Source of the DNA: Bacilli bacterium
Lineage (GTDB): Bacteria > Bacillota_I > Bacilli_A > RFN20 > CAG-826
Assembly (NCBI GenBank): GCA_017651165.1
Contig: JAGCDH010000010.1
Coordinates: 17,658 to 81,657 of the forward strand
DNA: 64,000 nt
Direction of reading: 5' to 3'
The notes below the pieces were generated by a model that was given only the letters and a program-made list of their open reading frames with translations, searched no databases and was not told the origin of the DNA. Of the stretch, positions 1 to 64,000 are shown piece after piece. Numbering within the stretch: the stretch's first letter is position 1; every line of letters starts with the position of its first letter. The translations under genes were made by a program, and so were the position numbers.

Positions 1-1549
1 CACCACCAAGGGCAATATTTGGATAAGAAGTGCCCCACTTAGTTATGCCTTCTGCTAAGTAGAGGTCAGCGACTTTGTATCTCAATTCATCACCATATTT
101 ATCAGAACTAACAATTCCAAGCTCATTATAAGCAAACGAATAATAGTTGTAGTATTTCGCAAAAATAGCATTGGTTTCGCTATCTTCGGGATAGAATTGG
201 TACTCTGAAGTAGAATTTGAAAGATCGATGTGTCGTGGATTAACATCACATGTATTGGTAATAAAATTCATATTAATAGTGATTCTATAAATACTCTTGT
301 TGTAAGCACCACCTTGAACGTGATATATACCAGCATCATCAGCCAAACAGTAATCTGCGTGAGAGTGGCCTTCTAAAACGAGATCAACGTAATGGTCATT
401 ACTTAATGAAATATCATATTCACTAGTTGTATCCCAAGAGAAAGTATTTCTATTCCATTCATAATAATTGCCATGGATAGAGTAAATGATAAAATCACAC
501 TTCTCTTGTTCCCTTAACCTTGTTGATTCAGCTTTAACCAAATTGGTTAATTGACTGCCTTTAGCAAAATAAACATCTCTTACTTTGCTATAAGAAATAG
601 AACTTAAGCAATCACCAATCGCACCAATGACACCAAACTTAACTCCAGCACGAGTAAAGGTTGTTGATGATTGGAGATAATCGACACGTTGATTATTCGC
701 CTTGTATAAAACATTGATTCCTAGTGTTGGGAAGTTGGCTAATTGTTGGTTTTGAATAATATATTCACTACCCCAGTCATATTCGTGGTTACCAACAGTC
801 ATAGAAACGAAGTTCAAAGAATTCATCCATTCAGTCACCAAGTTTCCGCGTGTGTTATTGCTTTCCACTGAACCTTGCCACATGTCACCTTGAGAGATGC
901 AAATAGTGTTCTTACCTTGTGACATTTCTTTTATGGCGCTTGTGGTTTTGGCCAAGCCTAAACCCGCACCATCAGTGTCGGTAACGTTACCATGTGTGTC
1001 ATTGAACGCAAAAAGCTCGAATGAAGCATAGTCTGGCTTAGTCTGTTGACTTGACGAGCTTGAAGATCCGCTACTAGATGATGGGTTGCTTGAGGAGCTC
1101 GCAGGATTGCTACTAGATGGGTGGTTACTTGAGGAACTCGCTGGATTACTAGTAGATGATGGTTTATTAGAAGAACTGCTTGAAGAAGGTTTGTTAGACG
1201 AACTTGAAGACGGTTTATTAGATGAACTTGATGAAGTAGCACTATTACTAGATGGTTTACTCGAGGAAGCGCTTGTACTAGTAGGATTGTTTGAGCTGCT
1301 ACTCGGTGTCAAAGAAGAACTGCTTGATTTTCCTTGGCTTGAACTACTTGGTGTAGGGGTAAGAGAGCTGCTACTTGGTTGGTTAAGGCTGGAAGATGAT
1401 GGAATCCCATCTTCTTTCGAAGAAGTGACACTACTGGAGTTTAAAGCAGTGAATGATGAATCTGAACTGCCCGCAAATTTAAAGCTACACGCAGTCGTGC
1501 ATAATGCTATAAGTGTTATCACACCAAGAAAGAGTTTTCTTTTTTTCAT
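1..1549 (-). CDS. Lipoprotein of the 5'-nucleotidase / calcineurin-like metallophosphoesterase family with a long Ser-rich tether. The C-terminal end runs off the window.
   Basis: Absent from the ORF track because no stop lies in the window. My translation from the ATG (complement of 1547-1549) gives MKKRKLFLGVITLIALCTTACSF, a signal peptide with a lipobox Cys. About 120 aa of S/P/N-rich linker follow. Then come the metallophosphatase motifs FAFNDTHGN, GDMWQGS, GNHEYDWG, SIHGNYYEW and EGHSH. The frame stays open to nt 1. Confidence 0.75.
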   Translation of the reverse strand, partial: MKKRKLFLGVITLIALCTTACSFKFAGSSDSSFTALNSSSVTSSKEDGIPSSSSLNQPSSSSLTPTPSSSSQGKSSSSSLTPSSSSNNPTSTSASSSKPSSNSATSSSSSNKPSSSSSNKPSSSSSSNKPSSTSNPASSSSNHPSSSNPASSSSNPSSSSGSSSSSSQQTKPDYASFELFAFNDTHGNVTDTDGAGLGLAKTTSAIKEMSQGKNTICISQGDMWQGSVESNNTRGNLVTEWMNSLNFVSMTVGNHEYDWGSEYIIQNQQLANFPTLGINVLYKANNQRVDYLQSSTTFTRAGVKFGVIGAIGDCLSSISYSKVRDVYFAKGSQLTNLVKAESTRLREQEKCDFIIYSIHGNYYEWNRNTFSWDTTSEYDISLSNDHYVDLVLEGHSHADYCLADDAGIYHVQGGAYNKSIYRITINMNFITNTCDVNPRHIDLSNSTSEYQFYPEDSETNAIFAKYYNYYSFAYNELGIVSSDKYGDELRYKVADLYLAEGITKWGTSYPNIALGG

Positions 1550-1681
1550 ATACCTTACCTCTGCTCTATTGCTTTAATTTTAATAAAAATTATAACTTAA
1601 TCAAGAAATATAGTGTGTGGCGTATAATTAACCTTGAATAAATAAACGATAAGTGTGAAACTATTAAAAGGTCGAATAACT

Positions 1682-2776
1682 ATGAAAAAAATAATCAAAA
1701 ACATCATTTCTATTTCTGTGCTTGCTTTATTAGCAAGTTGTGGCGGAAGTAAAAAAACTAGTACCTTACCAAGTAGTAACGAACCAACCACCCCATCAAG
1801 CAGTCTTCCAGAACAAACAAGCGCTCCCCAGAGCTCTAGTTCTAAAAAAGACTATGTTGATAATCAATTATCCAACGGGAATATGGTTGTAGAGTTCGAA
1901 TCCACAGGCGCAAGTATCAAATCCATCAAATGGAAAAACACACAAATTGCTAAAGATGGTTTTGTTGTCGGTAGAGTCGCCAACCGTATTAACCAAGGTA
2001 AGTTCACTCTCGATGGCGTGGAAATGAGCGTTCAAACAAATGATAATGGTAACTCATTACATGGCGGTCCAGGAACTGGCGGAAATAATTGGAGAGGTCC
2101 TTTTGCCACAAAAAGCTGGGAAAGAGTCAGCCAAACCTCATCTTCTATTGTTTTTAGAATTGTCTCACCTGATGGCGAAAATGGTTATCAAGGCCAAATG
2201 ACAATGACTGTCACGTATACCTTAAGTCAAGCCGGTGAATTATCCATTCATTACAACGCTTTTACCACAAAAGACACTTTGTGCAATCCAACAAATCACC
2301 TCTATATGGCAATCAACGGTGCCTCATCCAGTTCACCATGGGGTGGTAACTCATCCTCATCATACGACAATATCAAGTTGTGGATTAACGCTGATAACTA
2401 CACTCCTCTTGGAAAAGGCCAAATCCCCACTGGTGAGATCGCTTCTGTTACAGAAGAAAACGGGAAGTTTGACTATCGTACAGAAAGAGCTTTTGACAAA
2501 GATCAGAGTTATGATGATAACCTTGTTTTAAATGGCACAGGTACTCGCAAAGTGGCTACGATGACTGGTACCAAACTCGGTGTCAAAGTTGATGTCTTTA
2601 CTGATAGACCTGGATTACAACTTTATAAAGACGGAAGCGGTAATATTTGTTTAGAAACTCAAATGATGCCAGATGCGATTAACCATCCAGAATTTGATGT
2701 CTATGGCACCACTATTTTAAGAAAAGGTGAGACGTTTGAATCAACGACCACCTATGCGTTTAGCGCTGTAGAATAG
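1682..2776 (+). CDS. Aldose 1-epimerase (mutarotase) family protein, predicted lipoprotein
   Basis: Lies in track ORF 1655..2776. The ATG at 1682 gives MKKIIKNIISISVLALLASCGGS, a signal peptide plus lipobox, followed by an S/T/P-rich tether. Mutarotase motifs are present: GRVANRINQGKFTLDG and NSLHGGPGTG. Confidence 0.8.
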   Translation: MKKIIKNIISISVLALLASCGGSKKTSTLPSSNEPTTPSSSLPEQTSAPQSSSSKKDYVDNQLSNGNMVVEFESTGASIKSIKWKNTQIAKDGFVVGRVANRINQGKFTLDGVEMSVQTNDNGNSLHGGPGTGGNNWRGPFATKSWERVSQTSSSIVFRIVSPDGENGYQGQMTMTVTYTLSQAGELSIHYNAFTTKDTLCNPTNHLYMAINGASSSSPWGGNSSSSYDNIKLWINADNYTPLGKGQIPTGEIASVTEENGKFDYRTERAFDKDQSYDDNLVLNGTGTRKVATMTGTKLGVKVDVFTDRPGLQLYKDGSGNICLETQMMPDAINHPEFDVYGTTILRKGETFESTTTYAFSAVE

Positions 2777-2815
2777 TAACCCACTTATGAATAAAAAAAT
2801 AGTCGAGCGATTCGG

Positions 2816-3706
2816 CTATTTTTTATTGCTATCAGCGGTGACTTCTTTGCCCTTGAACCAACAGCCATACATGCCTGGTCCACAGCAGATACCGACGATA
2901 GGACTAATATAATATTGTTCTGTCTTGAGGTTTAACTCTTCTTCGATGCGTTTCTTTAAGTAGGCAACTGCATCGCTTGTCATCGTTTGACCGATATACA
3001 CTACATCTGTGACACCTTCGACGATGTTTTCTTTGATGTATTCCATACAGCCTTCTAATGCTTTTTTAGGGCCATGGACTTTTTTGAAGGTGTAATTATT
3101 ACCATAGATATCCGCCATAATGAGTGGCTTGATATTGAAGGTATCGGCAAAGAAAGCAGCCACACCGGAAACGCGGCCATACATCTTGAGATACTTTAAT
3201 GTATCAATGGATCCGATTTGATGGAAGTATTGTTTATTCTCTTCGAGATATTTAACAGTTTCATCGATAGAGAGACCTTCATCTCTTTTCTTAGCCGCTT
3301 CAATCGCTAGCATACCAAGCGCCATTTCGGCACGGCATGAGTTAACACTAATGATTTTACGTTCTGGATATTTCTCTAACATCTCTTCCTTGAGACTTTC
3401 AAAAAATCCTCTTGTACCGCTTAAAGCATCAGTACAAGCCACGTATAAAATATCAATACCTTTTTCTAGGTATTTTTCACATTTTGAGCAGAATTCTTCA
3501 CGGGAAACTAAACTAGTTCTAATGACGATATTTGGGTCTTTGACCCATTCGTACATTTGTTCCCTGGAAAATTCCTTATAATCTAAATCGGCGGAATACT
3601 CTTTTTCCCCCACTATAATGCCCATGCGGAAATAATCGATTTGGTATTTATCTCTTAATTCTTTTGGCATACCGGAAGAGGTATCCGTAAATACTTTGAA
3701 TGCCAT
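2816..3706 (-). CDS. DegV family fatty-acid-binding protein (FakB-like)
   Basis: 296 aa. The N-terminus MAFKVFTDTSSGMP and the size and layout are typical of DegV. A GAGGAT Shine-Dalgarno lies upstream. Confidence 0.85.
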   Translation of the reverse strand: MAFKVFTDTSSGMPKELRDKYQIDYFRMGIIVGEKEYSADLDYKEFSREQMYEWVKDPNIVIRTSLVSREEFCSKCEKYLEKGIDILYVACTDALSGTRGFFESLKEEMLEKYPERKIISVNSCRAEMALGMLAIEAAKKRDEGLSIDETVKYLEENKQYFHQIGSIDTLKYLKMYGRVSGVAAFFADTFNIKPLIMADIYGNNYTFKKVHGPKKALEGCMEYIKENIVEGVTDVVYIGQTMTSDAVAYLKKRIEEELNLKTEQYYISPIVGICCGPGMYGCWFKGKEVTADSNKK

Positions 3707-3890
3707 ATGTTTATCCTCGCTAGTGTAATATTACCATATTAAAAGGGCTTCGACTAGTATGTGAAATATAGTATCAATCTTCAAATTGGTACTATCTTGT
3801 AAGCCTATAAGCGCCTATATGATTTGATGAGTTCGAATTATATGGTAGAATAGTAAAAACGTAGTTTTAAATATTGCAAGGTTTCATTCA

Positions 3891-5591
3891 ATGCATTCAA
3901 TTAGAACAAAAACAACATTATTAAACGCCATAGCTATTGTGATCGCGGTCTTCGTGGCCACATTAATTGGTGCGATTACAATTGCTAACTTAGGACATAA
4001 TGATTCAGAAAAATCATTAAATCTTTTGTGTGAAACTGGAAAAAATAATCTTAACTACTACTTTAAGAGTGTTTCCCAGTCCATTGATACCGTGTCATCA
4101 ATTATCGAAGACGATTTAAAGAAAACTGATGACGCTGATTTTGGAAACCATATGAAACGCGCTTTCAGTTGGTTCCAAGAGGCAGCAAAACACACTAATG
4201 GTGCTTTAACTTATTACTATCGTATTGATCCAAATATTTCTAATAACTATCCAACTGATCCAGATGCTCCAGGTTTTTATTGGGTCAGAGAAAACGAAAC
4301 AGATACTGATTTTGTTGATTATGGCGCCACTCCTATCACCACCGATACCGATGGCTCATGTAAATGGTTCTGGGATTTAGCCCCAGCCAAAAATCCTGAT
4401 AAAAAATCAGTATGGTTAAGCCCATATATCACCGATAGGTTTAATAAATACGTTATTTCCTATAACACCCCAATCTATAAGAACAATACTTTCTATGGCG
4501 TTGCCGGTATGGAAATCCGTTATTTAGCCATGGGTAACCAAATTAATGACGTTACTTTGATGAAACATGGCTATGCCTTCATCGCGATGGGTCAAGGAAA
4601 TGAAGAAGAAAAAGGTAAACTTGTTTACCATCCACATCTTGACTTAGAAAATACTTTACCTAGTGAGTGGCCGGCTGTTCCTGAGGGCGTCAAGAAAGCG
4701 ATCGATAAGTACTATAGCTCTTCAGAAAGAAACGAGCCAATCCATTTTGAATATAAGTATAACGGTGTCAAAAAGCATGCCTCCATGCTCGGATTAAGTA
4801 ACGATATGGTTATCGTAGTCGGCATTCCATTTGCCGAAGTTAATGGTCCATGGGTCAAACTCATCATCCAAATCGTTATTGTTTCCACAATCATTTTAGT
4901 CGTCTTCGTCCTTATTACGGTTTTATATACAAGACACTTAACCAAACCATTAAAAGACTTAACAATTGCCGCGGAAGAAGTTAACAAAGGTAACTACGAT
5001 GTGGTAATTAAGTATAAAGGTAATGACGAGATAGGTGTTTTAGCTTCTACAGTTAACAATTTAATCGATCACCTCGAAGGTTACATCGGTGACCTCAATA
5101 GTTTAGCGTATGCTGATGCGTTAACATCCGTACGCAGCAAGAGCGCCTACGATATTTTCGAACGTGAAATGCAAGTTAGAATCGATGATAAGAATGACAA
5201 CCCAGAGTTTGCGATTGCCTTCTTTGATTGCGATGACTTAAAAGATATTAATGACCGCTACGGCCATGATAAAGGGGACGTGTATTTAAAGAACTCATGT
5301 CACCTCATTTGCCGTATCTTCCAACATAGTCCAATTTATAGAATTGGTGGCGATGAATTTGTCGTTGTTTTGATGGGTGAAGATTATCAACATCGTGAAA
5401 AATTAAAGAAGCAATTCATCGACAAGAGTGCAGAGATTTGTTCGTTTGCTAAAGAGCCTTGGGAACACATCTGTGTGGCTGTCGGTATCGCTGTTTATAA
5501 CGCCTCAATTGATAAGAACGTCGAAGACGTGTTAGTCCGTGCGGACCACTTGATGTACGAGAACAAACGCGAAAGAAAAAGCAAAAAATAA
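3891..5591 (+). CDS. Membrane sensor diguanylate cyclase (extracytoplasmic sensor domain, HAMP-like linker, GGDEF)
   Basis: 566 aa. Layout is TM helix, ~290-aa external domain, second TM, then a GGDEF domain. The GGDEF domain has an intact RIGGDEF motif and NDRYGHDKGD. Confidence 0.85.
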   Translation: MHSIRTKTTLLNAIAIVIAVFVATLIGAITIANLGHNDSEKSLNLLCETGKNNLNYYFKSVSQSIDTVSSIIEDDLKKTDDADFGNHMKRAFSWFQEAAKHTNGALTYYYRIDPNISNNYPTDPDAPGFYWVRENETDTDFVDYGATPITTDTDGSCKWFWDLAPAKNPDKKSVWLSPYITDRFNKYVISYNTPIYKNNTFYGVAGMEIRYLAMGNQINDVTLMKHGYAFIAMGQGNEEEKGKLVYHPHLDLENTLPSEWPAVPEGVKKAIDKYYSSSERNEPIHFEYKYNGVKKHASMLGLSNDMVIVVGIPFAEVNGPWVKLIIQIVIVSTIILVVFVLITVLYTRHLTKPLKDLTIAAEEVNKGNYDVVIKYKGNDEIGVLASTVNNLIDHLEGYIGDLNSLAYADALTSVRSKSAYDIFEREMQVRIDDKNDNPEFAIAFFDCDDLKDINDRYGHDKGDVYLKNSCHLICRIFQHSPIYRIGGDEFVVVLMGEDYQHREKLKKQFIDKSAEICSFAKEPWEHICVAVGIAVYNASIDKNVEDVLVRADHLMYENKRERKSKK

Positions 5592-5617
5592 AAACACAGC
5601 ACGAGTGTGTTTTTATT
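5591..5617. terminator. Bidirectional intrinsic terminator between convergent genes
   Basis: AAAACACA-gcacgag-TGTGTTTT hairpin flanked by an A-run and a T-run. Confidence 0.65.
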
Positions 5618-5656
5618 CTCCACTATTCTGCTTTTTAATATATTGCGTAGCGGGTC

Positions 5657-7054
5657 TTATGATTTGCTTACAAAGCTTGATTTATTTTCAAATGTCAAAT
5701 AATCCTTATTGGCGTCGTTAACATTAAGATAAACATTAACGGACATATTCTCATTAATTGGTTTTGTATAGATTTGATTATACTTGTTTCTTAATCTCGC
5801 GCCTTGGTTATTGGTAATAGTTAACTCATCGCCTGCGGTCAAATTAACATCTGGAATGAGATAGTTACCAGTAGTATCTAAAGGAATAGCAGCGTATCTC
5901 ATGCTGATACCTGAGCGAGTATAGCCACCAACAGTACCTGTTAAACAATAATCTGGATATTGTGATGGGCTAACATAAACGATACATGTGGCAGTAAAGT
6001 TGCCGTCAACTGTCTTTGCGGTAATCGTTGTGGAGCCCCTCTTTTCTTTAGCCACTACTCTTCCGCCACTGGTCACGGTAGCAATACTTTCATCACTTGA
6101 ACTCCATCTAACTTCCTTGTTAGTGGCGTTATTTGGATAAACTGTCGGAGTGATAACAAACTCATTTCTTACCAACAAATATTTACCAGTATTGCTTAAC
6201 GAAATACCAGAAACACTGACAGTACTTGATGTTTCATCAACCTTAGCCAAATAAATGTGTCCACCATCGGATTCGTTATAATCGCAGTAGATATCATAAA
6301 CACCGGTTGCGAGAACTTTGATATTATCATCGCTTGGTGCGGCAGTAACTAAACCAGATTTAACAGATGATTTAATCGCGGAATAGCCATACCATGTTTC
6401 GCCATACATATGGACTTTAAAGACATCATTGGCATAAAGATTAACGCCTTGAATCATATATTCTGTTGTGGAATATGGATTGATAACCATCTCTTTATCA
6501 GTCCAGTCTGTTTGACCGTTATAAAGACCATGTAAAACATAATTTGGAATTGTGACAGGTTGTTTGACTGTTAATGAACATTCAGCGGTTTTGTTACCAT
6601 CAACAGTTATGACTGTGATTTTTGTGGTTCCTGGTCCAACTGGTGTGATGTTGCCATCGTTAACTGTAGCCACGGATGGATCGCTGCTCGACCAAGTCAC
6701 ACTCTTATTCGTGGCGTTTTCTGGTAAAACAGTGGCCACCAAAGAAGCAGAAGTATCATCTGTATAAATCTCTAAAGAAGACTTATTTAAACCTACGGAA
6801 GTAACTGAAACAACAGTTTCCGTGCTACTTGAAGGTTTTACTTGAGAACTAGAGCTTGGGGCATTACTTGAACTAATGCTTGGACTATTGCTCGAGCTAA
6901 CACTTGGATTAGCGCTGGAACTAACACTACTAGAAACAGAAACACTATCGCTTTTTGAAGTGCTGGTGTCAGTAGAACCTTTAGACGAACAAGCGATAAT
7001 AACAAAAGGTATTAATAGGTTTAAAACGAGATATTTCTTTTTCATGCGTTTCAT
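5657..7054 (-). CDS. Surface lipoprotein with two Big_2 (bacterial Ig-like group 2) domains
   Basis: An internal ATG gives MKRMKKKYLVLNLLIPFVIIACSS with a lipobox, then a Ser-rich tether. Two Big_2 signatures are present: VTWSSSDPSVATVNDGNITPVGPGTTKITV and VRWSSSDESIATVTSGGRVVA. Each is followed by a ~100-aa beta-rich module. Confidence 0.7.
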   Translation of the reverse strand: MKRMKKKYLVLNLLIPFVIIACSSKGSTDTSTSKSDSVSVSSSVSSSANPSVSSSNSPSISSSNAPSSSSQVKPSSSTETVVSVTSVGLNKSSLEIYTDDTSASLVATVLPENATNKSVTWSSSDPSVATVNDGNITPVGPGTTKITVITVDGNKTAECSLTVKQPVTIPNYVLHGLYNGQTDWTDKEMVINPYSTTEYMIQGVNLYANDVFKVHMYGETWYGYSAIKSSVKSGLVTAAPSDDNIKVLATGVYDIYCDYNESDGGHIYLAKVDETSSTVSVSGISLSNTGKYLLVRNEFVITPTVYPNNATNKEVRWSSSDESIATVTSGGRVVAKEKRGSTTITAKTVDGNFTATCIVYVSPSQYPDYCLTGTVGGYTRSGISMRYAAIPLDTTGNYLIPDVNLTAGDELTITNNQGARLRNKYNQIYTKPINENMSVNVYLNVNDANKDYLTFENKSSFVSKS

Positions 7055-7111
7055 TATAACACGCGTAATCGCAATAACCACAATTTTTAATATACTTTAG
7101 TATATAAGTAA

Positions 7112-7142
7112 TAAAAAAGACATCTCATTCTAACAAGATGTC
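7112..7142 (-). terminator. Intrinsic terminator after the leader-peptide gene pair
   Basis: On the minus strand: GACATCT-tgttagaatg-AGATGTC followed by TTTTTT. Confidence 0.6.
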
Positions 7143-7233
7143 ATCTTTTCATTTCTGTCAATGTACTACGAGAATAATACAAGGAACACTTTTTAATAAG
7201 TAGTAACACTTTTAAAAGTTAACACGAACTAAA

Positions 7234-7533
7234 TTATCTATTCTTGGTCCATTGACGTTGACATTTTTTGCATTCGTAATGAACGGTTTCATGCCCATTT
7301 GCATCACGTTCACTCCAGAACATAATGTCATCATATCCAGCGCCACATTGAGGACAATTATTTTCAGTTGAACATAATAAGCCTCCACCGGATATCGAAT
7401 TTAATTGTTCGTCGGTTAATTCCACGCCTTCTTTTTTTGCTAACTCTAAGAGTTCTTCACTGTTATTACAGGCTTTAATTTTTACAATTTGTTCTTCTGT
7501 TAAACCTTTTAATAATTCTTGTTTCATGTTCAA
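7234..7533 (-). CDS. Small protein with a Nif11-like double-glycine leader and a Cys4 zinc-ribbon-like core (RiPP/bacteriocin-precursor-like)
   Basis: 99 aa. Residues 1-50 are MNMKQELLKGLTEEQIVKIKACNNSEELLELAKKEGVELTDEQLNSISGG, which resembles Nif11-type leaders ending in GG. The core contains CPQCG and CKKC knuckles. An AAAGGAGAA Shine-Dalgarno is present. Confidence 0.6.
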   Translation of the reverse strand: MNMKQELLKGLTEEQIVKIKACNNSEELLELAKKEGVELTDEQLNSISGGGLLCSTENNCPQCGAGYDDIMFWSERDANGHETVHYECKKCQRQWTKNR

Positions 7534-7548
7534 AGTTCTCCTTTGTTG

Positions 7549-7577
7549 ATTTTATGTTATCGCGCCCTTTGTCACAA
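7549..7577 (-). promoter_or_regulatory. Putative sigma-70-type promoter of 7234..7533
   Basis: On the minus strand: TTGTGA, a 17-nt spacer, then TAAAAT. The same geometry and a shared 16-nt motif occur upstream of the paralogue. Confidence 0.4.
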
Positions 7578-7631
7578 ATGTGCATAAAGAGATGCGTTTT
7601 AGTGGCTCTTGCTGAATGGATTTTGGATTAA

Positions 7632-7895
7632 TCATTTAGAGAATTTTCTTTCACAAGCTGAGCATTTGTATGTATTTGTAGATATAAAATTGATCCAAGT
7701 AGAACCGCAATAAGGACATTCCACTACCGAAAGTGTAAGACTACATCCGCCAGATATAGCGGTAAGTTGTTCATCAGTAAGTTCGATGCCTTCTTCTTTT
7801 ACAAGTTTTAAAAGCTCATCTGGCTTTTTGCATGCTTTTACTTTAGCGATTTGTTCATCGGTTAAGCCCTTTAGTAAATCTTGTTTCATATTCAA
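7632..7895 (-). CDS. Paralogous small protein with a Nif11-like double-glycine leader and a Cys4 zinc-ribbon-like core
   Basis: 87 aa. The first 50 aa are 36/50 identical to the neighbour by my count and end in AISGG. The core is unrelated in sequence but keeps CPYCG and CSAC knuckles. An AAAGGAGAG Shine-Dalgarno is present. Confidence 0.6.
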   Translation of the reverse strand: MNMKQDLLKGLTDEQIAKVKACKKPDELLKLVKEEGIELTDEQLTAISGGCSLTLSVVECPYCGSTWINFISTNTYKCSACERKFSK

Positions 7896-7910
7896 AGCTC
7901 TCCTTTATTA

Positions 7911-7939
7911 ATGATAGTTTGACACAATGTTTGTCACAG
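7911..7939 (-). promoter_or_regulatory. Putative promoter of 7632..7895
   Basis: On the minus strand: CTGTGA, a 17-nt spacer, then TATCAT. It contains the shared motif GCACTTCTGTGACAAA. Confidence 0.4.
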
Positions 7940-7954
7940 AAGTGCCACAAACAA

Positions 7955-8041
7955 TTATTCCTTTTTCCATTTGTGACCACAGTCATAGCATTCGCAATCG
8001 TATGCAGGGCTGAAATCAATAATATTATCATTATGTTGTGT
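7955..8041 (-). pseudogene. Possible remnant of the C-terminal knuckle of a third zinc-ribbon peptide paralogue
   Basis: An open frame without a start codon reads ...DFSPAYDCECYDCGHKWKKE*. Compare the C-termini CKKCQRQWTKNR* and CSACERKFSK* of the two intact genes. It has the same orientation and sits directly upstream of them. Confidence 0.3.
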
Positions 8042-8060
8042 TTAAGTCTGTTTGCGAATA

Positions 8061-8092
8061 AGAAAAAACAGTGACTTTGTATCATCACTGTT
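8061..8092 (-). terminator. Intrinsic terminator after tRNA-Thr
   Basis: On the minus strand: AACAGTGA-10 nt-TCACTGTT followed by TTTTTTCT. Confidence 0.6.
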
Positions 8093-8101
8093 GCTAACAG
8101 A

Positions 8102-8175
8102 TGGTGCCCCCTGGCGGAATCGGACCACCGATTCATCCTTACCATGGATGCGTAATACCATTTTACTAAGGGGGC
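8102..8175 (-). tRNA. tRNA-Thr (anticodon GGT), CCA encoded
   Basis: Hand-folded cloverleaf: acceptor GCCCCCT/AGGGGGC, D-arm GTAA/TTAC, anticodon arm CATCC-ATGGTAA-GGATG, T-arm GGTGG-TCCGATT-CCGCC. The T-loop has C at position 55. Confidence 0.85.
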
Positions 8176-8223
8176 AGCATTAATAATTATACATAAATGG
8201 GTATTTATGACAATAAAAAATTA

Positions 8224-9264
8224 TCAATCTAAATTAGGTTCGACGTAATTGCTATCGTATTCAAATTCGTAGAGCGTATTTGTCGTGGTACCAAAAGCAA
8301 TGAGACGATTTTTATCACTGACCGCGACGTTTTCATATTCTTCATAATAGCCAAGAGCACCAATGTCTTGGTAATCTTTGACTATGACACCATTACGTGT
8401 ATCAATCACGCGCATCTTTGGAGCGTTATCTGGATCGTTTTTCTTATGGAAAGAGAATGTTTGATAAAGGAAGCCATCAGAGATGAAGCCACCTTGAGTA
8501 GCGGTTTCACTTGGAAGAGTGAAAGTATCAAAGTAGCTATATTCGACCTCGATTTCCACTTCACGACGGCGATAATCAGGCATCGCAAAGGTGTAGTACA
8601 CCAATTGGCTATCACTAGATTTACGATAGGAGTTTTTGGTGTAACCACTATAAATGAGTAAATTGTACTCATAGTCATAGTAGGAGTTTGGATAATATAA
8701 ACGATTAGTGTCGTTGAATTTTAAAATGATTCTTTGCACTTCTTCTATACAGTAGACACCCGCTTTTTGATAGATACGGAAACCGATGGTTTGGCCGATA
8801 TTTTCCATTGAGATATAAAGAAGTGGGAATTTATCTTCCGCTGAATAATAGGTCGTACCAAAGAAACAAGTATTGCAGTGATATTTAGTGTTGGTTTGGC
8901 CGGTATAAATCGTGTGTGCCACATTCATGGTATCTAAATCATAGATGATGATACATTCAAAGTTATTTGAGCATAATAAATAGTAATTATGGTAGCATGT
9001 TCCACCTTGATAGTTTCCATAGGAAGAAATGTCGACGATGCGTTTAAGACGCTTGATTGATTTAAGTTCAAAAGTTCCGGCATCGGCTCTAAAGAAATTG
9101 CCTTCGAAATAAAGGTTTTCAAAGAAGTATTCACCACTGAAGAAATAATTCAATGTGGAGATGGTAATTGGTGCGGCAAAAGCAATTGAAACGAGGACTG
9201 GATATTTGACGATCCATTTCCACACTTTCATTAAGAAGAGCACAAAACGATTACTACTTTTCAT
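8224..9264 (-). CDS. Hypothetical membrane-anchored protein (one N-terminal TM, Tyr/Asn-rich external domain)
   Basis: 346-aa ORF. It overlaps the upstream ORF by 11 nt. No family recognised. Confidence 0.55.
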   Translation of the reverse strand: MKSSNRFVLFLMKVWKWIVKYPVLVSIAFAAPITISTLNYFFSGEYFFENLYFEGNFFRADAGTFELKSIKRLKRIVDISSYGNYQGGTCYHNYYLLCSNNFECIIIYDLDTMNVAHTIYTGQTNTKYHCNTCFFGTTYYSAEDKFPLLYISMENIGQTIGFRIYQKAGVYCIEEVQRIILKFNDTNRLYYPNSYYDYEYNLLIYSGYTKNSYRKSSDSQLVYYTFAMPDYRRREVEIEVEYSYFDTFTLPSETATQGGFISDGFLYQTFSFHKKNDPDNAPKMRVIDTRNGVIVKDYQDIGALGYYEEYENVAVSDKNRLIAFGTTTNTLYEFEYDSNYVEPNLD

Positions 9265-9955
9265 CTTTTTGAACCTCCTCTTTTTTTGGTAAAGCCTTAT
9301 TAAACTGCTTATAAATAAGCAATGTTATCACAAAATGGAAGATATAACTGAGCGCGATAAGACCCCAATCGCCATATAAGAAGAAGCGGTTCATAAAGCG
9401 ATTGACCATTACTAAATAGGTTCTTGATAATAACGCAAAGAGCAAATCTACGCCGAAGATAACGAGTGTTCCATACATCGCAAAGCGTGTCACTTTAGCG
9501 CCTTTTTCATGCCCGATTCTTTTAAACACTTCATTCGTCGCTTTGTAATACAAAAAATAAAATAAGACAAATAGGAAATCAGTCGTCCATTTTAAGCCGC
9601 GACCAACCGCTGCATAAACTGGCGTTTTGGTATCTTGTAAGATTCCAATGAATAAAATGGTCGCTAGATAGATATCAATCGTTAAAAATGAACGGAAGAA
9701 ATCTCGATTAATAGATCTTAGTTTGCTAAGCGTAATGATAAATAAAATGGAAGCCACATAGGCTAATGTACTGAAATATCGAAAGAAACGTGGCACACCG
9801 TTAATCGTGGTCGCGTTATTAATCGTTGAAATAATTAAAATGATTTGGCCAATAAAAATGAAAACAAAAAACTTGAGATAACGACGTGGATTATCTACGC
9901 GTGCTGCGAGTTCCTCGTTATTAAGCGATGTTCTATTTTCTTCCATGTTATTCAT
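9254..9955 (-). CDS. Hypothetical polytopic membrane protein (~6 TM)
   Basis: 233-aa ORF with hydrophobic segments throughout. No family recognised. Confidence 0.55.
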   Translation of the reverse strand: MNNMEENRTSLNNEELAARVDNPRRYLKFFVFIFIGQIILIISTINNATTINGVPRFFRYFSTLAYVASILFIITLSKLRSINRDFFRSFLTIDIYLATILFIGILQDTKTPVYAAVGRGLKWTTDFLFVLFYFLYYKATNEVFKRIGHEKGAKVTRFAMYGTLVIFGVDLLFALLSRTYLVMVNRFMNRFFLYGDWGLIALSYIFHFVITLLIYKQFNKALPKKEEVQKDEK

Positions 9956-9985
9956 TTAAGCACCCTATTTATAAACAAACAATTA

Positions 9986-11278
9986 TTATTTGTTTAGTGT
10001 TTCTCCATAAAGGTCATAAACGTAGGCTTCTAAGATGCGAACTTGTACTTTATCGCCTTCTTTTAATGCCCTATCGCTTCTAAATAAGATTTTACCATCG
10101 ATATCGTCAGGAGCGTTAAAGTAACTCCTTAATAAATAATAATCATTTTCTTTTCCGACCACTAAGCCTGTCATTACTTCGCCGATGTGGTGTTTGTTTT
10201 GTTCATATGAAATACCTTGTTGGAGTTCCATTAGTGTTTCTAAACGCTTTTGTTTGGTGTTTTCTCTTACTTGATGTGGGAAGTCATAAGACTTTGTTCC
10301 CTCTTCTCTTGAGTATTTAAAAGCGCCTAAATGGTCAAATTTGATTTCTTTAACAAACTCTAACATGTTATCAAAGTCTTCTTTAGTTTCACCTGGAAAA
10401 CCCACCATAATGGTGGTTCTAAGGATAGCGTGAGGAATTTTATTCCTGATCTTCGCAAAGAGCTCTTTTAGGTAAGTTTTATCGCCGCGCCTATTCATGG
10501 CTTTTAAGATTTTATCTTCGCTATGTTGGATTGGAATATCAAAGTATGGAGTTAATCTTTCTTCTTTAGCGATTAAATCGATGAGTTCATCAGTAATTTC
10601 ATCGGGATATAAATAAAGAAGGCGGATATATTCTAAGCCTTGAATCTTTAATAACTCCTTAAGGAGATCCACAATTGTTTTCTTTTCTTTAAGGTCCAAG
10701 CCATAACGGGTTGTATCTTGTTCTAAAACGATTAGTTCTTTATAGCCCTCGTTAGCGAGTTTCTTGGCTTCCTCAATAACACTTTCAAACGGACGTGAGA
10801 CATATGGTCCTCTAATAAGAGGAATCGCACAATATGTGCAACAATTTGAACAACCTTCACCAATTTTTAAATAAGCAGAATAACTACCTGTAGACACTAA
10901 ACGATAATTATCATTTAATCCTTCGTAGTTAGTGAGTTCATTATCTAATGTCGCAAGTAAAGCGTTAAAGCGTGGATAGTCTCTAATTGGAATCCATAAG
11001 TCTACTTCTGGAATCTCTTTAGCTAGTTCATCTTTGTAGCGATTCACTAAACAGCCGGTGACCACCACTTTTTGTTTTTTGCCGATATTATCAAGAATTG
11101 TGTCGATGCTTTCTTTCTTACTGGATTCTACGAATCCACATGTATTGATAATTAAGATATCCGCTTCCTCTTTATTGTTAACAATCTCGTAATGATTTTT
11201 TAAGAGCAAACCTAAAATATTCTCACTATCGACGAGATTTTTTTCACATCCCAAAGAGATGAGAGCAACTTTTTTCAT
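9986..11278 (-). CDS. rimO: Ribosomal protein S12 methylthiotransferase RimO
   Basis: 430 aa. The N-terminus MKKVALISLGCEKNLVDSE is typical of RimO. The radical-SAM motif is CSNCCTYC, followed by a TRAM-like C-terminus. Confidence 0.9.
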   Translation of the reverse strand: MKKVALISLGCEKNLVDSENILGLLLKNHYEIVNNKEEADILIINTCGFVESSKKESIDTILDNIGKKQKVVVTGCLVNRYKDELAKEIPEVDLWIPIRDYPRFNALLATLDNELTNYEGLNDNYRLVSTGSYSAYLKIGEGCSNCCTYCAIPLIRGPYVSRPFESVIEEAKKLANEGYKELIVLEQDTTRYGLDLKEKKTIVDLLKELLKIQGLEYIRLLYLYPDEITDELIDLIAKEERLTPYFDIPIQHSEDKILKAMNRRGDKTYLKELFAKIRNKIPHAILRTTIMVGFPGETKEDFDNMLEFVKEIKFDHLGAFKYSREEGTKSYDFPHQVRENTKQKRLETLMELQQGISYEQNKHHIGEVMTGLVVGKENDYYLLRSYFNAPDDIDGKILFRSDRALKEGDKVQVRILEAYVYDLYGETLNK

Positions 11279-14200
11279 TATTCAGTCCTTAATGCGACAA
11301 CTGGATCTTGTCTAGAAGCGTGCATACTTGGAATGAAGCCCGCTAAGACGGATAAGAGGATGCTTAAGCCTATCATGATACCGATAATTGGTAATGTTAA
11401 GACGGCGATTGCAGGGATACCAAATGGTGACACTACTGCGTTAATAATCAAACAAACAATGCCTGTTACCACAATACCGATGATGCCACTCATCGTACCA
11501 GTAACCAGGTTCTCGGCAATGAATAGACGTGAAACGTCTCTCTTTCGACCACCAAGAGAACGGATAACACCAATTTCCTTAACTCTTTCCATGACCGAGA
11601 TATACGTAATAACCGCAATCATGAAGGAAGAAACGACCAAGGATAATGAGGTGAAAATAACTAACGCGGTCGTAATAATTGTAATCATTGTATTGATGAC
11701 ACTAATGATCATCGAAATTGTATCAGTATAGGTTAATTCACTACGTTCAGCATAAGTGAGTAAATTCTCCTCGTCAGTGCGGTCTGGATCGTGAAGCACG
11801 ATGTCTTTCTTTTCGTTCCATTGATCGAGGTATTTGTTCACTTTGTTTTTGTATTGGAAGTTGACTGGATAGATATCCATTTCCACTGGTAAGTTATCAC
11901 GATACTCATAGCCAGTGATATTACCATCTGTGTCTGTTAATGTGAGCTGTTTCAAACCACAAAGAGAACGGAAATGGGTTTCATTTTCTTCAGCGTAATC
12001 AACGCCAGTGATGTTGGAAAGAAGCGAAGAGAACGAGGAGTTCAAGTCACCATTTAAGCAAGAAGCAAAACCAGTATCCATGAATGGATTATCTGGATCT
12101 GAATAATCTGGATATCTAAAAGTTACATAAGCATTATAGATTGAAGTTTGTTTAGAAGCGGTCTCCATACACATACTTTCAAAGTGTTTGGTAATCGCAC
12201 TATTCTTCGCATCATTCATATATTTGGCTTGGAATTCTTTGGTGTAATAAACACCACGTCTTAAACAACCAAAATTAACACCTTTCTTTGGTTTTAAGAT
12301 ACCGGCAACTTTCATTTCTACACCACCAGTCCAAGATGGATCAGCTTGAGCTGGATATTGGAAAGCGGTAATTTCTCTTTGCTCAGTTTTTTCTTTATTA
12401 CATAAGAAAGACTCAGTTGTTGGAGCGCCACCAAGAATGAGATTTTGTAAATTCGTTGAAACAACTGCGGTTGTATCATCGCCACTTTCAATGTTGACGA
12501 TAGAAAGAGCAGCATAGTCTGATGGCTGCAAGCCACCACCACCAGCGATCAGTCTAATCGCTTGATCGGAAGGAATGCAGATAAATGTACCTGTGGTTGG
12601 ATCTTGGCCTTCTTCTTCTGGATCCGCTAACATGTCAACAAATTTATCACCATTATAGAAAGAGGCGATTAATGGAGAAGCTGCTGGATTAGTTGGATCG
12701 TAATCATATTTCATCTTCACAAGATAGACACTTTCATATGAGTTTGGATTGATAGTAAGGTGAGTACCATTGTAAACAATGGCGTTGAATAAACTCATCG
12801 TTGAATTGTCGCTATAAGAAATGACATAGAATTCATCATCGGTGTCTGTTCTTAAGACGACATTGTATTCATTAAAGGCACTATCTTCGAGTTCTTTTGG
12901 CGATGTGCCGTAGATTGTGTCGTGTGGATAATATGTGAACTGTTTGCCCATCAATTCTTGGAAGCTTAAAGCACCACGATATGGATACTTTGTATCCAAT
13001 TGATCGAGTTCCTCCTGTGGAGTTTCTGGGTCATATTTCTTAATTGCCTTCTTGGCAATATTCATAAGTTCTTCTTCTTGGTAATAACCCATTTGAGCAA
13101 AGACCAAATCGGTTAAGGTTTGATCGCCTTCCACGACTAACATAATTTCGTTTTCATTTTGTGGGAAGTGTGCGTTTTCACCTAATAAATCATATTGGGT
13201 TAAGATGTAATCTTCACCGCCTGGAAGCAAAAGCATGAAGTCTGTGAATAAATCCACATATTGCGCATATTGTTCAAAACCAGGAACTGTGTGAAGTTCA
13301 CCGATATATCTTTGTGTTAAACCGTTAAGGGAAATTTTGCACTGTTCTCTCAAGCCTGTGTCAGCATCTGTATAAGACCAATCAGCAAAGATGTTATTTG
13401 TAGGGTCAATACCATATTTATATGAGATAGAGGAAATATACTCCGCTGGAATCTCTTTGACGAATTGGACTAAATCATCGTTAATTTCATTAGTTTTAAC
13501 TGACATGATGTCGTTATATTTATCCATCAAGTAGTCAATCATGGAATTAAGACCAACTTCAGTTTTAGTATCAAAATCTTTGATTTTTGAATCGGTATTA
13601 GCGTATAAGCCAGTCATCAAAGATGAGTAGTCAACGGCTTCTTCGGCAATCTGGAGAGGATAGCTGGACAACATATCATCTTGCATATCGTGGATGTACA
13701 TATGAACACCTGTAGACGCAGATAAGACTGTGGCCACACCAAAGATACCAATACTACCTGCGATAGAAACGAGAATTGTTCTCTTGGATTTGGATAACAA
13801 GTTGGAAACAGATAGCGCGGTCGCTGTTAAGAAGGACATTGAGCTCTTTTTCTTTTTACCCTTGTTCACTTCTTCCTCGGCTTCTTGTTCCGCAGGATAC
13901 TCTTCTTTAGAATCATCGTATGGATTGCTATCACCTTTGATAGAGCCATCGAACATATTAACGATACGGGTCGCGTATTTTTCCGCTAAATCTGGGTTAT
14001 GGGTAACCATGATGACCAAGCGGTCTTTAGCCACTTCTTTGAGAAGATCCATAACTTGGATGGATGTTTCACTATCAAGAGCGCCGGTTGGTTCATCGGC
14101 TAATAAGATTTCTGGGTTATTAATTAAAGCACGAGCGATAGCCACTCTTTGCATTTGACCACCAGAGAGTTGATTTGGTTTCTTTTTCTCCATGCCTTTT

Positions 14201-14595
14201 AAGCCGACTTTTTCTAACGCGGCATAGGCTCTTTCTTTTCTCTCTTTTTTATCAACACCCGCAATGGTTAAAGCGAGTTCAACGTTTTTGCATACTGATT
14301 GGTGACCGATTAAGTTATAGGCTTGAAAGACAAAACCAACAGAATGGTTGCGATATGTATCCCAATCACGATCGGTATAGTTCTTCGTGGATTTACCTTT
14401 GATGATTAAATCACCATCGCTATAGCGATCTAAGCCACCGATAATATTTAATAATGTGGTTTTACCACAGCCTGAAGGACCTAAAATTGCGACGAATTCA
14501 TTACGCCTAAAACTAAGAGATAATCCTCTTAAAGCCCTTACAGGTTCTTGATCCTTCATCAAGTAATTCTTTTTAACATCAACTAGTCTAAGCAT
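11278..14595 (-). CDS. Fused ABC transporter (N-terminal ATPase plus FtsX/MacB-type permease) with a very large extracytoplasmic domain
   Basis: Walker A is GPSGCGKTT, the signature is LSGGQMQR and Walker B is LLADEPTG. TM1 lies near aa 265-290, followed by ~680 aa of external domain and three C-terminal FtsX-type TM helices. The ATG at 14595 (MLRLVDVKKNY) is preceded by GAAGGA. Its stop overlaps the rimO start as TAATG. Confidence 0.85.
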   Translation of the reverse strand: MLRLVDVKKNYLMKDQEPVRALRGLSLSFRRNEFVAILGPSGCGKTTLLNIIGGLDRYSDGDLIIKGKSTKNYTDRDWDTYRNHSVGFVFQAYNLIGHQSVCKNVELALTIAGVDKKERKERAYAALEKVGLKGMEKKKPNQLSGGQMQRVAIARALINNPEILLADEPTGALDSETSIQVMDLLKEVAKDRLVIMVTHNPDLAEKYATRIVNMFDGSIKGDSNPYDDSKEEYPAEQEAEEEVNKGKKKKSSMSFLTATALSVSNLLSKSKRTILVSIAGSIGIFGVATVLSASTGVHMYIHDMQDDMLSSYPLQIAEEAVDYSSLMTGLYANTDSKIKDFDTKTEVGLNSMIDYLMDKYNDIMSVKTNEINDDLVQFVKEIPAEYISSISYKYGIDPTNNIFADWSYTDADTGLREQCKISLNGLTQRYIGELHTVPGFEQYAQYVDLFTDFMLLLPGGEDYILTQYDLLGENAHFPQNENEIMLVVEGDQTLTDLVFAQMGYYQEEELMNIAKKAIKKYDPETPQEELDQLDTKYPYRGALSFQELMGKQFTYYPHDTIYGTSPKELEDSAFNEYNVVLRTDTDDEFYVISYSDNSTMSLFNAIVYNGTHLTINPNSYESVYLVKMKYDYDPTNPAASPLIASFYNGDKFVDMLADPEEEGQDPTTGTFICIPSDQAIRLIAGGGGLQPSDYAALSIVNIESGDDTTAVVSTNLQNLILGGAPTTESFLCNKEKTEQREITAFQYPAQADPSWTGGVEMKVAGILKPKKGVNFGCLRRGVYYTKEFQAKYMNDAKNSAITKHFESMCMETASKQTSIYNAYVTFRYPDYSDPDNPFMDTGFASCLNGDLNSSFSSLLSNITGVDYAEENETHFRSLCGLKQLTLTDTDGNITGYEYRDNLPVEMDIYPVNFQYKNKVNKYLDQWNEKKDIVLHDPDRTDEENLLTYAERSELTYTDTISMIISVINTMITIITTALVIFTSLSLVVSSFMIAVITYISVMERVKEIGVIRSLGGRKRDVSRLFIAENLVTGTMSGIIGIVVTGIVCLIINAVVSPFGIPAIAVLTLPIIGIMIGLSILLSVLAGFIPSMHASRQDPVVALRTE

Positions 14596-14685
14596 AAACA
14601 AAATCCTTCAATATATATTGAATAATAGCAACACAAAAAAAGAAATGCAATTTAAATGCATTTGACTTAATAAAAAAAGCCACCC

Positions 14686-15195
14686 CTAACGGTTGGCTAA
14701 TCGGCTTAACGCCCAAGAACCTTCTTCTTCTGTGTTGATGTTATGTGGGGTTGGCCATTCTTTATTTGTGCCTGTTTTAATGGAGGCTTGTTGTAAGAGA
14801 ATAGCGAGTAATTTTTTACGTTTGGCAAGGATCAAAAGATAGACAATTAAAGCGAATGCAGCAATACAAAAGCAGGTTAACGCTCCATACATGAATGAAT
14901 AGGCGAAGAATAAGGTGTTTTTGGTGAGGAAAAACGCCGTCAAAAACCCAGCGCCCAAAAGCACAAAGATGAGGAGGGCGATTGGGAGTGGGCGATTAAT
15001 ACGGTAATACTGCTTTTCTAGAGAACGCACATCACGATAGTTTTCGATTTTATCGCGGTCTCTTTCCATTGTTAAAAGAATGGCTTCTTCCGCTCTAATT
15101 GGTTCTTTATCCACGACTTCCCAACCGAAATATTCATTGATTTCAATGAACTTATCGAGTTTGGCCATTGTTAACTTCTTAGTTTTTCTTTCCAT
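14686..15195 (-). CDS. Small membrane protein (cytoplasmic N-domain plus 2 TM), paralogue of the next gene
   Basis: 169-aa ORF. It shares a layout with 15179..15649: FGWEV / FDWKL, MERDRD / FERNEN, then two TM helices. Confidence 0.5.
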   Translation of the reverse strand: MERKTKKLTMAKLDKFIEINEYFGWEVVDKEPIRAEEAILLTMERDRDKIENYRDVRSLEKQYYRINRPLPIALLIFVLLGAGFLTAFFLTKNTLFFAYSFMYGALTCFCIAAFALIVYLLILAKRKKLLAILLQQASIKTGTNKEWPTPHNINTEEEGSWALSRLANR

Positions 15196-15649
15196 AGCGT
15201 TCTCTTAAGGCCAACATTTTTTGTTCGGCTTGTTTGACGATTTCTTGCTCGTTTGCTAAATACTTCATGAGTTGTCGACCACGTAAGTAGAAGATCGCGA
15301 CATCAATTGATAAACAAACAGCCGCAGGGATGAAGAAAAAAAGGAATATTTTTAAGGAATCTAGTCCTTTAATCTTTAATAAATAAAGAATTAACGCTGT
15401 GGTCATTAAACCAAATGCGATACCGACGAAGATGAGAAGAACCCAGAAAGGAATAAGTCTTGGGGAGGTTTCTTTTTCAATCTCCACCATTTCTTGATAA
15501 TAAGGAACGTTCTCATTGCGTTCAAAATAAAGAATGCTTGGCGCATTTTCGTGTTTCTCTTCTTTGATTAATTTCCAATCAAAAAGACCCATCAAATAGA
15601 CAGAACGAGTGACGGAATGAGAATTCACTTTTCTTTGGCAGGTTTCCAT
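15179..15649 (-). CDS. Small membrane protein (cytoplasmic N-domain plus 2 TM)
   Basis: 156-aa ORF. It overlaps the downstream paralogue by 17 nt. The start codon is uncertain (15649 or 15592). Confidence 0.5.
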   Translation of the reverse strand: METCQRKVNSHSVTRSVYLMGLFDWKLIKEEKHENAPSILYFERNENVPYYQEMVEIEKETSPRLIPFWVLLIFVGIAFGLMTTALILYLLKIKGLDSLKIFLFFFIPAAVCLSIDVAIFYLRGRQLMKYLANEQEIVKQAEQKMLALRERYGKKN

Positions 15650-15742
15650 ATTGTTATTTTAGCGGTATCAATAGATATCCTCAACATTTATTTTTAATAA
15701 ATAAGAGTCCTATATCTTGCTAACTCATTTAATTGGGTTATA

Positions 15743-16306
15743 ATGATAATGTTACAGAATATGATAAATCGTAAACACAGCACAAAAGACTACATTACCA
15801 TCGCTTTATATTATTTGATGTCCAAAAAAGACTATGAATCCACCACAGTCACTGACATCTGCAATAAAGCTCGTGTTTCTCGTATGTCTTTCTATCGTTA
15901 CTTCAATAATAAAGAAGATATTTTCATTAACTACTGCGATGAAAGATTTGAAGAGTTTTTCGCCGAAGTTAAAGAAAAGAACATTACCGATATTAGATCT
16001 TTCATGATTGAGTTATTCCTCTTCCTTAAGAAATACGCTCGCCAAGTCAATGTCTTAAAGAAAGCCCATAAAGAAAACTTAATCGTTGAGAAGTTTACTG
16101 ATTACGGCACATATTTAGCCCAACACATCAACCTTATGGTTGATAATAATCCGATTGCTAATAGAATATTAGCAGCCTTCTTAGCTGGTGGTACCGCGAA
16201 CATCTTGTTATTATGGTTCGAATTAGGCTTAGATGTCCCACCAGAAGAAATGGCGGAAATCGCCACGAACATCTTCCGTTCGTTAGGGGAAAAATCATTT
16301 AAATAA
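15743..16306 (+). CDS. TetR/AcrR family transcriptional regulator
   Basis: The N-terminal HTH TVTDICNKARVSRMSFYRYFNNKEDIF is typical of TetR_N. The start may be 15749 (see the leaderless finding). Confidence 0.8.
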   Translation: MIMLQNMINRKHSTKDYITIALYYLMSKKDYESTTVTDICNKARVSRMSFYRYFNNKEDIFINYCDERFEEFFAEVKEKNITDIRSFMIELFLFLKKYARQVNVLKKAHKENLIVEKFTDYGTYLAQHINLMVDNNPIANRILAAFLAGGTANILLLWFELGLDVPPEEMAEIATNIFRSLGEKSFK

Positions 16307-16528
16307 TTAATCGCCTATATACACGATATTGATAGCGTTTCAAAGAGAAAAAAACAGAAAACTATACACTGTATAAATTTGTGCTTTTTCCTCTTTTATT
16401 TTATATATTACATTTAATACTATATATGCACACGTCCTAGAAAATGTGTCACCATTTTTTGGGTCAATCATCCATAAGTATTTGAGGAAATACTTTTAGT
16501 ATCACTTGGACATATAAGGAGAAGCTTT

Positions 16529-18901
16529 ATGCTCAGAATTAAGAAAAGAGATGGCGGAATCGAAGATTTTGATATTAGCAAAATTGAAAACGCAATCGAA
16601 AAAGCCTTCATGGCAGAACACAAATTTTACAACCACGACATCATCGAGATGCTTGCTTTACGCACCACTGCCGAATTCAACAAGAAAGTTGTTAACGAAA
16701 CCATTGGTGTTGAAGATATCCAAGACGCTGTTGAAATCGTTTTAATCCAAGCGGGTTATGTCGATGTCGCGCGTTCTTACATTATCTATCGTAAGCAACA
16801 TCAAAATTTACGTGATATCAAAGAAACAAATCTTAACTATAAGAACGTTGTTGATAACTATTTAAAGATCAATGACTGGCGTGTTAAAGAAAATAGCACC
16901 GTTACCTACTCTGTAGGCGGCCTTATTTTAAGCAATAGCGGCGCTGTCACAGCCAATTACTGGTTAAGTGAAGTCTATGACGATGAAATCGGTAACGCTC
17001 ATAGAAACGCCGAAATTCACATCCATGACTTATCAATGTTAACTGGCTACTGCGCTGGTTGGTCATTAAAACAATTAATCCAAGAGGGTTTAGGCGGTGT
17101 CCCAGGAAAGATCACTTCTTCCCCTGCTAACCACTTAAGCACCCTTTGTAACCAGATGGTTAACTTCTTAGGCATTATGCAAAACGAATGGGCAGGCGCG
17201 CAAGCCTTCTCCTCTTTCGATACCTATTTAGCGCCATTTGTTAAAGTGGATCATTTAACCTATAAAGAAGTTAAACAATGCATTCAATCCTTCATCTATG
17301 GTGTTAATACACCAAGTAGATGGGGTACCCAAGCTCCATTCACCAACATCACTTTAGACTGGGTCGTTCCAAACGATATGGCCGAACTCAACTGTTTAGT
17401 GGGTGGCAAAGAAATGGACTTCAAATACAAAGATTGTGTTGAAGAAATGGCAATGGTTAACAAAGCCTTCATTGAAATCATGATTGAAGGTGACGCGAAT
17501 GGCCGTGGTTTCCAATACCCAATCCCAACATACTCCATTACCCGTACATTCGACTGGTCTGAAACTGAAAATAATAAATTATTATTCGAAATGACTGCGA
17601 AATATGGTACTCCATACTTCTCTAACTACATCAACTCCGATATGGAACCAAGTGATGTGAGAAGTATGTGCTGCAGATTAAGACTCGACTTAAGAGAATT
17701 AAGAAAGAAATCTGGTGGTTTCTTCGGCTCTGGTGAATCTACTGGTTCTATTGGTGTTGTTACAATCAACATGCCAAGAATTGCTTACTTAGCCACTGAC
17801 GAAGAAGACTTCTATAGAAGACTTGATCGTATCATGGATATCTCTGCGCGTTCACTAAAAGTGAAGAGAAACACCATTACCACCTTAATGGAAGCGGGAT
17901 TATATCCATACACCAAGAGATATTTAGGCAACTTCAATAACCACTTCTCCACGATTGGTTTAGTCGGTATGAATGAAGCTTGCTTAAACGCTCGTTGGTT
18001 AAGACAAGACTTAACAAATCCTGAAGCCATTCAATTCACTAAAGATGTTCTCAATCACATGAGAAATAAATTATCTGACTATCAAGAATTATATGGTGAC
18101 TTATATAACTTAGAAGCCACTCCAGCAGAATCCACTGCTTATCGTTTAGCAAAACACGATAAGGCTTTATATCCAGATATCATTACCGCGAGTGAAAATG
18201 GTAGAACACCATACTACACCAACTCTTCTCACTTACCAGTTGGTTATACCGAAGATATTTATAAAGCCCTTGATATTCAAGATGGTTTACAAACCCTTTA
18301 TACCTCTGGTACAGTCTTCCACTGCTTCTTAGGCCAAAAGCTCCCAAGCTGGAAATCCTGTATGAATTTAGTGAGAAAGATTGCGGAAAATTATCACATC
18401 CCATACTACACTATGTCTCCAACCTACAGTGTTTGTAAAGATCACGGTTATATCACCGGTGAACAATACACCTGTCCAAAATGCGGTAAGAGAACAGAAG
18501 TTTATTCAAGAATTACCGGTTACTACCGTCCAGTTCAAAACTGGAATGATGGCAAGACCGAAGAATTCCAACACCGTAAAGTTTATGAACCATCCAAATC
18601 TAAACTCACCCATACAGTTACTGACGTTCTAGGTAGTCAAGAAGAAGAACAAGAAGCCACAGTCTGCAACGAAATCTTGTTATTCGCCACTAAAACATGT
18701 CCAAACTGTAAGATGGCTAAGATGCTTTTAGATAAAGCCGGCATCAAATACAACGTAGTTGACGCGGAAGAAAACGTTGATCAAACTAAAGCGTTTGGTG
18801 TCAGAAAAGCCCCAACATTAATCGTTCCTAAAGGTGATGGCACAAACGATGTGTTTGAAAACGCCTCCAACATCAAAGGTTACATCGAGAGCTTAAACTA
18901 G
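16529..18901 (+). CDS. nrdD: Anaerobic (class III) ribonucleoside-triphosphate reductase NrdD with a C-terminal glutaredoxin/thioredoxin-fold domain
   Basis: 790 aa. Elements are an ATP-cone N-terminus, the class III core, the C-terminal zinc site CPKCG and the glycyl-radical motif RITGYYRP. An extra ~75-aa tail (18671-18898) reads ILLFATKTCPNCKMAKMLLDKAGIKYNVVD. The Shine-Dalgarno is AAGGAGAAG. Confidence 0.9.
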   Translation: MLRIKKRDGGIEDFDISKIENAIEKAFMAEHKFYNHDIIEMLALRTTAEFNKKVVNETIGVEDIQDAVEIVLIQAGYVDVARSYIIYRKQHQNLRDIKETNLNYKNVVDNYLKINDWRVKENSTVTYSVGGLILSNSGAVTANYWLSEVYDDEIGNAHRNAEIHIHDLSMLTGYCAGWSLKQLIQEGLGGVPGKITSSPANHLSTLCNQMVNFLGIMQNEWAGAQAFSSFDTYLAPFVKVDHLTYKEVKQCIQSFIYGVNTPSRWGTQAPFTNITLDWVVPNDMAELNCLVGGKEMDFKYKDCVEEMAMVNKAFIEIMIEGDANGRGFQYPIPTYSITRTFDWSETENNKLLFEMTAKYGTPYFSNYINSDMEPSDVRSMCCRLRLDLRELRKKSGGFFGSGESTGSIGVVTINMPRIAYLATDEEDFYRRLDRIMDISARSLKVKRNTITTLMEAGLYPYTKRYLGNFNNHFSTIGLVGMNEACLNARWLRQDLTNPEAIQFTKDVLNHMRNKLSDYQELYGDLYNLEATPAESTAYRLAKHDKALYPDIITASENGRTPYYTNSSHLPVGYTEDIYKALDIQDGLQTLYTSGTVFHCFLGQKLPSWKSCMNLVRKIAENYHIPYYTMSPTYSVCKDHGYITGEQYTCPKCGKRTEVYSRITGYYRPVQNWNDGKTEEFQHRKVYEPSKSKLTHTVTDVLGSQEEEQEATVCNEILLFATKTCPNCKMAKMLLDKAGIKYNVVDAEENVDQTKAFGVRKAPTLIVPKGDGTNDVFENASNIKGYIESLN

Positions 18902-18902
18902 T

Positions 18903-19823
18903 ATGACTGATGTAATTATTATCGGTGGCGGTCCCGCTGGAATGAGCGTGGCTTTGAATCTTCTCCGTGCCGGTCATAGTGTTCTCATTTTAGAAAAGGA
19001 GAATTTTGGTGGACAAATCGCCAATTCTCCTCGAGTGGAGAACATCCCAGGTACCAAAGAAATTTCTGGCTTAGATTTTGCTGGTAATCTCTTTGAGCAG
19101 ATCCTTGATTTAGGTGCGAAGTTTGAGCTTGAAGAAGTCACGAGAGTTTTAAAACTTGATAACTCATTTGAGGTGACCACCAATTACCATACATATGAAG
19201 CTGCTGCTGTCGTTATCGCTAACGGCGTTAAGCACCGCAAAATGAACCTTCCAAATGAAGAAGAATTCATCGGTAAAGGTATCTCTTTCTGCGCGGTGTG
19301 TGATGGCGCATTCTATAAAGATAAAGATGTTTATCTAATTGGCGATGCTAATACCGCGCTTCAATATGCCTTAATGCTCGCTAATACTTGTACAAACGTT
19401 TATATGTTCACTTTATTTGATCGCTTCTTTGCGGATCAAATCCTCATTGACCGTTTAGTACAAAAAGATAACATCCATATTACCCACAATATGAATCTTG
19501 TCGCTTATTTAGGACAAAACGAATTAGCAGGTCTCCGTTTTGAAAACACAAAAGACCATTCAATTCACGAATATCCAACTAACAACGTCTTTGTTGCCAT
19601 TGGACAAGTTCCACAAAACGATGCCTTTAAATCATTAGTGCAAACTGATGAACGTGGTTTCATTGAGACAAATGAAAAGATGGAAACATCTGTTCCAGGT
19701 ATCTTCGCCATAGGCGACACAAGAAAAAAAGACGTCAGACAAGTCGCTTCTGCGATTGGTGATGCCTCTGTTGCTAGCGTCTTTATTGATAAATATTTGC
19801 AGCTTAGTAACCGCGCAAAGTAA
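18903..19823 (+). CDS. trxB: Thioredoxin-disulfide reductase-like flavoprotein
   Basis: 306 aa. It has the FAD motif IIGGGPAG and the redox-active CAVCDG. It starts 1 nt after the nrdD stop. Confidence 0.8.
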   Translation: MTDVIIIGGGPAGMSVALNLLRAGHSVLILEKENFGGQIANSPRVENIPGTKEISGLDFAGNLFEQILDLGAKFELEEVTRVLKLDNSFEVTTNYHTYEAAAVVIANGVKHRKMNLPNEEEFIGKGISFCAVCDGAFYKDKDVYLIGDANTALQYALMLANTCTNVYMFTLFDRFFADQILIDRLVQKDNIHITHNMNLVAYLGQNELAGLRFENTKDHSIHEYPTNNVFVAIGQVPQNDAFKSLVQTDERGFIETNEKMETSVPGIFAIGDTRKKDVRQVASAIGDASVASVFIDKYLQLSNRAK

Positions 19824-20493
19824 CAAACTCTAAACCTTTACTTAGTAGATAATCTCTAAGTTTAGCGGCCTCCAATTCGTCAACATCATGGAGGCCTTTT
19901 TTAATGCAACCTTCACGATCAACGAATCTTTGTAAGAATAGTTTTTTAGCACCTTTGATTAATTCAAAGAAAGCGTCATAATTCATTCTTTCATGGAATT
20001 CTTTCACTAATGTTGTTCTAAATTCATAGTCAGGAGCTTTGCTCATAATGATGGCAATGCTCTTCTTAATATTCTCAATTTGCACAAAGTTAACGCCACA
20101 TGTCTCAGCGTATAATGATGGACTATTTTTGATATCCATAGCGACGTAGTCCACCACTTTGTCATCAAGTAGTTTTTCTAATAATTCTGGGTCTGTTCCG
20201 TTGGTGTCTAGTTTGATTAAAAAGCCCAAGTCTTTAACCGCTTTCATTTTAACCTCTAAATCAGGCTCTAATGTTGGCTCACCACCAGTGAAAACAACCG
20301 CGTCCACAAGGCCCACTCTGGTTTTAAGGAACGCTAAAATATCATCAAAGCTTAGTTCTTCTTGTGCATTTAAAACTGAGTCACCATTATGACAAAATGG
20401 GCAGCGGAAATTGCAAGCTTTACTAAATAAAACTACGGAGACTTTGTCTTCGTAATCGAGTAATGAGAGTTTATCAATTCCTACAATCGCCAT
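19804..20493 (-). CDS. nrdG: Anaerobic RNR activating radical-SAM protein NrdG
   Basis: The cluster motif is CNFRCPFCHN. I moved the start to ATG 20493 (MAIVGIDKLSLLDY). The longer track ORF would overlap the divergent gene. Confidence 0.85.
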   Translation of the reverse strand: MAIVGIDKLSLLDYEDKVSVVLFSKACNFRCPFCHNGDSVLNAQEELSFDDILAFLKTRVGLVDAVVFTGGEPTLEPDLEVKMKAVKDLGFLIKLDTNGTDPELLEKLLDDKVVDYVAMDIKNSPSLYAETCGVNFVQIENIKKSIAIIMSKAPDYEFRTTLVKEFHERMNYDAFFELIKGAKKLFLQRFVDREGCIKKGLHDVDELEAAKLRDYLLSKGLEFVTLRGY

Positions 20494-20555
20494 AACTTGT
20501 AATATTAGGATAATATTGCGTTGCCTTAATGTCAAATATAGTTATAATAATAACT

Positions 20556-21032
20556 ATGGAAAAGAATAAAAATATCTCTTGGGACGAATACTTTATGGGT
20601 ATTGCCTCTTTAAGCGCCTTAAGGAGCAAAGATCCCAACACACAAGTAGGCGCATGTATCGTTGATAACGATAATAAAGTTGTTTCTATTGGCTATAATG
20701 GCATGCCAACAGGATTAGACGAAGATAAATTATCCTGGAACAAAGGCGAAGGCTTAGATTCCAAATATCTTTATGTTTGTCACGCAGAATTTAATGCCAT
20801 CTTAAATACCAGACACGGTGAAGCCTTAAAAGGCTGTCGCTTATACGTCACGCTCTTCCCATGCAACGAGTGCGCGAAAGCGTGTATCCAAGTGGGCATC
20901 AAAGAAATTATTTATCTAGAGGATAAATACGCCAGCACAATTGGTATCCAAGCGAGTAAGAAAATGCTCGAATTAGCGGGTGTTAAATTAAGACAATATA
21001 ACGCTAAAGTCTTACCAGAATTAGTGAAGTAA
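20556..21032 (+). CDS. Deoxycytidylate (dCMP) deaminase
   Basis: Zinc motifs CHAEFNAI and PCNECAK are present. The N-terminus WDEYFMGIA is typical. The start is placed at ATG 20556. Confidence 0.85.
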   Translation: MEKNKNISWDEYFMGIASLSALRSKDPNTQVGACIVDNDNKVVSIGYNGMPTGLDEDKLSWNKGEGLDSKYLYVCHAEFNAILNTRHGEALKGCRLYVTLFPCNECAKACIQVGIKEIIYLEDKYASTIGIQASKKMLELAGVKLRQYNAKVLPELVK

Positions 21033-21033
21033 T

Positions 21034-21828
21034 ATGACTATTAAAGAATACGTCGCATATAGAAAAGAAGAGATTAAAAATCTCGTCGCATCTTTGGAAA
21101 GAAAACCAAGCATCGCGATTGTGCAAGTGAACGAGGATGCGGGCAGTTGCGCATACGTGCGCGGAAAACTCAAAGACGCAGATGAATTAGGCGTCAAAGC
21201 TGACTTGATCAAGCTTCCTTTAGAAACCACTCAAGAAGAACTATTGAAGGTTATCGATGAACTCAACAAAGATGATATTCATGATGGCTTTATCGTGCAG
21301 ATGCCTTTACCAAAAGGTATTGATGAAGACGCCATCAAATTAGCGGTTGATCCTAAGAAAGATGTTGATGGTTTCCATCCATTATCAAGTCTTGTTCCAT
21401 GTACCCCAAAGGGTATTATCAATTATTTACATTTCGAAAAAATTCCAATGCAAGGTAAGAACGCTGTTGTTATTGGAAGAAGCAATATCGTTGGTAAACC
21501 AATGGCCAAACTATTGCTTAAAGAGAATATGAACGTCACCGTTTTGCATAGCAAAACTTCTCAAGAAGATATGGCTTTCTACATTGCTCACGCTGATGTG
21601 ATTGTTGTAGCAATTGGTAAAGCTGGATTCCTTGATAACAGATTCACATATAAAAAAGACGCCGTCATCGTGGATGTTGGCATCTCAAGAACTGAAGATG
21701 GTCTTAAAGGTGATGCTATTCCAAACCTTCCAGTCGGACTTCAAACTCCAGTTCCAGGAGGCGTTGGCTTAGCCACAAGGTTGGCTCTTTACGAAAATCT
21801 ATTAGAAATCTATAGCGCTAATAAGTAG
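21034..21828 (+). CDS. folD: Bifunctional methylenetetrahydrofolate dehydrogenase/cyclohydrolase FolD
   Basis: Motifs seen: YVRGKLK, GFIVQMPLP, DVDGFHP, VVIGRSNIVGKPMA and TPVPGGVG. Confidence 0.9.
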   Translation: MTIKEYVAYRKEEIKNLVASLERKPSIAIVQVNEDAGSCAYVRGKLKDADELGVKADLIKLPLETTQEELLKVIDELNKDDIHDGFIVQMPLPKGIDEDAIKLAVDPKKDVDGFHPLSSLVPCTPKGIINYLHFEKIPMQGKNAVVIGRSNIVGKPMAKLLLKENMNVTVLHSKTSQEDMAFYIAHADVIVVAIGKAGFLDNRFTYKKDAVIVDVGISRTEDGLKGDAIPNLPVGLQTPVPGGVGLATRLALYENLLEIYSANK

Positions 21829-21829
21829 G

Positions 21830-22429
21830 TTAGCGCTTTTTCTTTAAAACAGTAATCTTTCCTTTTTCTTTTTTGATAAGGTGTCGCTCAATCAAATTGG
21901 TTAAAAGACGAGATAATGTTTCTCTTTGTACACCAATTGTGGCCGCTAATGTAGTCACATTTTTAAATGTGATAACCCCGTTATTCTTGCTCGCGTAATA
22001 GAACAATCTTTCTTCTGCATTTGGGAAAGATAGTAATTGAATTCTAGCGTTTAAAGCCTTACCAAAATCAGATTGGATATTTAGATATAAATCTAAAAAC
22101 TCAGCGTTATTCTGTAAGAGATAAATAAGGTTCTCTTTATTGATAAATGCGACGACGGATTTTTCTTTTGCAATGACATCACCACGATAAATTGGTGAAC
22201 TAGAGAAAAGAAGATTGTTACCAAAGATTTCTCCTGGCTTTAATGAGTTGATCAATAACTCTTTGCCTTGAAAGGAATAAGAAACAATATCGATCTTACC
22301 ACTGATGATGATACCGATGTTCTCGCAGACATCTCCTTCATGATAGATAACATTTCCTTTGGCTATTTGATAGCCTTTCACCATTTGGTGTTCTTTTTTA
22401 CTTAAAACATTTAAAATTGCTATTTTCAT
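21830..22429 (-). CDS. Crp/Fnr family transcriptional regulator
   Basis: 199 aa. It has an N-terminal cNMP-binding-like beta-barrel and a C-terminal HTH (IGVQRETLSRLLTNL). Confidence 0.8.
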   Translation of the reverse strand: MKIAILNVLSKKEHQMVKGYQIAKGNVIYHEGDVCENIGIIISGKIDIVSYSFQGKELLINSLKPGEIFGNNLLFSSSPIYRGDVIAKEKSVVAFINKENLIYLLQNNAEFLDLYLNIQSDFGKALNARIQLLSFPNAEERLFYYASKNNGVITFKNVTTLAATIGVQRETLSRLLTNLIERHLIKKEKGKITVLKKKR

Positions 22430-22437
22430 AATTAATC

Positions 22438-22453
22438 CGTGACCTACGTCACA
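22438..22453. promoter_or_regulatory. Candidate Crp/Fnr-family operator CGTGA-N6-TCACA in the divergent promoter region
   Basis: The 5-6-5 palindrome CGTGAcctacgTCACA lies 9 nt upstream of the regulator start. It is centred about 41.5 nt upstream of the TSS predicted from the TATAAT at 22475-22480. Confidence 0.5.
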
Positions 22454-22484
22454 TTTTATTATAGTTTATTTATTTATAATATCA

Positions 22485-23459
22485 ATGAGGAGAAAACAAA
22501 TTATGAAAAAATTATTATCACTAATTGCCATTACAGTCTTACTCGCTGGCTGTAACAAAAATAAACCAAGCGACGAATATGATCGTTCAACACTTAGCAT
22601 CATTTCGCCAACAGGCGCCCCAGCTTTAGCGTTCTATAATTATTCAACCTATTCAAACTTTGAAACAAATTCTGATCCATCGACTGGCATCTTACCTTTG
22701 ATGGTGACTGGACAAAAAGATGTTGTTGTCTTACCAACCAATGCTGGTATGCAAGCTATTCTCAATAAAGGTGCTAACTACCAAATTGCCGCAACCATCA
22801 CATTTGGTAACTTCTATCTTTTGAGTTTGAATAACGACGAGAATGACGCTCTTGATGAGAGCGATACAATTCTTCTTTTCCAAAAAGGTAATGTCCCAGA
22901 TAAAATCTTCCATTATGTTTATGGGAACACCTATGATTCAAACATTCATTATGTCTCAGCGGTCAGTGATGCTGCCGCAGCGGCTAACGCTGGTTCATTT
23001 GTCGATGCTGATTCTGGTGAAAGAATGGTTCCTAACTATGTGATGTTAGCCCAACCTGTCCTACAAGCAGTTTTAGGAAAGAACAGCGAAAAGGGATATA
23101 GGGTGTACGATAACATTCAGGAAAAATACAAAGAGAAATCTAATAACTTACCTTTGTTCCAAGCTTCAGTTTTTATTAAAAAAACTGTTGATAATAAGAT
23201 TGCAAAATCTTTCTTAGAAACATTAAAGTCTGATGTCCAAACCGCTTTAGAAACACCTGTTGCAATCACACATGGCTTAAGAAAGATTGAAAACGCCTCT
23301 GAAGTCTATGGCATTGATCCAACTATGGCGGAACTTCTTACTACAAACGGTAATGGCATGGGTTTAGGCTTTGAATACGCAAAAGAGAATAAAGCCGCCA
23401 TTGAAACATTCTTAAGAATCTTCAACATTGAGGGAGTGGATGAAGAAGTTTATTTCTAA
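22485..23459 (+). CDS. ABC transporter substrate-binding lipoprotein (family uncertain, NitT/TauT-like by context)
   Basis: The signal peptide and lipobox read ...LSLIAITVLLAGCNKN. An alternative start is ATG 22503 with a GAGGAG Shine-Dalgarno. A permease gene follows. Confidence 0.6.
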   Translation: MRRKQIMKKLLSLIAITVLLAGCNKNKPSDEYDRSTLSIISPTGAPALAFYNYSTYSNFETNSDPSTGILPLMVTGQKDVVVLPTNAGMQAILNKGANYQIAATITFGNFYLLSLNNDENDALDESDTILLFQKGNVPDKIFHYVYGNTYDSNIHYVSAVSDAAAAANAGSFVDADSGERMVPNYVMLAQPVLQAVLGKNSEKGYRVYDNIQEKYKEKSNNLPLFQASVFIKKTVDNKIAKSFLETLKSDVQTALETPVAITHGLRKIENASEVYGIDPTMAELLTTNGNGMGLGFEYAKENKAAIETFLRIFNIEGVDEEVYF

Positions 23460-24207
23460 TAGATATACTTTATTTGGGCTAGGAATCTTATTTGTCATCG
23501 CTTTATGGTTCCTTCTTTCGGCATGCTTTGATGTTAATAGCGGAATCTTTCCTTCGCCAATTGCGACTTTTAAAGAATTCGGTGTACTCCTAACTAAGCC
23601 TTATTCGTACAAATGTTTAGGTTATACATTCTTACGAATGTTGATTGGTTTCACTGTCTCTTTCATTATCGCTTTAATTGTCGGGATATTTGCCGGTAAT
23701 CATCAATCCTTATACATGTTTTTAAAACCTTTAATGACGGTCATTAAAAGCGTACCCACGGTCGCAATTGTCTTCTTATTAATTGTGATAGCTAAGCCAA
23801 GATACGCTCCGATATTCGTCGTCATAATTATCTGCTTTCCAATTCTATATGAGGCGGTAGCGGGTGGCTTTAAAAGAGTCAATAATGAACTTGTCCAAGC
23901 ATCACAAGTAGATGGAGCTAATTATTTCCAAAGAGTTTTATTCATAAAACTCCCACTATCAATTCCTTATATCTTCGTCGGTGTGGCTTCAAGTTTTTCC
24001 TTGTCTTTTAAATTAGAAATTATGGCGGAAGTCCTTACCGGCTATACCAAGAATGGTTTAGGTAGTGTTATCCACTACGCGCAACAAGAAGATCCAACTG
24101 ATTTAACAAGGGTTTTTGCTTACAGCTTATTTGCGATTATTATCATGCTTTTAATCACTCTTCTTGAGCAAGTTATCAAACATGCTTTAAAAAAGAAGAA
24201 TGATTGA
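23440..24207 (+). CDS. ABC transporter permease (binding-protein-dependent inner-membrane component)
   Basis: About 255 aa with 6 TM. The ATG at 23440 is preceded by GAGGGAG. It overlaps the end of the SBP gene. No ATPase gene is adjacent. Confidence 0.75.
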   Translation: MKKFISNRYTLFGLGILFVIALWFLLSACFDVNSGIFPSPIATFKEFGVLLTKPYSYKCLGYTFLRMLIGFTVSFIIALIVGIFAGNHQSLYMFLKPLMTVIKSVPTVAIVFLLIVIAKPRYAPIFVVIIICFPILYEAVAGGFKRVNNELVQASQVDGANYFQRVLFIKLPLSIPYIFVGVASSFSLSFKLEIMAEVLTGYTKNGLGSVIHYAQQEDPTDLTRVFAYSLFAIIIMLLITLLEQVIKHALKKKND

Positions 24208-24253
24208 TAAATCATCCAATATCACATAAACTTATTTTAAGGAGACATACATA

Positions 24254-24793
24254 ATGGAATTAAAAGGTAGTAAAACTGAAAAGAATTTACAAGAAGCTTT
24301 TGCTGGTGAATCCCAAGCTCGTAACAAATACACTTATTTTGCTAGCCAAGCTAAAAAAGAAGGCTATGAGCAAATCGCTGCGATTTTCTTAGAAACAGCG
24401 GAAAACGAAAAAGAACACGCCAAGATGTGGTTCAAATATCTTCATGATAATGGAGTACCATCCACTATTGAGAATTTAAAAGCGGCCGCCGAAGGCGAAA
24501 ACTTCGAATATACAGATATGTATAAGAGAATGGCTGAGGAAGCTAGAGAAGAAGGCTTCATGGAAATTGCTGCTAAATTTGAACTAGTTGGTAAGATTGA
24601 AAGAGAGCACGAACAAAGATATCTCAAACTCTTAGAAAAAGTCCAAGGCAATAAGATATTCATCGCTCCAGATGTCGTCGTTTGGAAATGCCGTAACTGC
24701 GGTCATATCCACGTCGGTAAAGAAGCACCAAAGATTTGTCCAGCTTGTGCCCATCCACAAAGCTACTTCGAATTAAGAGTGGAAAACTATTAA
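24254..24793 (+). CDS. rbr: Rubrerythrin
   Basis: It has a ferritin-like diiron N-domain and a C-terminal rubredoxin-like site, CRNCGH...CPACAHP. Confidence 0.9.
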   Translation: MELKGSKTEKNLQEAFAGESQARNKYTYFASQAKKEGYEQIAAIFLETAENEKEHAKMWFKYLHDNGVPSTIENLKAAAEGENFEYTDMYKRMAEEAREEGFMEIAAKFELVGKIEREHEQRYLKLLEKVQGNKIFIAPDVVVWKCRNCGHIHVGKEAPKICPACAHPQSYFELRVENY

Positions 24794-24812
24794 TCTTTAA
24801 TAAAATTAAAAA

Positions 24813-24842
24813 GAGCACGGAGTTAATCTCTGTGCTTTTTAT
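24813..24842 (+). terminator. Intrinsic terminator after rubrerythrin
   Basis: AGCACGGAG-ttaat-CTCTGTGCT followed by TTTTT. Confidence 0.7.
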
Positions 24843-24908
24843 TATTTCAATAAATAATCTATTGCATTTATTTCTTTTTTCTATAATAATAATTAAGCGC
24901 GCAAACAC

Positions 24909-24984
24909 GGATCTGTGGTGTAGCGGTTAACATGTCTCCCTGTCACGGAGAAGACCGCGGGTTCGATTCCCGTCAGATCCGCCA
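24909..24984 (+). tRNA. tRNA-Asp (anticodon GTC)
   Basis: Acceptor GGATCTG/CAGATCC, anticodon loop CTGTCAC, T-arm GCGGG-TTCGATT-CCCGT. CCA is encoded. Confidence 0.9.
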
Positions 24985-25003
24985 GCGCTTTTTTAAAGAA
25001 GAT

Positions 25004-25079
25004 GGCCCGGTAGCTCAGCTAGTAGAGCAATGGACTGAAAATCCATGTGTCGCCGGCGCGCTCCCGGCCTGGGCCACCA
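25004..25079 (+). tRNA. tRNA-Phe (anticodon GAA) with a highly atypical T-loop and D-loop
   Basis: Acceptor GGCCCGG/CTGGGCC, anticodon arm ATGGA-CTGAAAA-TCCAT, T-stem GCCGG/CCGGC. The T-loop is CGCGCTC instead of TTCRAnn, and the D-loop is AGCTAGTA (A where G18 is expected). Confidence 0.7.
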
Positions 25080-25120
25080 TCTTGTAAAATAGATGCACGA
25101 AAGTGTGTCTTTTTTATTTA

Positions 25121-25156
25121 AAAAACCGCTAGCGGATGCTAACGGTTTTATTTTTG
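25121..25156. terminator. Bidirectional terminator between the tRNA pair and the convergent gene
   Basis: AAAACCGCTAGC-ggat-GCTAACGGTTTT, with an A-run before it and a T-run after it. Confidence 0.6.
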
Positions 25157-25168
25157 GAATCTCAGAAA

Positions 25169-26329
25169 CTATTCTTGATCTTGAGTTTCTTTTGGTTCTT
25201 CGCCTTCTGGTCTTTCGATGCCAATCTTTTGCATTAAGTCATCGACTAACTTTTTGGCGCGACGATATGAGAGGTCGCTCTTCACGCGGAGCATGCATGG
25301 GAGATCTTCATATTTCTTGGCTTCGGCCTTTTCAACTGGGATTGTGGAATCAGCATAATCATCAGCGTTAAGGTTGATGTAGACACGAATGTGTTTACCA
25401 ACGATTGTCACGAAGACATAACGTTGTCTCTTATAGGAGAATGTATCACCTGGGATGGAGATACGGTTTCTGAGACCATACCATTTGATGTAGTCACGTA
25501 AGTCATAATATTTATGACGAATGTCATATTCACTGTTCTTTAAGCGGGTTTCGAAGGAGGCTCTTCTTCTCTTACCATTGAATCCTAAGCTATTATCAGC
25601 ATTTCCTTCTGCTGGGGCTTCTTCTTCCTCTTCTTCCTCTTCCTCTTCAGGTTCTTCTTCTGGTTCTGGTTCTGGTTGAGGAGCTGGGGCTGGTTGATCA
25701 CCATGTAATTCGTCAACGTGTTCCGCTAAATATTTTTCAACGATAGCGCGAACTTCTTCTTCGCTTAAGCCGTTACCAGCACAAACTGGTTTTTCTTCGA
25801 ATTCATCTTCTTCTTCGCCGCCCATTCTCTTAATGGCGTCATAGCTTTCTTTCAAGAGATCGCTGACAGCAAGACCTAAGAAGAATATGGCGAATAAGGT
25901 CATACCTGTGACCACAGCCATAAAGATCATTGGTAAGGTTTGCATGACACCGAGTTGAACCATTGGGACAACAAGGATGAAAATGAATGGTAAGTACGCC
26001 ATTGCGGCACCCAACATTAATGATGGAATGATATAGAAATATCTCTTTCTAGCAATGGATAAGTATAAGCAAGCAATGGTAACAACAATCGCTACCAAGA
26101 CGAGCACTAATCCAATGTAGCATGTCTCATGAGCAAACTGTGCTGGTTTCCAAAGCAAGAAGAAGTACTTAATGGAAGCACGTAAGCCATAAGTAAATGA
26201 ATGACCATGGAGTGTTCCGGTTCCACCATCCATTAAGCTGCTAATACCGAATAAACCGGTAATGACTAAAGCGGCGAAAAGAAGGATAGAACCAATAATA
26301 GTTGAACGTTCAACCTTTTTCTTTTTCAT
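25169..26329 (-). CDS. Hypothetical membrane protein (N-terminal ~5 TM, acidic E/P-rich linker, basic C-terminal domain)
   Basis: 386-aa ORF. The linker reads PAPAPQPEPEPEEEPEEEEEEEEEEAPAEG. No family recognised. Confidence 0.55.
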   Translation of the reverse strand: MKKKKVERSTIIGSILLFAALVITGLFGISSLMDGGTGTLHGHSFTYGLRASIKYFFLLWKPAQFAHETCYIGLVLVLVAIVVTIACLYLSIARKRYFYIIPSLMLGAAMAYLPFIFILVVPMVQLGVMQTLPMIFMAVVTGMTLFAIFFLGLAVSDLLKESYDAIKRMGGEEEDEFEEKPVCAGNGLSEEEVRAIVEKYLAEHVDELHGDQPAPAPQPEPEPEEEPEEEEEEEEEEAPAEGNADNSLGFNGKRRRASFETRLKNSEYDIRHKYYDLRDYIKWYGLRNRISIPGDTFSYKRQRYVFVTIVGKHIRVYINLNADDYADSTIPVEKAEAKKYEDLPCMLRVKSDLSYRRAKKLVDDLMQKIGIERPEGEEPKETQDQE

Positions 26330-26560
26330 AATATTCTCCTTATTATTTAATTATAATTTAGGTCTATTTTATTTAGATTTCAAGATACACGGGCACATTA
26401 TTTTTATTTTTTTCGCATTTTTGTGTGACAAGAACCGCTTATTTGTCCTATTTTGAGTTTTTTAAGACACGCATCCAGTATTTTTATAAAGCGCTGTTTG
26501 TTTTGGGTTTTTGGCAAAAAACTAATTAATTTTATTAATGATATTCGCTATCATATAAGC

Positions 26561-28234
26561 ATGTTAATCAAATTAAAAGTTCAGAACTTTGCGATTATTG
26601 AAGATATTGAATTAGATCTTAAAAATGGCCTTACTGTTTTAACTGGTGAAACCGGCGCTGGTAAGAGTTTAATTATTGACTGTATTGGCTTACTTCTTGG
26701 TGAAAGAGCGGCCTCGGAAATGATTAGACAAGGTGAAGAAAAGGCCACCGTGGAAGGTGTTTTTGATAACGATAGCCCTTTACTAAGAGCGACATTAGAA
26801 AAACTCAACATTCCTTTTGATGGCGAATTAGATATTAAGCGCACTATTTCCACGCAAAGAAACGTCATTAAGATTAATGGTGAAACAGTTTCTTTGGGTG
26901 ATTTAAATAACATTGCTCTCTTACTTGCGGATATCCATTTACAATTCGATTCCGTGAAGTTGTTCGCTAGTGAAAACTATTTATCAATGGTCGATGGTTT
27001 TAGTAAAAGATTAATTGGTGAATATTTAGATAAATATCGTGCCTCATTAGACCTTCTTAAAAAACAAAATGTGTGTTACCAAGATTTAGTCAGACGTATT
27101 GAAGAATTTAATAAGAACCAAGAAGAGTACGCCTATGCTTATCAAGAAATAAACGCTCTTCAACTAAAAGAAGGCGAAGAACAGGCGATTGAAGCGAGAA
27201 TCGCACTTTTATCCAACTACGATAAAATCTACGCTCTCAGCATGGAAAATAAGGAATTAGCGGATGGTTCTTCGTTAGAAGATATCTATCGTATTAAGCA
27301 AAACATTGAATCACTAGAAAAATATGATCTTGATTACCAAGATTTTAATAAACGTCTAAGTGAAGCATATTATGAAATCGAAGATATTTATTCTGAGCTT
27401 AAAAGAAAAGCGGATAATCTCGATTATGATCCAGCGGAACTAGATACATTAATCGAAAAGAGCCGTGCGATTAATTCTTTGAAAAAGAAATATAACAAAT
27501 CCTTTGATGAACTAATTAGCTACGCTGAAGAGTTAAAAGAATTATTAAAAAACAAAGAAGATCAAACAGTTTTATTAAAAGAAGAAAAAGAAAAACTCAT
27601 CAATGCTTATCAAGAAACCTATCAAAGAGCCCTTGATGTTCATAAGATTAGAACTGATATTGCTATCAAAATAGCAAAAGAAATAGAAAAATCATTAGGT
27701 GAACTTGGTTTAACATGTCGCTTTGAAGTTGATGTCACCGCTAAAGAAAACCAAAACGATTTATCTTTAGATTTATTTAACGAAAACGGTATCGACTCTG
27801 TTGAATTCAATATTGAAACAAACTTAGGTGAGGGCTTAAAACCATTAGCCAAAGTTGTTTCTGGTGGTGAGCTTTCACGTGTCATGCTTGCGATTAAAAT
27901 GCTCTATGTCAAAACACATCATATTGAAACCATCATCTTTGATGAAATCGATACTGGTATAAGTGGAGAAATCGCTAGTAAAGTCGCTAAAAAGATTAAA
28001 GAACTTTCATACGCTCATCAAGTTATTACTATTACGCACCTACCACAAGTGGCGTGCCTTTCAGACCACCACATTCGCATTAATAAAGCCGTTATTGATA
28101 AACGTACCTATGCTTCTGCTAAGGAACTTAATTTAGAAGAAAAGATTTACGAAATTGCTACTTTGATTTCTTCTGGAAAAGTCACTGAAAAACAACTCGA
28201 ATACGCCAAAGAGTTGGTTATGCAAGATAAGTAA
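26561..28234 (+). CDS. recN: DNA repair protein RecN
   Basis: MLIKLKVQNFAIIEDIELDL, Walker A GETGAGKS, a long coiled coil, and a C-terminal SGGELSRVMLA and FDEIDTGISG. The start is moved from the TTG at 26453 to the ATG at 26561. Confidence 0.9.
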   Translation: MLIKLKVQNFAIIEDIELDLKNGLTVLTGETGAGKSLIIDCIGLLLGERAASEMIRQGEEKATVEGVFDNDSPLLRATLEKLNIPFDGELDIKRTISTQRNVIKINGETVSLGDLNNIALLLADIHLQFDSVKLFASENYLSMVDGFSKRLIGEYLDKYRASLDLLKKQNVCYQDLVRRIEEFNKNQEEYAYAYQEINALQLKEGEEQAIEARIALLSNYDKIYALSMENKELADGSSLEDIYRIKQNIESLEKYDLDYQDFNKRLSEAYYEIEDIYSELKRKADNLDYDPAELDTLIEKSRAINSLKKKYNKSFDELISYAEELKELLKNKEDQTVLLKEEKEKLINAYQETYQRALDVHKIRTDIAIKIAKEIEKSLGELGLTCRFEVDVTAKENQNDLSLDLFNENGIDSVEFNIETNLGEGLKPLAKVVSGGELSRVMLAIKMLYVKTHHIETIIFDEIDTGISGEIASKVAKKIKELSYAHQVITITHLPQVACLSDHHIRINKAVIDKRTYASAKELNLEEKIYEIATLISSGKVTEKQLEYAKELVMQDK

Positions 28235-28798
28235 TTATTTAAGTTTTAAGCCTTCTCTAAAAGCAAGCGCTACATCATCGCCTAGAGCGACATATTTTGC
28301 TCTGATTGGATCGAAGGTAAGTGCGTGTAGTTTTTTAGGATCAACTTTATCGTCTGAAAGTATACTTTCATCAGCGCTAACATTGATGATTTTTCCAACG
28401 AAGTTGCCACCGCCTTCGCCTTCGTTCATAACTTCTACTAATTCGCATTCTAAAATTAAAGGATAGTTAGTAAAGATAGGAGCGTTAACAAATTTGGATT
28501 TTTCGGATTTTAATCCTGCTTTAGCAATTTTGTTTGGTTCTTTGTTTTGAGAAACAATGCCAACATAATCGCTTTCAGTAACAGTTTCAGCGGTCGCAAA
28601 GGCAATGGTAAAAGCTTTATTCTTTCTAATGTTATCTGTGGTCTTGTGGGCGGATAAACAAATCATGATTTGATTATAATCAAATATACCACCCCAAGCC
28701 GCATTCATAGCGTTAGGATTACCATTTTCATCATAGGTACCAATAATTAAAACTGGCATTGGAAACATCCAGGTTTGAGGGCCAAAATCTTTACGCAT
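28235..28798 (-). CDS. Flavin reductase-like (FMN-binding split-barrel) protein
   Basis: MRKDFGPQTWMFPMPVLIIGTYDENGNPNAMNAAWGG is typical of the flavin reductase domain family. Confidence 0.7.
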   Translation of the reverse strand: MRKDFGPQTWMFPMPVLIIGTYDENGNPNAMNAAWGGIFDYNQIMICLSAHKTTDNIRKNKAFTIAFATAETVTESDYVGIVSQNKEPNKIAKAGLKSEKSKFVNAPIFTNYPLILECELVEVMNEGEGGGNFVGKIINVSADESILSDDKVDPKKLHALTFDPIRAKYVALGDDVALAFREGLKLK

Positions 28799-29957
28799 TG
28801 TCTTTCTCCTTACTATCAATGTATTGTTTCAAGCGATTCATCGCATCTTTCACATTATTTAATGATGTAGCAATATTAATTCTTACTTTATATGCGCCTT
28901 CTTCGCCAAATTGAAGACCCGGACTTAAGATGAGTCCTACTTTCTCTCTTAACTCTTTGACGAAAAGATCACTTCTAATATTTAAAGCAGATATATCAAG
29001 CCATAAAAGATATGTAGCAGGACCAGATACTAGTCTCAGCTGAGACAAGTTATCTTTGATAAATGATGACACATACTCTCTATTTTGATAGAGGTATTGA
29101 TTTAATTCATCAATGTACTCTGCGCCTTTTGTATAAGCGGCAATTGTCGCAGGAACGGCGAAATAATTTGGTTCACCAATATCATCGTGATAGAAAGCTT
29201 CTTGTAAGAGTTTACGATATTCTTCGTTTTTAACAACAATAACCGCAGAATGAATGCCTGCTAAGTTAAATGCTTTACCTGGTGAAATGCAGGCAATCGC
29301 GGATTCATTAACGCTTAGTGCAGAGCAATACTCGTATCCAGGGTTAACGATGTCACAGTGGATTTCATCGGAAATAAGTGTGACGTTATATTTATCACAG
29401 ATATCAGATAATTGCGTAAGCTCTGATTTTGTCCATAAACGGCCCATTGGATTATGAGGATTACAGAAGATCAGGGCTTTAACATTTTCCACTTTAATCT
29501 TTTCCTCAACTTCTCTGAAGTTAATTTGGAAACTATCACTATCAATGCTTAATGAAGAGGTCACTACTTTCCGATGGTTATTTCTAATAACGTTATAAAA
29601 GACATGGTAAACAGGGGTTAAAACCATGACACTATCATTCTCTTTAGTTAAGACACGAATCATTGAATCTAAAGCGGAGACAACACCACTAGCAAAGATC
29701 ATCCAAGAAGGATCTATTTCAACGTGGTGTCTTGTGAGCCACCAATAACGATAAGCCTCAAAATAATCTTTTGTGGGATACGTGTAACCATAACCATTAT
29801 TTTTGGAAGCATCTATGATGGCTTCTTGAATTTCAGGCATTGGATAAAAGTCCATATCTGCGACCCACATTGGTAGTTCGCCCGGTTTAACATCCCACTT
29901 GATGGACGAAGTATTTAAACGATTTGGTAATTGATCAAAATTATATTTCATGGCCAT
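28791..29957 (-). CDS. PLP-dependent C-S lyase / aminotransferase class I-II (MalY/PatB type)
   Basis: 388 aa. The N-terminus YNFDQLPNRLNTSSIKWD is characteristic of MalY/PatB. Confidence 0.8.
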   Translation of the reverse strand: MAMKYNFDQLPNRLNTSSIKWDVKPGELPMWVADMDFYPMPEIQEAIIDASKNNGYGYTYPTKDYFEAYRYWWLTRHHVEIDPSWMIFASGVVSALDSMIRVLTKENDSVMVLTPVYHVFYNVIRNNHRKVVTSSLSIDSDSFQINFREVEEKIKVENVKALIFCNPHNPMGRLWTKSELTQLSDICDKYNVTLISDEIHCDIVNPGYEYCSALSVNESAIACISPGKAFNLAGIHSAVIVVKNEEYRKLLQEAFYHDDIGEPNYFAVPATIAAYTKGAEYIDELNQYLYQNREYVSSFIKDNLSQLRLVSGPATYLLWLDISALNIRSDLFVKELREKVGLILSPGLQFGEEGAYKVRINIATSLNNVKDAMNRLKQYIDSKEKDNA

Positions 29958-30810
29958 CTCTGAAGATTATTCTAACATCGCCTTTTTTGGCGCGAGTATT
30001 TTCATTAACAATTAAGTATTTAAGATTACCTAATAATCTAATAATGCCGCTTGTTGGATTCTTGATAGAATCAACATCATCAATAATTGTTGCGTCGATA
30101 TTTGAACAGTATTCTAAGCACAATGTTGAATCAGTTAACTTGCAGTTAATTAATCTTAATCCATCAATGTAACAAAGGGCTTGTAAGGAAGAAATCTCAC
30201 AGTTAATAAAGGTGAGATTTTTACTATTCCAGCCTAGGTATTCGCCAATGATTTTGGAATTAATAACTGTAACGTTTTCTGTGTTCCAAAAAGCATCCTT
30301 GGAATTGAGTGTGGAACTTCTCACTGTGACGTTTTTAGCGCCGTCTAAGAAATAGTTACCATCAAGCTCTAAACGATCGACTTCTCCCCCATCAGTGCCC
30401 ATCATGAAATAGTTACCGGCGGCTTTGACGTTATCGAGTTTGACGTCTTTGCAAAACCACAGTGTTTCATCAGCGTGATTTAAGATGCATGAACGAAGAT
30501 AAATGCGACTAGATTTTCTAAATGTTTTTGGTGCATCAATTGTGCAACTTTCCATCTTGATATTATCGGTATACCAGATACCACTTCTCGCAGTGGGAGA
30601 TAGATATGATTCTTTGACTTCAATGTCACGCGCATACCAAAGTGGATACTTCCATTCAAAACTAGTTTTGAATATTTCGAGATTAAAACTTTCTTTTAAT
30701 GGTGATTCACCATCAAAAAAGCGTGCTCCTTCGATATAGGTATCTTTAAGCACGAATAAGGCTCTTTCGCCTGTATATTCTCCGCCGATGATTTGATAGT
30801 CTTTTCCCAT
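29941..30810 (-). CDS. DUF3737-like beta-helix repeat protein
   Basis: 289 aa with repetitive beta-helix-like segments. The family call is from memory of the N-terminus GGEYTGERALF..L.......F.DGESPLKE. Confidence 0.5.
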   Translation of the reverse strand: MGKDYQIIGGEYTGERALFVLKDTYIEGARFFDGESPLKESFNLEIFKTSFEWKYPLWYARDIEVKESYLSPTARSGIWYTDNIKMESCTIDAPKTFRKSSRIYLRSCILNHADETLWFCKDVKLDNVKAAGNYFMMGTDGGEVDRLELDGNYFLDGAKNVTVRSSTLNSKDAFWNTENVTVINSKIIGEYLGWNSKNLTFINCEISSLQALCYIDGLRLINCKLTDSTLCLEYCSNIDATIIDDVDSIKNPTSGIIRLLGNLKYLIVNENTRAKKGDVRIIFRDGHEI

Positions 30811-30846
30811 GGTTTTATTTTAATAACTTATGTAATTAATTACCAA

Positions 30847-32376
30847 TTAAATGCTTTTATTACGGTAGTATTTTTCAAAGAACAACATGTGATACTTTGA
30901 AGGATTGATTTTGTGCGTTGTGGGATCATAAGTGTATTCTGTACCACCGGAATAGGAAGTTGTTCCTTCTTTAACACCACTGCTTTTGATATAAAGGTTG
31001 TTAAAGAAATCACCAATCTTCGCTAAAAGATTATGCTTTTTCCAGAAGAAATAATCATAGCTTTCATATTTGTTTAACTGTGGTTGCACTTGCACTAGTT
31101 GTTGTCTTTCTTCTGCGGTGAGGTATGTACCTGAGGCCATCGAACGCATTAAATAGAAGTATCTGCTATAAGCAGAGAATCTTAAGAATGGATGATCACT
31201 GTTTAAGCAGACATAGAAAGCTAATTGGTTGGCTTCGTCTTCTCTCATCACGCCTTTGGTGTGCGCTAATTCATGAGCAACAGTAAATGGTAAATCACCG
31301 GTTGGGATAAGAGTGTCAATATTAGCCTCTCCAAGCGGTGAAAAAGTCACGCCTGTAATTTGGAATTCACGGTATAAGAAAGACGATAACATAGGCTTAA
31401 CTGAACCAAAATGTGAATTGTAATAAGAATTACCTTTGATGATGCTGTAAGACTTTTTCACTTCTGAGGCGATTTTTTGTAAAGACATTGGTTTTTTGAT
31501 ATCGCCATTCTCTTTAAATTCTAATTGAGATGTGCAGTAATTAACGTCTTCCGCGAAATAATTAAAAATATCAACATATTCTGTTCTTTCGACATCAGCG
31601 GAATAATAAGGGAGAGGGATTGGCTTCCTATTATAAGCAGCTTCACAGGACATTTGATAAGAAGTCACCACGACAATAAACATAATGCCAATGTCTAATA
31701 ACTTAGTGCCCGCTTTGATGAAGCGATGTCTTTTCAGATATTTAACAAAGAACACTAGGAAGACGACTGTTAAAGTAAGTATTGTGACAAATAATAATTC
31801 AGTTAAAGAGATAAATGAGAAGATACCACTGATGAATGATGCTACCGCACCATACCATCTGGCCACAGTGCGTGAAAAGCCTTCGGCGATCTCAGGATTC
31901 TTTTTAAGAATCATTAAGACCACAAATAAGATAATAAAGAAAAGGAATACCGAGCCCTTGACGATTAAAGGCACCCATTTTTTAAAGCCTTTTGGTTTAT
32001 CGATATAGTTTCTCCAACCACGAGAATAGGTAATGTCTTTTTTACCTTGGATGATTTCTGGTGTACCAATCACACCATAAACTTCTTCTTTATTCTTGAG
32101 TTTGATTTTATCAATAGTTAAGCCTTCTGGCTCTTTAGCTAAGACGGCATCCATCCCTTCTTTAGTTAGCTCGTAAACTTCTACTTCGATGGATTTACCA
32201 TGCTTGCCTTTGACCATGGCGGGATACTTATCATCAATACTATAAAGGCGATAGGCTTTCTCTGTTTTACTTTTTTTAACAAAAGTAGCGCCTACCTCTT
32301 TTAGATTATTCTCAAGTTCTAAACCGCGCATCAAAGTGCCGTTGACCGCTAAAAGGACTTTTTCTTCTTGTTGCAT
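30847..32376 (-). CDS. Fusion protein: GGCT-like (AIG2 / allophanate-hydrolase C-terminal-like) domain, TM segments, then a DUF3810-like putative zinc metallopeptidase domain
   Basis: The N-terminus is LLAVNGTLMRGLELENNLKEVGATFVKKSKTEKAYRLY. Four TM helices follow. The C-domain carries HELAH within TVAHELAHTKGVMREDEANQLAFYVC. Confidence 0.6.
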   Translation of the reverse strand: MQQEEKVLLAVNGTLMRGLELENNLKEVGATFVKKSKTEKAYRLYSIDDKYPAMVKGKHGKSIEVEVYELTKEGMDAVLAKEPEGLTIDKIKLKNKEEVYGVIGTPEIIQGKKDITYSRGWRNYIDKPKGFKKWVPLIVKGSVFLFFIILFVVLMILKKNPEIAEGFSRTVARWYGAVASFISGIFSFISLTELLFVTILTLTVVFLVFFVKYLKRHRFIKAGTKLLDIGIMFIVVVTSYQMSCEAAYNRKPIPLPYYSADVERTEYVDIFNYFAEDVNYCTSQLEFKENGDIKKPMSLQKIASEVKKSYSIIKGNSYYNSHFGSVKPMLSSFLYREFQITGVTFSPLGEANIDTLIPTGDLPFTVAHELAHTKGVMREDEANQLAFYVCLNSDHPFLRFSAYSRYFYLMRSMASGTYLTAEERQQLVQVQPQLNKYESYDYFFWKKHNLLAKIGDFFNNLYIKSSGVKEGTTSYSGGTEYTYDPTTHKINPSKYHMLFFEKYYRNKSI

Positions 32377-32422
32377 AGCAAGATTATAACAATTGTGGGG
32401 ATAATAAAAAAGAGATGTTTGC

Positions 32423-34759
32423 TCATCTCTTCTTCTTTGGTTTACTCACTAAGATATCATCAGATAGTTCAAATTCACCGTTTTTGATTCTATCCATGAT
32501 GTCTTGATAGCTTAATGGTTTGCCGTACAAGTAGCCTTGTAAACGACCACAGCTCGCTTCTTCAAGGAAGGCGGCTTGTTCCATTGTTTCAACACCTTCA
32601 CAAAGTGTCTTCATACCGATTTGATCCGCCATTGAAATAACGGATTTAATTAAGGCACGGGCTTTATTATTATCACTAAAGCCTGTTAAGAATTTCATGT
32701 CGAGTTTTAAGACATCGAATTCATAGTCTTTTAAGACGTTGAATGAGGAATAGCCACTACCGAAATCATCAAGCCATGTGGCAAAGCCTCTTTCATGGAG
32801 ACGATTGATGGTAAGTTTTAATGTATCTTCTTCATCCGTTAAAGCGGATTCAGTAATTTCAATGTGGAGTAATTCGTGAGGAACCTTGTATTGTTCCACT
32901 GTTTCAGTAACGACTTCGACGATATCGATTAAACCAAAGTCCGCTCTAGAAAAGTTGATGGAAACTGGTAGGACTGGTAAGCCGTTATCTAAGTTATGAC
33001 GGATGTCTTGGCAGACGAGTCTTAAGATTTCTTTATCTAATTTGTAGATAAGTCTTGCATTTTCTAAGGCTGGAACAAACTTTGCAGGAGACATAAATCC
33101 ATACTTTGGATCAATCCATCTTGCTAAGGCTTCCGCACCACATAAGCTTCTACCTTTGGACCACACGACTGGTTGATAGAATGCTTTGAGATAACCCTTT
33201 TCAATCGCTTCATCGATATGAGTGACAATATACTGCACCATTAAGTAGTTATCGTGCATTTGTTCGTCGTAATAAAGGATGCGTTCACCGCTATTCTTTT
33301 GCTTTAATGCAGAATAAGCATATCTTGCTTTTTCCACAGCGTAGTGAGGATCATCGTTTGGATTATATACTTCGTAAGCACCAACCATGATACCTGGTTT
33401 GATATCTGGTTCAAGCGCTTGAATTCTTTCATTAATGCTATTAATCTTTTCTTCAATGTCTTTGTTATAGCAGAAGACCACAAAGTGATCGTCAGATTGA
33501 CGACAGACTAAAGCGAGTTCATTAAATGTTTCACTAATGATTTGACCAATGGTCTTTAAGAACTCATTACCTTGTTCAAATCCCTTTTGATCATTATAAA
33601 CTTTAAAGTTTGTGACATTGATAAATAGATACACGCTGTCGCTCTTTTGAATGTTGTATCTATCAATACGTTCTTTGACTTGAGTTGTGAAATATTCAAA
33701 GCCTAATAAACCTGTAAGTTTATCTTTAGTGGCTAATTCTTCTAACTCTTCGTCTTTCTTGGCTTCTGAAATACGCTGGTTATAAATGGAAATACAGACC
33801 ATTGTCAGCGAGATATAGAAAGTAATGTAATTGATTCTATCGCCATCTGGAAGCACTCTTCCACCTAATTTGGCGACATGGTTTATCGCAAAGAAGAATC
33901 CTAGGAATAAGACGCCTAATAGGCCGATGGAAATAAGAGGATTCCAAATTAATAAGCAACCAACATAAATGGTAAACATTAAGAAGCAAATCATCTGCTT
34001 GTTATATTTATCGTTACCAATGAAATCTTTATAAATTGGCTCACCTGTTTCACTATTGGTACCAATCTGGAACGTGGTAACAGCCGAATTGGTGAAATCG
34101 CTATAGGAAACCATGACACCAAATGTCAAGCACACCAAGGCGAATAAGGAGATGACCATGACCGAACTAACAGATTCTCTTCTCCCGCCTTTATAACGGT
34201 AGATTGACGAGAAGATAATACCAATATCGAACATAATAATTGCGGCATAGAAAACAAGTCGCAAAATACTATATATCGTGACGGCATTCATCTCTGATGA
34301 AAGAGAAATTGACTCTATGCCTTTTTTAAATTCAAGAGGTAAGAAACAGCAAATAAGTAAAGAAACACCCGCTGCCACAATCGGAATGATCATTTTGCTC
34401 AGTGTTTTCTTTTTGCTGATGTACTGTAAAGAATACACAAACATAGCCATACCAAATGACATTAAGACAAAATAGATGGATGTGTATTTATAAAGAAGTT
34501 CAAAAGCAGATAGCCCGACTTCTTTAGGTTTTAAGTTAGCAGGATCAATAATTTTAGGAATGGCATATTCTTTCATTTGGCGAATTACTAGCCAAACTTC
34601 CAAAACGAAAATAACGAAAGCCATGAAAACTGCAGATTTCATGTTTGCTTCGTTTAAATAGCCTTTGACATATTTGGAGTTTTTGCGGATACCAAAAATG
34701 TTTAAAAAACCATTCCAAAGGTTAGATAAGAATTTCATTTCACTTTCACTATACACCAA
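32423..34759 (-). CDS. Polytopic membrane c-di-GMP phosphodiesterase (degenerate GGDEF plus intact EAL)
   Basis: 778 aa with about 9 TM. The GGDEF site is degenerate (QSDDHF). The EAL motifs are intact: GAEALARW, DDFGSGYSS, EGVET and QGY. Confidence 0.8.
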   Translation of the reverse strand: MVYSESEMKFLSNLWNGFLNIFGIRKNSKYVKGYLNEANMKSAVFMAFVIFVLEVWLVIRQMKEYAIPKIIDPANLKPKEVGLSAFELLYKYTSIYFVLMSFGMAMFVYSLQYISKKKTLSKMIIPIVAAGVSLLICCFLPLEFKKGIESISLSSEMNAVTIYSILRLVFYAAIIMFDIGIIFSSIYRYKGGRRESVSSVMVISLFALVCLTFGVMVSYSDFTNSAVTTFQIGTNSETGEPIYKDFIGNDKYNKQMICFLMFTIYVGCLLIWNPLISIGLLGVLFLGFFFAINHVAKLGGRVLPDGDRINYITFYISLTMVCISIYNQRISEAKKDEELEELATKDKLTGLLGFEYFTTQVKERIDRYNIQKSDSVYLFINVTNFKVYNDQKGFEQGNEFLKTIGQIISETFNELALVCRQSDDHFVVFCYNKDIEEKINSINERIQALEPDIKPGIMVGAYEVYNPNDDPHYAVEKARYAYSALKQKNSGERILYYDEQMHDNYLMVQYIVTHIDEAIEKGYLKAFYQPVVWSKGRSLCGAEALARWIDPKYGFMSPAKFVPALENARLIYKLDKEILRLVCQDIRHNLDNGLPVLPVSINFSRADFGLIDIVEVVTETVEQYKVPHELLHIEITESALTDEEDTLKLTINRLHERGFATWLDDFGSGYSSFNVLKDYEFDVLKLDMKFLTGFSDNNKARALIKSVISMADQIGMKTLCEGVETMEQAAFLEEASCGRLQGYLYGKPLSYQDIMDRIKNGEFELSDDILVSKPKKKR

Positions 34760-35131
34760 CTTAAGACTTTTTTTATCTTTTTTTATAGATTTTCATGTGC
34801 TTCTTTGACGTGTGTTTAGACGATGTTGAAAATCTCTCGCATAAATTAAAAGATGGTTACGCGCTTTACATATATTAAAAGTCTGTAACATTTTGCAGAA
34901 AAAATTTTTAATGACAAATTTGCTATCAAAATTCAAATGTATCTTAAAACCATTTTTCTGTATCACCTTTAGGTGAGTTCCTTATCTATTATTTATTTAT
35001 ATATTAAGAAGGGATTAAAACTTGTGGGGTAATAGAAAAAGCGTAAACATTTTTTTACTTTACATAATGTAATTTCCGCACTAACATTATAGACAAAATT
35101 TATTCTTTACGAAAAGGAGAAGAAAAAAGTT

Positions 35132-37708
35132 ATGAAAAGAACAAAAAAATTGTTCGTCGGATTAGCTCTTGCGGGATTAATGCTCACGGGTTGTGGCTCC
35201 AATAACGCAAGTAAAGGTGGAGATTTTAGACAACAAGATATCTATAAACTCTATAAAGCAAACGGCGGAACACTCAGCTATCAAGATTGGTTAAACCAAA
35301 TCAAAGGTGCATCAATCTTATCCGGTCAATCCGATCCAGATAACGCTCTAGGTCAAGATGGTGACTTCTTCCTTAATTCAACTTCTTGGGACGTTTTCTT
35401 CAAAGCCAATGGCGCTTGGACAAGACTTGGTAACATCAAAGGTGACCAAGGCGACAAGGGTGACAAAGGCGACAAGGGTGACAAAGGCGACCAAGGCATC
35501 CAAGGCGAAAAAGGCGACAAGGGTGACAAAGGCGACAAAGGTGACCAAGGCATCCAAGGCGAAAAAGGCGATAAGGGTGACAAAGGCGACCAAGGTGAAC
35601 AAGGCATCCAAGGCGAAAAAGGCGATAAGGGTGACAAAGGCGACCAAGGTGAACAAGGCATCCAAGGCGAAAAAGGCGACAAGGGTGACAAAGGTGACGA
35701 CGGCGCAGCTGGCGCAGACGGTAATTCATTCCTTAGCGGTTTCGGAGTTCCATCCGATGCTTCAGGCAAAGTGGGTGACACATTCTTAGACTACAATACA
35801 TTTGATGTCTATAAGAAAGAACAAAGTGGCCACTGGGTCAGACAAGCTAACATGAGAGAAGCTCTTTCTTGGAGCGACGCGATTGTTGCTAAGATGAACC
35901 AATACTTCGGTTACACACTTCCATGGGCTGATTTCGATGCAGATTCAACACAATTAGCATTCGACTTCGGTTCATCTTATGAATATTTCACACTTACTGA
36001 CACCAATAACTACAGTGTCGTTGAAAGTTATGGTGAAAGACTCTTAGCAGAAGGTTATAGGTACTACGCTTCATATGATCAATACATGAAGAGGAGTGCT
36101 GACAACAAGACAACATTATGGGTCAGCTTCGGCTACGATGCAGAAGAAAAAGAAAACTTCATTGAAGTTGAATTCAGCCCAATCGTTTATAACGAAGACT
36201 ACTTCGAATATATGGAATACTCCCCAGTTGATGCATGGCCAGCAGAAGATGTTGCCGCAACAATGGGCGATGACTTCGCTTCCTATGTCACTGGTGTTGA
36301 ATACGAAGGCCAAGCCTACGAATTATATGACATCGTTAACGAAGAAGATTACTATAACGCTTACCCACGTTGCTTACTCGCAATCCCAGGTGATTTCGTT
36401 AATACATTCAAGAGCCAAGTCGTAGCCGCTGGATTTACATTAAAATCAGGCAGCTACGTCGATCCAACAGGCGATATGGAAGTTTCCGTTTCTAAGAAGG
36501 GTAGCTACACAATGCTCAACTTATTTGGACCATATGCCAATGACTTAGATGAAGCATACTTCGAACAAGAAGATCTCGGATATGAAAAATTCGAAGGCTT
36601 CCCATCTGAATTAGTTGCTGCTGCCTTCTATGACGAAAATAGATTCGCTGGTGCAAACCTTGATGGCAATTGGTATGCTGACTACGAATTTGATCCAAAC
36701 TACTATGGCTATGAAATGTTTGAAGGCCAAATCATCACAGTTGGTGACTTTGCCGACGATATCGTTAACAACCTCTTAGCCGCTGGATTCGAATATTATG
36801 CCGGTTATGATGACTATGAATTAGTTGATCCAGATCCAGGTTATTACTATCCAGAATACTACACATACGTTAGCGTCAGTTTCGAACGTGGTTGCACAGC
36901 AGTTACAATGTCATCCTTAAAGGATCCAAGATTAGACTTCGATGCAATCAACGCTCAACTTGAAGCTTGGTATGCTGATGAAGATTACTTCAACATGGAA
37001 GGCGTTGATTTACCAGATTACGACTTCGGTGATTCTGTTTACGGCAATCCAATCGATGCTTATGATTATTATGGCCTCGTTGCCGCTGATGTCTACAACG
37101 TTACAGCTGCAGAATTAGAAGGCTACATCCAAGCGTTTAGAGATGCTAACTGGAACGTTACATTTGTCCCAGCAGTTGAAGATGATCCAGAAACTGAAGA
37201 TGATGAAAGCAGAGATGCTCATTACATCGCTACATATGGCGAAACTGGTGTTTGCCCAGAAGTTACTATCTATGGTCTCTTAGAAGATGAAGATAGCGGC
37301 AAACAATTCATCGAAATTATCTGCGGTACTGGCTACCTCATGCCATCCACACTCACTCCAGAAAACGTTATTGACTATATGGTCAATCAATGGGGTGGCA
37401 CATTCGAAGAAGATGTTGACTTAGAAGATGATGGTTCCTACAGCACATTCTATGCTAACACTGGTTCAAGAGACGCTGTTAAAGGCTACATCGTTAACTA
37501 CTTCTTACCAGAAGGTTTCGAAGCAGAAGATGAATGGGAAGTAATCGCTGAAGACGATCCAGAAACTCAAGTTGATGATTCTGCTGAATATATCGCTTAC
37601 TACAACGAACAATTCGACATTGTCATTGAATTCTTCCTCTCCGTGCTTGATTTCGAAGGCACAGTCTATACCTACTTCGAATGCTACGTTAGCTACGCTG
37701 GTGCTTAA
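35132..37708 (+). CDS. Lipoprotein with a collagen-like G-X-Y triple-helix region and a large acidic C-terminal region
   Basis: [24 protein letters not shown] carries the lipobox. There are 31 uninterrupted G-X-Y triplets ([18 protein letters not shown]...). The ~650 aa that follow are rich in D/E/Y. Confidence 0.8.
35441..35722 (+). repeat. Tandem coding repeats specifying the collagen-like G-X-Y tract
   Basis: The blocks ggcatccaaggcgaaaaaggcgacaagggtgacaaaggcgac... recur several times. All other frames give phantom ORFs (35353..35789). Confidence 0.85.
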
Positions 37709-37732
37709 TAGTTTCGAATAACAAATTAAATT

Positions 37733-37761
37733 AGGATCAGACTCAAATCTGATCCTTTTTT
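37733..37761 (+). terminator. Intrinsic terminator
   Basis: AGGATCAGA-ctcaaa-TCTGATCCT followed by TTTTT. Confidence 0.75.
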
Positions 37762-37961
37762 ATGTCCTCAATAACACGTTTGGCATTTTAGGTTAATTTT
37801 GCTACTCGCGTATGACAATTATATTAGATGTTACAAAAGTTTTATTTGTTTCAAAAACATATAAAGCTTTTCACTTGCTAAATATAGGAAAGCGACTACA
37901 ATAAATGGTAATTAGTTTTTAAAAAATTATTTTTATTACTAAAAAATAAGGAGGAAAGAAT

Positions 37962-40900
37962 ATGGCAAATAAAGTTAAAAAGCTATTCATCGTCGGAACA
38001 TTAGCGACAGGCTTATTCATGTCACTTTGTTCATGTAGTCAAGACGATCCCTCCGCACATCATAGCTCTGATTCTAATTCCGCATTAAATGATAATTCTA
38101 GTTCTAATCAATCTGGAAAAAACGCCACATTAGAAAGCATTACCGCAGTCAACAATAGATCAAGTTATGAATGGGGTGAAGAATTAGATGTTAGTGTTTT
38201 TGCTAATTACTCAGATGGTTCTTCAAGACAAATTGATAATTACCAAGTACAAGGCTATAACGGACAAATCTCTGGTGATCATACAGTCTTATTCTCCTAT
38301 GAAGGTAAGACCTGCAGTTTAGATGTCAGAGTCAATGACCCAATCATCGTCAGCATTTCCGCGGAAGGCAATAAAGACACCTATGTTTGGGGCGAAGATT
38401 TAAACCTTGAAGTGAAAGCTACTTACTCTGATGGTTCTGTCTCCAGAGTTGATCAATACGAAGTAGAAGGTTTTGATTCCAAAAATCCTGGTAATCAAAC
38501 CGTCACCATTAAATATGAAGGTAAGACATGTTCGTTCAATGTCTTAGTCAATAACCCCGCTTTAACTGGTATCTCTGTTTCTAACTATAAAGATACTTAT
38601 GACTGGGGCGAAGATTTAGACCTCGATGTCAAAGCGACATATGAAGATGAATCTTCTAAAGCAGTTTCTAATTATGAAGTCGAAGGCTTCAATAAAGAAA
38701 AAGCTGGCAATCAAACAGTCACTGTTAAATACGAAGATCAATCATTCACCTTTGATGTCTTAGTCAATAATCCACAAATGACTAGCATCACTGCGATTAG
38801 CAATAAAGATAATTATGAATACGGCGAAGCCTTAGATGTCACTGTTTACGCGAATTACGAAGATGGTACATCAGAAGAAATTAATAGTTACAGCGTTGAT
38901 GGTTACAATAGCAAAATCTCTGGTTTACAAAATGTTACTATCGCTTATGAAGACAAGAGCTGTTCATTAGACGTTGCGGTTAAAGAAAGAGTTTCTCTCT
39001 TCCCAACCACAAAGTTAGATAGTTTCTTACAATTAGAAAACGTTGAAACAGTTGTTCCTTCTCCAATCGGTTATGAAGAATGGACCAACAGCGTTGAAAA
39101 AGAACAAGATGGTAGTAACTATTTCGTGGCAAAGACTGATGATGAAGGTACCGTTGGTGTTGATTCCATCGCTGATCAATACGCCGCTTTGTTAAATAAA
39201 GAAAACTGGAACGTCCAAAGAAATAACGGTTTCTACACCGCGACATATTATGAAGGTGATGTCATCTTAAGATTTAACACCACTAACAACCGTTTCTCAT
39301 TACGTGTTGAATCATATATCGAATTCCCAGATTCAAAACTTGTCGGTTCTGTCCTCGGTAGTAAATACGCCATTAAAGATGGAATGGTTGTCGTTTTAGG
39401 CAATTACTCCGATTCTGCCGTTATTAAAGGCTTTGATAATGGCGCGCTCGTGGCGGTTGATGGTGATTTCAATGATCGCGTGATGAACACCGTGGATAAA
39501 GATGCATGGCGTTTCACCCTTAATCAATCTGGTGATTATTGGACTATTTCCGATGTTAATGGTCGTAAACTTGGCGCGACTGGCTTAGGTCAATTAACTT
39601 GGGATGAAGGTTCCACTGAATGGAAATTTACATTAACTGGTAAATCCACTATTGTTGCTAACGCCGTTAAAGATTATGGGCGTTTAGTCTACGATTCCAC
39701 TCTTAAGGCTATCACTACATATGAAAGCACTTCTGGTGCAAATATGGATTATCCACAGTTCTTCAAATTATCTGAATCTGATATCATCTATCCAACTGCA
39801 ATCTCTTTAGATGGTAGAGATAATATTGGTACAGGAAGAGCGAGTAAATTATCGCTCAAATACGAACCAGAAAACGCTAATTCATTAAGCGATGTATTCT
39901 GGTCCTCTTCTAATGAAGACGTCGCTGTTGTCGATGAAAAAGGTATGGTTACTGGTGTTTCCGTTGGTAACGCCACTATCACCGCTAAAACAAAATCAAG
40001 AAATGCTTATCTTGAAACTAGTTATGATATCGAAATCAGAGAACAAGTTTTAGATAGCTGGACCATTATGATTTATATGTGCGGTTCTAACTTAGAAAGT
40101 GAATCTGGTTTAGCTTCCGCTGATATCGCTGAAATCTTAAAAGTTTCTGGTCAACCAGATGATGTCAATATCATTCTTGAAACTGGTGGCACCACTTACT
40201 GGCATAGATCTGATATCGACGCTAATGCTCTTTCCCGTTATCATGTGGAAAACAAACAATTAGTGTTAGACCAAAAGATTTCTAAAGAAAACATGGGTAA
40301 GCAATCCACCTTTGAGTCATTCTTAACTTGGGGCTTACATGAATATCCAGCCGAAAAGACCGGTGTCATTCTTTGGAACCATGGTGGCGCTCTCGGTGGT
40401 TGTTGCTATGACGATTCAACAGGCTGGTATAGTGACTCCTTAGTCGCTTCTGAAACCGCAAGTGCTTATAACAATGTCTTTACCGCTAATAGCGTTAATA
40501 AACTTGAATTCGTCGGTTATGATGCTTGCTTAATGCAAGTTCAAGATATCGCTGACTTCAACGCTCCATACTTCAACTACATGATTGGTAGTGAAGAAGT
40601 AGAAAACGGTGAAGGTTGGGCTTATAGTAGTTGGATCGATGATGTTTATGATGGCGCGGACACCCGCACAATCTTAAAAGCCAACTGTGATGGTTTCATC
40701 TCCTATTATGGTTTATCTTGTGACCAAACCCTCTCATACTTAGATTTATCTAAGATGAATAATTATCGTGAGAAATTTGAAGCAATGGCCGCTGCCATTA
40801 AGAGCACTGCTAAAGCCAATTGGAATGCTTTCAAGAGCATCATTAGTAAAACTTATAGATACTATGATTTCTCCTATTATGGCTTAATCGATGGTCTCGA

Positions 40901-41117
40901 CTTCCTTGATAAGTTAGACGCTAACGCTTCATACGATGCTTTCGATAATGAAATCGCTGCCGCTAAAGCTGCTTATAACGAATTAGTCAGCTATTCAAAA
41001 TGCGGTACCGGAGCGGGAGCATCACACGGTTTAGCGATTGTCGCTGCTACATCATCAAATTGCTCTTATCCATCTTCAGAAACACACTTTAATAACTGGA
41101 GAAGCATCTTTAAATAA
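37962..41117 (+). CDS. Large surface protein: 4 Big_3-like Ig repeats, a central domain, a Big_2 domain and a C-terminal clostripain-family (C11) cysteine peptidase domain
   Basis: The signal peptide ends in LFMSLCSCS. Four ~72-aa repeats follow the pattern Y.WGE.LD..V.A.YSDGS...V..Y.V.GF......G.Q.V...YE.K. The Big_2 signature is SSSNEDVAVVDEKGMVTGVSVGNATITA. The C11 motifs are WTIMIYMCGSNLES, ILWNHGGA and VGYDACLMQ. Confidence 0.75.
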   Translation: MANKVKKLFIVGTLATGLFMSLCSCSQDDPSAHHSSDSNSALNDNSSSNQSGKNATLESITAVNNRSSYEWGEELDVSVFANYSDGSSRQIDNYQVQGYNGQISGDHTVLFSYEGKTCSLDVRVNDPIIVSISAEGNKDTYVWGEDLNLEVKATYSDGSVSRVDQYEVEGFDSKNPGNQTVTIKYEGKTCSFNVLVNNPALTGISVSNYKDTYDWGEDLDLDVKATYEDESSKAVSNYEVEGFNKEKAGNQTVTVKYEDQSFTFDVLVNNPQMTSITAISNKDNYEYGEALDVTVYANYEDGTSEEINSYSVDGYNSKISGLQNVTIAYEDKSCSLDVAVKERVSLFPTTKLDSFLQLENVETVVPSPIGYEEWTNSVEKEQDGSNYFVAKTDDEGTVGVDSIADQYAALLNKENWNVQRNNGFYTATYYEGDVILRFNTTNNRFSLRVESYIEFPDSKLVGSVLGSKYAIKDGMVVVLGNYSDSAVIKGFDNGALVAVDGDFNDRVMNTVDKDAWRFTLNQSGDYWTISDVNGRKLGATGLGQLTWDEGSTEWKFTLTGKSTIVANAVKDYGRLVYDSTLKAITTYESTSGANMDYPQFFKLSESDIIYPTAISLDGRDNIGTGRASKLSLKYEPENANSLSDVFWSSSNEDVAVVDEKGMVTGVSVGNATITAKTKSRNAYLETSYDIEIREQVLDSWTIMIYMCGSNLESESGLASADIAEILKVSGQPDDVNIILETGGTTYWHRSDIDANALSRYHVENKQLVLDQKISKENMGKQSTFESFLTWGLHEYPAEKTGVILWNHGGALGGCCYDDSTGWYSDSLVASETASAYNNVFTANSVNKLEFVGYDACLMQVQDIADFNAPYFNYMIGSEEVENGEGWAYSSWIDDVYDGADTRTILKANCDGFISYYGLSCDQTLSYLDLSKMNNYREKFEAMAAAIKSTAKANWNAFKSIISKTYRYYDFSYYGLIDGLDFLDKLDANASYDAFDNEIAAAKAAYNELVSYSKCGTGAGASHGLAIVAATSSNCSYPSSETHFNNWRSIFK
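38127..38984 (+). repeat. Four tandem ~216-bp coding repeats (Ig-like modules)
   Basis: The repeat period is ~72 aa, seen in the translation at aa 56-341. Confidence 0.75.
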
Positions 41118-41136
41118 GAGTTTCCATTAATTAAAT

Positions 41137-41167
41137 ACAGGGATCGAAAAAGATCCCTGTTTTTTTA
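41137..41167 (+). terminator. Intrinsic terminator
   Basis: ACAGGGATC-gaaaaa-GATCCCTGT followed by TTTTTTT. Confidence 0.8.
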
Positions 41168-41208
41168 TATTTATAATTTGATAAATTATCTTATAATAAT
41201 TGGGTTAT

Positions 41209-42981
41209 ATGAAGAAGAATCCCTTATTTCCTATTCTATCAATTGTAACCGCTCTATTAGTGGCGTCTTGTTCTAAAAAGATTGCTTCTAGTTCTTTTTT
41301 AGAGAGCAGCTCTTTAAGTAGTTCTATTATTCCAAGCGTGGAAACTTCTTCATCTTCTAAAGAAGTAACTACATCCTCAATAACCACAACGAGCATTAAC
41401 ACTTCTACTTCTAAGGAAGAAAAGAGTTCAAGCCAATCAACTTCAAGTAGCGCTTCTAGTAGTTCGTCTTCTAGTAGCCAAGTAAGTTCAACAAGTCAGG
41501 CCTCCTCTAGTAGTTCCTCTAGTTCGTCTAGCCAACCTTCTAGTAGCGTGAGCTCAAGTTCTTCAAGCATGAGTTCCTCCAGCGCTTCTAGTTCCTCAAG
41601 TCAATCGTCTTCGAGTAGTTCATCTTCAAGTAGCCATAGTTCTTCTAGAAGCAGTATTCCTACCCCTATTGATCCTTTAAGTGACTATCAAGTCATTGAA
41701 ACATTCTCTAAAAGAATGCCAAGTGAGTTTGAACCCGCGGCGATGATCAAGATGTGCTATCCAAACAATATGCCATTAAATGCCTATAAAACCATCGCTG
41801 AGGACAATAAAGTGTTATTACTAGTAAATCCTAACCCTAATGGCTCTTCGCGCATTGGGAGCGCTAAAACGGCTTTATCTAATGCTGGGGCTAATTTAGA
41901 TCACATTACTTTTATCGATATGCCGATTGATGATGACTATGGCTATTGGGTCAGAGACTTCTCGCCATTCTATGTTTTTAACGATAAAGATTTATCCATT
42001 GTGGATTTTACTTATAATAGACCCGCCAGAACGGAACAAAACGCTGTTCCTAGCAAATTAGCGGAATACTTTAATATTCCTTATTCTAAGATGGGACTCA
42101 CCCATACGGGTGGTAACCTCATGCAAGATGGACGTGGCACCGCTTTTAGTGATAACTTAGTCATCAGTGAAAACGGCATTAACAAAAACAAAGTCTTAAG
42201 ACTCATGAAACAATATACCGGGACAGAGAACTATGTGATTACAATCGATCCACAAGGTGATTACATTGCCCATATTGATTGCTGGGGTAAGATCGTCGCT
42301 CCTGATAAGATTATTGTCGCGAGACTACCAGAAAGTAACTCACGTTACTCCTATTATGAGCAAGTAGCGGAAGAACTCGCTAATACGAAATGCGCTTATG
42401 GTTATAACTATCGTATCTATCGCGTTGATGAACCTGGTGGTAATGTGGTTGCTCCTTACACCAATTCATTAATCGCTAACAAGCATGTCTATGTGCCATT
42501 AGGTAGCAACGCTACCTATAACAACAACGCGTTAGCGGTTTACCGTGAGGCTTTACCAGATTATGAGGTCATTGGTATTGAAGGATTCCCATCTAGTAAT
42601 CAATGTGCCTTCCTTAATACTGACGCTTTACACTGCCGCACTCATGAGGTACCAGATCAAAACATGTTATTTATTGATTCCCGTGAAGTTTATCATGGCA
42701 CAGTGGATTTAAAAGATAACTACGTGATTAAGACTAATGTGGTCTCTTATGCAAAGGAAGAGATTGAAGAAGTCAAAATCCACTACTCAATTAATAATGG
42801 CAGTTACGTTGAAAAATCGATGAAGCAATATCAAGAGACCACTAACTACACATATGTCTTTAGTGGACTACACCATGGTGATGGTGTGAAATACTATATT
42901 GATGCAAGTGACACTAAAGCCAATTATAGTGTTGACCCAACTTGTGGTAATTTAGATCCCCACCACTTCGTCATTGCTTAA
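41209..42981 (+). CDS. Lipoprotein with a Ser-rich tether and an agmatine deiminase / Porphyromonas-type peptidyl-arginine deiminase (PAD_porph) domain
   Basis: MKKNPLFPILSIVTALLVASCSKK carries the lipobox. About 130 aa of poly-Ser follow. Domain motifs are WVRDFSPFYV, HTGGNLMQDGRGTAFS, HIDCWGKIV, YTNSLIANKHVYVPL and DALHCRTHEVP (catalytic Cys). Confidence 0.75.
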   Translation: MKKNPLFPILSIVTALLVASCSKKIASSSFLESSSLSSSIIPSVETSSSSKEVTTSSITTTSINTSTSKEEKSSSQSTSSSASSSSSSSSQVSSTSQASSSSSSSSSSQPSSSVSSSSSSMSSSSASSSSSQSSSSSSSSSSHSSSRSSIPTPIDPLSDYQVIETFSKRMPSEFEPAAMIKMCYPNNMPLNAYKTIAEDNKVLLLVNPNPNGSSRIGSAKTALSNAGANLDHITFIDMPIDDDYGYWVRDFSPFYVFNDKDLSIVDFTYNRPARTEQNAVPSKLAEYFNIPYSKMGLTHTGGNLMQDGRGTAFSDNLVISENGINKNKVLRLMKQYTGTENYVITIDPQGDYIAHIDCWGKIVAPDKIIVARLPESNSRYSYYEQVAEELANTKCAYGYNYRIYRVDEPGGNVVAPYTNSLIANKHVYVPLGSNATYNNNALAVYREALPDYEVIGIEGFPSSNQCAFLNTDALHCRTHEVPDQNMLFIDSREVYHGTVDLKDNYVIKTNVVSYAKEEIEEVKIHYSINNGSYVEKSMKQYQETTNYTYVFSGLHHGDGVKYYIDASDTKANYSVDPTCGNLDPHHFVIA

Positions 42982-42990
42982 TGAATAATT

Positions 42991-43016
42991 AAAAGCCCCA
43001 TCTGGGGCTTATTTTA
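42991..43016. terminator. Bidirectional terminator between convergent genes
   Basis: GCCCC-atct-GGGGC with an A-run before it and a T-run after it. Confidence 0.7.
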
Positions 43017-43018
43017 TA

Positions 43019-43681
43019 TTATTTTAATTCGTGACGCTGTAAGGCGTTTTTAATGGCGTTACCTTCCACGGTCCAAAGAGCGTCTTTATACCACTCAGGC
43101 ACTCTATTATCGATTTCTTTTTCTTTGGCTTGTAAGTCTTGATCTTGTTTTAAGATTTCATCCTTCTTTTCAAGAAGCATTTTCTTCTTTTTACTTCTGA
43201 AGACCGCAAGGACGATGGAACCTGCAAGAGCGAGGGTACCAACCACCACTAAGGCAATCGCAATACCAATTTGTGATTTTGGAAGAGGAAGAACTCCCGC
43301 TAAAGTTAAGATACCAAATACTAAAGTAAAAATAGCAATACCTAATAAAAGGATAGAAATTGGTGCAAAAGCGGATTTATTCATGATATTAAGTGTTCTA
43401 TTCATTTCCGCTCTTTCTTTTTTAGCGTTTTCTAAATCACCTTTAACAGCGTTTAAGGAATCTAATTCATCACCGACATACATATTCATCATACCAGTGA
43501 ATCTATAGCGCTTTTCTTTGACTTCGCTTTTACTACCATCAGAGCGTTTAGTGACGGTAATGGAATATTCTTGGCTAATGCCAAAATCGAATTCATAAGC
43601 GCCTTTTTCGACGTATTCATTTAATTTACTGGCGGCATCTTTTGCGTCTTTAGCCACCATAACAAGGGGTTTCTTTTCCAT
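43019..43681 (-). CDS. Hypothetical membrane protein (2 TM)
   Basis: 220-aa ORF. No family recognised. Confidence 0.5.
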   Translation of the reverse strand: MEKKPLVMVAKDAKDAASKLNEYVEKGAYEFDFGISQEYSITVTKRSDGSKSEVKEKRYRFTGMMNMYVGDELDSLNAVKGDLENAKKERAEMNRTLNIMNKSAFAPISILLLGIAIFTLVFGILTLAGVLPLPKSQIGIAIALVVVGTLALAGSIVLAVFRSKKKKMLLEKKDEILKQDQDLQAKEKEIDNRVPEWYKDALWTVEGNAIKNALQRHELK

Positions 43682-43790
43682 ATGTTTAATTCTCCGAGTT
43701 CAAATCTAACAAATTATGATTTATTTTTCCATAATAAATGCATTTTTTAAAAATGTCATTTACAATAGTAGATGGCGATTGGAGATTATT

Positions 43791-44678
43791 ATGGATAAAA
43801 AACAATTAATTGCGTTAGCAGAAGAACTTCTCAAAGAAGATAACTTAGATAATCGAAGCGAAGACTTAAATTATTTAAAAAGACAATATAAATATTATGT
43901 TGGTCGTGATGAAGATAGTTTCTATGAACAAGAAGAAACAGACCGCTTTGTCGCGTTATTTAATGAATTAGCGAAAAGAGAACCAAAACTCTTATCATCT
44001 CCATACGAAGAAAAGAAAAAGATTATTGAATCCGCGAAGAAACTTTTAGATAAAAAAGAAATCATCGCTGCGAATAGAGAATTAGATCGCTTAAGTGAAG
44101 AATTTAAAAAAGCCGGTAGATGTTCTTCTAAAGAACAAGATGATGAACTCTGGAATGAATTTAGACAAGTTAAAGATGAATTCTATGCGAAGAAAAGAGC
44201 CTTCTTTGAAGAATTAGATAAGTCTAATGCCGAAAAGAGAGCTAAAAAAGAAGATATCATCAATAGAGCCAAAGAAGTTTGCGAAAAGATTGATAATATT
44301 AGAGACGCAAACGCTCAGATGGACGCTTTAAGAAAAGAATGGAAAGAAGTTGGCTATTCTGGAAAAGGTGATGAACATCTTTGGAAAGATTTCGCTAAAG
44401 TGTTAGACGAATTCCAAGAAAAGAAAAAAGAACGTCATAGCGAAATGGTCAAAGTCTTCGACGAAAGAGCGGAAAAGAAAGAAGAACTCATCAAGACCGC
44501 GAAAAGACTTCTCGCCAATTCTGAATTCACCGAAGAAGAAATTGAAAAAGTCAAAGCCTTAAGAAATGAATACAAAGCCATTGGATTCGCTGGTAAAGAA
44601 AAAGACGACGATCTCTATCAAAGATTTAATGAAGTGATTCAAAAATACTTTGAAGAAATGAAATTCTATAAAGACTAA
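43791..44678 (+). CDS. DUF349 repeat protein
   Basis: The ATG at 43791 is preceded by GGAG. Repeated DUF349-type units are present: DELWNEFRQVKDEFYAKKRAFFEE and EHLWKDFAKVLDEFQEKKKE. Confidence 0.7.
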   Translation: MDKKQLIALAEELLKEDNLDNRSEDLNYLKRQYKYYVGRDEDSFYEQEETDRFVALFNELAKREPKLLSSPYEEKKKIIESAKKLLDKKEIIAANRELDRLSEEFKKAGRCSSKEQDDELWNEFRQVKDEFYAKKRAFFEELDKSNAEKRAKKEDIINRAKEVCEKIDNIRDANAQMDALRKEWKEVGYSGKGDEHLWKDFAKVLDEFQEKKKERHSEMVKVFDERAEKKEELIKTAKRLLANSEFTEEEIEKVKALRNEYKAIGFAGKEKDDDLYQRFNEVIQKYFEEMKFYKD

Positions 44679-44688
44679 CCAAAAAAAG

Positions 44689-44710
44689 AAAGACCATAAG
44701 GTCTTTTTTT
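44689..44710 (+). terminator. Intrinsic terminator
   Basis: AAAGACC-ataa-GGTCTTT followed by TTTTT. Confidence 0.7.
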
Positions 44711-44798
44711 ATACTTGTTTGAAAAACATTCTAAAAAATACTAATTTTTTGGACAAATTTTAAAAACCTCGTCTATTGGTTAAGTAGGAGGCTTTTTT

Positions 44799-45122
44799 AT
44801 GGCTCTAAGCGAATTCAGATGGAATAAGAAAAGAAAACACTATGCCTATTTATATAAAAGAAATGGTAATAAACGCAAAAATCTTTTAATTAGTTCAAAG
44901 CCTATAATGATTATTAAAAAGAATCATGGTGGCACAAGAACGATCCACAATATACCCTTGTTTCGCCATCCAAACATAAATAAAAATGGCCGTTTTTACT
45001 TAATTCCAGTTAGCTATCTAGATGATTCATCATCTTTTGATGACAAGGAATATAACTGGAATTGGAATATAAATGATAAAAGAAAGATTAAAAGAATAAA
45101 GAAGTTTAGAAAACACAAATAA
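44799..45122 (+). CDS. Small, very basic hypothetical protein
   Basis: 107 aa with a strong Shine-Dalgarno (AGGAGG) and a K/R/N-rich sequence. No family named. Confidence 0.55.
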   Translation: MALSEFRWNKKRKHYAYLYKRNGNKRKNLLISSKPIMIIKKNHGGTRTIHNIPLFRHPNINKNGRFYLIPVSYLDDSSSFDDKEYNWNWNINDKRKIKRIKKFRKHK

Positions 45123-45225
45123 AAAAGCCGGCTACGATACCATATAATAGTTAATCACCGACTTATTCACTTGCTTTTTGCAAGTACCATTATTAAATCA
45201 AAGAAAGTAGTAAAAGGCAAGAATA

Positions 45226-45258
45226 AACAAAAAACAGTTCTGATTTAACAGAACTGTT
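45226..45258 (-). terminator. Intrinsic terminator after the rpsU-tRNA unit
   Basis: On the minus strand: AACAGTTCTG-6 nt-CAGAACTGTT followed by TTTTTG. Confidence 0.75.
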
Positions 45259-45267
45259 ATGAACGAT

Positions 45268-45343
45268 TGGTTGCGGAGGTAGGATTTGAACACTACGACC
45301 TCCAGGTTATGGGCCTGACGAGCTACCACTGCTCTACTCCGCG
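45268..45343 (-). tRNA. Initiator-type tRNA-fMet (anticodon CAT) with atypical features
   Basis: CGCGGAG...CTCCGCAACCA gives the C1xA72 mismatch typical of bacterial initiators. The anticodon arm is TCAGG-CCCATAA-CCTGG, with C at position 33 and only two G-C pairs next to the loop. The T-stem GTAG(T)G/CCTAC has one bulged nt. Confidence 0.7.
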
Positions 45344-45373
45344 ATCTCGCCCGGAGTTTGTCCAGGCAATTAA

Positions 45374-45550
45374 TTATTTGCGATTTTTGCGACGAGCGTT
45401 TTCACTCTTCACTTTTCTCTTAAGGGATTTCTTTAAGAAGAACTCTCTCTTACGAGCTTCTTGGATGGTACCAGCTTTATTGACTTGTCTTTTGAATCTA
45501 CGAAGAGCATCATCTAAGGTTTCGTTTTCACGAACTGAAGTCTTTGGCAT
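45374..45550 (-). CDS. rpsU: 30S ribosomal protein S21
   Basis: Below the ORF-track size cut-off. My translation is [58 protein letters not shown]. The Shine-Dalgarno is GGAGGTG. Confidence 0.9.
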
Positions 45551-45624
45551 ATGTATTCACCTCCTTGAAGCTTTCGCAACGTGTCTATTATTACAAAGTA
45601 TAGTATTAAATGCAATACTAAAAA

Positions 45625-46263
45625 TTAAATAATTTTTGCACCACTTGAAGTGCCGATGCGATTAGCACCCGCTTCGACCATGGCAATGAGGTCTTCGTGT
45701 GTACGCACACCACCACTGGCTTTAACGCCCATTTCTGGACCGACTGTCTCTCTCATAAGTTTAACAGCGTGTACTGTCGCACCACCAGTTGAGAAACCAG
45801 TACTTGTTTTGACAAAATCCGCACCTGCGGCTTTTGCGGCTTTACAAGCTCTCACGATTTCTTCATCGCTTAATAAGCATGTTTCAATAATCACTTTTAA
45901 AACGATATTACGACCCACGGCTTGTTTAATTTCATAGATTTCTTCTTTGACGTAGTCATCATGGCCCGCTTTAAGCATACCAACATTGATGACCATATCG
46001 ACTTCTTGGGCACCTTCTTTGACCACTAAAACGGCTTCTTCCACTTTGGTTTTTGTGAGGTTCATTCCCAAAGGGAATCCGATAACGGTGCAAACCTTCA
46101 CATCAGAGCCTTTGAGACATTCAGCGGCTAATGGAACATAACCAGGATTAACGCAAACAGACATGAAATCAAATTGTTTGGCTTCTTCGCAAAGTTTAAC
46201 GATTTGTTCAGGCATCGCATCCTGCTTTAAAAGAGTATGATCGATTAATTTATTGTAGTTCAT
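45625..46263 (-). CDS. deoC: Deoxyribose-phosphate aldolase
   Basis: 212 aa. Motifs seen: IDHTLLK, VCVNP and DFVKTSTGF (Schiff-base Lys). Confidence 0.9.
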
Positions 46264-46294
46264 ATTATTTTCCTCGCTTGGTTATTATAACACA

Positions 46295-46319
46295 AAAGAA
46301 AAAGTCCATTTAAGGACTT
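46295..46319 (-). terminator. Intrinsic terminator after rpmF
   Basis: On the minus strand: AAGTCC-ttaaat-GGACTT followed by TTTCTTTT. Confidence 0.65.
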
Positions 46320-46337
46320 ATCTTCATTTAAGAAAAA

Positions 46338-46607
46338 TTACTTTTCTTCCGCTTTAGCGGCTTTCTTAGCTGGAGCTTTTTTGGCTGGAGCTTTCTTTGG
46401 TTGTTCAGCCTTCTTTTCTTCTTTCACTAATTTACCATTGAGATAAACTGGTTTACCAGCATAGTAGCCACATTTTGGACAAACGTGATGGGCTTTGATC
46501 ATCGCACCACATTGTGGGCAAGTAACTAAGCCTGTAACGTTTAACTTAAAGTGTGTTCTTCTTAATCTTTTTCTTGTTTTACTAATTCTTCTTTGTGGGA
46601 CGGCCAT
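46338..46607 (-). CDS. rpmF: 50S ribosomal protein L32 with a Lys/Ala-rich C-terminal extension
   Basis: The L32 core with a Cys4 zinc ribbon reads [49 protein letters not shown]. About 30 extra residues follow: [28 protein letters not shown]. Confidence 0.9.
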
Positions 46608-46700
46608 AGTGTCTTCCTCCTATTTAGCAACGGGAATTAGTATATATAAATAGTACTATTTAGTCAATAGATTTTTAGACATCTTCTAAACTATTGAAAT

Positions 46701-47978
46701 TTACTTCGATAGAATCATATCTTTTTGTAGTTTTACAGTAATAAACTGTCCTACTTTAGATTCCTTTAAAGGAATCTCCACACTGATATAATTACTGGTA
46801 TGACCAATATTTATACCTTTTTCTTGATCATATTTCTCAACAAGCACAGATACTTCTTGACCAATAAAACGATTAGCGAACTTTGTATAGAGCTTATCAG
46901 AGAGTTCTAGTAAGACCTTTGATCTTTGCTTTTTGACTTCAGGAGATATTTGCCCATCCATTCTAGCAGCGACAGTACCTGGTCTTAAAGAATATGGGAA
47001 GACATGAAGCATATCAAAACACTCTTCACACAGTTTATATGTTTCCATAAAGTCTTCATCGCTCTCTTGTGGGAAACCCACAATGACGTCACCAGAAATC
47101 ATCACATCTGGCACTAAGGCTTTAATCTTTTTAATCTTCTCAATAAACTGTTCTCTTGTGTATTTGCGGTTCATCAACTTCAAAACGTGATTAGAGCCCG
47201 CTTGTAAAGGGATGTGCAAATGTTTAGCGAGATTATCTTTCTCTTTCACAAGATTGATTAGTTCATCATCGATCTCACTTTCTTCTACTGAAGAAATTCT
47301 GAGACTTTTTAAGCCGTTGATATCTAATAGTTCTTTAACCAAAGATGAGAAAGAACAATCCTTTAAATCTTGACCATAACCACCGACATGGATACCAGAA
47401 AGAACAATTTCTTGATAACCTTGATCCACTAGATATTTAGCTTCTAGGAGGACGTTTTCTTTATTTCTAGAACGCATTTTGCCACGACGATATGGGACAA
47501 TGCAGTACGTACAGAAATTGTTGCAGCCATCTTGGATTTTAAGGAACGCTCTCACGTTTTCGGTATAGGAAGTGATACCCAATTCTTCATATTCAAAGTT
47601 ACGGGTGTTTTCTTCAATGATTGAATAACTACCACCTTCACTTAACGCTTTCTTAATTAGTGAGACAACATCCCTTCGATGTGATGTTCCTAAAAGAATA
47701 GTTGGTTTAATTTCATCCTTGATGAATTGATGGTTTCCTTGTGCGTAACAACCCATCACTGCGATAACAGCATGAGGGAATAGTTTCTGCATTTTTCGGA
47801 TGTGCTGTCTACTCTTTTGATCCGCGGTTGCGGTCACAGAACAGGTGTTAATTACCACCACGTCTGGGTTATTTTCATTTTCCACGAATCCTTCTTTAAT
47901 GAGCAACGATGAAATAGCGCTTAATTCATAAGCGTTAACTTTACAGCCTAAGTTATAGGTAAAAAATGATTTACTCAT
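46701..47978 (-). CDS. mtaB: tRNA methylthiotransferase, MtaB-like (MiaB family radical SAM)
   Basis: The N-terminus is YNLGCKVNAYE, the radical-SAM motif is CNNFCTYC, and a TRAM domain follows. The context with rsmE matches the Bacillus yqeU-yqeV arrangement. Confidence 0.8.
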   Translation of the reverse strand: MSKSFFTYNLGCKVNAYELSAISSLLIKEGFVENENNPDVVVINTCSVTATADQKSRQHIRKMQKLFPHAVIAVMGCYAQGNHQFIKDEIKPTILLGTSHRRDVVSLIKKALSEGGSYSIIEENTRNFEYEELGITSYTENVRAFLKIQDGCNNFCTYCIVPYRRGKMRSRNKENVLLEAKYLVDQGYQEIVLSGIHVGGYGQDLKDCSFSSLVKELLDINGLKSLRISSVEESEIDDELINLVKEKDNLAKHLHIPLQAGSNHVLKLMNRKYTREQFIEKIKKIKALVPDVMISGDVIVGFPQESDEDFMETYKLCEECFDMLHVFPYSLRPGTVAARMDGQISPEVKKQRSKVLLELSDKLYTKFANRFIGQEVSVLVEKYDQEKGINIGHTSNYISVEIPLKESKVGQFITVKLQKDMILSK

Positions 47979-48757
47979 AGTTTAGCCCAATCATGGAATC
48001 TAATGAGATGTAACATGTGTAAGGACATAAAGCCTTGTTCACGTAACGCTCTTAAGAAAGCCTCACGGTCAAAAGCGAAATATGCGTCAATAACAGGTTT
48101 AATCCTTTCCAACATATGTGAATATTTAGGATGTCTAATGTAGCGGTCAAAGAGAACTACACTAGCGTCGAGACGGCCTTGTTCATTGACAAAGTAAATA
48201 GTATTGGTGTCGTAATGGAAGAAAGCGGTTTCTTTCCCGTCTTGTTGTACTTTCACTAAACGTGAATAATGCGAGTTGTATAATTCACTTCCATAAGTAT
48301 CAAATGGATCAATAACTGTATCTTTAAAGTTATCCGCTAAACCATCATATGGATAAGTTAATAACTTCTCTGGTTCATCGTTATATATTTGATTCAATGA
48401 ACGAGTGAAGAAAGGAATAAAGATTTTATCTTTACCTTCTTGATAATATGGTAACTCCGTAATGATTTCGTGATATGATTTCACAAATTGAGCGTGATTC
48501 TTTTTATTACTGGTATTGATATAGCCACTTAGACTTTTGACTTCTTCTTCCATCTTTGTTTTGTTTAAGTAGGCTTGCAAAATGATGTTAGCCCTCATCA
48601 CTTCAAAAGGATCGATATCTGCATCATAAAAGTGCACAAAGCGCGGTATCTTTGTTAAAAGATGTCTGTTCTCTAAAAAGAAGCGAAATTCTTCGCTTTT
48701 CTCAAAGCCTTTTCTTTTTTTGGCCTTTCTAGCGATGTAATCAAAGAGCCTTTTCAT
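47975..48757 (-). CDS. Hypothetical protein inserted between rsmE and mtaB
   Basis: 260-aa ORF. It overlaps both neighbours (17 nt and 4 nt). No family recognised. Confidence 0.55.
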   Translation of the reverse strand: MKRLFDYIARKAKKRKGFEKSEEFRFFLENRHLLTKIPRFVHFYDADIDPFEVMRANIILQAYLNKTKMEEEVKSLSGYINTSNKKNHAQFVKSYHEIITELPYYQEGKDKIFIPFFTRSLNQIYNDEPEKLLTYPYDGLADNFKDTVIDPFDTYGSELYNSHYSRLVKVQQDGKETAFFHYDTNTIYFVNEQGRLDASVVLFDRYIRHPKYSHMLERIKPVIDAYFAFDREAFLRALREQGFMSLHMLHLIRFHDWAKL

Positions 48758-49466
48758 TTTCTAATAAATATCCTAGCACACTTAAGGCATAAATGGCGGC
48801 GGTTTCTGCGCGTAGTATTCTTTTTCCTAAGGATGTCCTAATAAAACCAAGTTTAGTGACTTCATTAATCTCTTGTTCACTAAAGCCACCTTCTGGGCCA
48901 ATAAGAATAGAGATTGATTTGCCTTTCTTTAATCCCTCGAATGATTCGTTAACTTTTGAAGCGTCCTTTTCATAGGCCACATAATTAAGATCGCTAAAAG
49001 CTTCTTTTGGTAGTTGTTTGAGATTATAGATTCCTAAGAACTCTGGAACGATTAAACGATGTGATTGTTCGCTGGCTTCTTTCATAATCTTTTTGAAGCG
49101 AAGTGATTTCTTTTCTAGGTCTTTGTTATCGTATTTAACGACCGTTCTTTCGCTTTCGATGAGAGCGACTTTTTTCACACCTAGTTCTGTCGCTTTTTGT
49201 AAAACTAAATCGATTTTATCACCCTTTGTTAGAGCGAATAATAATGTCACGTCCTCGCTAATTTCGACATCAGAGGCAATTTCATGAATCATAGAAATGG
49301 TTAAAGGATTAGTGTTATCAAGACGACACAAAAAGAGTTTTTGATTGTCCACTACTTCAATTTCATCGCCTTTTTTCATGCGCATCACATGTAAAACATG
49401 GTGCTCATCATCGGCGGTTAGATGAACGAAATAATTTTGATCAATAGAAGCAAAGTAACGTTGCAT
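48741..49466 (-). CDS. rsmE: 16S rRNA (uracil1498-N3)-methyltransferase RsmE
   Basis: 241 aa. It has the MQRYF N-terminus, a PUA-like N-domain and a SPOUT C-domain (LIGPEGGFSEQE). Confidence 0.85.
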   Translation of the reverse strand: MQRYFASIDQNYFVHLTADDEHHVLHVMRMKKGDEIEVVDNQKLFLCRLDNTNPLTISMIHEIASDVEISEDVTLLFALTKGDKIDLVLQKATELGVKKVALIESERTVVKYDNKDLEKKSLRFKKIMKEASEQSHRLIVPEFLGIYNLKQLPKEAFSDLNYVAYEKDASKVNESFEGLKKGKSISILIGPEGGFSEQEINEVTKLGFIRTSLGKRILRAETAAIYALSVLGYLLENEKAL

Positions 49467-49906
49467 TAAACAACGAATTCTCCTTCACCATCTTTGAGAT
49501 TTTGTTTGAAGAAATATGCTAAACCCACGATGGAGTTAATTAAATACACTGATAAAGCTGGGATAAGAATGGATAAAACAATACCCGCTTTAGCCGCTAA
49601 TAAAAGAATGAATAATAAGCCAGCAATAAAAGAGACATTGGCTAAAAGCCAAATTAAGCCTAAAACTGCCTTTTTGATATAGAAGAACATCGCACCAGTA
49701 AAGCCAACTAAGATTGCTAATAAGAGCATCTTTTTACGACGTCTCACCACTTTTTGGCCAGGAGTAAAACCACTCATATCAATTTGTGATGTGATGTCGA
49801 TTGTTTCGGTACTGACACCCTCAAGTGGCTTTTTCGTACCACACACTGGACAGATATCAGAATCGAATTTAGTTAAACGTGCTCCACAGTTACGACAGCT
49901 TGGCAT
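49466..49906 (-). CDS. Zinc-ribbon plus TM2-like membrane protein
   Basis: The zinc ribbon reads CRNCGARL...CPVCG. Three hydrophobic helices follow, with GFTGAMFFYIKK resembling a TM2 domain. Confidence 0.5.
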   Translation of the reverse strand: MPSCRNCGARLTKFDSDICPVCGTKKPLEGVSTETIDITSQIDMSGFTPGQKVVRRRKKMLLLAILVGFTGAMFFYIKKAVLGLIWLLANVSFIAGLLFILLLAAKAGIVLSILIPALSVYLINSIVGLAYFFKQNLKDGEGEFVV

Positions 49907-50020
49907 ATTTTACCTCTTGCTATATCTTAATATTTATCGCTTTATTTTGCATTAAAATTATTAATTTTATAAACAACGGAAAAATATTAATCATAATCTC
50001 CATTTTTTTGCATAATTGTA

Positions 50021-50049
50021 TTGTCAACGCGAATTCTTTTCTATATAAT
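50021..50049 (+). promoter_or_regulatory. Sigma-70-type promoter for tRNA-Met
   Basis: TTGTCA, a 17-nt spacer, then TATAAT, lying 30 nt upstream of the tRNA 5' end. Confidence 0.65.
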
Positions 50050-50078
50050 TAGAAATCGCCTGCTAAAAGTGGGCAGAT

Positions 50079-50155
50079 GGCTGGATAGCTCAGCTGGCTA
50101 GAGCAATCGGTTCATACCCGGTCGGTCGACGGTTCGAATCCGCCTCCAGCTACCA
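50079..50155 (+). tRNA. Elongator tRNA-Met (anticodon CAT)
   Basis: The anticodon arm ATCGG-TTCATAC-CCGGT resembles Bacillus elongator Met. The T-loop is TTCGAAT and CCA is encoded. It has a G1-T72 wobble and an AxC mismatch in the T-stem. Confidence 0.8.
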
Positions 50156-50165
50156 ATCGTTTATT

Positions 50166-50195
50166 ACCCACTCACAAACGAGTGGGTTTTTATTT
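50166..50195 (+). terminator. Intrinsic terminator after tRNA-Met
   Basis: ACCCACTC-acaaac-GAGTGGGT followed by TTTTATTT. Confidence 0.8.
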
Positions 50196-50221
50196 GTCCA
50201 AAAGAGGCATACAATAAGGGT

Positions 50222-51961
50222 ATGATTAAAATAAAACAGGTTATTTTACTTTCAGTTATTTCTTTGCTCGTACCTAGCTGTGGGAAGACGTCTTCTGGTG
50301 AATCTAATTCCACTATTTCTTCTAGTATAGAAGAATGTAGACACACCAATTTGAGCGAAGAAGAAGTTATCAAAGAACCATCAATTATTGAAAATGGTTT
50401 ATACAAACGCCATTGCCTTTCTTGTGGTGAAGAGTTTGAAAGATCTACTTATAAGTTAGACGAATATGTTTTTGAAGATGCCTACTTTATGTATGATGAG
50501 CAGCCCCATGAAGTATTAATCAAAGGCATGATTCCTTATGGCACCACTGTTGAATATGAGAATAATTCATTAACAGCAATTGGCGAAAAAGAAGCCACTG
50601 CCAAGATTTACGATAAGGACCATCAATTATTAGAAACTAAAAAGGCCACTATTCACATTATTGAGAATACAGGTTTCCCAAATATCTATATCGACACTAA
50701 TGGAGTGGAAATCCAAGATAAAGAAAACTATGTTGATATGAAATTAAGCACCACAAACTGCGATAGCAAGTATGTGGTTAATGAATTATTAGGCGGTATC
50801 CGTTTTAGAGGTAACGGCACGATGACCTATCCAAAGAAAGCCTATCGTGTGAAGTTTAATAGCAAAGTTAATTTATTAGGTTTGAACGATCAGGCTAAAG
50901 CAAAGAGCTGGGTTTTACTCGCTGATTACGCTGATCAATCAATGATGAGAAATGCCTCGGCTTTATATATGGGTAATTCCTTACTTAATTATTCAAATAA
51001 TTACGCTTCTGATTATAAGCATGTAAATGTTTATATGAATAACGAATATGTGGGTGTCTATTTACTTGCGGAACAGCAACAAGCTAACACCAATCGCGTG
51101 AAGATTAATGAAGCGGATAAAGACTATACAGGTACTGATATTGGCTATCTTTTAGAGTTGGATAGCTATGCTAAACAAGAAGATTATTACTTTGAAATTG
51201 GTAAAGACTATGGTGATACTGTGAAAGGGGTCAATCTTCCTAAAAAAGCCTATTCTATCAAGACCGATGTCTATGATACCGCACAAGTGAACTATGCAAA
51301 GAAGTATTTAGGCAATGTCTATAGCGCTTTTATGAAAGCGGTCAATGGACAAGGCTTATTTGTTTTAAATGATAACCACGACTTAGTGGCCTCTCCATAT
51401 GACAACCAATTTGACACTCTTAATTCAATGATTGATTTAGAGTCAGTTTTTAAGATGTATGTCTTACACGAACTCATCAAAACTGTCGATGTTGGTTTCT
51501 CTTCTTTCTATATGTTTGTGGACTTCTCCTCTACATCAATTTATCCAAGGCTCACCTTTGGTGCGCCATGGGATTTTGACTGGAGCAGCGGTAATGTTAA
51601 TGAATCACCATACACCACTTCTCAAGGCGAATATAACAGCACAAACTTTGGTCACTTGAATCCTTGGTTCTTCATGCTCTCTAAGACCGATTTCTTCCTT
51701 CCTCTAGTGAAGAAATACTATAAGGTATTCATTGATTCAGGTATCTTAACTGGTGCGATTAATCAGGCTAATTATGAAGCGGTAGCTTTTAAAGATGAAT
51801 TCGCTCATAACTATGAGAAATGGCAAACATTAGGCACTATTATTTATAAGTACACTCCAGACTCTGTGAAATCATTTAAAGTTCATAAAGATGCAGTTGA
51901 TTCATTTGTGAACTGGTTAAACAAAAGAAAAGCCTCAGTTGATACATACTTCGGATCATAA
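50222..51961 (+). CDS. CotH kinase family protein, predicted lipoprotein
   Basis: MIKIKQVILLSVISLLVPSCGKT carries the lipobox. A short Cys-containing module follows (ECRHT...EPSIIENGLYKRHCLSCGEEF). CotH-like core motifs are GGIRFRGNGT, KKAYRVKF and WVLLADYADQSMMRN. Confidence 0.7.
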   Translation: MIKIKQVILLSVISLLVPSCGKTSSGESNSTISSSIEECRHTNLSEEEVIKEPSIIENGLYKRHCLSCGEEFERSTYKLDEYVFEDAYFMYDEQPHEVLIKGMIPYGTTVEYENNSLTAIGEKEATAKIYDKDHQLLETKKATIHIIENTGFPNIYIDTNGVEIQDKENYVDMKLSTTNCDSKYVVNELLGGIRFRGNGTMTYPKKAYRVKFNSKVNLLGLNDQAKAKSWVLLADYADQSMMRNASALYMGNSLLNYSNNYASDYKHVNVYMNNEYVGVYLLAEQQQANTNRVKINEADKDYTGTDIGYLLELDSYAKQEDYYFEIGKDYGDTVKGVNLPKKAYSIKTDVYDTAQVNYAKKYLGNVYSAFMKAVNGQGLFVLNDNHDLVASPYDNQFDTLNSMIDLESVFKMYVLHELIKTVDVGFSSFYMFVDFSSTSIYPRLTFGAPWDFDWSSGNVNESPYTTSQGEYNSTNFGHLNPWFFMLSKTDFFLPLVKKYYKVFIDSGILTGAINQANYEAVAFKDEFAHNYEKWQTLGTIIYKYTPDSVKSFKVHKDAVDSFVNWLNKRKASVDTYFGS

Positions 51962-51963
51962 AT

Positions 51964-51995
51964 AAAAGCTCCCTAATTGGGAGCATTTTTATTTT
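51964..51995. terminator. Bidirectional terminator (CotH gene / tRNA-Ser)
   Basis: GCTCCC-taatt-GGGAGC followed by ATTTTTATTTT. On the other strand it is followed by TTTTATT. Confidence 0.75.
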
Positions 51996-51998
51996 GCT

Positions 51999-52089
51999 TG
52001 GCGGAGAATTAGGGATTCGAACCCTAGCAGGACTTGCATCCTCTATCGGTTTTCAAGACCGACCCCTTCAACCGCTTGGGTAATTCTCC
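51999..52089 (-). tRNA. tRNA-Ser (anticodon TGA), class II with a long variable arm
   Basis: GGAGAAT...ATTCTCCGCCA, anticodon loop CTTGAAA, a 19-nt variable arm and T-arm TAGGG-TTCGAAT-CCCTA. Confidence 0.9.
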
Positions 52090-52160
52090 ATTTTTGGTCG
52101 CGTAAATAACATTACCACTATTTCGTGGTGAGATAAATAAATATTTAAGAAAAATAACCA

Positions 52161-53294
52161 CTAGCGTCTTCGACGGTCATTACCACTTTGTTGGTAATAG
52201 TGTTCTTTATCTGAATACATGAGTTGTTCAGCTTTTTTAAGCGCTACTTCGTAAGGGATGTTTTCATTTCTATTAACAAAGTAATAACCAATAGCGATTG
52301 AATACTCTGTTTCTTCCACGGCTAATCTAATCGCATTCACAGTTGCTTCTAAGGCTTCGTTTTTGCCTTGGAACATCAAGATTAAGAACTCATCACCACT
52401 TAAGTGGTAAACACACATTTCAGCGTTTTGAATACTGTTTTCTAAAATACGACCAACAGTTAGAAGAGCCTTATCACCAGCGTCATGACCATAATTATCA
52501 TTGAGGTTTTTTAATCCGTTAACATCGATTTGGATGACGCCTTTAATTTGGCTTTTAAATCTTGCCACATCTTCATAATATGTGCGGCGGTCATATAAGT
52601 TAGTCAGAGGATCTCTTGAAGAGTTAACCGATAAGATGAAGATATAGTTAATCATCATGCAAATACCACAGACGACATTAAGTAAATCGCTTCTTTTTGC
52701 TAAAACCTCTGTTAAAACAGTGACAAAGATAATCGCTACACAGATGATTAAAACAATACCATCACGGCGATGTTTGCCTTGGAAACGCATTGTGGAGACA
52801 TAGACAAGAATGCCTAAATAGAAAAGCGAAATAGCGTGAGAGGTGAAATTAAGGAATGTACCTCTATTGAATGTCGCGGTGCCGTCTCCAACTGCTTCAT
52901 AATAGAAAACGAGTTCTCTAAAAGCAGGCACTCCCATAAATAAAGGAATGAGATAAATAATGAGATTTATTCCTAATGGAATAATCGTGAGAAGATAGAA
53001 CGCTCTAGTTCTCTTATATTCCATATTAGCAAGCAAGATGAAAATGAATAATAAACTTGGCCTTAATATATAGCCCAAAGAGGTAAAGATAGTACCCACT
53101 ACCACATAACCCATTCTTTGGGAATACTTTTCCATTTCAACGACAACAGAAAGAATGACAAGAATTGTGGAGAAGGCTAAGAAATAAAGGCTTTCTCTTC
53201 TTCTTAATCTAAGATTTCTAAAGGCGATATAAATCATTACCGCACAGATAGAAAAAAGAGGAATGTTGTTGGCTAAATATCTAAATATTTCCAT
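52161..53294 (-). CDS. Polytopic membrane diguanylate cyclase (GGDEF domain with SGDEF motif)
   Basis: 377 aa with about 7 TM. The C-terminal GGDEF domain has NDNYGHDAGD and LSGDEF. Confidence 0.8.
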   Translation of the reverse strand: MEIFRYLANNIPLFSICAVMIYIAFRNLRLRRRESLYFLAFSTILVILSVVVEMEKYSQRMGYVVVGTIFTSLGYILRPSLLFIFILLANMEYKRTRAFYLLTIIPLGINLIIYLIPLFMGVPAFRELVFYYEAVGDGTATFNRGTFLNFTSHAISLFYLGILVYVSTMRFQGKHRRDGIVLIICVAIIFVTVLTEVLAKRSDLLNVVCGICMMINYIFILSVNSSRDPLTNLYDRRTYYEDVARFKSQIKGVIQIDVNGLKNLNDNYGHDAGDKALLTVGRILENSIQNAEMCVYHLSGDEFLILMFQGKNEALEATVNAIRLAVEETEYSIAIGYYFVNRNENIPYEVALKKAEQLMYSDKEHYYQQSGNDRRRR

Positions 53295-53345
53295 TGGATG
53301 TGGTTATTTTAGCAAAATTCAGCTAAATATACTATAAAAAAGATA

Positions 53346-53370
53346 ATAAAAAAGCCGTCAGTAACGGCTT
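53346..53370 (-). terminator. Intrinsic terminator after the tRNA (CAT)
   Basis: On the minus strand: AAGCCGT-tactg-ACGGCTT followed by TTTTTATT. Confidence 0.75.
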
Positions 53371-53379
53371 ATAGTCTGT

Positions 53380-53456
53380 TGGTGGACCATCCAGGACTTG
53401 AACCCGGAACATAACGGTTATGGGCCGTCCACTCTAACCGATTGAGTTAATGGTCC
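53380..53456 (-). tRNA. tRNA with CAT anticodon, tRNA-Ile2 (lysidine)-like
   Basis: GGACCAT...ATGGTCCACCA. The anticodon arm GACGG-CCCATAA-CCGTT resembles Bacillus tRNA-Ile(CAU) but has C at position 33. The T-arm is CCGGG-TTCAAGT-CCTGG. Confidence 0.75.
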
Positions 53457-53471
53457 ATAAAGGGGGTTTAA

Positions 53472-53723
53472 TTAACCCTTAAGACCACGTGATTGACGAT
53501 CCATGTCTTCGACAACGATGTCAAAGATTTCGCCTAAGGTTGCACAATGTGATAATAAATCCCATGGTTCATTGGTGTGGAAGTGAATCTTAATCATTTC
53601 TTCATCACCAACGCAGATGAGGGAATCACCTTTCATGTTCTCTAAAATCCAATCGGTGATTTCGTCTTCGTCTAAACCTTGACCTTCAATTAAAAGTTGT
53701 GTGTCATAACGATACTGTAACAT
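53472..53723 (-). CDS. Stand-alone 83-aa protein resembling the middle domain of fatty-acid kinase FakA (DAK2/YloV family)
   Basis: GDSLICVGDEEMIKIHFHTNEPWDLL...GEIFDIVVEDMDRQ matches the FakA pattern GDSL.VV.D...vKVHVHT..PG......G.L...KieNM..Q. It has its own Shine-Dalgarno (GGAGGAAAA). Confidence 0.55.
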   Translation of the reverse strand: MLQYRYDTQLLIEGQGLDEDEITDWILENMKGDSLICVGDEEMIKIHFHTNEPWDLLSHCATLGEIFDIVVEDMDRQSRGLKG

Positions 53724-53737
53724 AGTTTTTCCTCCAA

Positions 53738-53766
53738 CTTATATCTTTGATATATTGACGTGTCAA
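53738..53766 (-). promoter_or_regulatory. Putative promoter of the FakA-fragment gene
   Basis: On the minus strand: TTGACA, a 17-nt spacer, then TATAAG. Confidence 0.5.
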
Positions 53767-53784
53767 ACACGGTCTTAACTATTC

Positions 53785-53860
53785 TGGTGGATCCGACGAG
53801 AATCGAACTCGCTACCTCCTGAATGCAAATCAGGCGCTCTCCCAGGTGAGCTACGGACCC
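53785..53860 (-). tRNA. tRNA-Ala (anticodon TGC)
   Basis: GGGTCCG/CGGATCC acceptor with the G3-T70 identity pair. Anticodon loop TTTGCAT and T-arm GCGAG-TTCGATT-CTCGT. Confidence 0.9.
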
Positions 53861-53924
53861 AAAACGCTGTTTGATTAAACAGCATTTAATACATTAACAA
53901 GTTTATTTGCTATTAGCAAGATTT

Positions 53925-55571
53925 TTATAACTTAGTCACCTCAATAGAGGCATAACCACTATTCAAAGCATTAACTTTGAAAGAGAAACCGAGGTCCAGT
54001 CCACTGTTGAGTTTACCAGATTTCACAAACTGATTAGCGGAACTAGACATGCTGAATTCTTGTTTATCTCTAAAAAGCATTGCGCTTGTTAAAGTATCTT
54101 TTGATTTCCAACCACTACCATTTTTCTTGATGAGTTGTAAGAGGTTGTAATTACAGAACGAACGGTCTTCATCGGCTAAAGGACTTAAATAGCTCTCTGA
54201 GACATTGCTAGCGTAATAAGTATTAGACATTGCTAATTTAACGCGTTGGGTATAACCAGGGTCAGTCGTCATTCTACTAGAGGAGAAATTTCCAGCATAC
54301 ATGTAGGCTAAACGAGCGTCCACGTGCCATAATCTAATGCCACGTTCAACCGGTCCGGTTGGGTAAACTTTACGTGCGTCTCTTAAGTATTGATGGTCTG
54401 TATCAAACTCATTTAAACCATCTGGTGTGTAATATTCAAGTAATAAATATTCATCAAATGGTGAATAGTTATAGGAAGAAGCATTAGGTGATAATAAAAT
54501 CATTTCACCACTAGAAGTGAATGGCTTTAAGTTGATAATTGTGCTCTCCACTGGGACATAGGCTTTGCCCCAGCCTAAAGCGTAACAACTGAATGGATCA
54601 TGACCACCAACGTTATGGTCTTGCATGGAGAAACCGGCTGCTGGTGAATATTTGCTATCGGAATAATCATAATAGTCTTCTAAACCAAACATGTGACCCA
54701 TTTCATGGATATATGTATGAGCGTCGAGATTGATGTATTTTGTGTCACCACTTCCATAGGAATTACCTGCACGGTCCCTCGCTTTTGAGTTGTTATACAT
54801 AAAGTCATAGCTTGCCCAGAAGAAAGCATTTGGACCAGGATTTGAGACGTTCTTATGAGTGACATTACGGTCTTGAATCCAGAAGCAATATGCCCAAAGG
54901 TTGGTTTTATTCTTATTAGCGGGATTATTATTAATGAAACTTTCGTTGCCATTATCTGGTGCGGCATAAATGAGCATAACGCCATCTAAATAACCATCAC
55001 CATCATAGTCATAATCTTTGCGGTCTTCTTCTGGATGACCTGTAAAATACCAGTTCACCGCTTTGACGACCAAATCAGATGTGGCTAAAGAGCCATCATC
55101 CACAGCGTAGTCATTAACATAATCACCACATGAGTACCACTCACTAACTGTACCAGTAAGATTAACAGCACCATGGCTTTCTTCTTGGTAATAAGAAGAA
55201 ACGCTTCTCCAACCCGTCACTTCATTAGTGCCAAAGTAGACGCTTTGAATATCTTCTCTGACGTTCTCTTTTTTAGCGGGTTGAATATAAATATTTGAAT
55301 CTTCAAACCACACAGGAATGACTAATAAACGCGGAGTTCCTGTTGATGGAGTGGAAGAAAGACGATAGACGTTATTTTTAATGTAGGTTCCATAGCAATA
55401 AGCTTCAGGGGCTTTATGCGCTTCGGTATCACCTGGAGGAGGTGTAGAAACATCACTACGAGGATGATAGGTTGAACCACCAAAATAAAACATATCTTTG
55501 AAGGCTTCACACGCTGTTAAGCCAAAAACAGAGATACCAAGAATTGCTAATAACGGCCATTTCTTCTTCAT
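53925..55571 (-). CDS. Lipoprotein, M6 (immune inhibitor A-like) family metalloprotease domain
   Basis: MKKKWPLLAILGISVFGLTACEAF carries the lipobox. It also has LLVIPVWFEDSN and the zinc site HEMGHMFGLEDYYDY. Confidence 0.75.
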   Translation of the reverse strand: MKKKWPLLAILGISVFGLTACEAFKDMFYFGGSTYHPRSDVSTPPPGDTEAHKAPEAYCYGTYIKNNVYRLSSTPSTGTPRLLVIPVWFEDSNIYIQPAKKENVREDIQSVYFGTNEVTGWRSVSSYYQEESHGAVNLTGTVSEWYSCGDYVNDYAVDDGSLATSDLVVKAVNWYFTGHPEEDRKDYDYDGDGYLDGVMLIYAAPDNGNESFINNNPANKNKTNLWAYCFWIQDRNVTHKNVSNPGPNAFFWASYDFMYNNSKARDRAGNSYGSGDTKYINLDAHTYIHEMGHMFGLEDYYDYSDSKYSPAAGFSMQDHNVGGHDPFSCYALGWGKAYVPVESTIINLKPFTSSGEMILLSPNASSYNYSPFDEYLLLEYYTPDGLNEFDTDHQYLRDARKVYPTGPVERGIRLWHVDARLAYMYAGNFSSSRMTTDPGYTQRVKLAMSNTYYASNVSESYLSPLADEDRSFCNYNLLQLIKKNGSGWKSKDTLTSAMLFRDKQEFSMSSSANQFVKSGKLNSGLDLGFSFKVNALNSGYASIEVTKL

Positions 55572-55646
55572 ACTATGGTTTTCCTAAAGTTTATTTTAAC
55601 AATTTTTCCTACTTAATAAAAGTTTACATTCAGAGAATGAATTGCC

Positions 55647-58073
55647 TTATAACTTATTGATGGCAATGGTTGCGTATTCTTCGCCTAATTCTTTGACTTC
55701 AAAGCTAAAGCCTAAATCAGAACCACTGTTGAGTTTGCCTTCGTTAACAAATTGCTTTTTGTAATCTTCCATGGTGAAAACATCATCCTTATGGAACAAG
55801 TAGTTGTTAGTAAGAGTGGTTTTGCTTTTATGGCTGGTATTTTTGTTATTACGAATCCATTGAAGTTGATTGTAATTAGCATACGCTGAGCCTAATGGTG
55901 AGATACGTTTTGAAGAATCACTACTACCATCATCATATGAATTGGTCATCATTAAAGTGACATAATAAGAACCACCAAGGGTTGGATCATAAGTAACTTG
56001 TGAAGCATTATAACTACCATATCTGCTCCTATATAAAAGTCTGGAGTCAACGTGCCATAATCTAATGCCAGCTTTAGTGGCGCCTTGTGGGGAATTAGCG
56101 TATTGATAAGCCGCATCCATTTCATTTAAACCGTCTGGAGTGTAATACTCCACGACTAAATATTCATCAAATGGTGAATTAACTGAATTCCAACCTGGAG
56201 TTAAGATAATCATTTCACCACTTGTGGTGAATGGTTTGAGATGAATGAGCGAAGTTTCTGTTGGAACATAAGCACTACCCCAACCAAGAGAGAAAGCGCT
56301 GTGAGGATCATGGATACCAACGTTATGATCTTGCATAGAGAAACCACCAGCTGGTGAATAGCCATAGCTAGAATAATCATAATAATCACACAAACCAAAG
56401 ACGTGGCCCATTTCATGAGTGAATGTATGAGCGTCGACGTTGCAGTGTGTGGTGTCACCACCCGCACAGCTTGATAAACCAGTACGGGATTTGGCCTTAT
56501 TAGAGCCATACATGAAGTCATAACTAGCCCAGAAGAAAACATTTGGACCAGGGTTTTCCGTATTCTTATAAGATGATTTTTGGACCCAATAACAATAAGC
56601 CCAGAAATTGCCATTGCTATATGAACTAGAGGAAATATAGTCAGGACGTGCATAGATAAGCATTACACCATCAAGGTAGCCATCACCATCACGGTCATAA
56701 TCTTTACGGGATTCCTCTTTGTGGTTATTGAAATACCAATCTGAAGCAGTTTTCACTAATGACGAGGTATTAGAAGCACCCGTGGATTCAGAACCATAAC
56801 TTGATGAGGCACGACTATCTTCGTACCATTCACTAACTGTGCCTTCCATTGTTAAAGCGCCATGGCTTTCTTCTTCATAGAAAGTCTTAACACTTCTCCA
56901 ACCGGTATCTTCATTAGAACCGAAATAGGCTTTTTGGATATCTTCTCTAACTTGTTCTCTTTTAGAGGTTGAAATGTAGTTATTAGAATCAGTAAACCAA
57001 ACTGGAATAACTAATAACTTGGTGGAGCCTAAAGAAGGCGAACAAGAAAGAGTATATTCGCTATGAGAGAAATATTGTTTATAACTGCGTCCAGAATTAA
57101 CAGGGGCAATTGATGGACCATCAAGTGGAGGAATTTCTACATAAGTAGAATAAGCACATCTAGAGCAAGTATAATACTCATTCCAACCAACACTAGTTAC
57201 TGTTGGAGCTTGTCCATCATGATGGACTAAATCATGACCTAAAGCATGAATGGATTGAGTATTTCTTGATAAAACTTCACCATCATCAAGGCAATACGTG
57301 ACGATATCATAAGAACCATCTGTTTCACATGTTGGTTCCACACGATTCTCTTCTCTAGTCGCGGTGTGAATATGACCGGTAGCAGGGATTTCTTGATAAG
57401 TTGTATAGTTACATCTTGTACATGTTTGATAGGCTTGCCAACCGACTTGTGTGCAAGTGGCCGCTTTCGCGTCATGGTAAACTATATCGTGGCCTAAAAC
57501 TTTTAAAGTTTTGTGTTCAACACTTAAAGTCACATTATCATCAAGGCAATACGTGACTAAATCATAGGAGCCATCTTCTGTACAAGTTGGTTCAACACGA
57601 TTCTCTTCCCTTGTGGCGGTGTGAACGTGACCGGTAGCGGGAATCTCTTGATAAGTTGTATAGTTACATCTTGTACATGTTTGATAAGCTTGCCAGCCAT
57701 TTTCAGTACACGTGGCCGCTTTCCCATCATGTTCGACGATGTCGTGATTTAAAGCAGAAATTGTGATTAATTGACGCTCTAATTCTTGATGGCAGTGACT
57801 GCAGTATGTGACTAAATCATAGGAGCCATCTTCTGTACAGGTTGGTTCCATACGATATTCTTCCACTGGTTCAGCGGGTGTATGAGTATGGAAACTGCTA
57901 GAAGAAGAACTGCTTGTTCTATCACTACTAGAACTAGAAGAGTCTGGATTTTGAGAAGAAGAATTCGCACCACTTTGGCCATTAGATGAACCAAAATTAA
58001 ACTTAAAACTACAAGCGGACAATAAGCCTGTTAGTGTGATAAGTAATAGTGATGCTTTAATGCTTCTTTTCAT
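55647..58073 (-). CDS. Lipoprotein: Ser-rich tether, three 85-aa Cys-rich repeats, then an M6 (InhA-like) metalloprotease domain. Paralogue of 53925..55571.
   Basis: MKRSIKASLLLITLTGLLSACSF carries the lipobox. The repeats read EPTCTEDGSYDLVTYC...ATCT..GWQAYQTCTRCNYTTYQEIPATGH. The protease domain has LLVIPVWFTDSN and HEMGHVFGLCDYYDY. Confidence 0.75.
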   Translation of the reverse strand: MKRSIKASLLLITLTGLLSACSFKFNFGSSNGQSGANSSSQNPDSSSSSSDRTSSSSSSSFHTHTPAEPVEEYRMEPTCTEDGSYDLVTYCSHCHQELERQLITISALNHDIVEHDGKAATCTENGWQAYQTCTRCNYTTYQEIPATGHVHTATREENRVEPTCTEDGSYDLVTYCLDDNVTLSVEHKTLKVLGHDIVYHDAKAATCTQVGWQAYQTCTRCNYTTYQEIPATGHIHTATREENRVEPTCETDGSYDIVTYCLDDGEVLSRNTQSIHALGHDLVHHDGQAPTVTSVGWNEYYTCSRCAYSTYVEIPPLDGPSIAPVNSGRSYKQYFSHSEYTLSCSPSLGSTKLLVIPVWFTDSNNYISTSKREQVREDIQKAYFGSNEDTGWRSVKTFYEEESHGALTMEGTVSEWYEDSRASSSYGSESTGASNTSSLVKTASDWYFNNHKEESRKDYDRDGDGYLDGVMLIYARPDYISSSSYSNGNFWAYCYWVQKSSYKNTENPGPNVFFWASYDFMYGSNKAKSRTGLSSCAGGDTTHCNVDAHTFTHEMGHVFGLCDYYDYSSYGYSPAGGFSMQDHNVGIHDPHSAFSLGWGSAYVPTETSLIHLKPFTTSGEMIILTPGWNSVNSPFDEYLVVEYYTPDGLNEMDAAYQYANSPQGATKAGIRLWHVDSRLLYRSRYGSYNASQVTYDPTLGGSYYVTLMMTNSYDDGSSDSSKRISPLGSAYANYNQLQWIRNNKNTSHKSKTTLTNNYLFHKDDVFTMEDYKKQFVNEGKLNSGSDLGFSFEVKELGEEYATIAINKL
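57126..57890 (-). repeat. Three tandem ~255-bp coding repeats (Cys-rich modules)
   Basis: EPTC(T/E)(E/T)DGSYD recurs at aa 76, 161 and 246 of the protein. Confidence 0.8.
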
Positions 58074-58135
58074 ATAATGAACTTCTCTTAAGTCCAGTAG
58101 AATATTATAAACCCGCTAAACAAAATGTCAAACAG

Positions 58136-58164
58136 TTAAAAGAAAGCCCCATCATTAGATGGGG
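58136..58164 (-). terminator. Intrinsic terminator after the ThrE-family gene
   Basis: On the minus strand: CCCCATC-taat-GATGGGG followed by CTTTCTTTT. Confidence 0.7.
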
Positions 58165-58176
58165 TATTTCATTAAA

Positions 58177-59451
58177 TTATTCTTTGTTAATTTTTAAGAG
58201 CTTGAATTTTCTCACGTAGTGCACGATTGTGGAGCATAAGACGAAGCCGAGTGAGATGCCAATGAGAGAAAGAGCGAGGTTTGGTCCATTTTGGACGATA
58301 AATGATGTATTACCCCAAACGATACCAAAGGCGACATAGCAGAAAAGATCACCAGGAATAAGTGGAATAATCGATGGATATAGATATAAGGTGGATGGTT
58401 CTTTGCGGGTAATAGCGAGAATTTCACTATATAAGGCTGCGAAGAAGGCGGCCACCATGGTATAGATAAATGGATAAGTGTGGAAGACATCTTTAAATAG
58501 GATGTAGACTAATCTGACAATCACACCACCGATCGCGGCAAAGACTAAGTCTTTTAATTGGATATTAAAGACCACGCTGAAACCGGTTGTGGCCATCAAA
58601 GTGAGAACGACAAGTTCAACATCGATTAACCATAATGGGGTCTTATCATAAAAATCAACTAGAGCATCTTTATATGCTTCAAGCGTTTGATAATTAGCGA
58701 CATTTTCAAATAAAGCGTATACCGCCGCCACACCAGCGATGATTGTGCATATTTCAAGTAATACTTTTAGTAAATCAATAACACCATTCATCTCATTACC
58801 ACAGAGTAAGTTCCTCGCGCAGTTAATCATCTGAATTCCAGGTAAGAGGAAGAAGGCGTTTGTTAAAACAATCGTAAAGAAATTAGAGACAAATCCTGCC
58901 ATGTAGAACAAAGTGGCTATGGTGCTACATAGGAACATGCTAAAGAAGTTGGTAATAATTTTATTAATATGCACTTTGCTAAAGAGTTTTGATAAGCCAA
59001 AGAGCACTAAAGTATTGATCTCCACCACTAAGAGTTCAGATGGGCCAGCAAGGAAGATTCTCGCTAATGCTGCCATTGCTACTAAATAGCCAACCATCAT
59101 TGCCCACCATGGGAAGTCATTGGATTTCACTGCGTGTAATAAGTCATATAACGTCGTCACGTCTGGCTTATTTTCTATGACATCATAGGAAAGATTATTG
59201 AGTTTCTTAAGTCTTTCTAAGTTGAAAGATTGTGGCGGAACATCCGTTTGACGATGAGCGTATAACTTGTTCTCATCCTTCGCACTGATGGAAATACGTG
59301 TTGTCAAATTAGCGCATGTCACATCGTGTAAACCATAGGCATGACAAATCTTTTCGATAGAGAGATTAACTCTTTCGATATTCGCCCCCGAGGCGATCAT
59401 TTGTTTTCCTAATTCTTTACAGAAGTCTAAGATGTAATCAATTCTTTCCAT
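58177..59451 (-). CDS. Threonine/serine exporter (ThrE) family membrane protein (fused DUF1212-like and DUF3815-like halves)
   Basis: The N-terminus MERIDYILDFCKELGKQMIASGANIERV is typical of the family. About 10 TM. Confidence 0.65.
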   Translation of the reverse strand: MERIDYILDFCKELGKQMIASGANIERVNLSIEKICHAYGLHDVTCANLTTRISISAKDENKLYAHRQTDVPPQSFNLERLKKLNNLSYDVIENKPDVTTLYDLLHAVKSNDFPWWAMMVGYLVAMAALARIFLAGPSELLVVEINTLVLFGLSKLFSKVHINKIITNFFSMFLCSTIATLFYMAGFVSNFFTIVLTNAFFLLPGIQMINCARNLLCGNEMNGVIDLLKVLLEICTIIAGVAAVYALFENVANYQTLEAYKDALVDFYDKTPLWLIDVELVVLTLMATTGFSVVFNIQLKDLVFAAIGGVIVRLVYILFKDVFHTYPFIYTMVAAFFAALYSEILAITRKEPSTLYLYPSIIPLIPGDLFCYVAFGIVWGNTSFIVQNGPNLALSLIGISLGFVLCSTIVHYVRKFKLLKINKE

Positions 59452-59508
59452 AACGCCATAATAATATACACTCATTTTTTAAAAATGTAAGAGATTATTT
59501 TAAATATT

Positions 59509-61416
59509 CTATTCTAGGCTCTTTAATGAAATATTAAAGTCAACCTTTTTAATCTTTCTAAATAATAAGAAACAAGAGATGACCGCTGAAGCAAGGATGA
59601 TCACATATGAGAGCACATATGTTGGCCATCGAATGTCTTTAAGAGAGCCAAAGTCTAAGAAGCCAAAGGCTAGTTGCGAAGCGCCCATTGAAACAGGGAT
59701 GCCAATCGCGGCGCTAAAAACGGTTATGAGTAGTAATTCTCGATAGATAAAGAAAGCACATTCAATATCGGTGTAACCAAGAACCTTCAAAACGGCGATT
59801 TCTCTTACTCTTTCTTCGATATTCATGCTCGTCAAGGCGTAGATGATTAAAGAAGCAAGAGCAACACCATATAAGACGATGACCATTGAGATAAAACCCA
59901 TCGTACTAGCGACGTTTTCAAATAGTACATTACTCTTCACTGATTCTGAACAATCGCCTAGACTTAAACCTAAAAAGACGAGGGTCGTGGATCCAATAAT
60001 CGATAAACTCGTGAGTATTAAATTCTTCTTATGTCTAAAGATATTGCGGACACTATTCTTGAAAGAGAATGATAGACGGTTCCAAATAAAACCAATCTTT
60101 TCCATAAAAACTCTTTTACCAGGTTTCGGGGCTTTAGCCTTCATTAATGCCGCTGGTGTTTCTCTTAAACATAGTTTTGTAGAGAAGAAAGCCACAAGAA
60201 AGGTTGATAACATCACAAGCAAAGAAGTAATCAAACCCACTGGTGAAATAGCTATGTAGCGCATAAACGGAATATAGAAAACTGCTTTATAGGCTCTAAA
60301 GATTATGCCAGGCAAGATAGCATTACCAACAAAATAACCAACTATCACACCAATGGAAGCGGAAGTCAAACTATAGAACAAATACTTAGCGTAAATCCTT
60401 GACGGTGGTACGCCCAAAGAGAAATTGCAGGCGATGATACTTCTTTCGTCAGCGATTAATCTAGATAGAATGACCACCACCACTAAAGCGCAAACTGCGA
60501 TAAAGAAGAACGGCAGGATGATGGAAATGACCGTTAGTTTATTATCATAGTTCTTATACAAAGCATAAGAAGTATTGTCTTCCAAAGTTAAAACTTTGAC
60601 TTTATCTCCGAAGACAGTTTGAATCTTATTCTTGTACTCGTTTATTTCGCTTTTGTATTCACTAGTTAATAGTTCGCTTTGATGATCTAATGTGACATAT
60701 AAGTCAGTCATTGACAAAAAACTAGCGTAGGCACCAAACATCGAAACATCTGTAAAGAAGACGTTATCAAGATAATCCTCTTCCTCAGTCATCGCTCTTT
60801 CTTTTTGCTTGGAGTTATAAAGCGGATGAGAAGCTGTTCCCACTACCTTGATATAGATTTCCCCGTTCATCAATGGGTTAGCGATCTTCAAATAATCGCC
60901 AATTCGGTATTGGCTTTCCTCATGAATTCCAACAAGTAATAACGAATCAATAACTGTATAGTTTTGTCCATCTATTTCTTCTTGTCTTAATGTCTCGGAA
61001 GGATATTCTCCTTTTAAAAGAGTTGGTGAACCAACTCCGCCTTCTTCTTTAATGTTTTCAAACGCTAATAAGCGATAGTTCCCGTTTGTGGCGTCAATCT
61101 TATCAATACTAAAAAGTTTGTTGACTTGTTTAACACCATCTATCGCTTTTACTTGGTCAATTCTTTCTTCGTTCCATAGAACAGTTTCTCCTTCTTCTGG
61201 AACGTATTTCAATATGACATCAGGAGCATTTCTATCCCTATAATTTGAAACAAATCCTGGTGCGTACGAACGGGTAATCGCCCCAATACCAGAAGTTAAA
61301 GATATCGAAACTAAAACAATGAGAAGATTAAGAAAAAAAGAGATAATCTTTTGTCTCACCAGTTGTACGACGGTTTTACCGTAGATATTAGGAAATGGGT
61401 ATTTAGTTCTTACCAT
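59509..61416 (-). CDS. ABC transporter permease, FtsX/MacB family (two FtsX-type TM bundles, large external domain)
   Basis: 635 aa. It overlaps the stop of the upstream ATPase gene by 7 nt. Confidence 0.75.
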   Translation of the reverse strand: MVRTKYPFPNIYGKTVVQLVRQKIISFFLNLLIVLVSISLTSGIGAITRSYAPGFVSNYRDRNAPDVILKYVPEEGETVLWNEERIDQVKAIDGVKQVNKLFSIDKIDATNGNYRLLAFENIKEEGGVGSPTLLKGEYPSETLRQEEIDGQNYTVIDSLLLVGIHEESQYRIGDYLKIANPLMNGEIYIKVVGTASHPLYNSKQKERAMTEEEDYLDNVFFTDVSMFGAYASFLSMTDLYVTLDHQSELLTSEYKSEINEYKNKIQTVFGDKVKVLTLEDNTSYALYKNYDNKLTVISIILPFFFIAVCALVVVVILSRLIADERSIIACNFSLGVPPSRIYAKYLFYSLTSASIGVIVGYFVGNAILPGIIFRAYKAVFYIPFMRYIAISPVGLITSLLVMLSTFLVAFFSTKLCLRETPAALMKAKAPKPGKRVFMEKIGFIWNRLSFSFKNSVRNIFRHKKNLILTSLSIIGSTTLVFLGLSLGDCSESVKSNVLFENVASTMGFISMVIVLYGVALASLIIYALTSMNIEERVREIAVLKVLGYTDIECAFFIYRELLLITVFSAAIGIPVSMGASQLAFGFLDFGSLKDIRWPTYVLSYVIILASAVISCFLLFRKIKKVDFNISLKSLE

Positions 61417-62117
61417 TCAATATCCTCGATGCGTTTTGGATTCGGATTATATTCATCGTAAATGAGTTTACCATTACGCATTTTAATGAGGTGGTCCGCC
61501 ATATCGGCTAAAGCGGAGTTATGAGTCACAATAATAACGGTTTTACCGTTTTCTTTTGCTTCTTTACTTAGTAAAGCCAAAATGCCCTTACCAGTTTCAT
61601 AGTCTAAGGCACCAGTTGGTTCATCACAAAGAATGATGTCGCAGTTTTTAGCGACCGCTCTAGCGATAGAAACTCTTTGTTGTTCACCACCAGATAACTG
61701 AGACGGGAAGTTTTTATCTTTATCTTTTAAACCAACGGATTCTAATACATCTTTTGGATTTAAAGCGTCTTTCTTTAATTCAGTGGCTAATTCAACATTC
61801 TCAACCGCGGTCAAATTGGGCATGAGGTTATAGAACTGGAAAACAAAGCCAATCTTATTTCTCCTAAAACCAACGAGATCTTTTTTAGTGAATTTAGAAA
61901 CATCACTACCATCAATGACTAAAGAACCAGATGTGAGTGTATCCATTCCCCCTAAAAGATTTAAAAGGGTGGTTTTACCGGCACCAGACTGACCTAAAAT
62001 GACGACTAGTTCGCCTTTATTAATAGAAAAATCAATTTCGTTAACAGCGATCACTTCAATATCACCACTAACAAACTTTTTAGTTACTTTTTCGCCACGA
62101 ATAATACATTCAGCCAT
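61410..62117 (-). CDS. ABC transporter ATP-binding protein (MacB/LolD-like)
   Basis: Walker A is GQSGAGKTT, the signature is LSGGEQQR and Walker B is ILCDEPTG. The ATG at 62117 gives MAECIIRGEK. The track start at 62132 is a TTG. Confidence 0.85.
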   Translation of the reverse strand: MAECIIRGEKVTKKFVSGDIEVIAVNEIDFSINKGELVVILGQSGAGKTTLLNLLGGMDTLTSGSLVIDGSDVSKFTKKDLVGFRRNKIGFVFQFYNLMPNLTAVENVELATELKKDALNPKDVLESVGLKDKDKNFPSQLSGGEQQRVSIARAVAKNCDIILCDEPTGALDYETGKGILALLSKEAKENGKTVIIVTHNSALADMADHLIKMRNGKLIYDEYNPNPKRIEDIEW

Positions 62118-62182
62118 AAGTAATACTTTCAATATTGATTATAAATAATATTGAGGTATTAGCATAGCACCAATTAAAATAC

Positions 62183-62216
62183 AAAAAAATGATGCAAAGC
62201 ATCATTATTTTTTTTG
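62183..62216. terminator. Strong bidirectional intrinsic terminator between the repeat region and the ABC operon
   Basis: AATGATGC-aaa-GCATCATT, with an A7 run before it and a T9 run after it. Confidence 0.75.
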
Positions 62217-62358
62217 TACTTGTCTAAACCCGTTATACACATTTCGTACGAATTTCTTGTCCATGTACTTACTGGTAATTTTGCAAGTGTTAACTAATGA
62301 TAATAGAGAAACTATTTCAGCCACCTACCACCATCTCATACCTTAGTTACCAGTACGA

Positions 62359-62387
62359 TGATGCGAGTTCGATTCTTGTCACCCCTG
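62359..62387 (+). other. Plus-strand copy (29/29 nt) of the 3' half of the minus-strand tRNA-Trp gene
   Basis: TGATGCGAGTTCGATTCTTGTCACCCCTG is the exact reverse complement of 62988-63016 (variable loop, T-arm, 3' acceptor strand and discriminator). Confidence 0.9.
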
Positions 62388-62464
62388 ACATACTTACCAT
62401 AGGTAATACGTCCCTACTTATGTCCTAGCCTAGATATCCGGGTATAGAACTTAAGCCTGGGAGA

Positions 62465-62499
62465 TAAAGAAAAAAGCTCCGGGTTTTATACTCGAAGCT
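62465..62499 (-). terminator. Intrinsic terminator inside repeat unit 1 (minus-strand orientation)
   Basis: On the minus strand: AGCTTCGAG-tataaaa-CCCGGAGCT followed by TTTTTTCTTTATC. Confidence 0.6.
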
Positions 62500-62750
62500 C
62501 TTCTATCTCTGACCCGTACAATCTGGTACATCCTGGAGGACATTCTCTTCGAACATTTCCTGGACATCCTGGTCGGACATCGACATTTTTGTGTAATCGT
62601 TTAAACCCGTTATCCACATTTCGTACGAACTCACTGTCCTCTGTTAATCACCAGTACAACCTGGCTTTTAGACGCTTTTCCACTAATGATAGATGAGAAT
62701 CTATTTCATCCATCTACCACCACCTAGAACTTGGTATATCCATGAACCGA

Positions 62751-62781
62751 TGATGTGAGTTCAATTCTTATCACCCCTGCC
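62751..62781 (+). other. Diverged plus-strand copy of the tRNA-Trp 3' half
   Basis: TGATGtGAGTTCaATTCTTaTCACCCCTGCC has three substitutions. Two of them (62756 C to T, 62770 G to A) convert the C-G pair of the T-stem into T-A. Confidence 0.85.
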
Positions 62782-62864
62782 TTTACCATAGGTAATATGT
62801 CCCTACTCATGTCCTAACCTAGAAGAACTGGTAATACGAACTGGAACCTGGAGATAAAGAAAAA

Positions 62865-62897
62865 GGCTTCGGGTTTTACCTGAAGCTCTTCATCTAT
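62865..62897 (-). terminator. Intrinsic terminator inside repeat unit 2 (minus-strand orientation), ~90 nt downstream of tRNA-Trp
   Basis: On the minus strand: GCTTCAGG-taaaa-CCCGAAGC followed by CTTTTTCTTTATC. Confidence 0.6.
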
Positions 62898-62984
62898 GTT
62901 CTGGTATCCAATCCTGGTTCATCCTGGAGGACATTCTCTTCGAACGTTTCCTGGACATCCTGGTCGGACGTTGACATTTTGATT

Positions 62985-63058
62985 TGGCAGGGGTGACAAG
63001 AATCGAACTCGCATCAGCGGTTTTGGAGACCGTTGCACTGCCATTGTGCTACACCCCT
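62985..63058 (-). tRNA. tRNA-Trp (anticodon CCA)
   Basis: AGGGGTG...CACCCCTGCCA, D-arm GCAC-AATGGCA-GTGC, anticodon loop CTCCAAA and T-arm GCGAG-TTCGATT-CTTGT. Confidence 0.9.
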
Positions 63059-63087
63059 ATTGCGCTTTGATATTATTGCATAAACCA

Positions 63088-63546
63088 TTAACGGTTTTCA
63101 ACACTAATTAATTCACCATTACGATAAGTAAGAGTCATTTTGAAATATGGCTCGTGATTAATGAGTTTTGGTAGGAATGCTTTATCCCCTTCCCACATCG
63201 GATAATCATAGATATCTTTGATAGGAATCCATTTAAGATCACCTTCGTTACATTCAATCGTCTCGCCAGAAAAGTCAGTTATCTCATACACGTACATCAT
63301 CATTTTTATGTTTTCGTCTACGAATAAAACTTCTCCCGCACATTTTAAAGAATGCACGTCATAACCGGTTTCTTCTTTGACTTCTCTTATGGCGCATTGA
63401 TCGATGGTTTCGCCTTTTTCGACATGACCACCGACACCAATCCATTTGCCTTCATTGATGTCGTTTTTCTTTTTGTTGCGAAGCAAAAGAAGATAAGAGT
63501 TATCTCTTTTTAAGTAGATCATTGTTGTATCAATCACATCGGTCAT
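63088..63546 (-). CDS. NUDIX hydrolase (MutT-like)
   Basis: The Nudix box is GGHVEKGETIDQCAIREVKEETG. The ATG at 63546 gives MTDVIDTT. The track start at 63561 is a TTG. Confidence 0.8.
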   Translation of the reverse strand: MTDVIDTTMIYLKRDNSYLLLLRNKKKNDINEGKWIGVGGHVEKGETIDQCAIREVKEETGYDVHSLKCAGEVLFVDENIKMMMYVYEITDFSGETIECNEGDLKWIPIKDIYDYPMWEGDKAFLPKLINHEPYFKMTLTYRNGELISVENR

Positions 63547-63561
63547 GATACAAAGATACAA

Positions 63562-64000
63562 TTATGCTTGCGGATTATCAATATGTCCCACGAATATTGG
63601 TGTATCATTAGCGTCTTTAATAATGTAAATAAATGGCTGATTGAGTTTCACATCTAAAGTGTCAACTTCTTCCCTCCAAGAACCACCCTTGCCGCCTTCA
63701 GCGGCCATGGTCACGCTTTTAACAATCGTCCCATCTTCATTGAATTCGACTTGGTTTTTTTGTTTAAGGGTTTGGAGATAAATATTGATATTGTTGGTTG
63801 TTTCTGGATTAAAAGCGCCATGGAAAGAATCGTAATTATCATCATACATATCACCAAAGCCAAGGTTTTCTAAACAGAGACGGAAATCGATACTAGCGTT
63901 ATTCTTAAACTTTGGAGTTTGTAAATTCACAGTAATGTGGTGATTTTTAGGCAACACTTTATTATCTTCATTTTCTTGGAAAATATTGATGTCTTTGGTT
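63562..64000 (-). CDS. Serpin (protease inhibitor I4 family), C-terminal part. The N-terminus lies beyond the window.
   Basis: The frame is open to nt 64000. A reactive-centre-loop-like segment (VTMAAEGGKGGSW) is followed by the serpin C-terminal signature LNQPFIYIIKDANDTPIFVGHIDNP. Confidence 0.7.
   Translation of the reverse strand, partial: TKDINIFQENEDNKVLPKNHHITVNLQTPKFKNNASIDFRLCLENLGFGDMYDDNYDSFHGAFNPETTNNINIYLQTLKQKNQVEFNEDGTIVKSVTMAAEGGKGGSWREEVDTLDVKLNQPFIYIIKDANDTPIFVGHIDNPQA

What the first reader, a model, noticed from the sequence alone, without database searches (positions are those of the whole stretch)
7234..7895. Tandem orphan genes: conserved Nif11-like double-glycine leader fused to divergent Cys4 zinc-ribbon-like cores
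**What is seen.** Two adjacent small genes encode 99 and 87 aa. They share a 50-aa N-terminus that is 36/50 identical by my count. It looks like Nif11-type RiPP leaders (helical, with KAC..(E/D)ELL.L.K.EG.ELTDEQL..ISGG) and ends in the GG cleavage motif.

After GG the sequences are essentially unrelated, except for two CxxC knuckles:
- CPQCG...CKKC in the first protein.
- CPYCG...CSAC in the second protein.

A Cys also lies close to the GG. A conserved leader with a hypervariable core is the classic precursor-peptide signature.

**What is unusual.**
- The cores are long (49 and 37 aa) and look like self-folding zinc ribbons rather than lanthipeptide or sactipeptide substrates.
- No modifying enzyme, C39-peptidase ABC exporter or immunity gene is recognisable in the flanks.
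- Each gene has its own promoter-like element and Shine-Dalgarno.

These could be secreted zinc-ribbon mini-proteins processed by a distant PCAT, or a non-RiPP use of the Nif11 fold.
Basis: partly seen in the sequence, partly recalled or inferred. Interest (0 to 1): 0.7.

Follow-up and report, generated by a model that had tools for sequence, protein, structure and literature searches.

The report
Leader-tagged secreted zinc-ribbon mini-protein genes
These two small genes belong to a large, unnamed family in rumen bacteria whose members carry a bacteriocin-type export-and-cleavage tag fused to a tiny zinc-ribbon domain. In related genomes the family goes with a dedicated modifying-enzyme and exporter operon, which suggests bacteria may secrete libraries of folded metal-binding mini-proteins by a route known for short peptide antibiotics.

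Summary
**Observation.** It is confirmed. Two minus-strand genes (7234-7527, 97 aa; 7632-7889, 85 aa) share a 48-aa leader ending in SGG. After the GG, each has an unrelated CPxCG...CxxC core.

**Not orphans.**
- A family profile finds 527 cluster representatives (50% identity) at E<=1e-10.
- 293 copies lie in rumen Erysipelotrichaceae/Bacilli and Lachnospiraceae genomes, at least 14-17 per genome, mostly dispersed.
- Among 250 unique members, 249 end in GG and 244 have two CxxC knuckles. All 250 have a Cys 1-5 residues after the GG.

**Fold.** AlphaFold models the gene-1 core as a three-stranded zinc ribbon (pLDDT 85-90). Its best structural matches are TFIIS/Rpb9/NrdR ribbons.

**Processing genes.** The window holds no maturase or exporter. 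Relatives carry a conserved operon:
- a HipA-like kinase;
- a short Cys-only precursor;
- a radical-SAM/SPASM enzyme;
- a mini-HlyD protein;
- a C39-peptidase ABC exporter;
- a second ABC transporter.

One relative has this operon on one contig and the gene-1 ortholog on another. A shared TGTGRCA direct repeat precedes the precursor genes and, in some genomes, the operon.

**Best reading.** These are dispersed precursors that are cleaved after GG and exported as zinc-ribbon mini-proteins, probably modified at the N-terminal Cys. It is a new variant of Nif11/NHLP-type systems. The chemistry and function are untested.

The parts
7632..7889 (-). Gene 2, an 85-aa precursor. Leader codons 7746-7889 (residues 1-48, ending ISGG), core 7635-7745 (37 aa, CSLTLSVVECPYCGSTWINFISTNTYKCSACERKFSK), stop 7632-7634.
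   Evidence: ORF list. The same 85-aa gene is called in L082-L084. Leader-HMM score 97.3 bits. Weak zinc-ribbon and Nif11 hits. Core-type relatives are 57-63% identical in L053 and L073/L074, and 95% identical in P0104.
7234..7527 (-). Gene 1, a 97-aa precursor. Leader codons 7384-7527 (residues 1-48, ending ISGG), core 7237-7383 (49 aa, GLLCSTENNCPQCGAGYDDIMFWSERDANGHETVHYECKKCQRQWTKNR), stop 7234-7236.
   Evidence: ORF list. Leader-HMM score 99.7 bits. AlphaFold core pLDDT 85-90 with three strands. Foldseek matches TFIIS/RPA12/Rpb9/NrdR zinc ribbons. Orthologues are 84-91% identical in protein across 12 species.
7920..7949 (-). Three tandem TGTG(G/A/T)CA repeats (TGTGGCAC-TTC-TGTGACAA-ACAT-TGTGTCA, period 11-12 bp) upstream of gene 2. 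This is the candidate shared operator or activator site.
   Evidence: These are the only two (overlapping) matches to the pair pattern in 64 kb, against 0.07 expected. The 7-mers TGTGACA and TGTGGCA are 27-31 times enriched upstream of family genes. 112 of 248 upstream regions carry a tandem pair at -60 or -49 from the ATG.
7549..7577 (-). Promoter-like site of gene 1 (TTGTGA, 17 nt, TAAAAT). Its first hexamer overlaps a single TGTGACA repeat (7570-7576).
   Evidence: Promoter scan. The region is conserved in 12 orthologous loci and in the family upstream consensus.
7537..7543 (-). Shine-Dalgarno AAGGAGA of gene 1, 9 nt before the ATG.
   Evidence: Read from the sequence. AGGAG lies at about -15 in 155 of 248 family genes.
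7899..7905 (-). Shine-Dalgarno AAGGAGA of gene 2.
   Evidence: Read from the sequence and seen in the family upstream consensus.
7150..7233 (-). A conserved stretch of about 85 nt just after gene 1. It contains AAAAGTGTT(A/C)C repeats and TTGTATTATTCTCGTAGTAC. Its function is unknown.
   Evidence: Near-identical in L004-L015 although the flanks cannot be aligned. RNAalifold finds no convincing structure and Rfam gives no family above its gathering score.
7119..7142 (-). Terminator-like hairpin followed by a T-run, which ends the gene 2-gene 1 unit.
   Evidence: Terminator scan. No terminator is predicted between gene 2 and gene 1.

Best explanation
Genes 1 and 2 are two dispersed members of a multigene family of precursor proteins.

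**Build of each protein.**
- A 48-aa helical, Nif11-like double-glycine leader.
- A short flexible tail that always contains one Cys.
- A TFIIS-like C4 zinc ribbon of about 40 aa.

**Proposed sequence of events.**
1. Each gene is transcribed from its own promoter, which carries a family-wide TGTGRCA direct-repeat site. The conserved site is shown. Its regulatory role is inferred.
2. The leader, with hydrophobic residues at -4, -7 and -12 and GG at -2/-1, is recognised by an NHLM-type C39-peptidase ABC exporter encoded elsewhere in the genome. The exporter cuts after G48 and secretes the core. This is inferred from operons in relatives. The exporter is not in this window.
3. Before export, the radical-SAM/SPASM enzyme of that operon probably modifies the precursor at or from the invariant Cys next to the cleavage site. 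The most likely product is a single SkfB-like thioether. The operon's HipA-like kinase may act as well. This is inference and the chemistry is unknown.
4. The released 49-aa and 37-aa products fold around zinc as stable mini-proteins suited to the anoxic rumen. Their variable surfaces would give each core type its own target. The fold is predicted. Metal binding, target and function are unknown.
For: **Family and leader.**
- 167 homologues and 527 cluster representatives at E<=1e-10.
- 249 of 250 leaders end in GG and 240 of 250 are exactly 48 aa.
- 44 of 58 members hit TIGR03798 leader_Nif11 at E<=0.01.
- The leader motif matches the published N11P/NHLP motif (PMC2887384).

**Link to processing genes.**
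- L001/L002 hold 12 precursors around a radical-SAM/SPASM enzyme, followed by a 130-aa membrane protein, a C39 exporter and a second ABC transporter. The two transporters score 819.5 bits on TIGR03796 and 655 bits on TIGR03797.
- The same enzyme, membrane protein and exporter recur in L028, L076, L085-L089 and L091-L095. In L090 the enzyme lies apart from, and inverted relative to, the other two.
- The MAG ruminal_MAG_116 (WGS prefix JBGURM01) has the operon on contig 13 (L091) and the gene-1 ortholog on contig 48 (L009).
- The TGTGRCA pair also precedes the kinase gene that heads the operon in L028 and L076, and a copy of it within precursor arrays in L025 and L056.

**Zinc ribbon.**
- 244 of 250 cores have two CxxC knuckles, 219 have CPxC and 225 have CxxCG.
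- The AlphaFold model has core pLDDT 85-90.
- Foldseek matches RPA12, Rpb9, TFIIS and NrdR ribbons with rmsd about 2 A over 42-45 residues.

**Selection and the invariant Cys.**
- dN/dS is about 0.15 for both leader and core across 396 ortholog-like pairs.
- A Cys lies at +1 to +5 in all 250 members, including the short ribbon-less precursors next to the radical-SAM gene.
- Gene-1 orthologues move this Cys (GGGLLCST to GGCLFSST) but never lose it.
- The best solved relative of the radical-SAM enzyme is the sactipeptide maturase SkfB, E 4e-10.
Against: - Nothing in the 64-kb window encodes the exporter, the radical-SAM/SPASM enzyme or the kinase. Whether this genome has them is unknown.
- All Nif11 and double-glycine HMM scores for the window proteins fall below the curated cut-offs.
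- The TIGR03796 and TIGR03797 scores also fall just below their cut-offs.
- Most operons place a short ribbon-less precursor, not a ribbon precursor, next to the radical-SAM gene. The enzyme might therefore act only on that peptide.
- The variable position of the first Cys, and its variable distance to the ribbon (4-17 residues), is unusual for a fixed cross-link.
- The loci retrieved from Lachnospiraceae show precursors only.
- No experimental data exist. AlphaFold does not model metal.
Confidence: 0.58

Rival explanations
1. The proteins are exported but not modified. The C39 exporter cleaves and secretes the ribbon proteins, as it does class II bacteriocins. The radical-SAM enzyme and the kinase act only on the short Cys-containing precursor, which could be a signalling peptide.
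For: - Short precursors of 61-65 aa sit directly upstream of the radical-SAM gene in L028, L088/L089, L091 and L092-L094.
- The ribbon cores have every feature of an autonomous fold.
- Most ribbon genes lie far from the enzyme.
Against: - In L001/L002 the radical-SAM gene lies between 12 ribbon precursors and there is no short precursor.
- Ribbon cores keep the same invariant Cys next to the GG as the short precursors, 250 of 250.
- The leaders are the same in both kinds of precursor.
Confidence: 0.22
2. The products are cross-linked peptides with no zinc. The five or six Cys are thioether donors for the radical-SAM/SPASM enzyme, as in sactipeptides or ranthipeptides, and the zinc-ribbon look is incidental.
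For: - The operon encodes a radical-SAM/SPASM enzyme whose best solved relative is SkfB.
- The cores are rich in Cys.
- Eight of 58 members weakly match TIGR04165, a Cys-rich peptide family.
Against: - The knuckle residues Pro and Gly (CPxCG, CxxCG) are conserved in about 90% of members, and the knuckles are 13-30 residues apart, as in real ribbons.
- The beta-sheet model is confident and matches solved ribbons.
- Cores of about 47 aa are long for sactipeptides.
Confidence: 0.1
3. They are intracellular zinc-ribbon proteins. The N-terminal helical region is a stable Nif11-like domain rather than a cleaved leader, and the proteins act in the cytoplasm, for example as small regulators.
For: - There is no exporter in the window.
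- Nif11-domain proteins of unknown function exist.
- JGI annotators named some members 'RNA-binding Zn-ribbon protein'.
Against: - The GG is invariant exactly where conservation ends.
- Precursor arrays are physically clustered with a C39 exporter.
- The linker around the GG is predicted to be disordered.
- Dozens of paralogues share one N-terminal domain, which is the pattern of precursor families.
Confidence: 0.06
4. They are non-functional leftovers. The copies were separated from their operon and are decaying or silent in this genome.
For: They are isolated in the window, and gene 1's upstream repeat is reduced to a single good copy.
Against: - Both reading frames, both Shine-Dalgarno sequences and the gene-1 promoter are intact.
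- Identical copies occur in three other assemblies.
- Gene 1 is strongly conserved in 12 species.
- Dispersal is the rule for the family.
Confidence: 0.04

Closest known systems
Nif11-derived (N11P) and NHLP precursor families with the NHLM export cassette (Haft, Basu and Mitchell 2010, PMC2887384; TIGR03798, TIGR03794, TIGR03796, TIGR03797)
   Same: - A long helical leader that ends in ...EL(S/T)DE(E/Q)L..(V/I)(A/S)GG.
- Large paralogous families with divergent cores, often far from their enzymes.
- An export set made of a C39-ABC transporter, a second ABC transporter and a HlyD-like protein.
   Different: - All curated HMM cut-offs are missed, narrowly for the two transporters.
- The leader is 48 aa against about 69 aa.
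[quoted passage not shown]
- The HlyD-like protein is cut down to about 130 aa.
- The partner enzymes are a radical-SAM/SPASM protein and a HipA-like kinase, not a cyclodehydratase or LanM.
- The hosts are rumen Firmicutes.
Prochlorosins (ProcA precursors and ProcM in marine picocyanobacteria)
   Same: - Many precursor genes with one conserved Nif11-type leader and diverse cores.
- The precursor genes are scattered around the genome, away from a single set of processing genes.
   Different: - No LanM-type enzyme was seen in any locus annotated here.
- The cores are metal-binding mini-domains.
- Each core type is conserved across species rather than varying from strain to strain.
Sactipeptides and ranthipeptides (SkfA/SkfB, subtilosin, SCIFF/CteB, PapB)
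   Same: - A radical-SAM/SPASM maturase sits next to Cys-containing precursors, and SkfB is its best solved relative.
- A donor Cys lies near the N-terminus of the core.
   Different: - No curated sactipeptide or ranthipeptide model reaches its cut-off.
- The cores are longer and carry canonical zinc knuckles.
- The thioether is purely hypothetical here.
Class II bacteriocin loci with double-glycine leaders, peptidase-containing ABC exporters and a pheromone with a two-component system (plantaricin, Blp and Com types; from general knowledge)
   Same: - A GG leader with hydrophobic residues at -4, -7 and -12.
- A C39 exporter.
- A short GG-leader peptide next to a histidine kinase and response regulator in some operons.
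- Direct repeats upstream of every structural gene.
   Different: - The response regulator's output domain is not recognisable as LytTR.
- The cargo is a zinc ribbon.
- A radical-SAM enzyme and a kinase are present.
- No immunity genes were recognised.
TFIIS/Rpb9/RPA12 C-terminal zinc ribbons and the NrdR N-terminal zinc ribbon
   Same: A predicted three-stranded ribbon with two CxxC knuckles, rmsd about 2 A over 42-45 residues.
   Different: Those are intracellular nucleic-acid or polymerase-binding modules. Here the ribbon is the cargo of a secretion leader.

Membership tests
Nif11-like leader peptide RiPP precursors (TIGR03798 / Pfam PF07862) | The HMM score reaches the curated cut-off. | tested here: not met
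   TIGR03798 gives 16.3 and 21.5 bits against a cut-off of 32.3. PF07862 gives 18.7 and 18.3 bits against 23.8. The weak match is consistent across the family: 44 of 58 members at E<=0.01.
Nif11-like leader peptide RiPP precursors (TIGR03798 / Pfam PF07862) | [quoted passage not shown] | tested here: met
   Gene 1 has ELTDEQLNSISGG and gene 2 has ELTDEQLTAISGG. 249 of 250 family members end in GG. The reference motif is taken from PMC2887384.
Nif11-like leader peptide RiPP precursors (TIGR03798 / Pfam PF07862) | A paralogous family with divergent cores, often remote from the enzymes. | tested here: met
   Mean pairwise identity is 0.73 for leaders and 0.31 for cores. Genomes carry at least 14-17 copies on several contigs.
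NHLM-type export system (TIGR03794, TIGR03796, TIGR03797) | A C39-peptidase ABC transporter, a second ABC transporter and a HlyD-like protein are encoded with, or in the same genome as, the precursors. | tested here: inconclusive
   None is present in the window. In relatives, TIGR03796 scores 819.5 bits against 853.3 and TIGR03797 scores 655 against 709.4. A 130-aa protein matches only the first 50 positions of TIGR03794. Same-genome linkage is shown for the MAG with WGS prefix JBGURM01.
Double-glycine leader bacteriocin signal (TIGR01847) | The HMM score reaches the cut-off, and hydrophobic residues lie at -4, -7 and -12 before the GG. | tested here: inconclusive
   The scores are 15.3 and 14.4 bits against 15.7. 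I(-4), L(-7) and L(-12) are present in both proteins, read from the sequence.
C4 zinc ribbon fold | Two CxxC knuckles flank a three-stranded antiparallel sheet. | tested here: met
   The motifs are in both window proteins and in 244 of 250 relatives. The AlphaFold strands are 68-74, 80-86 and 92-96, with pLDDT 85-90. Foldseek matches solved ribbons with probability 1.0 and E 0.02-0.05. This is a prediction only.
C4 zinc ribbon fold | Stoichiometric binding of zinc (or iron). | not testable with these tools
   This needs metal analysis of purified protein.
Sactipeptides / ranthipeptides | A radical-SAM/SPASM maturase is encoded with the precursor. | tested here: inconclusive
   None is in the window. 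In relatives a 464-465-aa protein with Radical_SAM and SPASM domains lies beside or among precursors. No curated maturase family reaches its cut-off.
Sactipeptides / ranthipeptides | A Cys sulfur to carbon thioether in the mature peptide. | not testable with these tools
   This needs mass spectrometry or NMR of the product.
Prochlorosin-type lanthipeptides | A LanM/ProcM lanthionine synthetase is present in the genome or locus. | tested here: not met
   No LanM-type domain appears among the Pfam annotations of the window ORFs scanned or of the operon loci. Whole genomes were not searched.

The most novel reading that the evidence does not exclude
This may be an unrecognised class of ribosomal products. 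A Nif11-type leader would deliver folded zinc-ribbon mini-proteins, dozens of distinct conserved types per genome, first to a radical-SAM/SPASM enzyme and a HipA-like kinase and then to a C39 exporter. The whole dispersed set would form one regulon. A TGTGRCA-repeat promoter element would switch it on, possibly under control of the operon's own short Cys-containing peptide acting as a secreted signal through the adjacent histidine kinase and response regulator. Metal-stabilised rather than disulfide-stabilised secreted mini-proteins would suit an anoxic habitat.
Probability: 0.35. Interest if true: 0.8.

Novelty: new variant of a known kind. Interest (0 to 1): 0.62.

Why it matters
**For the field.** Leader-guided peptide pathways (RiPPs and class II bacteriocins) are thought of as handling short, unstructured cores. 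This family attaches the same kind of leader to an autonomous zinc-ribbon domain.
- The family is large: 527 clusters at E<=1e-10 and at least 14-17 genes per genome.
- It is under purifying selection.
- It goes with an uncharacterised radical-SAM/SPASM enzyme family, with more than 120 clusters (90% identity) that are 75-89% identical to the query, all without a functional name.
- It also goes with a HipA-like kinase that carries no annotation.

**If the model holds.**
- It would extend the cargo range of peptidase-containing ABC exporters.
- It would supply a new radical-SAM chemistry to work out.
- It would reveal a large, unexplored set of secreted mini-proteins in the rumen, an ecosystem of agricultural importance.
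- It would offer small, stable, diversifiable zinc-ribbon scaffolds with a built-in secretion tag.

**For annotation.** These genes are labelled 'hypothetical' or mislabelled 'RNA-binding Zn-ribbon'. They could be named as a family.

Tried and rejected
- **Processing genes in the window.** I looked for an exporter, a SPASM enzyme and the kinase. Pfam on 30 ORFs and tblastn with the operon proteins found none. The window's only radical-SAM genes are two MiaB/RimO-type enzymes and a weak hit in an unscanned 243-aa ORF beside the anaerobic ribonucleotide reductase gene, probably its activase.
- **Neighbours as immunity or partner genes.** The unknown membrane proteins at 8224-9264 and 9254-9955 have no family hits. 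They are absent from the orthologous loci of other species, so they are not conserved partners.
- **RNA elements.** Rfam gave no family above its gathering score apart from tRNA-Thr. RNAalifold on the conserved stretch after gene 1 gave -4 kcal/mol and no covariation.
- **Phage origin.** No relative was found on IMG/VR viral contigs.
- **Published descriptions.** Seven full-text searches, plus a term search of a 2026 rumen bacteriocin survey, found no account of GG-leader zinc-ribbon precursors. The library is incomplete, so this is not proof.
- **Response regulator type.** I tried to type the regulator next to the operon as LytTR. Only the receiver domain is recognisable.
- **Horizontal transfer of gene 1.** This would explain its extreme conservation, but the locus is syntenic (near rimO) in several species, so plain transfer is not enough. 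The question is left open.
- **A lipobox reading of the GG-x-C.** I rejected it. The leader is charged and helical and has no hydrophobic signal-peptide core.
Full report
**1. What is in the window**

The finding lies on the minus strand. The ORF list gives 7234-7533 (99 aa) and 7632-7895 (87 aa), both starting at TTG. In each case an ATG two codons further in lies 9 nt (gene 1) or 8 nt (gene 2) downstream of an AAGGAGA Shine-Dalgarno. This gives gene 1 = 7234-7527 (97 aa) and gene 2 = 7632-7889 (85 aa). Gene callers chose these same starts on three independent rumen metagenome contigs that carry the identical pair (L082-L084).

The two proteins align with E 3e-29. Residues 1-48 are 34/48 identical and end in ISGG. 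After that only CPQCG...CKKC and CPYCG...CSAC correspond. A Cys follows the GG at +4 in gene 1 and at +1 in gene 2.

The surroundings on the minus strand are as follows.
- A tRNA-Thr (8102-8175) with its terminator (8067-8092) lies upstream of gene 2.
- A terminator-like hairpin (7119-7142) follows gene 1.
- No terminator is predicted between the two genes.

**2. Not orphans, but a large family**

- A sequence search returned 167 proteins of about 85-118 aa with E<=0.01.
- A profile of 58 of them found 527 cluster representatives (50% identity) at E<=1e-10, among 1.84 billion proteins.
- A scan of one genome per species confirmed 293 copies. The 80 best loci are almost all rumen MAGs labelled Erysipelotrichaceae, Bacilli or Bacillales, plus Lachnospiraceae and Pseudobutyrivibrio.
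- A leader HMM run on all fetched loci found 281 leader-encoding genes, of which only two are in this window.
- Single genomes carry at least 14-17 copies spread over several contigs. Some form arrays of 9-13 genes (L022, L034, L046, L025, L033) and many are singletons.
- The only functional names given by any source are JGI's 'bacteriocin-like protein' and 'RNA-binding Zn-ribbon protein'; otherwise NCBI and JGI label members 'hypothetical protein'.

**3. Anatomy of the family** (250 unique members)

| Feature | Count or value |
|---|---|
| Leader exactly 48 aa | 240 |
| Leader ends (S/N/T/A)GG | 249 |
| Mean pairwise identity, leader | 0.73 |
| Mean pairwise identity, core | 0.31 |
| Core length, median | 47 aa |
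| Two CxxC knuckles | 244 |
| CPxC | 219 |
| CxxCG | 225 |
| Spacing between knuckles | 13-30 residues |
| Cys per core | 5 in 117 members, 6 in 113 |
| First Cys at +1 to +5 after the GG | 250 |

The first Cys is the most constant feature of the core. It is present even in five short cores that have no ribbon. In gene-1 orthologues it moves from GGGLLCST to GGCLFSST but is never lost. The residues after it are rich in Ser and Thr, but no single position is fixed.

**4. The leader**

- Both window proteins hit Nif11 (PF07862: 18.7 and 18.3 bits, cut-off 23.8).
- Both hit leader_Nif11 (TIGR03798: 16.3 and 21.5 bits, cut-off 32.3).
- Both hit the Gram-positive double-glycine signal (TIGR01847: 15.3 and 14.4 bits, cut-off 15.7).
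- All of these scores are below threshold.
- TIGR03798 is still the family matched most often across the family: 44 of 58 members at E<=0.01, best 6.8e-6.
- The last 13 residues (ELTDEQLNSISGG) closely match the N11P and NHLP motif published by Haft et al., ELSDEELEAVAGG and ELSDEQLDAVAGG.
- Hydrophobic residues lie at -4, -7 and -12. From general knowledge, these are the positions that C39 peptidase domains read.

The relationship is therefore real but distant. Formal membership by the curated cut-offs is not met.

**5. The core**

AlphaFold was run on gene 1 with the 58-sequence alignment.
- Residues 57-97 form three beta strands with pLDDT 85-90.
- The leader forms three helices at low confidence (pLDDT 46-64).
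- The GG region (residues 46-53) is disordered.

The best Foldseek matches are the C-terminal zinc ribbons of RPA12, Rpb9 and TFIIS and the N-terminal ribbon of NrdR. They have rmsd about 2 A over 42-45 residues, probability 1.0 and E 0.02-0.05. This agrees with the weak Pfam and NCBIfam ribbon hits.

Conservation of the knuckle Pro and Gly argues that the four Cys are metal ligands and not merely cross-link donors. Its ribbon assignment rests on its motifs and on weak HMM hits.

**6. The processing genes in relatives**

In L001/L002 twelve precursors surround a 465-aa enzyme with Radical_SAM, Fer4_12 and SPASM domains. Three further genes follow:
- a 130-aa membrane protein whose N-terminus weakly matches the NHLM HlyD-like protein;
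- a 723-aa C39-peptidase ABC transporter (TIGR03796: 819.5 bits, cut-off 853.3);
- a 727-aa ABC transporter without a peptidase domain (TIGR03797: 655 bits, cut-off 709.4).

The C39 domain contains the QLEALECGAASL stretch with the putative catalytic Cys (read).

The same unit, radical-SAM enzyme followed by the ~130-aa protein and the C39-ABC exporter, recurs in L028, L076, L085-L089 and L091-L095. The second ABC transporter follows wherever the contig extends that far. In L090 the enzyme lies apart from, and inverted relative to, the others. L003 is cut off after the start of the radical-SAM gene.

Two further conserved members emerged.

*A short precursor.* It is 61-65 aa, with the same leader followed by GG and then sequences such as ACSSTKEENGHRKFES, CDSSNKDNKKRKIES, GCSDSTANKNKIRKIES or CDNTKPKKKIIED. 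It lies directly upstream of the radical-SAM gene.

*A protein of about 390 aa.* It has 221 homologues, and those that carry a name are 'hypothetical protein'.
- Its invariant SDLHFDN and APIYDLGG motifs align with the catalytic loop of the HipA-like kinase CtkA.
- Its AlphaFold model (pLDDT 89.4) matches CtkA and HipA with E as low as 1e-6.

The radical-SAM enzyme family is large and tightly conserved. More than 120 clusters (90% identity) are 75-89% identical to the query. No curated maturase model reaches its cut-off. Its best solved relative is the sactipeptide maturase SkfB, E 4e-10.

Partner-switching genes (STAS, SpoIIE, HATPase_c_2) often flank the operon. In some genomes a PF06580 histidine kinase with a response regulator flanks it as well.

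**7. Link between dispersed genes and the operon**

- *Same genome.* The MAG with WGS prefix JBGURM01 carries the operon on contig 13 (L091). It carries the orthologue of window gene 1 (87% protein identity) on contig 48 (L009) and precursor arrays on contig 9. Remote placement of gene 1 is therefore normal in a relative that has the machinery.
- *Shared upstream element.* The 7-mers TGTGACA and TGTGGCA are 27-31 times enriched in the 130 nt upstream of family genes.
- *Tandem pairs.* 112 of 248 upstream regions hold a tandem pair with an 11-12 bp period, starting about 60 or 49 nt before the ATG.
- *Where the pairs lie.* Of 199 such pairs in 1.42 Mb of loci, 148 lie directly upstream of leader genes. 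Several others lie about 67 nt upstream of the kinase gene, which heads the operon in L028 and L076 and sits within precursor arrays in L025 and L056.
- *In the window.* The only matches to the pattern in 64 kb are the overlapping pairs at 7920-7949, upstream of gene 2, against 0.07 expected. Gene 1 keeps one good repeat (7570-7576), which overlaps the first hexamer of its TTGTGA-17-TAAAAT promoter.

I infer a common regulon. The regulator has not been identified.

**8. Evolution**

Arrays in different species carry the same roughly twelve core types, each well conserved. Across 396 ortholog-like pairs, dN/dS is about 0.15 for both leader and core. The cores are thus diversified but individually constrained, unlike cores that vary from strain to strain.

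Gene 1 is an extreme case.
- In 12 species the stretch from 55 nt upstream of the ATG to about 85 nt past the stop codon is 84-94% identical in DNA.
- Core dS is 0.10 and leader dS is 0.34.
- The neighbouring syntenic rimO is only 67-68% identical in DNA and 57-68% in protein.
- The flanks cannot be aligned.

I could not explain this.

**9. Mechanism and its status**

*Shown.*
- The gene structures and the family.
- The invariant GG and first Cys.
- The ribbon motifs.
- The physical association with a C39 exporter and a radical-SAM operon in relatives.
- The shared upstream repeats.
- Purifying selection.

*Predicted.* The zinc-ribbon fold and the kinase fold.

*Inferred.*
- Cleavage after G48 and export by a remote exporter in this organism.
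- Modification by the radical-SAM enzyme at or from the first Cys. A single SkfB-like thioether is my best guess, at about one chance in three.
- Zinc binding.
- Co-regulation through the repeats.
- Any biological activity.

The absence of recognisable immunity genes, together with dozens of conserved types per genome, fits poorly with classical bacteriocins. Function remains open, as it does for prochlorosins.

**10. Comparison and verdict**

The system works like a Nif11/NHLP-type precursor family with NHLM export, and in genomic layout it resembles the prochlorosins. It differs in four ways:
- the folded zinc-ribbon cargo;
- the radical-SAM/SPASM enzyme and HipA-like kinase as partners;
- the truncated HlyD-like protein;
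- its hosts, which are rumen Firmicutes.

It fails the curated sequence thresholds of every named family I tested. I found no description of it in the searchable literature.

I rate it a new variant of a known kind.

Noticed in passing
window 7150-7583 (-); L004-L015: The gene-1 cassette (promoter, gene and about 85 nt after the stop codon) is 84-94% identical in DNA across 12 species. Core dS is 0.10. The neighbouring syntenic rimO is only 67-68% identical in DNA. Either the cassette spread recently between species or it is constrained at the nucleotide level.
   Followed up: partly
window 7150-7233 (-): The conserved stretch after gene 1 contains AAAAGTGTT(A/C)C repeats, and one 20-nt unit is present or absent between species. 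No RNA structure or Rfam family was found. One extra partial copy lies at L007 5538.
   Followed up: partly
window 8102-8175 (-): A tRNA-Thr (GGT) with its own terminator (8067-8092) lies immediately upstream of gene 2. The listed ORF 7855-8145 overlaps it and is probably spurious.
   Followed up: partly
window 8224-9264 (-) and 9254-9955 (-): Two membrane-associated proteins (346 aa and 233 aa) have no Pfam or NCBIfam match. They lie between rimO and the precursor pair and are absent from the orthologous loci of other species, so they look like a lineage-specific insertion.
   Followed up: partly
L092 8257-9420; L001 2066-3232; L028, L076, L088, L091 (about 390 aa): An unannotated HipA/CtkA-like kinase family is a conserved member of the radical-SAM and exporter operon. 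It has 221 homologues, and the few that carry a name are 'hypothetical protein'. Its substrate is unknown.
   Followed up: partly
L088 9788-9982; L091 9779-9970; L092 9801-9998; L028 6533-6718; L003 65-262: Short precursors with the same leader are followed by only a Cys and a 12-20-aa Lys-rich tail that often ends in K(I/F)ES. They usually lie directly upstream of the radical-SAM gene, and in some genomes next to a histidine kinase and response regulator. They may be signalling peptides.
   Followed up: partly
L085 1-9856; L092 1-6033 and 16248-19550; L001 19046-20300: The operon is flanked by several STAS, SpoIIE-phosphatase, HATPase_c_2 and STAS-APH genes, which are partner-switching modules. 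In L085 and L092 a 2407-aa non-ribosomal peptide synthetase and a MatE-HATPase_c_2 fusion also lie nearby.
   Followed up: no
window 3891-5591, 32423-34759, 52161-53294: Three c-di-GMP turnover proteins (GGDEF or GGDEF-EAL) lie within 64 kb. GGDEF genes also lie near precursors or operons in L003, L088, L090 and L091.
   Followed up: no
window 35132-42981, 50222-51961, 55647-58073: A run of probable surface or secreted proteins: a collagen-repeat protein (858 aa), a clostripain C11 protein with Big_3 and Big_2 domains (1051 aa), a PAD_porph peptidyl-arginine deiminase, a CotH kinase and an M6 peptidase.
   Followed up: no
window 11278-14601 (-): An 1107-aa fusion of an ABC ATPase with an FtsX-type permease lies next to rimO. 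The pair is syntenic with rimO in L006, L008, L010, L012 and L013.
   Followed up: no

Follow-up and report, generated by a model that had tools for sequence, protein, structure and literature searches.

Two probable stacked mini-transposons behind a tRNA-Trp gene, each carrying the tRNA 3′ half in inverted orientation

The array of ~770 bp behind the tRNA-Trp gene of the window (the whole stretch of 64,000 nucleotides of a Bacilli bacterium that was analysed) probably arose when a small, MITE-like and non-autonomous DNA transposon that targets the DNA behind tRNA-Trp inserted there in two independent events, one after the other. The best reading of the sequence is that this transposon is site- and orientation-specific and has Tn7-like hallmarks; no full-length autonomous copy was recovered, and its family assignment therefore follows from the end architecture alone. 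What appeared to be a unique tandem RNA locus antisense to a tRNA becomes, on this reading, a mobile element with precise boundaries. The element is notable for being very small and strictly site- and orientation-specific, with its own terminator and a conserved copy of the sequence that neighbours its landing site, and the locus illustrates how a conserved tRNA gene can be used as a landing pad among the uncultured Bacillota of the gut.

Element boundaries and empty sites

The tRNA-Trp(CCA) gene (62985–63058, minus strand; found by ARAGORN and scoring 62 bits as an Rfam tRNA) is the attachment landmark. It is undamaged and does not differ between filled and empty sites, and its 3′ half shows no mismatch among loci L001–L038. 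The preliminary description of this DNA reported two repeats behind the gene, each with the 3′ half of the tRNA copied in inverted orientation. Both are real, but they do not form a head-to-tail tandem array of 377-bp period; each is an element with boundaries of its own, U1 of 371 bp and U2 of 385 bp, 6 nt apart. U2, nearer to the tRNA (62592–62976, minus strand), reads 5′-TGTCAACG...GATTACA-3′ in the tRNA direction and was delimited by its terminal inverted repeats (TIRs), its flanks and identity; U1 (62215–62585, minus strand) reads 5′-TGTCGATG...AAGTACA-3′ and was delimited by its TIR and by AAAAA on both sides.

As direct repeats, U1 and U2 have conserved blocks that lie 377–392 nt apart and are 83–94% identical, the spacers between these blocks align poorly (35–65% identity), and the identity over the whole element is 77%. 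This mosaic conservation had been attributed to functional RNA or protein-binding modules as opposed to duplication, and it is better explained by transposase-binding ends and sites. The array is indeed more G+C-rich (0.42, with 0.44 for 62341–62600) than the window as a whole (0.375), as had been estimated.

Both elements begin with TGT and end with ACA, and their TIRs, of ~48 bp, are imperfect. The TIR identity of U2 is 28/48, a value attained by one of 200,000 random window 48-mers, and that of U1 is 25/48, attained by 16 of 200,000. An HMM built from five ends matches those ends alone when the window and 48 loci are searched. The TGT start is common to all four window ends and to the copies at L020 and L048.

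The tRNA-proximal TIR of U2, the “L end” (62929–62976, minus strand), contains the motif YGTCC at +6, +19 and +43, and the tRNA-distal TIR, the “R end” (62592–62639, plus strand), starts with TGTAATCG and contains the palindrome TTCGTACGAA. Further inside U2 lies the “C block” (62783–62815, plus strand), in which two YGTCC sites, oriented as in the R end, come after the perfect palindrome TTACCATAGGTAA; when this block is compared with the L end, of which it might be a decayed version, the YGTCC motif alone is common to both. Each unit has six YGTCC sites, against 0.52 expected per 380 nt, with three in forward orientation near one end (+6, +19 and +43) and three in reverse orientation toward the other (+43, about +195 and +207 from that end). 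The divergent copies P0167 and P0172 likewise retain the L-end sites at +19 and +43. The YGTCC sites are presumed to bind the transposase.

Each element is flanked by a 5-bp duplication, CAAAA for U2 and AAAAA for U1. The left copy of the U2 duplication (CAAAA, 62977–62981) belongs to the native trailer of the tRNA, which consists of AAT plus CAAAA (62977–62984, minus strand) and is recognized from the sequence and from the empty site in L012. The junction between U2 and U1 reads CAAAAA (62586–62591, minus strand), where CAAAA (62587–62591) is the right copy of the U2 duplication and AAAAA (62586–62590), overlapping it, is the left copy of the U1 duplication. The duplications sit in an A-rich tract and are weak evidence by themselves, the pre-insertion reference being L012 and not the window's own sequence.

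The sister strain L012 has an empty site, in which the CCA of the tRNA is followed by AATCAACAAAAG-TAATGATG..., with flanks 91–92% identical to the window. The site behind tRNA-Trp is likewise empty in L011 and L013. Relative to L012, the filled site has nine extra bases that do not belong to either element, where two 5-bp duplications predict ten. The bidirectional terminator which had been thought to close the array (62188–62206, both strands) is real, but it is not part of the array: the same hairpin directly follows the tRNA in the empty L012 and L028, and it is therefore the native terminator of tRNA-Trp, displaced ~770 bp from the tRNA by both insertions. The first 140 nt of U2 are 95% identical to the copy at L048, in an unrelated genome, and 87% identical to that at L020, but only 84% identical to U1. 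U2 is thus nearer to these relatives, which occupy the corresponding position in unrelated genomes, than to its own neighbour, which argues for independent insertions.

In the proposed course of events, U1 would have inserted first and be the older element, and the younger U2 would later have used this target again, landing between the tRNA and U1, a case of attachment-site accretion. The enzyme would be a DDE transposase of the TnsB/MuA type that an autonomous relative provides in trans; it would cut the TGT/ACA ends and join them to the target with a stagger of 5 bp. Position and orientation would be fixed by a target selector that reads the conserved tRNA 3′ half, like TnsD/TniQ in Tn7-like elements. 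No transposase, target selector or recombinase was found among the 39 window ORFs of at least 180 aa, 34 of which were scanned with Pfam, the other five being an M6 protease, ThrE, FtsX and ABC genes; no cas or tniQ genes were seen.

The internal copy of the tRNA 3′ half

Both elements carry the tRNA-Trp 3′ half in the orientation opposite to that of the gene. The U1 copy (62356–62390, plus strand) is 35 nt long and agrees with the tRNA at 33 of 35 positions (94%), the central 29 being identical. The U2 copy (62745–62781, plus strand) is 37 nt long, extends from the anticodon loop to CC and is 89% identical, with four mismatches. Its changes include the T-stem pair C50–G64, which is converted to U–A by two changes, in agreement with the compensatory change described before, and T-loop G57, which is converted to A (T-stem position numbers are from the cmscan alignment). 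A 23-mer of the tRNA-derived segment is expected to occur by chance 0 times in the window, and no such inverted copies were found for the other tRNAs of the window.

The U1 and U2 fragments are 91% identical to each other, compared with 77% element-wide and the far lower values of the spacers, and they have in common a derived CGATGATG where the tRNA has CGCTGATG. Judged from these comparisons, the tRNA fragment appears to be an ancestral module of the element, constrained and as conserved as the ends and TIRs. The target duplication lies 41–45 bp from the start of the tRNA match and 4–8 bp from its end. As to its role, the internal copy may be a targeting module, an att mimic or a captured relic. 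A link to target choice is considered likeliest, with the copied attachment-site sequence serving either as a guide RNA or as a mimic that a protein binds; a captured junction which gene conversion keeps matched to the host tRNA comes close to it in likelihood.

It is possible, though short of an even chance, that the fragment is a captured old attachment junction, made of the tRNA 3′ half plus trailer, which has no function and is kept similar by gene conversion; with the same modest likelihood, such a junction would have been trapped inside the element through nested insertion, inversion or deletion. The extent of the fragment, from the anticodon loop to CC(A), is as this would have it. Williams reportedly noted in 2002 that displaced tRNA 3′ halves at integration sites usually span the anticodon loop to the 3′ end. 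Two YGTCC sites follow the fragment after 15–16 nt and are oriented relative to it as they are where the tRNA truly meets the element, and a 29-nt stretch of the U1 copy is identical to the resident tRNA, as would be expected after gene conversion. However, the YGTCC motif is all that aligns between the real L end and the sequence past the fragment, the fragment is far better conserved than the neighbouring spacers despite an overall divergence of 23%, and the derived base is present in both copies and absent from the tRNA. The U2 copy, moreover, differs from the resident tRNA, so that there has been no recent conversion by that tRNA.

A specific homing role has a low probability: the internal tRNA half would itself be the homing determinant with which the element family, or its autonomous parent, directs insertion behind tRNA-Trp, either through an RNA of tRNA-sense sequence or through DNA that mimics the att site. 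This would amount to a CAST-like logic in Erysipelotrichaceae that lacks recognisable CRISPR parts. The elements would then represent, what is just as doubtful, a tRNA-Trp-homing family of gut and rumen Erysipelotrichaceae in which the element's own target copy acts as a non-CRISPR guide RNA or att mimic, and it is similarly improbable that the copy was retained for this role even in 380-bp gene-less derivatives. The copy, at 29–37 nt, is within the usual length range of spacers, and it is ancestral and conserved like the TIRs. All U2 changes are tolerable in a working tRNA (the compensatory 50–64 pair, the purine-to-purine change at 57), as would follow if the copy tracks a variant of the host tRNA. 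The copy is also inverted relative to the gene, lies inside the element and points to its tRNA-proximal end, a layout like that of Cas12k systems, whose att-targeting spacer runs opposite to its protospacer (10.1101/2021.02.06.429022).

Several observations speak against such homing. No guide scaffold for the fragment, whether a CRISPR direct repeat, a tracrRNA or another guide family, was found by Rfam at E up to 10 within 61500–64000, no direct repeats flank the fragment, and there are no promoter-like sites inside the array on either strand. Plus-strand folds are no better than those of shuffled sequences (z = −1.0 and −1.8). We know of no characterised RNA-guided transposon that inserts as close to its match as the 4–8 bp seen here. 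A guide of its own would be unnecessary for a non-autonomous element, and the lack of cas and tniQ genes noted above also weighs against a guide.

Should the copy take part in targeting, the locus would be a compact natural case of target-copy-directed transposition outside the cyanobacterial and proteobacterial CASTs, of interest to transposon biology and to programmable insertion tools; if it is a homing determinant, “carry a copy of your landing site” would have been invented independently outside CRISPR-associated transposons. Were the copy no more than a captured junction, the locus would still document cleanly, in a natural setting, how elements accrete repeatedly at an att site.

Terminators, RNA folding and coding potential

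The preliminary description assigned each unit a terminator in minus orientation, and both were found: the U2 intrinsic terminator, a hairpin plus T-tract in the tRNA direction (62856–62890, minus strand), and the U1 intrinsic terminator in the same direction (62466–62502, minus strand), which includes a weak ctRNA-like hairpin match. In the terminator alignment of four copies 87.5% of cells pair; the U–A to U·G changes of the U2 terminator fit minus-strand RNA alone, and the changes across copies are one-sided only. Located ~100–135 nt from the tRNA-proximal end, the element terminator is predicted now to end tRNA-Trp read-through. A second hairpin, of 12 bp with G·U pairs, is formed in the minus-strand fold of the conserved block D3 of U2 (62682–62725, plus strand).

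A structured sRNA family or a tRNA-Trp sponge had also been proposed. That a host gene for such an RNA, with the tRNA or the ABC operon as its target, was duplicated locally to give the units is very unlikely, although shuffled sequences fold less stably than the minus strand (z = −3.2 and −3.1), several helices with G·U pairs are valid on the minus strand only, and this strand has a stretch of 29–37 nt antisense to tRNA-Trp. The units are missing from the closest strains, U2 is nearer to another genome's copy than to U1, and TIRs and duplications fit a transposon and not a duplicated host gene. Searching Rfam 15 on both strands (E up to 10, 61500–64000), a check that had been suggested, gave no family beyond tRNA, which alone reaches its gathering score; the best non-tRNA match is the terminator-like ctRNA_p42d, with 25 bits against a gathering score of 50. 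No promoter-like site was seen inside the units, and with two full copies only, no helix shows convincing covariation. The terminator of each unit is upstream of the antisense stretch, so that read-through from the tRNA would stop before reaching it.

Weakest of all is the inversion switch that had been considered, in which the inverted tRNA halves (35–37-bp inverted repeats, 204 and 594 nt from the gene copy) would be recombination sites swapping the tRNA 3′ half or flipping the segment between: the window and three independent metagenome assemblies (L001–L003) have the same arrangement at 99.9–100% identity, no invertase or recombinase was found among the window ORFs of at least 180 aa that were scanned, and inversion would put a non-terminating hairpin behind the tRNA.

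The array contains no convincing ORF, as had been stated for the gap. A small acidic ORF of 27 codons was rejected as a peptide gene: it lacks a Shine-Dalgarno sequence, its start codon depends on a flank base, and its reading frame is shifted in L048 and its sequence altered radically in P0172.

Relation to known elements and distribution

Relatives of Tn7 characteristically duplicate 5 bp of the target, insert in a controlled orientation and have TnsB sites in arrays (PMC11406308), and tRNA genes serve as att sites via TnsD or crRNA (PMC11406308; PMC11837452). In cyanobacteria, Tn7-like elements insert site-specifically behind tRNA genes, and some carry an inverted target copy as a guide spacer (PMC11406308; 10.1101/2021.02.06.429022), so that the earlier statement that no element of this layout had been described needs to be qualified. 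The small transposon proposed here resembles the tRNA-homing Tn7-like elements (the I-B2/I-D CAST lineage and non-CRISPR kin) in its fixed short distance downstream of a tRNA gene that is left intact, its single orientation and site specificity, its 5-bp duplication, here in an A-rich context, and its TGT...ACA termini; in both, several subterminal repeats are arranged differently in each end, and stacking is possible (PMC11406308; PMC11837452; PMC10293859).

The window elements differ from these transposons in being gene-less and only 371–385 bp long, in having no TnsA, TnsB, TnsC or TniQ linked to them, and in their host, an Erysipelotrichaceae-like member of the Bacillota and not a cyanobacterium. 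CyCAST homing by TnsD leads to insertion 30–33 nt after the tRNA (PMC10293859), whereas the insertion here is 8–10 nt after it. Known TnsD-type elements are not reported to have a copy of the tRNA, while the window elements carry one.

RNA-guided transposons insert tens of bp past the protospacer, and in Cas12k systems insertion takes place at a larger fixed distance, ~60–66 bp from the PAM. The att-targeting units of Cas12k (type V-K) systems are similar to the window elements in having an inverted partial copy of the target tRNA near the end that abuts the tRNA (10.1101/2021.02.06.429022). The Cas12k att unit consists of a 17-bp match preceded by a partial CRISPR repeat (GAAAG/C), with a GTN PAM (10.1101/2021.02.06.429022). 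These systems have Cas12k, a tracrRNA and a CRISPR array, whereas the window elements have no repeat, tracrRNA-like match or cas genes, a match of 29–37 nt, and an insertion point much closer to the match. Thus, among the features of a CAST homing guide, the inverted internal att copy is present, and the flanking repeat or scaffold and the characteristic distance are not.

The elements are like bacterial MITEs in that they are small, gene-less, bounded by TIRs, flanked by target duplications and patchy among strains (PMC11602168), being absent here from related strains. Bacterial MITEs are mobilised in trans and are structured when transcribed (PMC11602168). While typical MITEs have many dispersed copies and loose targets, the window element is known at one tRNA-linked site only and contains a copy of its site's landmark.

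The attL/attR scars of tyrosine integrases and CIME have in common with the array the tRNA 3′ flank as a hot spot, a repeated 3′ half starting from the anticodon loop, and elements in tandem. Such scars have direct repeats at the element borders and a crossover inside the tRNA; neither was found here, as both copies are inverted and sit inside the elements, the junctions are 8 nt beyond the tRNA, and there are TIRs and 5-bp duplications. Among the interpretations offered in the preliminary description, relics of tRNA-targeted integration was the only one pointing the right way, to mobile DNA aimed at the tRNA-Trp 3′ flank; what did not stand is the relic, as these are intact-looking TIR-bounded transposons and not decayed att scars, and entry was outside the tRNA.

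The same end follows the CCA of tRNA-Trp at no fewer than five loci, 8–10 nt away and always in one orientation. The TGTC start comes 8 nt after the CCA in the window and, by inference, in P0167, 9 nt after it in L020, and 10 nt after it in L048 and, by inference, in P0172. The five loci span at least three gene contexts: NUDIX-tRNA-ABC in the window, NUDIX-tRNA-PadR in L020 and Opp-DUF3899-tRNA in L048. Both complete copies (n = 2) are in the window, the others being L ends at contig ends or known from translated ORFs only, and the L020 copy comprises just the first ~135 nt. The DNA of the L020 copy is 87–92% identical to U2, against only ~68% identity for the NUDIX proteins encoded beside it, which points to horizontal spread of the element.

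A scan of GTDB genomes gave one true match, L020, and a scan of JGI metagenomes gave only six chance 20-mers, in unrelated GC-rich contigs. The whole array had no match by blastn in phage and plasmid collections, and five exact patterns (three blocks of the element, the tRNA variant of U2 and an L-end pattern with two sites) had no match in IMG/VR. Phage records contained no exact match for a natural tRNA-Trp with the T-arm of the U2 variant. A spurious 43-aa ORF spanning the tRNA fragment, used as a query, gave no candidates. The neighbourhoods of 11 NUDIX homologues contained empty sites or other cargo and no further copies; the P0169 neighbourhood led to L048. The insert in L006 and L014 was considered as a relative of the window units and rejected, there being no similarity beyond the tRNA; it carries a COG3943 RNA instead.

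Insertion of two units behind tRNA-Trp

The tRNA-Trp(CCA) gene lies on the minus strand at 62985–63058, and the ABC operon, which starts near 62132, has the same orientation. The interval between the gene and the operon contains two units: read in the tRNA direction, the tRNA-proximal U2 spans 62976 to 62592 (385 bp) and U1 spans 62585 to 62215 (371 bp). The units are 77% identical overall, with conserved blocks of 83–94% identity that are offset by 377–392 nt and separated by poorly alignable spacers, and both contain a hairpin with a T-tract oriented with the tRNA. The two related repeats, their mosaic conservation and the minus-orientation intrinsic terminator in each, as claimed in the preliminary description, were borne out, as was the strong bidirectional terminator closing the array (62188–62206). 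The claimed G+C enrichment holds to the extent that the array (0.42) exceeds the window (0.375). However, each unit is a bounded element and not one half of a tandem duplication. The feature is non-random and real.

From the adjacent NUDIX protein, the window can be assigned to an uncultured Bacilli/Erysipelotrichia lineage found in gut metagenomes. Three loci (L001–L003) have the identical NUDIX protein and the identical array, while in the sister strains L011, L012 and L013, with NUDIX proteins 93–95% identical, tRNA-Trp and the ABC gene are only about 140–210 bp apart and no traces of U1 or U2 are found between them. L012 provides a clean empty site, tRNA-CCA-AATCAACAAAAG-TAATGATGCTTTGCATCATT. 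Its flanks match the window at 91–92% identity, and it has the terminator hairpin that also closes the window's array. The terminator at 62188–62206 is therefore native to tRNA-Trp, and U1 and U2 were inserted between this gene and its terminator.

The stretch 3' of tRNA-Trp is a hot spot. In loci L027–L032 (about 4600–6500 in each), which share one identical NUDIX protein (P0068), four differing gene sets directly follow tRNA-Trp, namely a TM1586-like nitroreductase pair, an ABC transporter pair, a 74-aa ORF and a 250-aa ORF, each set with its own tRNA terminator, which indicates very fast gene turnover. Another insert of ~1 kb occupies this hot spot in the sister strains L006 and L014, where a 118-aa ORF lacking any Pfam match has the COG3943 RNA motif (RF02941, 101–106 bits; minus strand, 8455–8564 and 7390–7498, respectively) in its leader.

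Unit ends and further copies

Both units start with TGTC and finish with TACA. When the first 48 nt of one end were compared ungapped with the opposite end in reverse complement, 28/48 positions matched in U2 and 25/48 in U1, scores equalled by 1 and 16, respectively, of 200,000 random 48-mers from the window. Positions common to the unit ends include TGTnAnCGT, TCCA, CGTnCGAA and TGTCC; a profile built from the five known ends gave no further match in the window or the 48 fetched loci. The oriented motif YGTCC occurs six times per unit (0.52 expected), as a trio at +6, +19 and +43 inward from one end and, from the other, at +43 plus two sites adjoining the inverted tRNA-Trp fragment. CAAAA borders U2 on either side and AAAAA likewise borders U1. 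Compared with L012, the filled site contains 9 additional non-element bases, where two 5-bp duplications predict 10. Since the tract is A-rich, these target duplications are supportive, not decisive.

When one genome per GTDB species was scanned for exact 22-mer matches, one extra copy emerged, in a rumen Erysipelotrichaceae MAG (L020). It comprises only the first ~135 nt (end and terminator), opens with TGTC 9 nt beyond the CCA of an identical tRNA-Trp and is 87–92% identical to U2, while the adjacent NUDIX proteins are merely ~68% identical. A PadR-family regulator (740–1360) and a small membrane protein (354–737), both on the minus strand, follow this partial end, and the contig terminates 1.4 kb further on. 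A second search, with a spurious ORF starting inside tRNA-Trp and reading into U2 as the query, added three loci, with called ORFs P0167, P0169 and P0172. P0169 is on L048, where the gene context differs (Opp transporter, DUF3899, tRNA-Trp), and the element begins 10 nt past CCA and is cut off by the contig end. Within its first 140 nt, U2 shares 95% identity with L048 but 84% with its neighbour U1. In the divergent P0167 and P0172, judged from the translated sequence, the stretches encoding the +19 and +43 YGTCC sites are kept and the spacer between them is altered. The same end faces tRNA-Trp in all five loci, 8–10 nt after CCA.

From these comparisons, U1 and U2 appear to have arrived separately, and the family appears mobile between genomes. 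Because U2 is nearer to L048 than to U1, U1 would have come first, followed by insertion of a U2-type element into the same target, between tRNA-Trp and U1. Metagenome contigs often terminate within the element or just after tRNA-Trp (L004 at 6699, L048 at 10211, L033–L036), as would happen were the region repeated or polymorphic in the populations sampled.

Comparison with Tn7-like transposons

The signature of Tn7 and its relatives combines TGT...ACA termini, a target duplication of 5 bp, multiple oriented subterminal repeats whose arrangement differs between the ends, and a single site and orientation beside a conserved gene, where elements stack (PMC11406308). The units have in common with them the ends, the duplication, the oriented subterminal repeats, the fixed site and orientation, and the stacking. 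For some Tn7 relatives, tRNA genes serve as attachment sites via TnsD/TniQ proteins or guide RNAs (PMC11837452; PMC10293859; 10.1101/2021.02.06.429022), although the units insert 8–10 nt after the tRNA, as opposed to the 30–33 nt reported for tRNA-homing TnsD (PMC10293859). Since these end and site features together make up the Tn7-family signature, we propose that a Tn7-like transposon gave rise to the units as gene-less derivatives. A TnsB-type transposase would move them in trans, and a target selector would read the conserved 3' half of tRNA-Trp; Pfam revealed no transposase or recombinase among window ORFs of at least 180 aa. The unit is a site-specific, Tn7-like-looking MITE with a copy of its landmark. 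Relics of tRNA-targeted integration, one of the earlier interpretations, come closest to this, but the elements have the appearance of intact mini-transposons.

The tRNA-Trp fragment and RNA content

The inverted copy of the tRNA-Trp 3' half reported in each unit was confirmed on the plus strand at 62356–62390 in U1 (35 nt, 94% complementary to the gene strand) and 62745–62781 in U2 (37 nt, 89%). A 23-mer from it has a chance expectation of 0 in the window, and none of the other seven tRNAs there has such inverted copies. With stem positions read from the cmscan alignment, the 29-nt core in U2 indeed has three changes, two converting the T-stem pair C50–G64 to U–A in a compensatory manner and the third being G57 to A in the T-loop; every change in the U2 fragment is compatible with a working tRNA. 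Divergence is about 9% in the fragment and 23% in the whole element, with the spacers nearly unalignable. Because U1 and U2 share a derived A in CGATGATG, sequence comparison establishes the fragment as already present in their common ancestor.

Three readings of the fragment remain. As a targeting module, it would resemble the att-targeting spacers of Cas12k transposons in being internal and inverted relative to the gene (10.1101/2021.02.06.429022), but no repeat, scaffold or promoter was found, and the insertion point is merely 4–8 bp past the match. It may instead be a captured att junction whose resemblance to the tRNA would be maintained by gene conversion: two YGTCC sites lie 15–16 nt past the fragment, much like the real junction, whose sequence otherwise does not align, and the U2 fragment was not converted by the resident tRNA. 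Finally, it could be a putative protein-binding mimic of the attachment site. A role in target choice, if true, would raise the importance of the element.

A family of structured sRNAs is not supported, with no Rfam match to the units and no promoter-like site inside the array on either strand, and no helix with convincing covariation between the only two full copies. Folding is better than that of shuffles for the minus strand (z about -3.1) but not for the plus strand, while terminator variation is limited to U-A/U.G changes, valid in minus-strand RNA. Neither a tRNA-Trp-pairing sponge nor an inversion site swapping the tRNA 3' half is supported. A 27-codon acidic ORF on the minus strand was rejected as a peptide gene. 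It lacks a ribosome-binding site, a flank base and the terminal TG make up its start codon, and its sequence is frameshifted in L048 and radically changed in P0172.

Among the compared loci, a 1086-aa ORF is intact in L041 (4807–8067) and broken in L040 of the same species-level group, where 4807–6997 is a gene-poor, apparently decayed stretch. The tRNA-Phe(GAA) of the window (25004–25079, plus strand) has the T-loop CGCGCUC in place of the near-universal UUCGAAU; its score against the Rfam tRNA model is nonetheless 56 bits.
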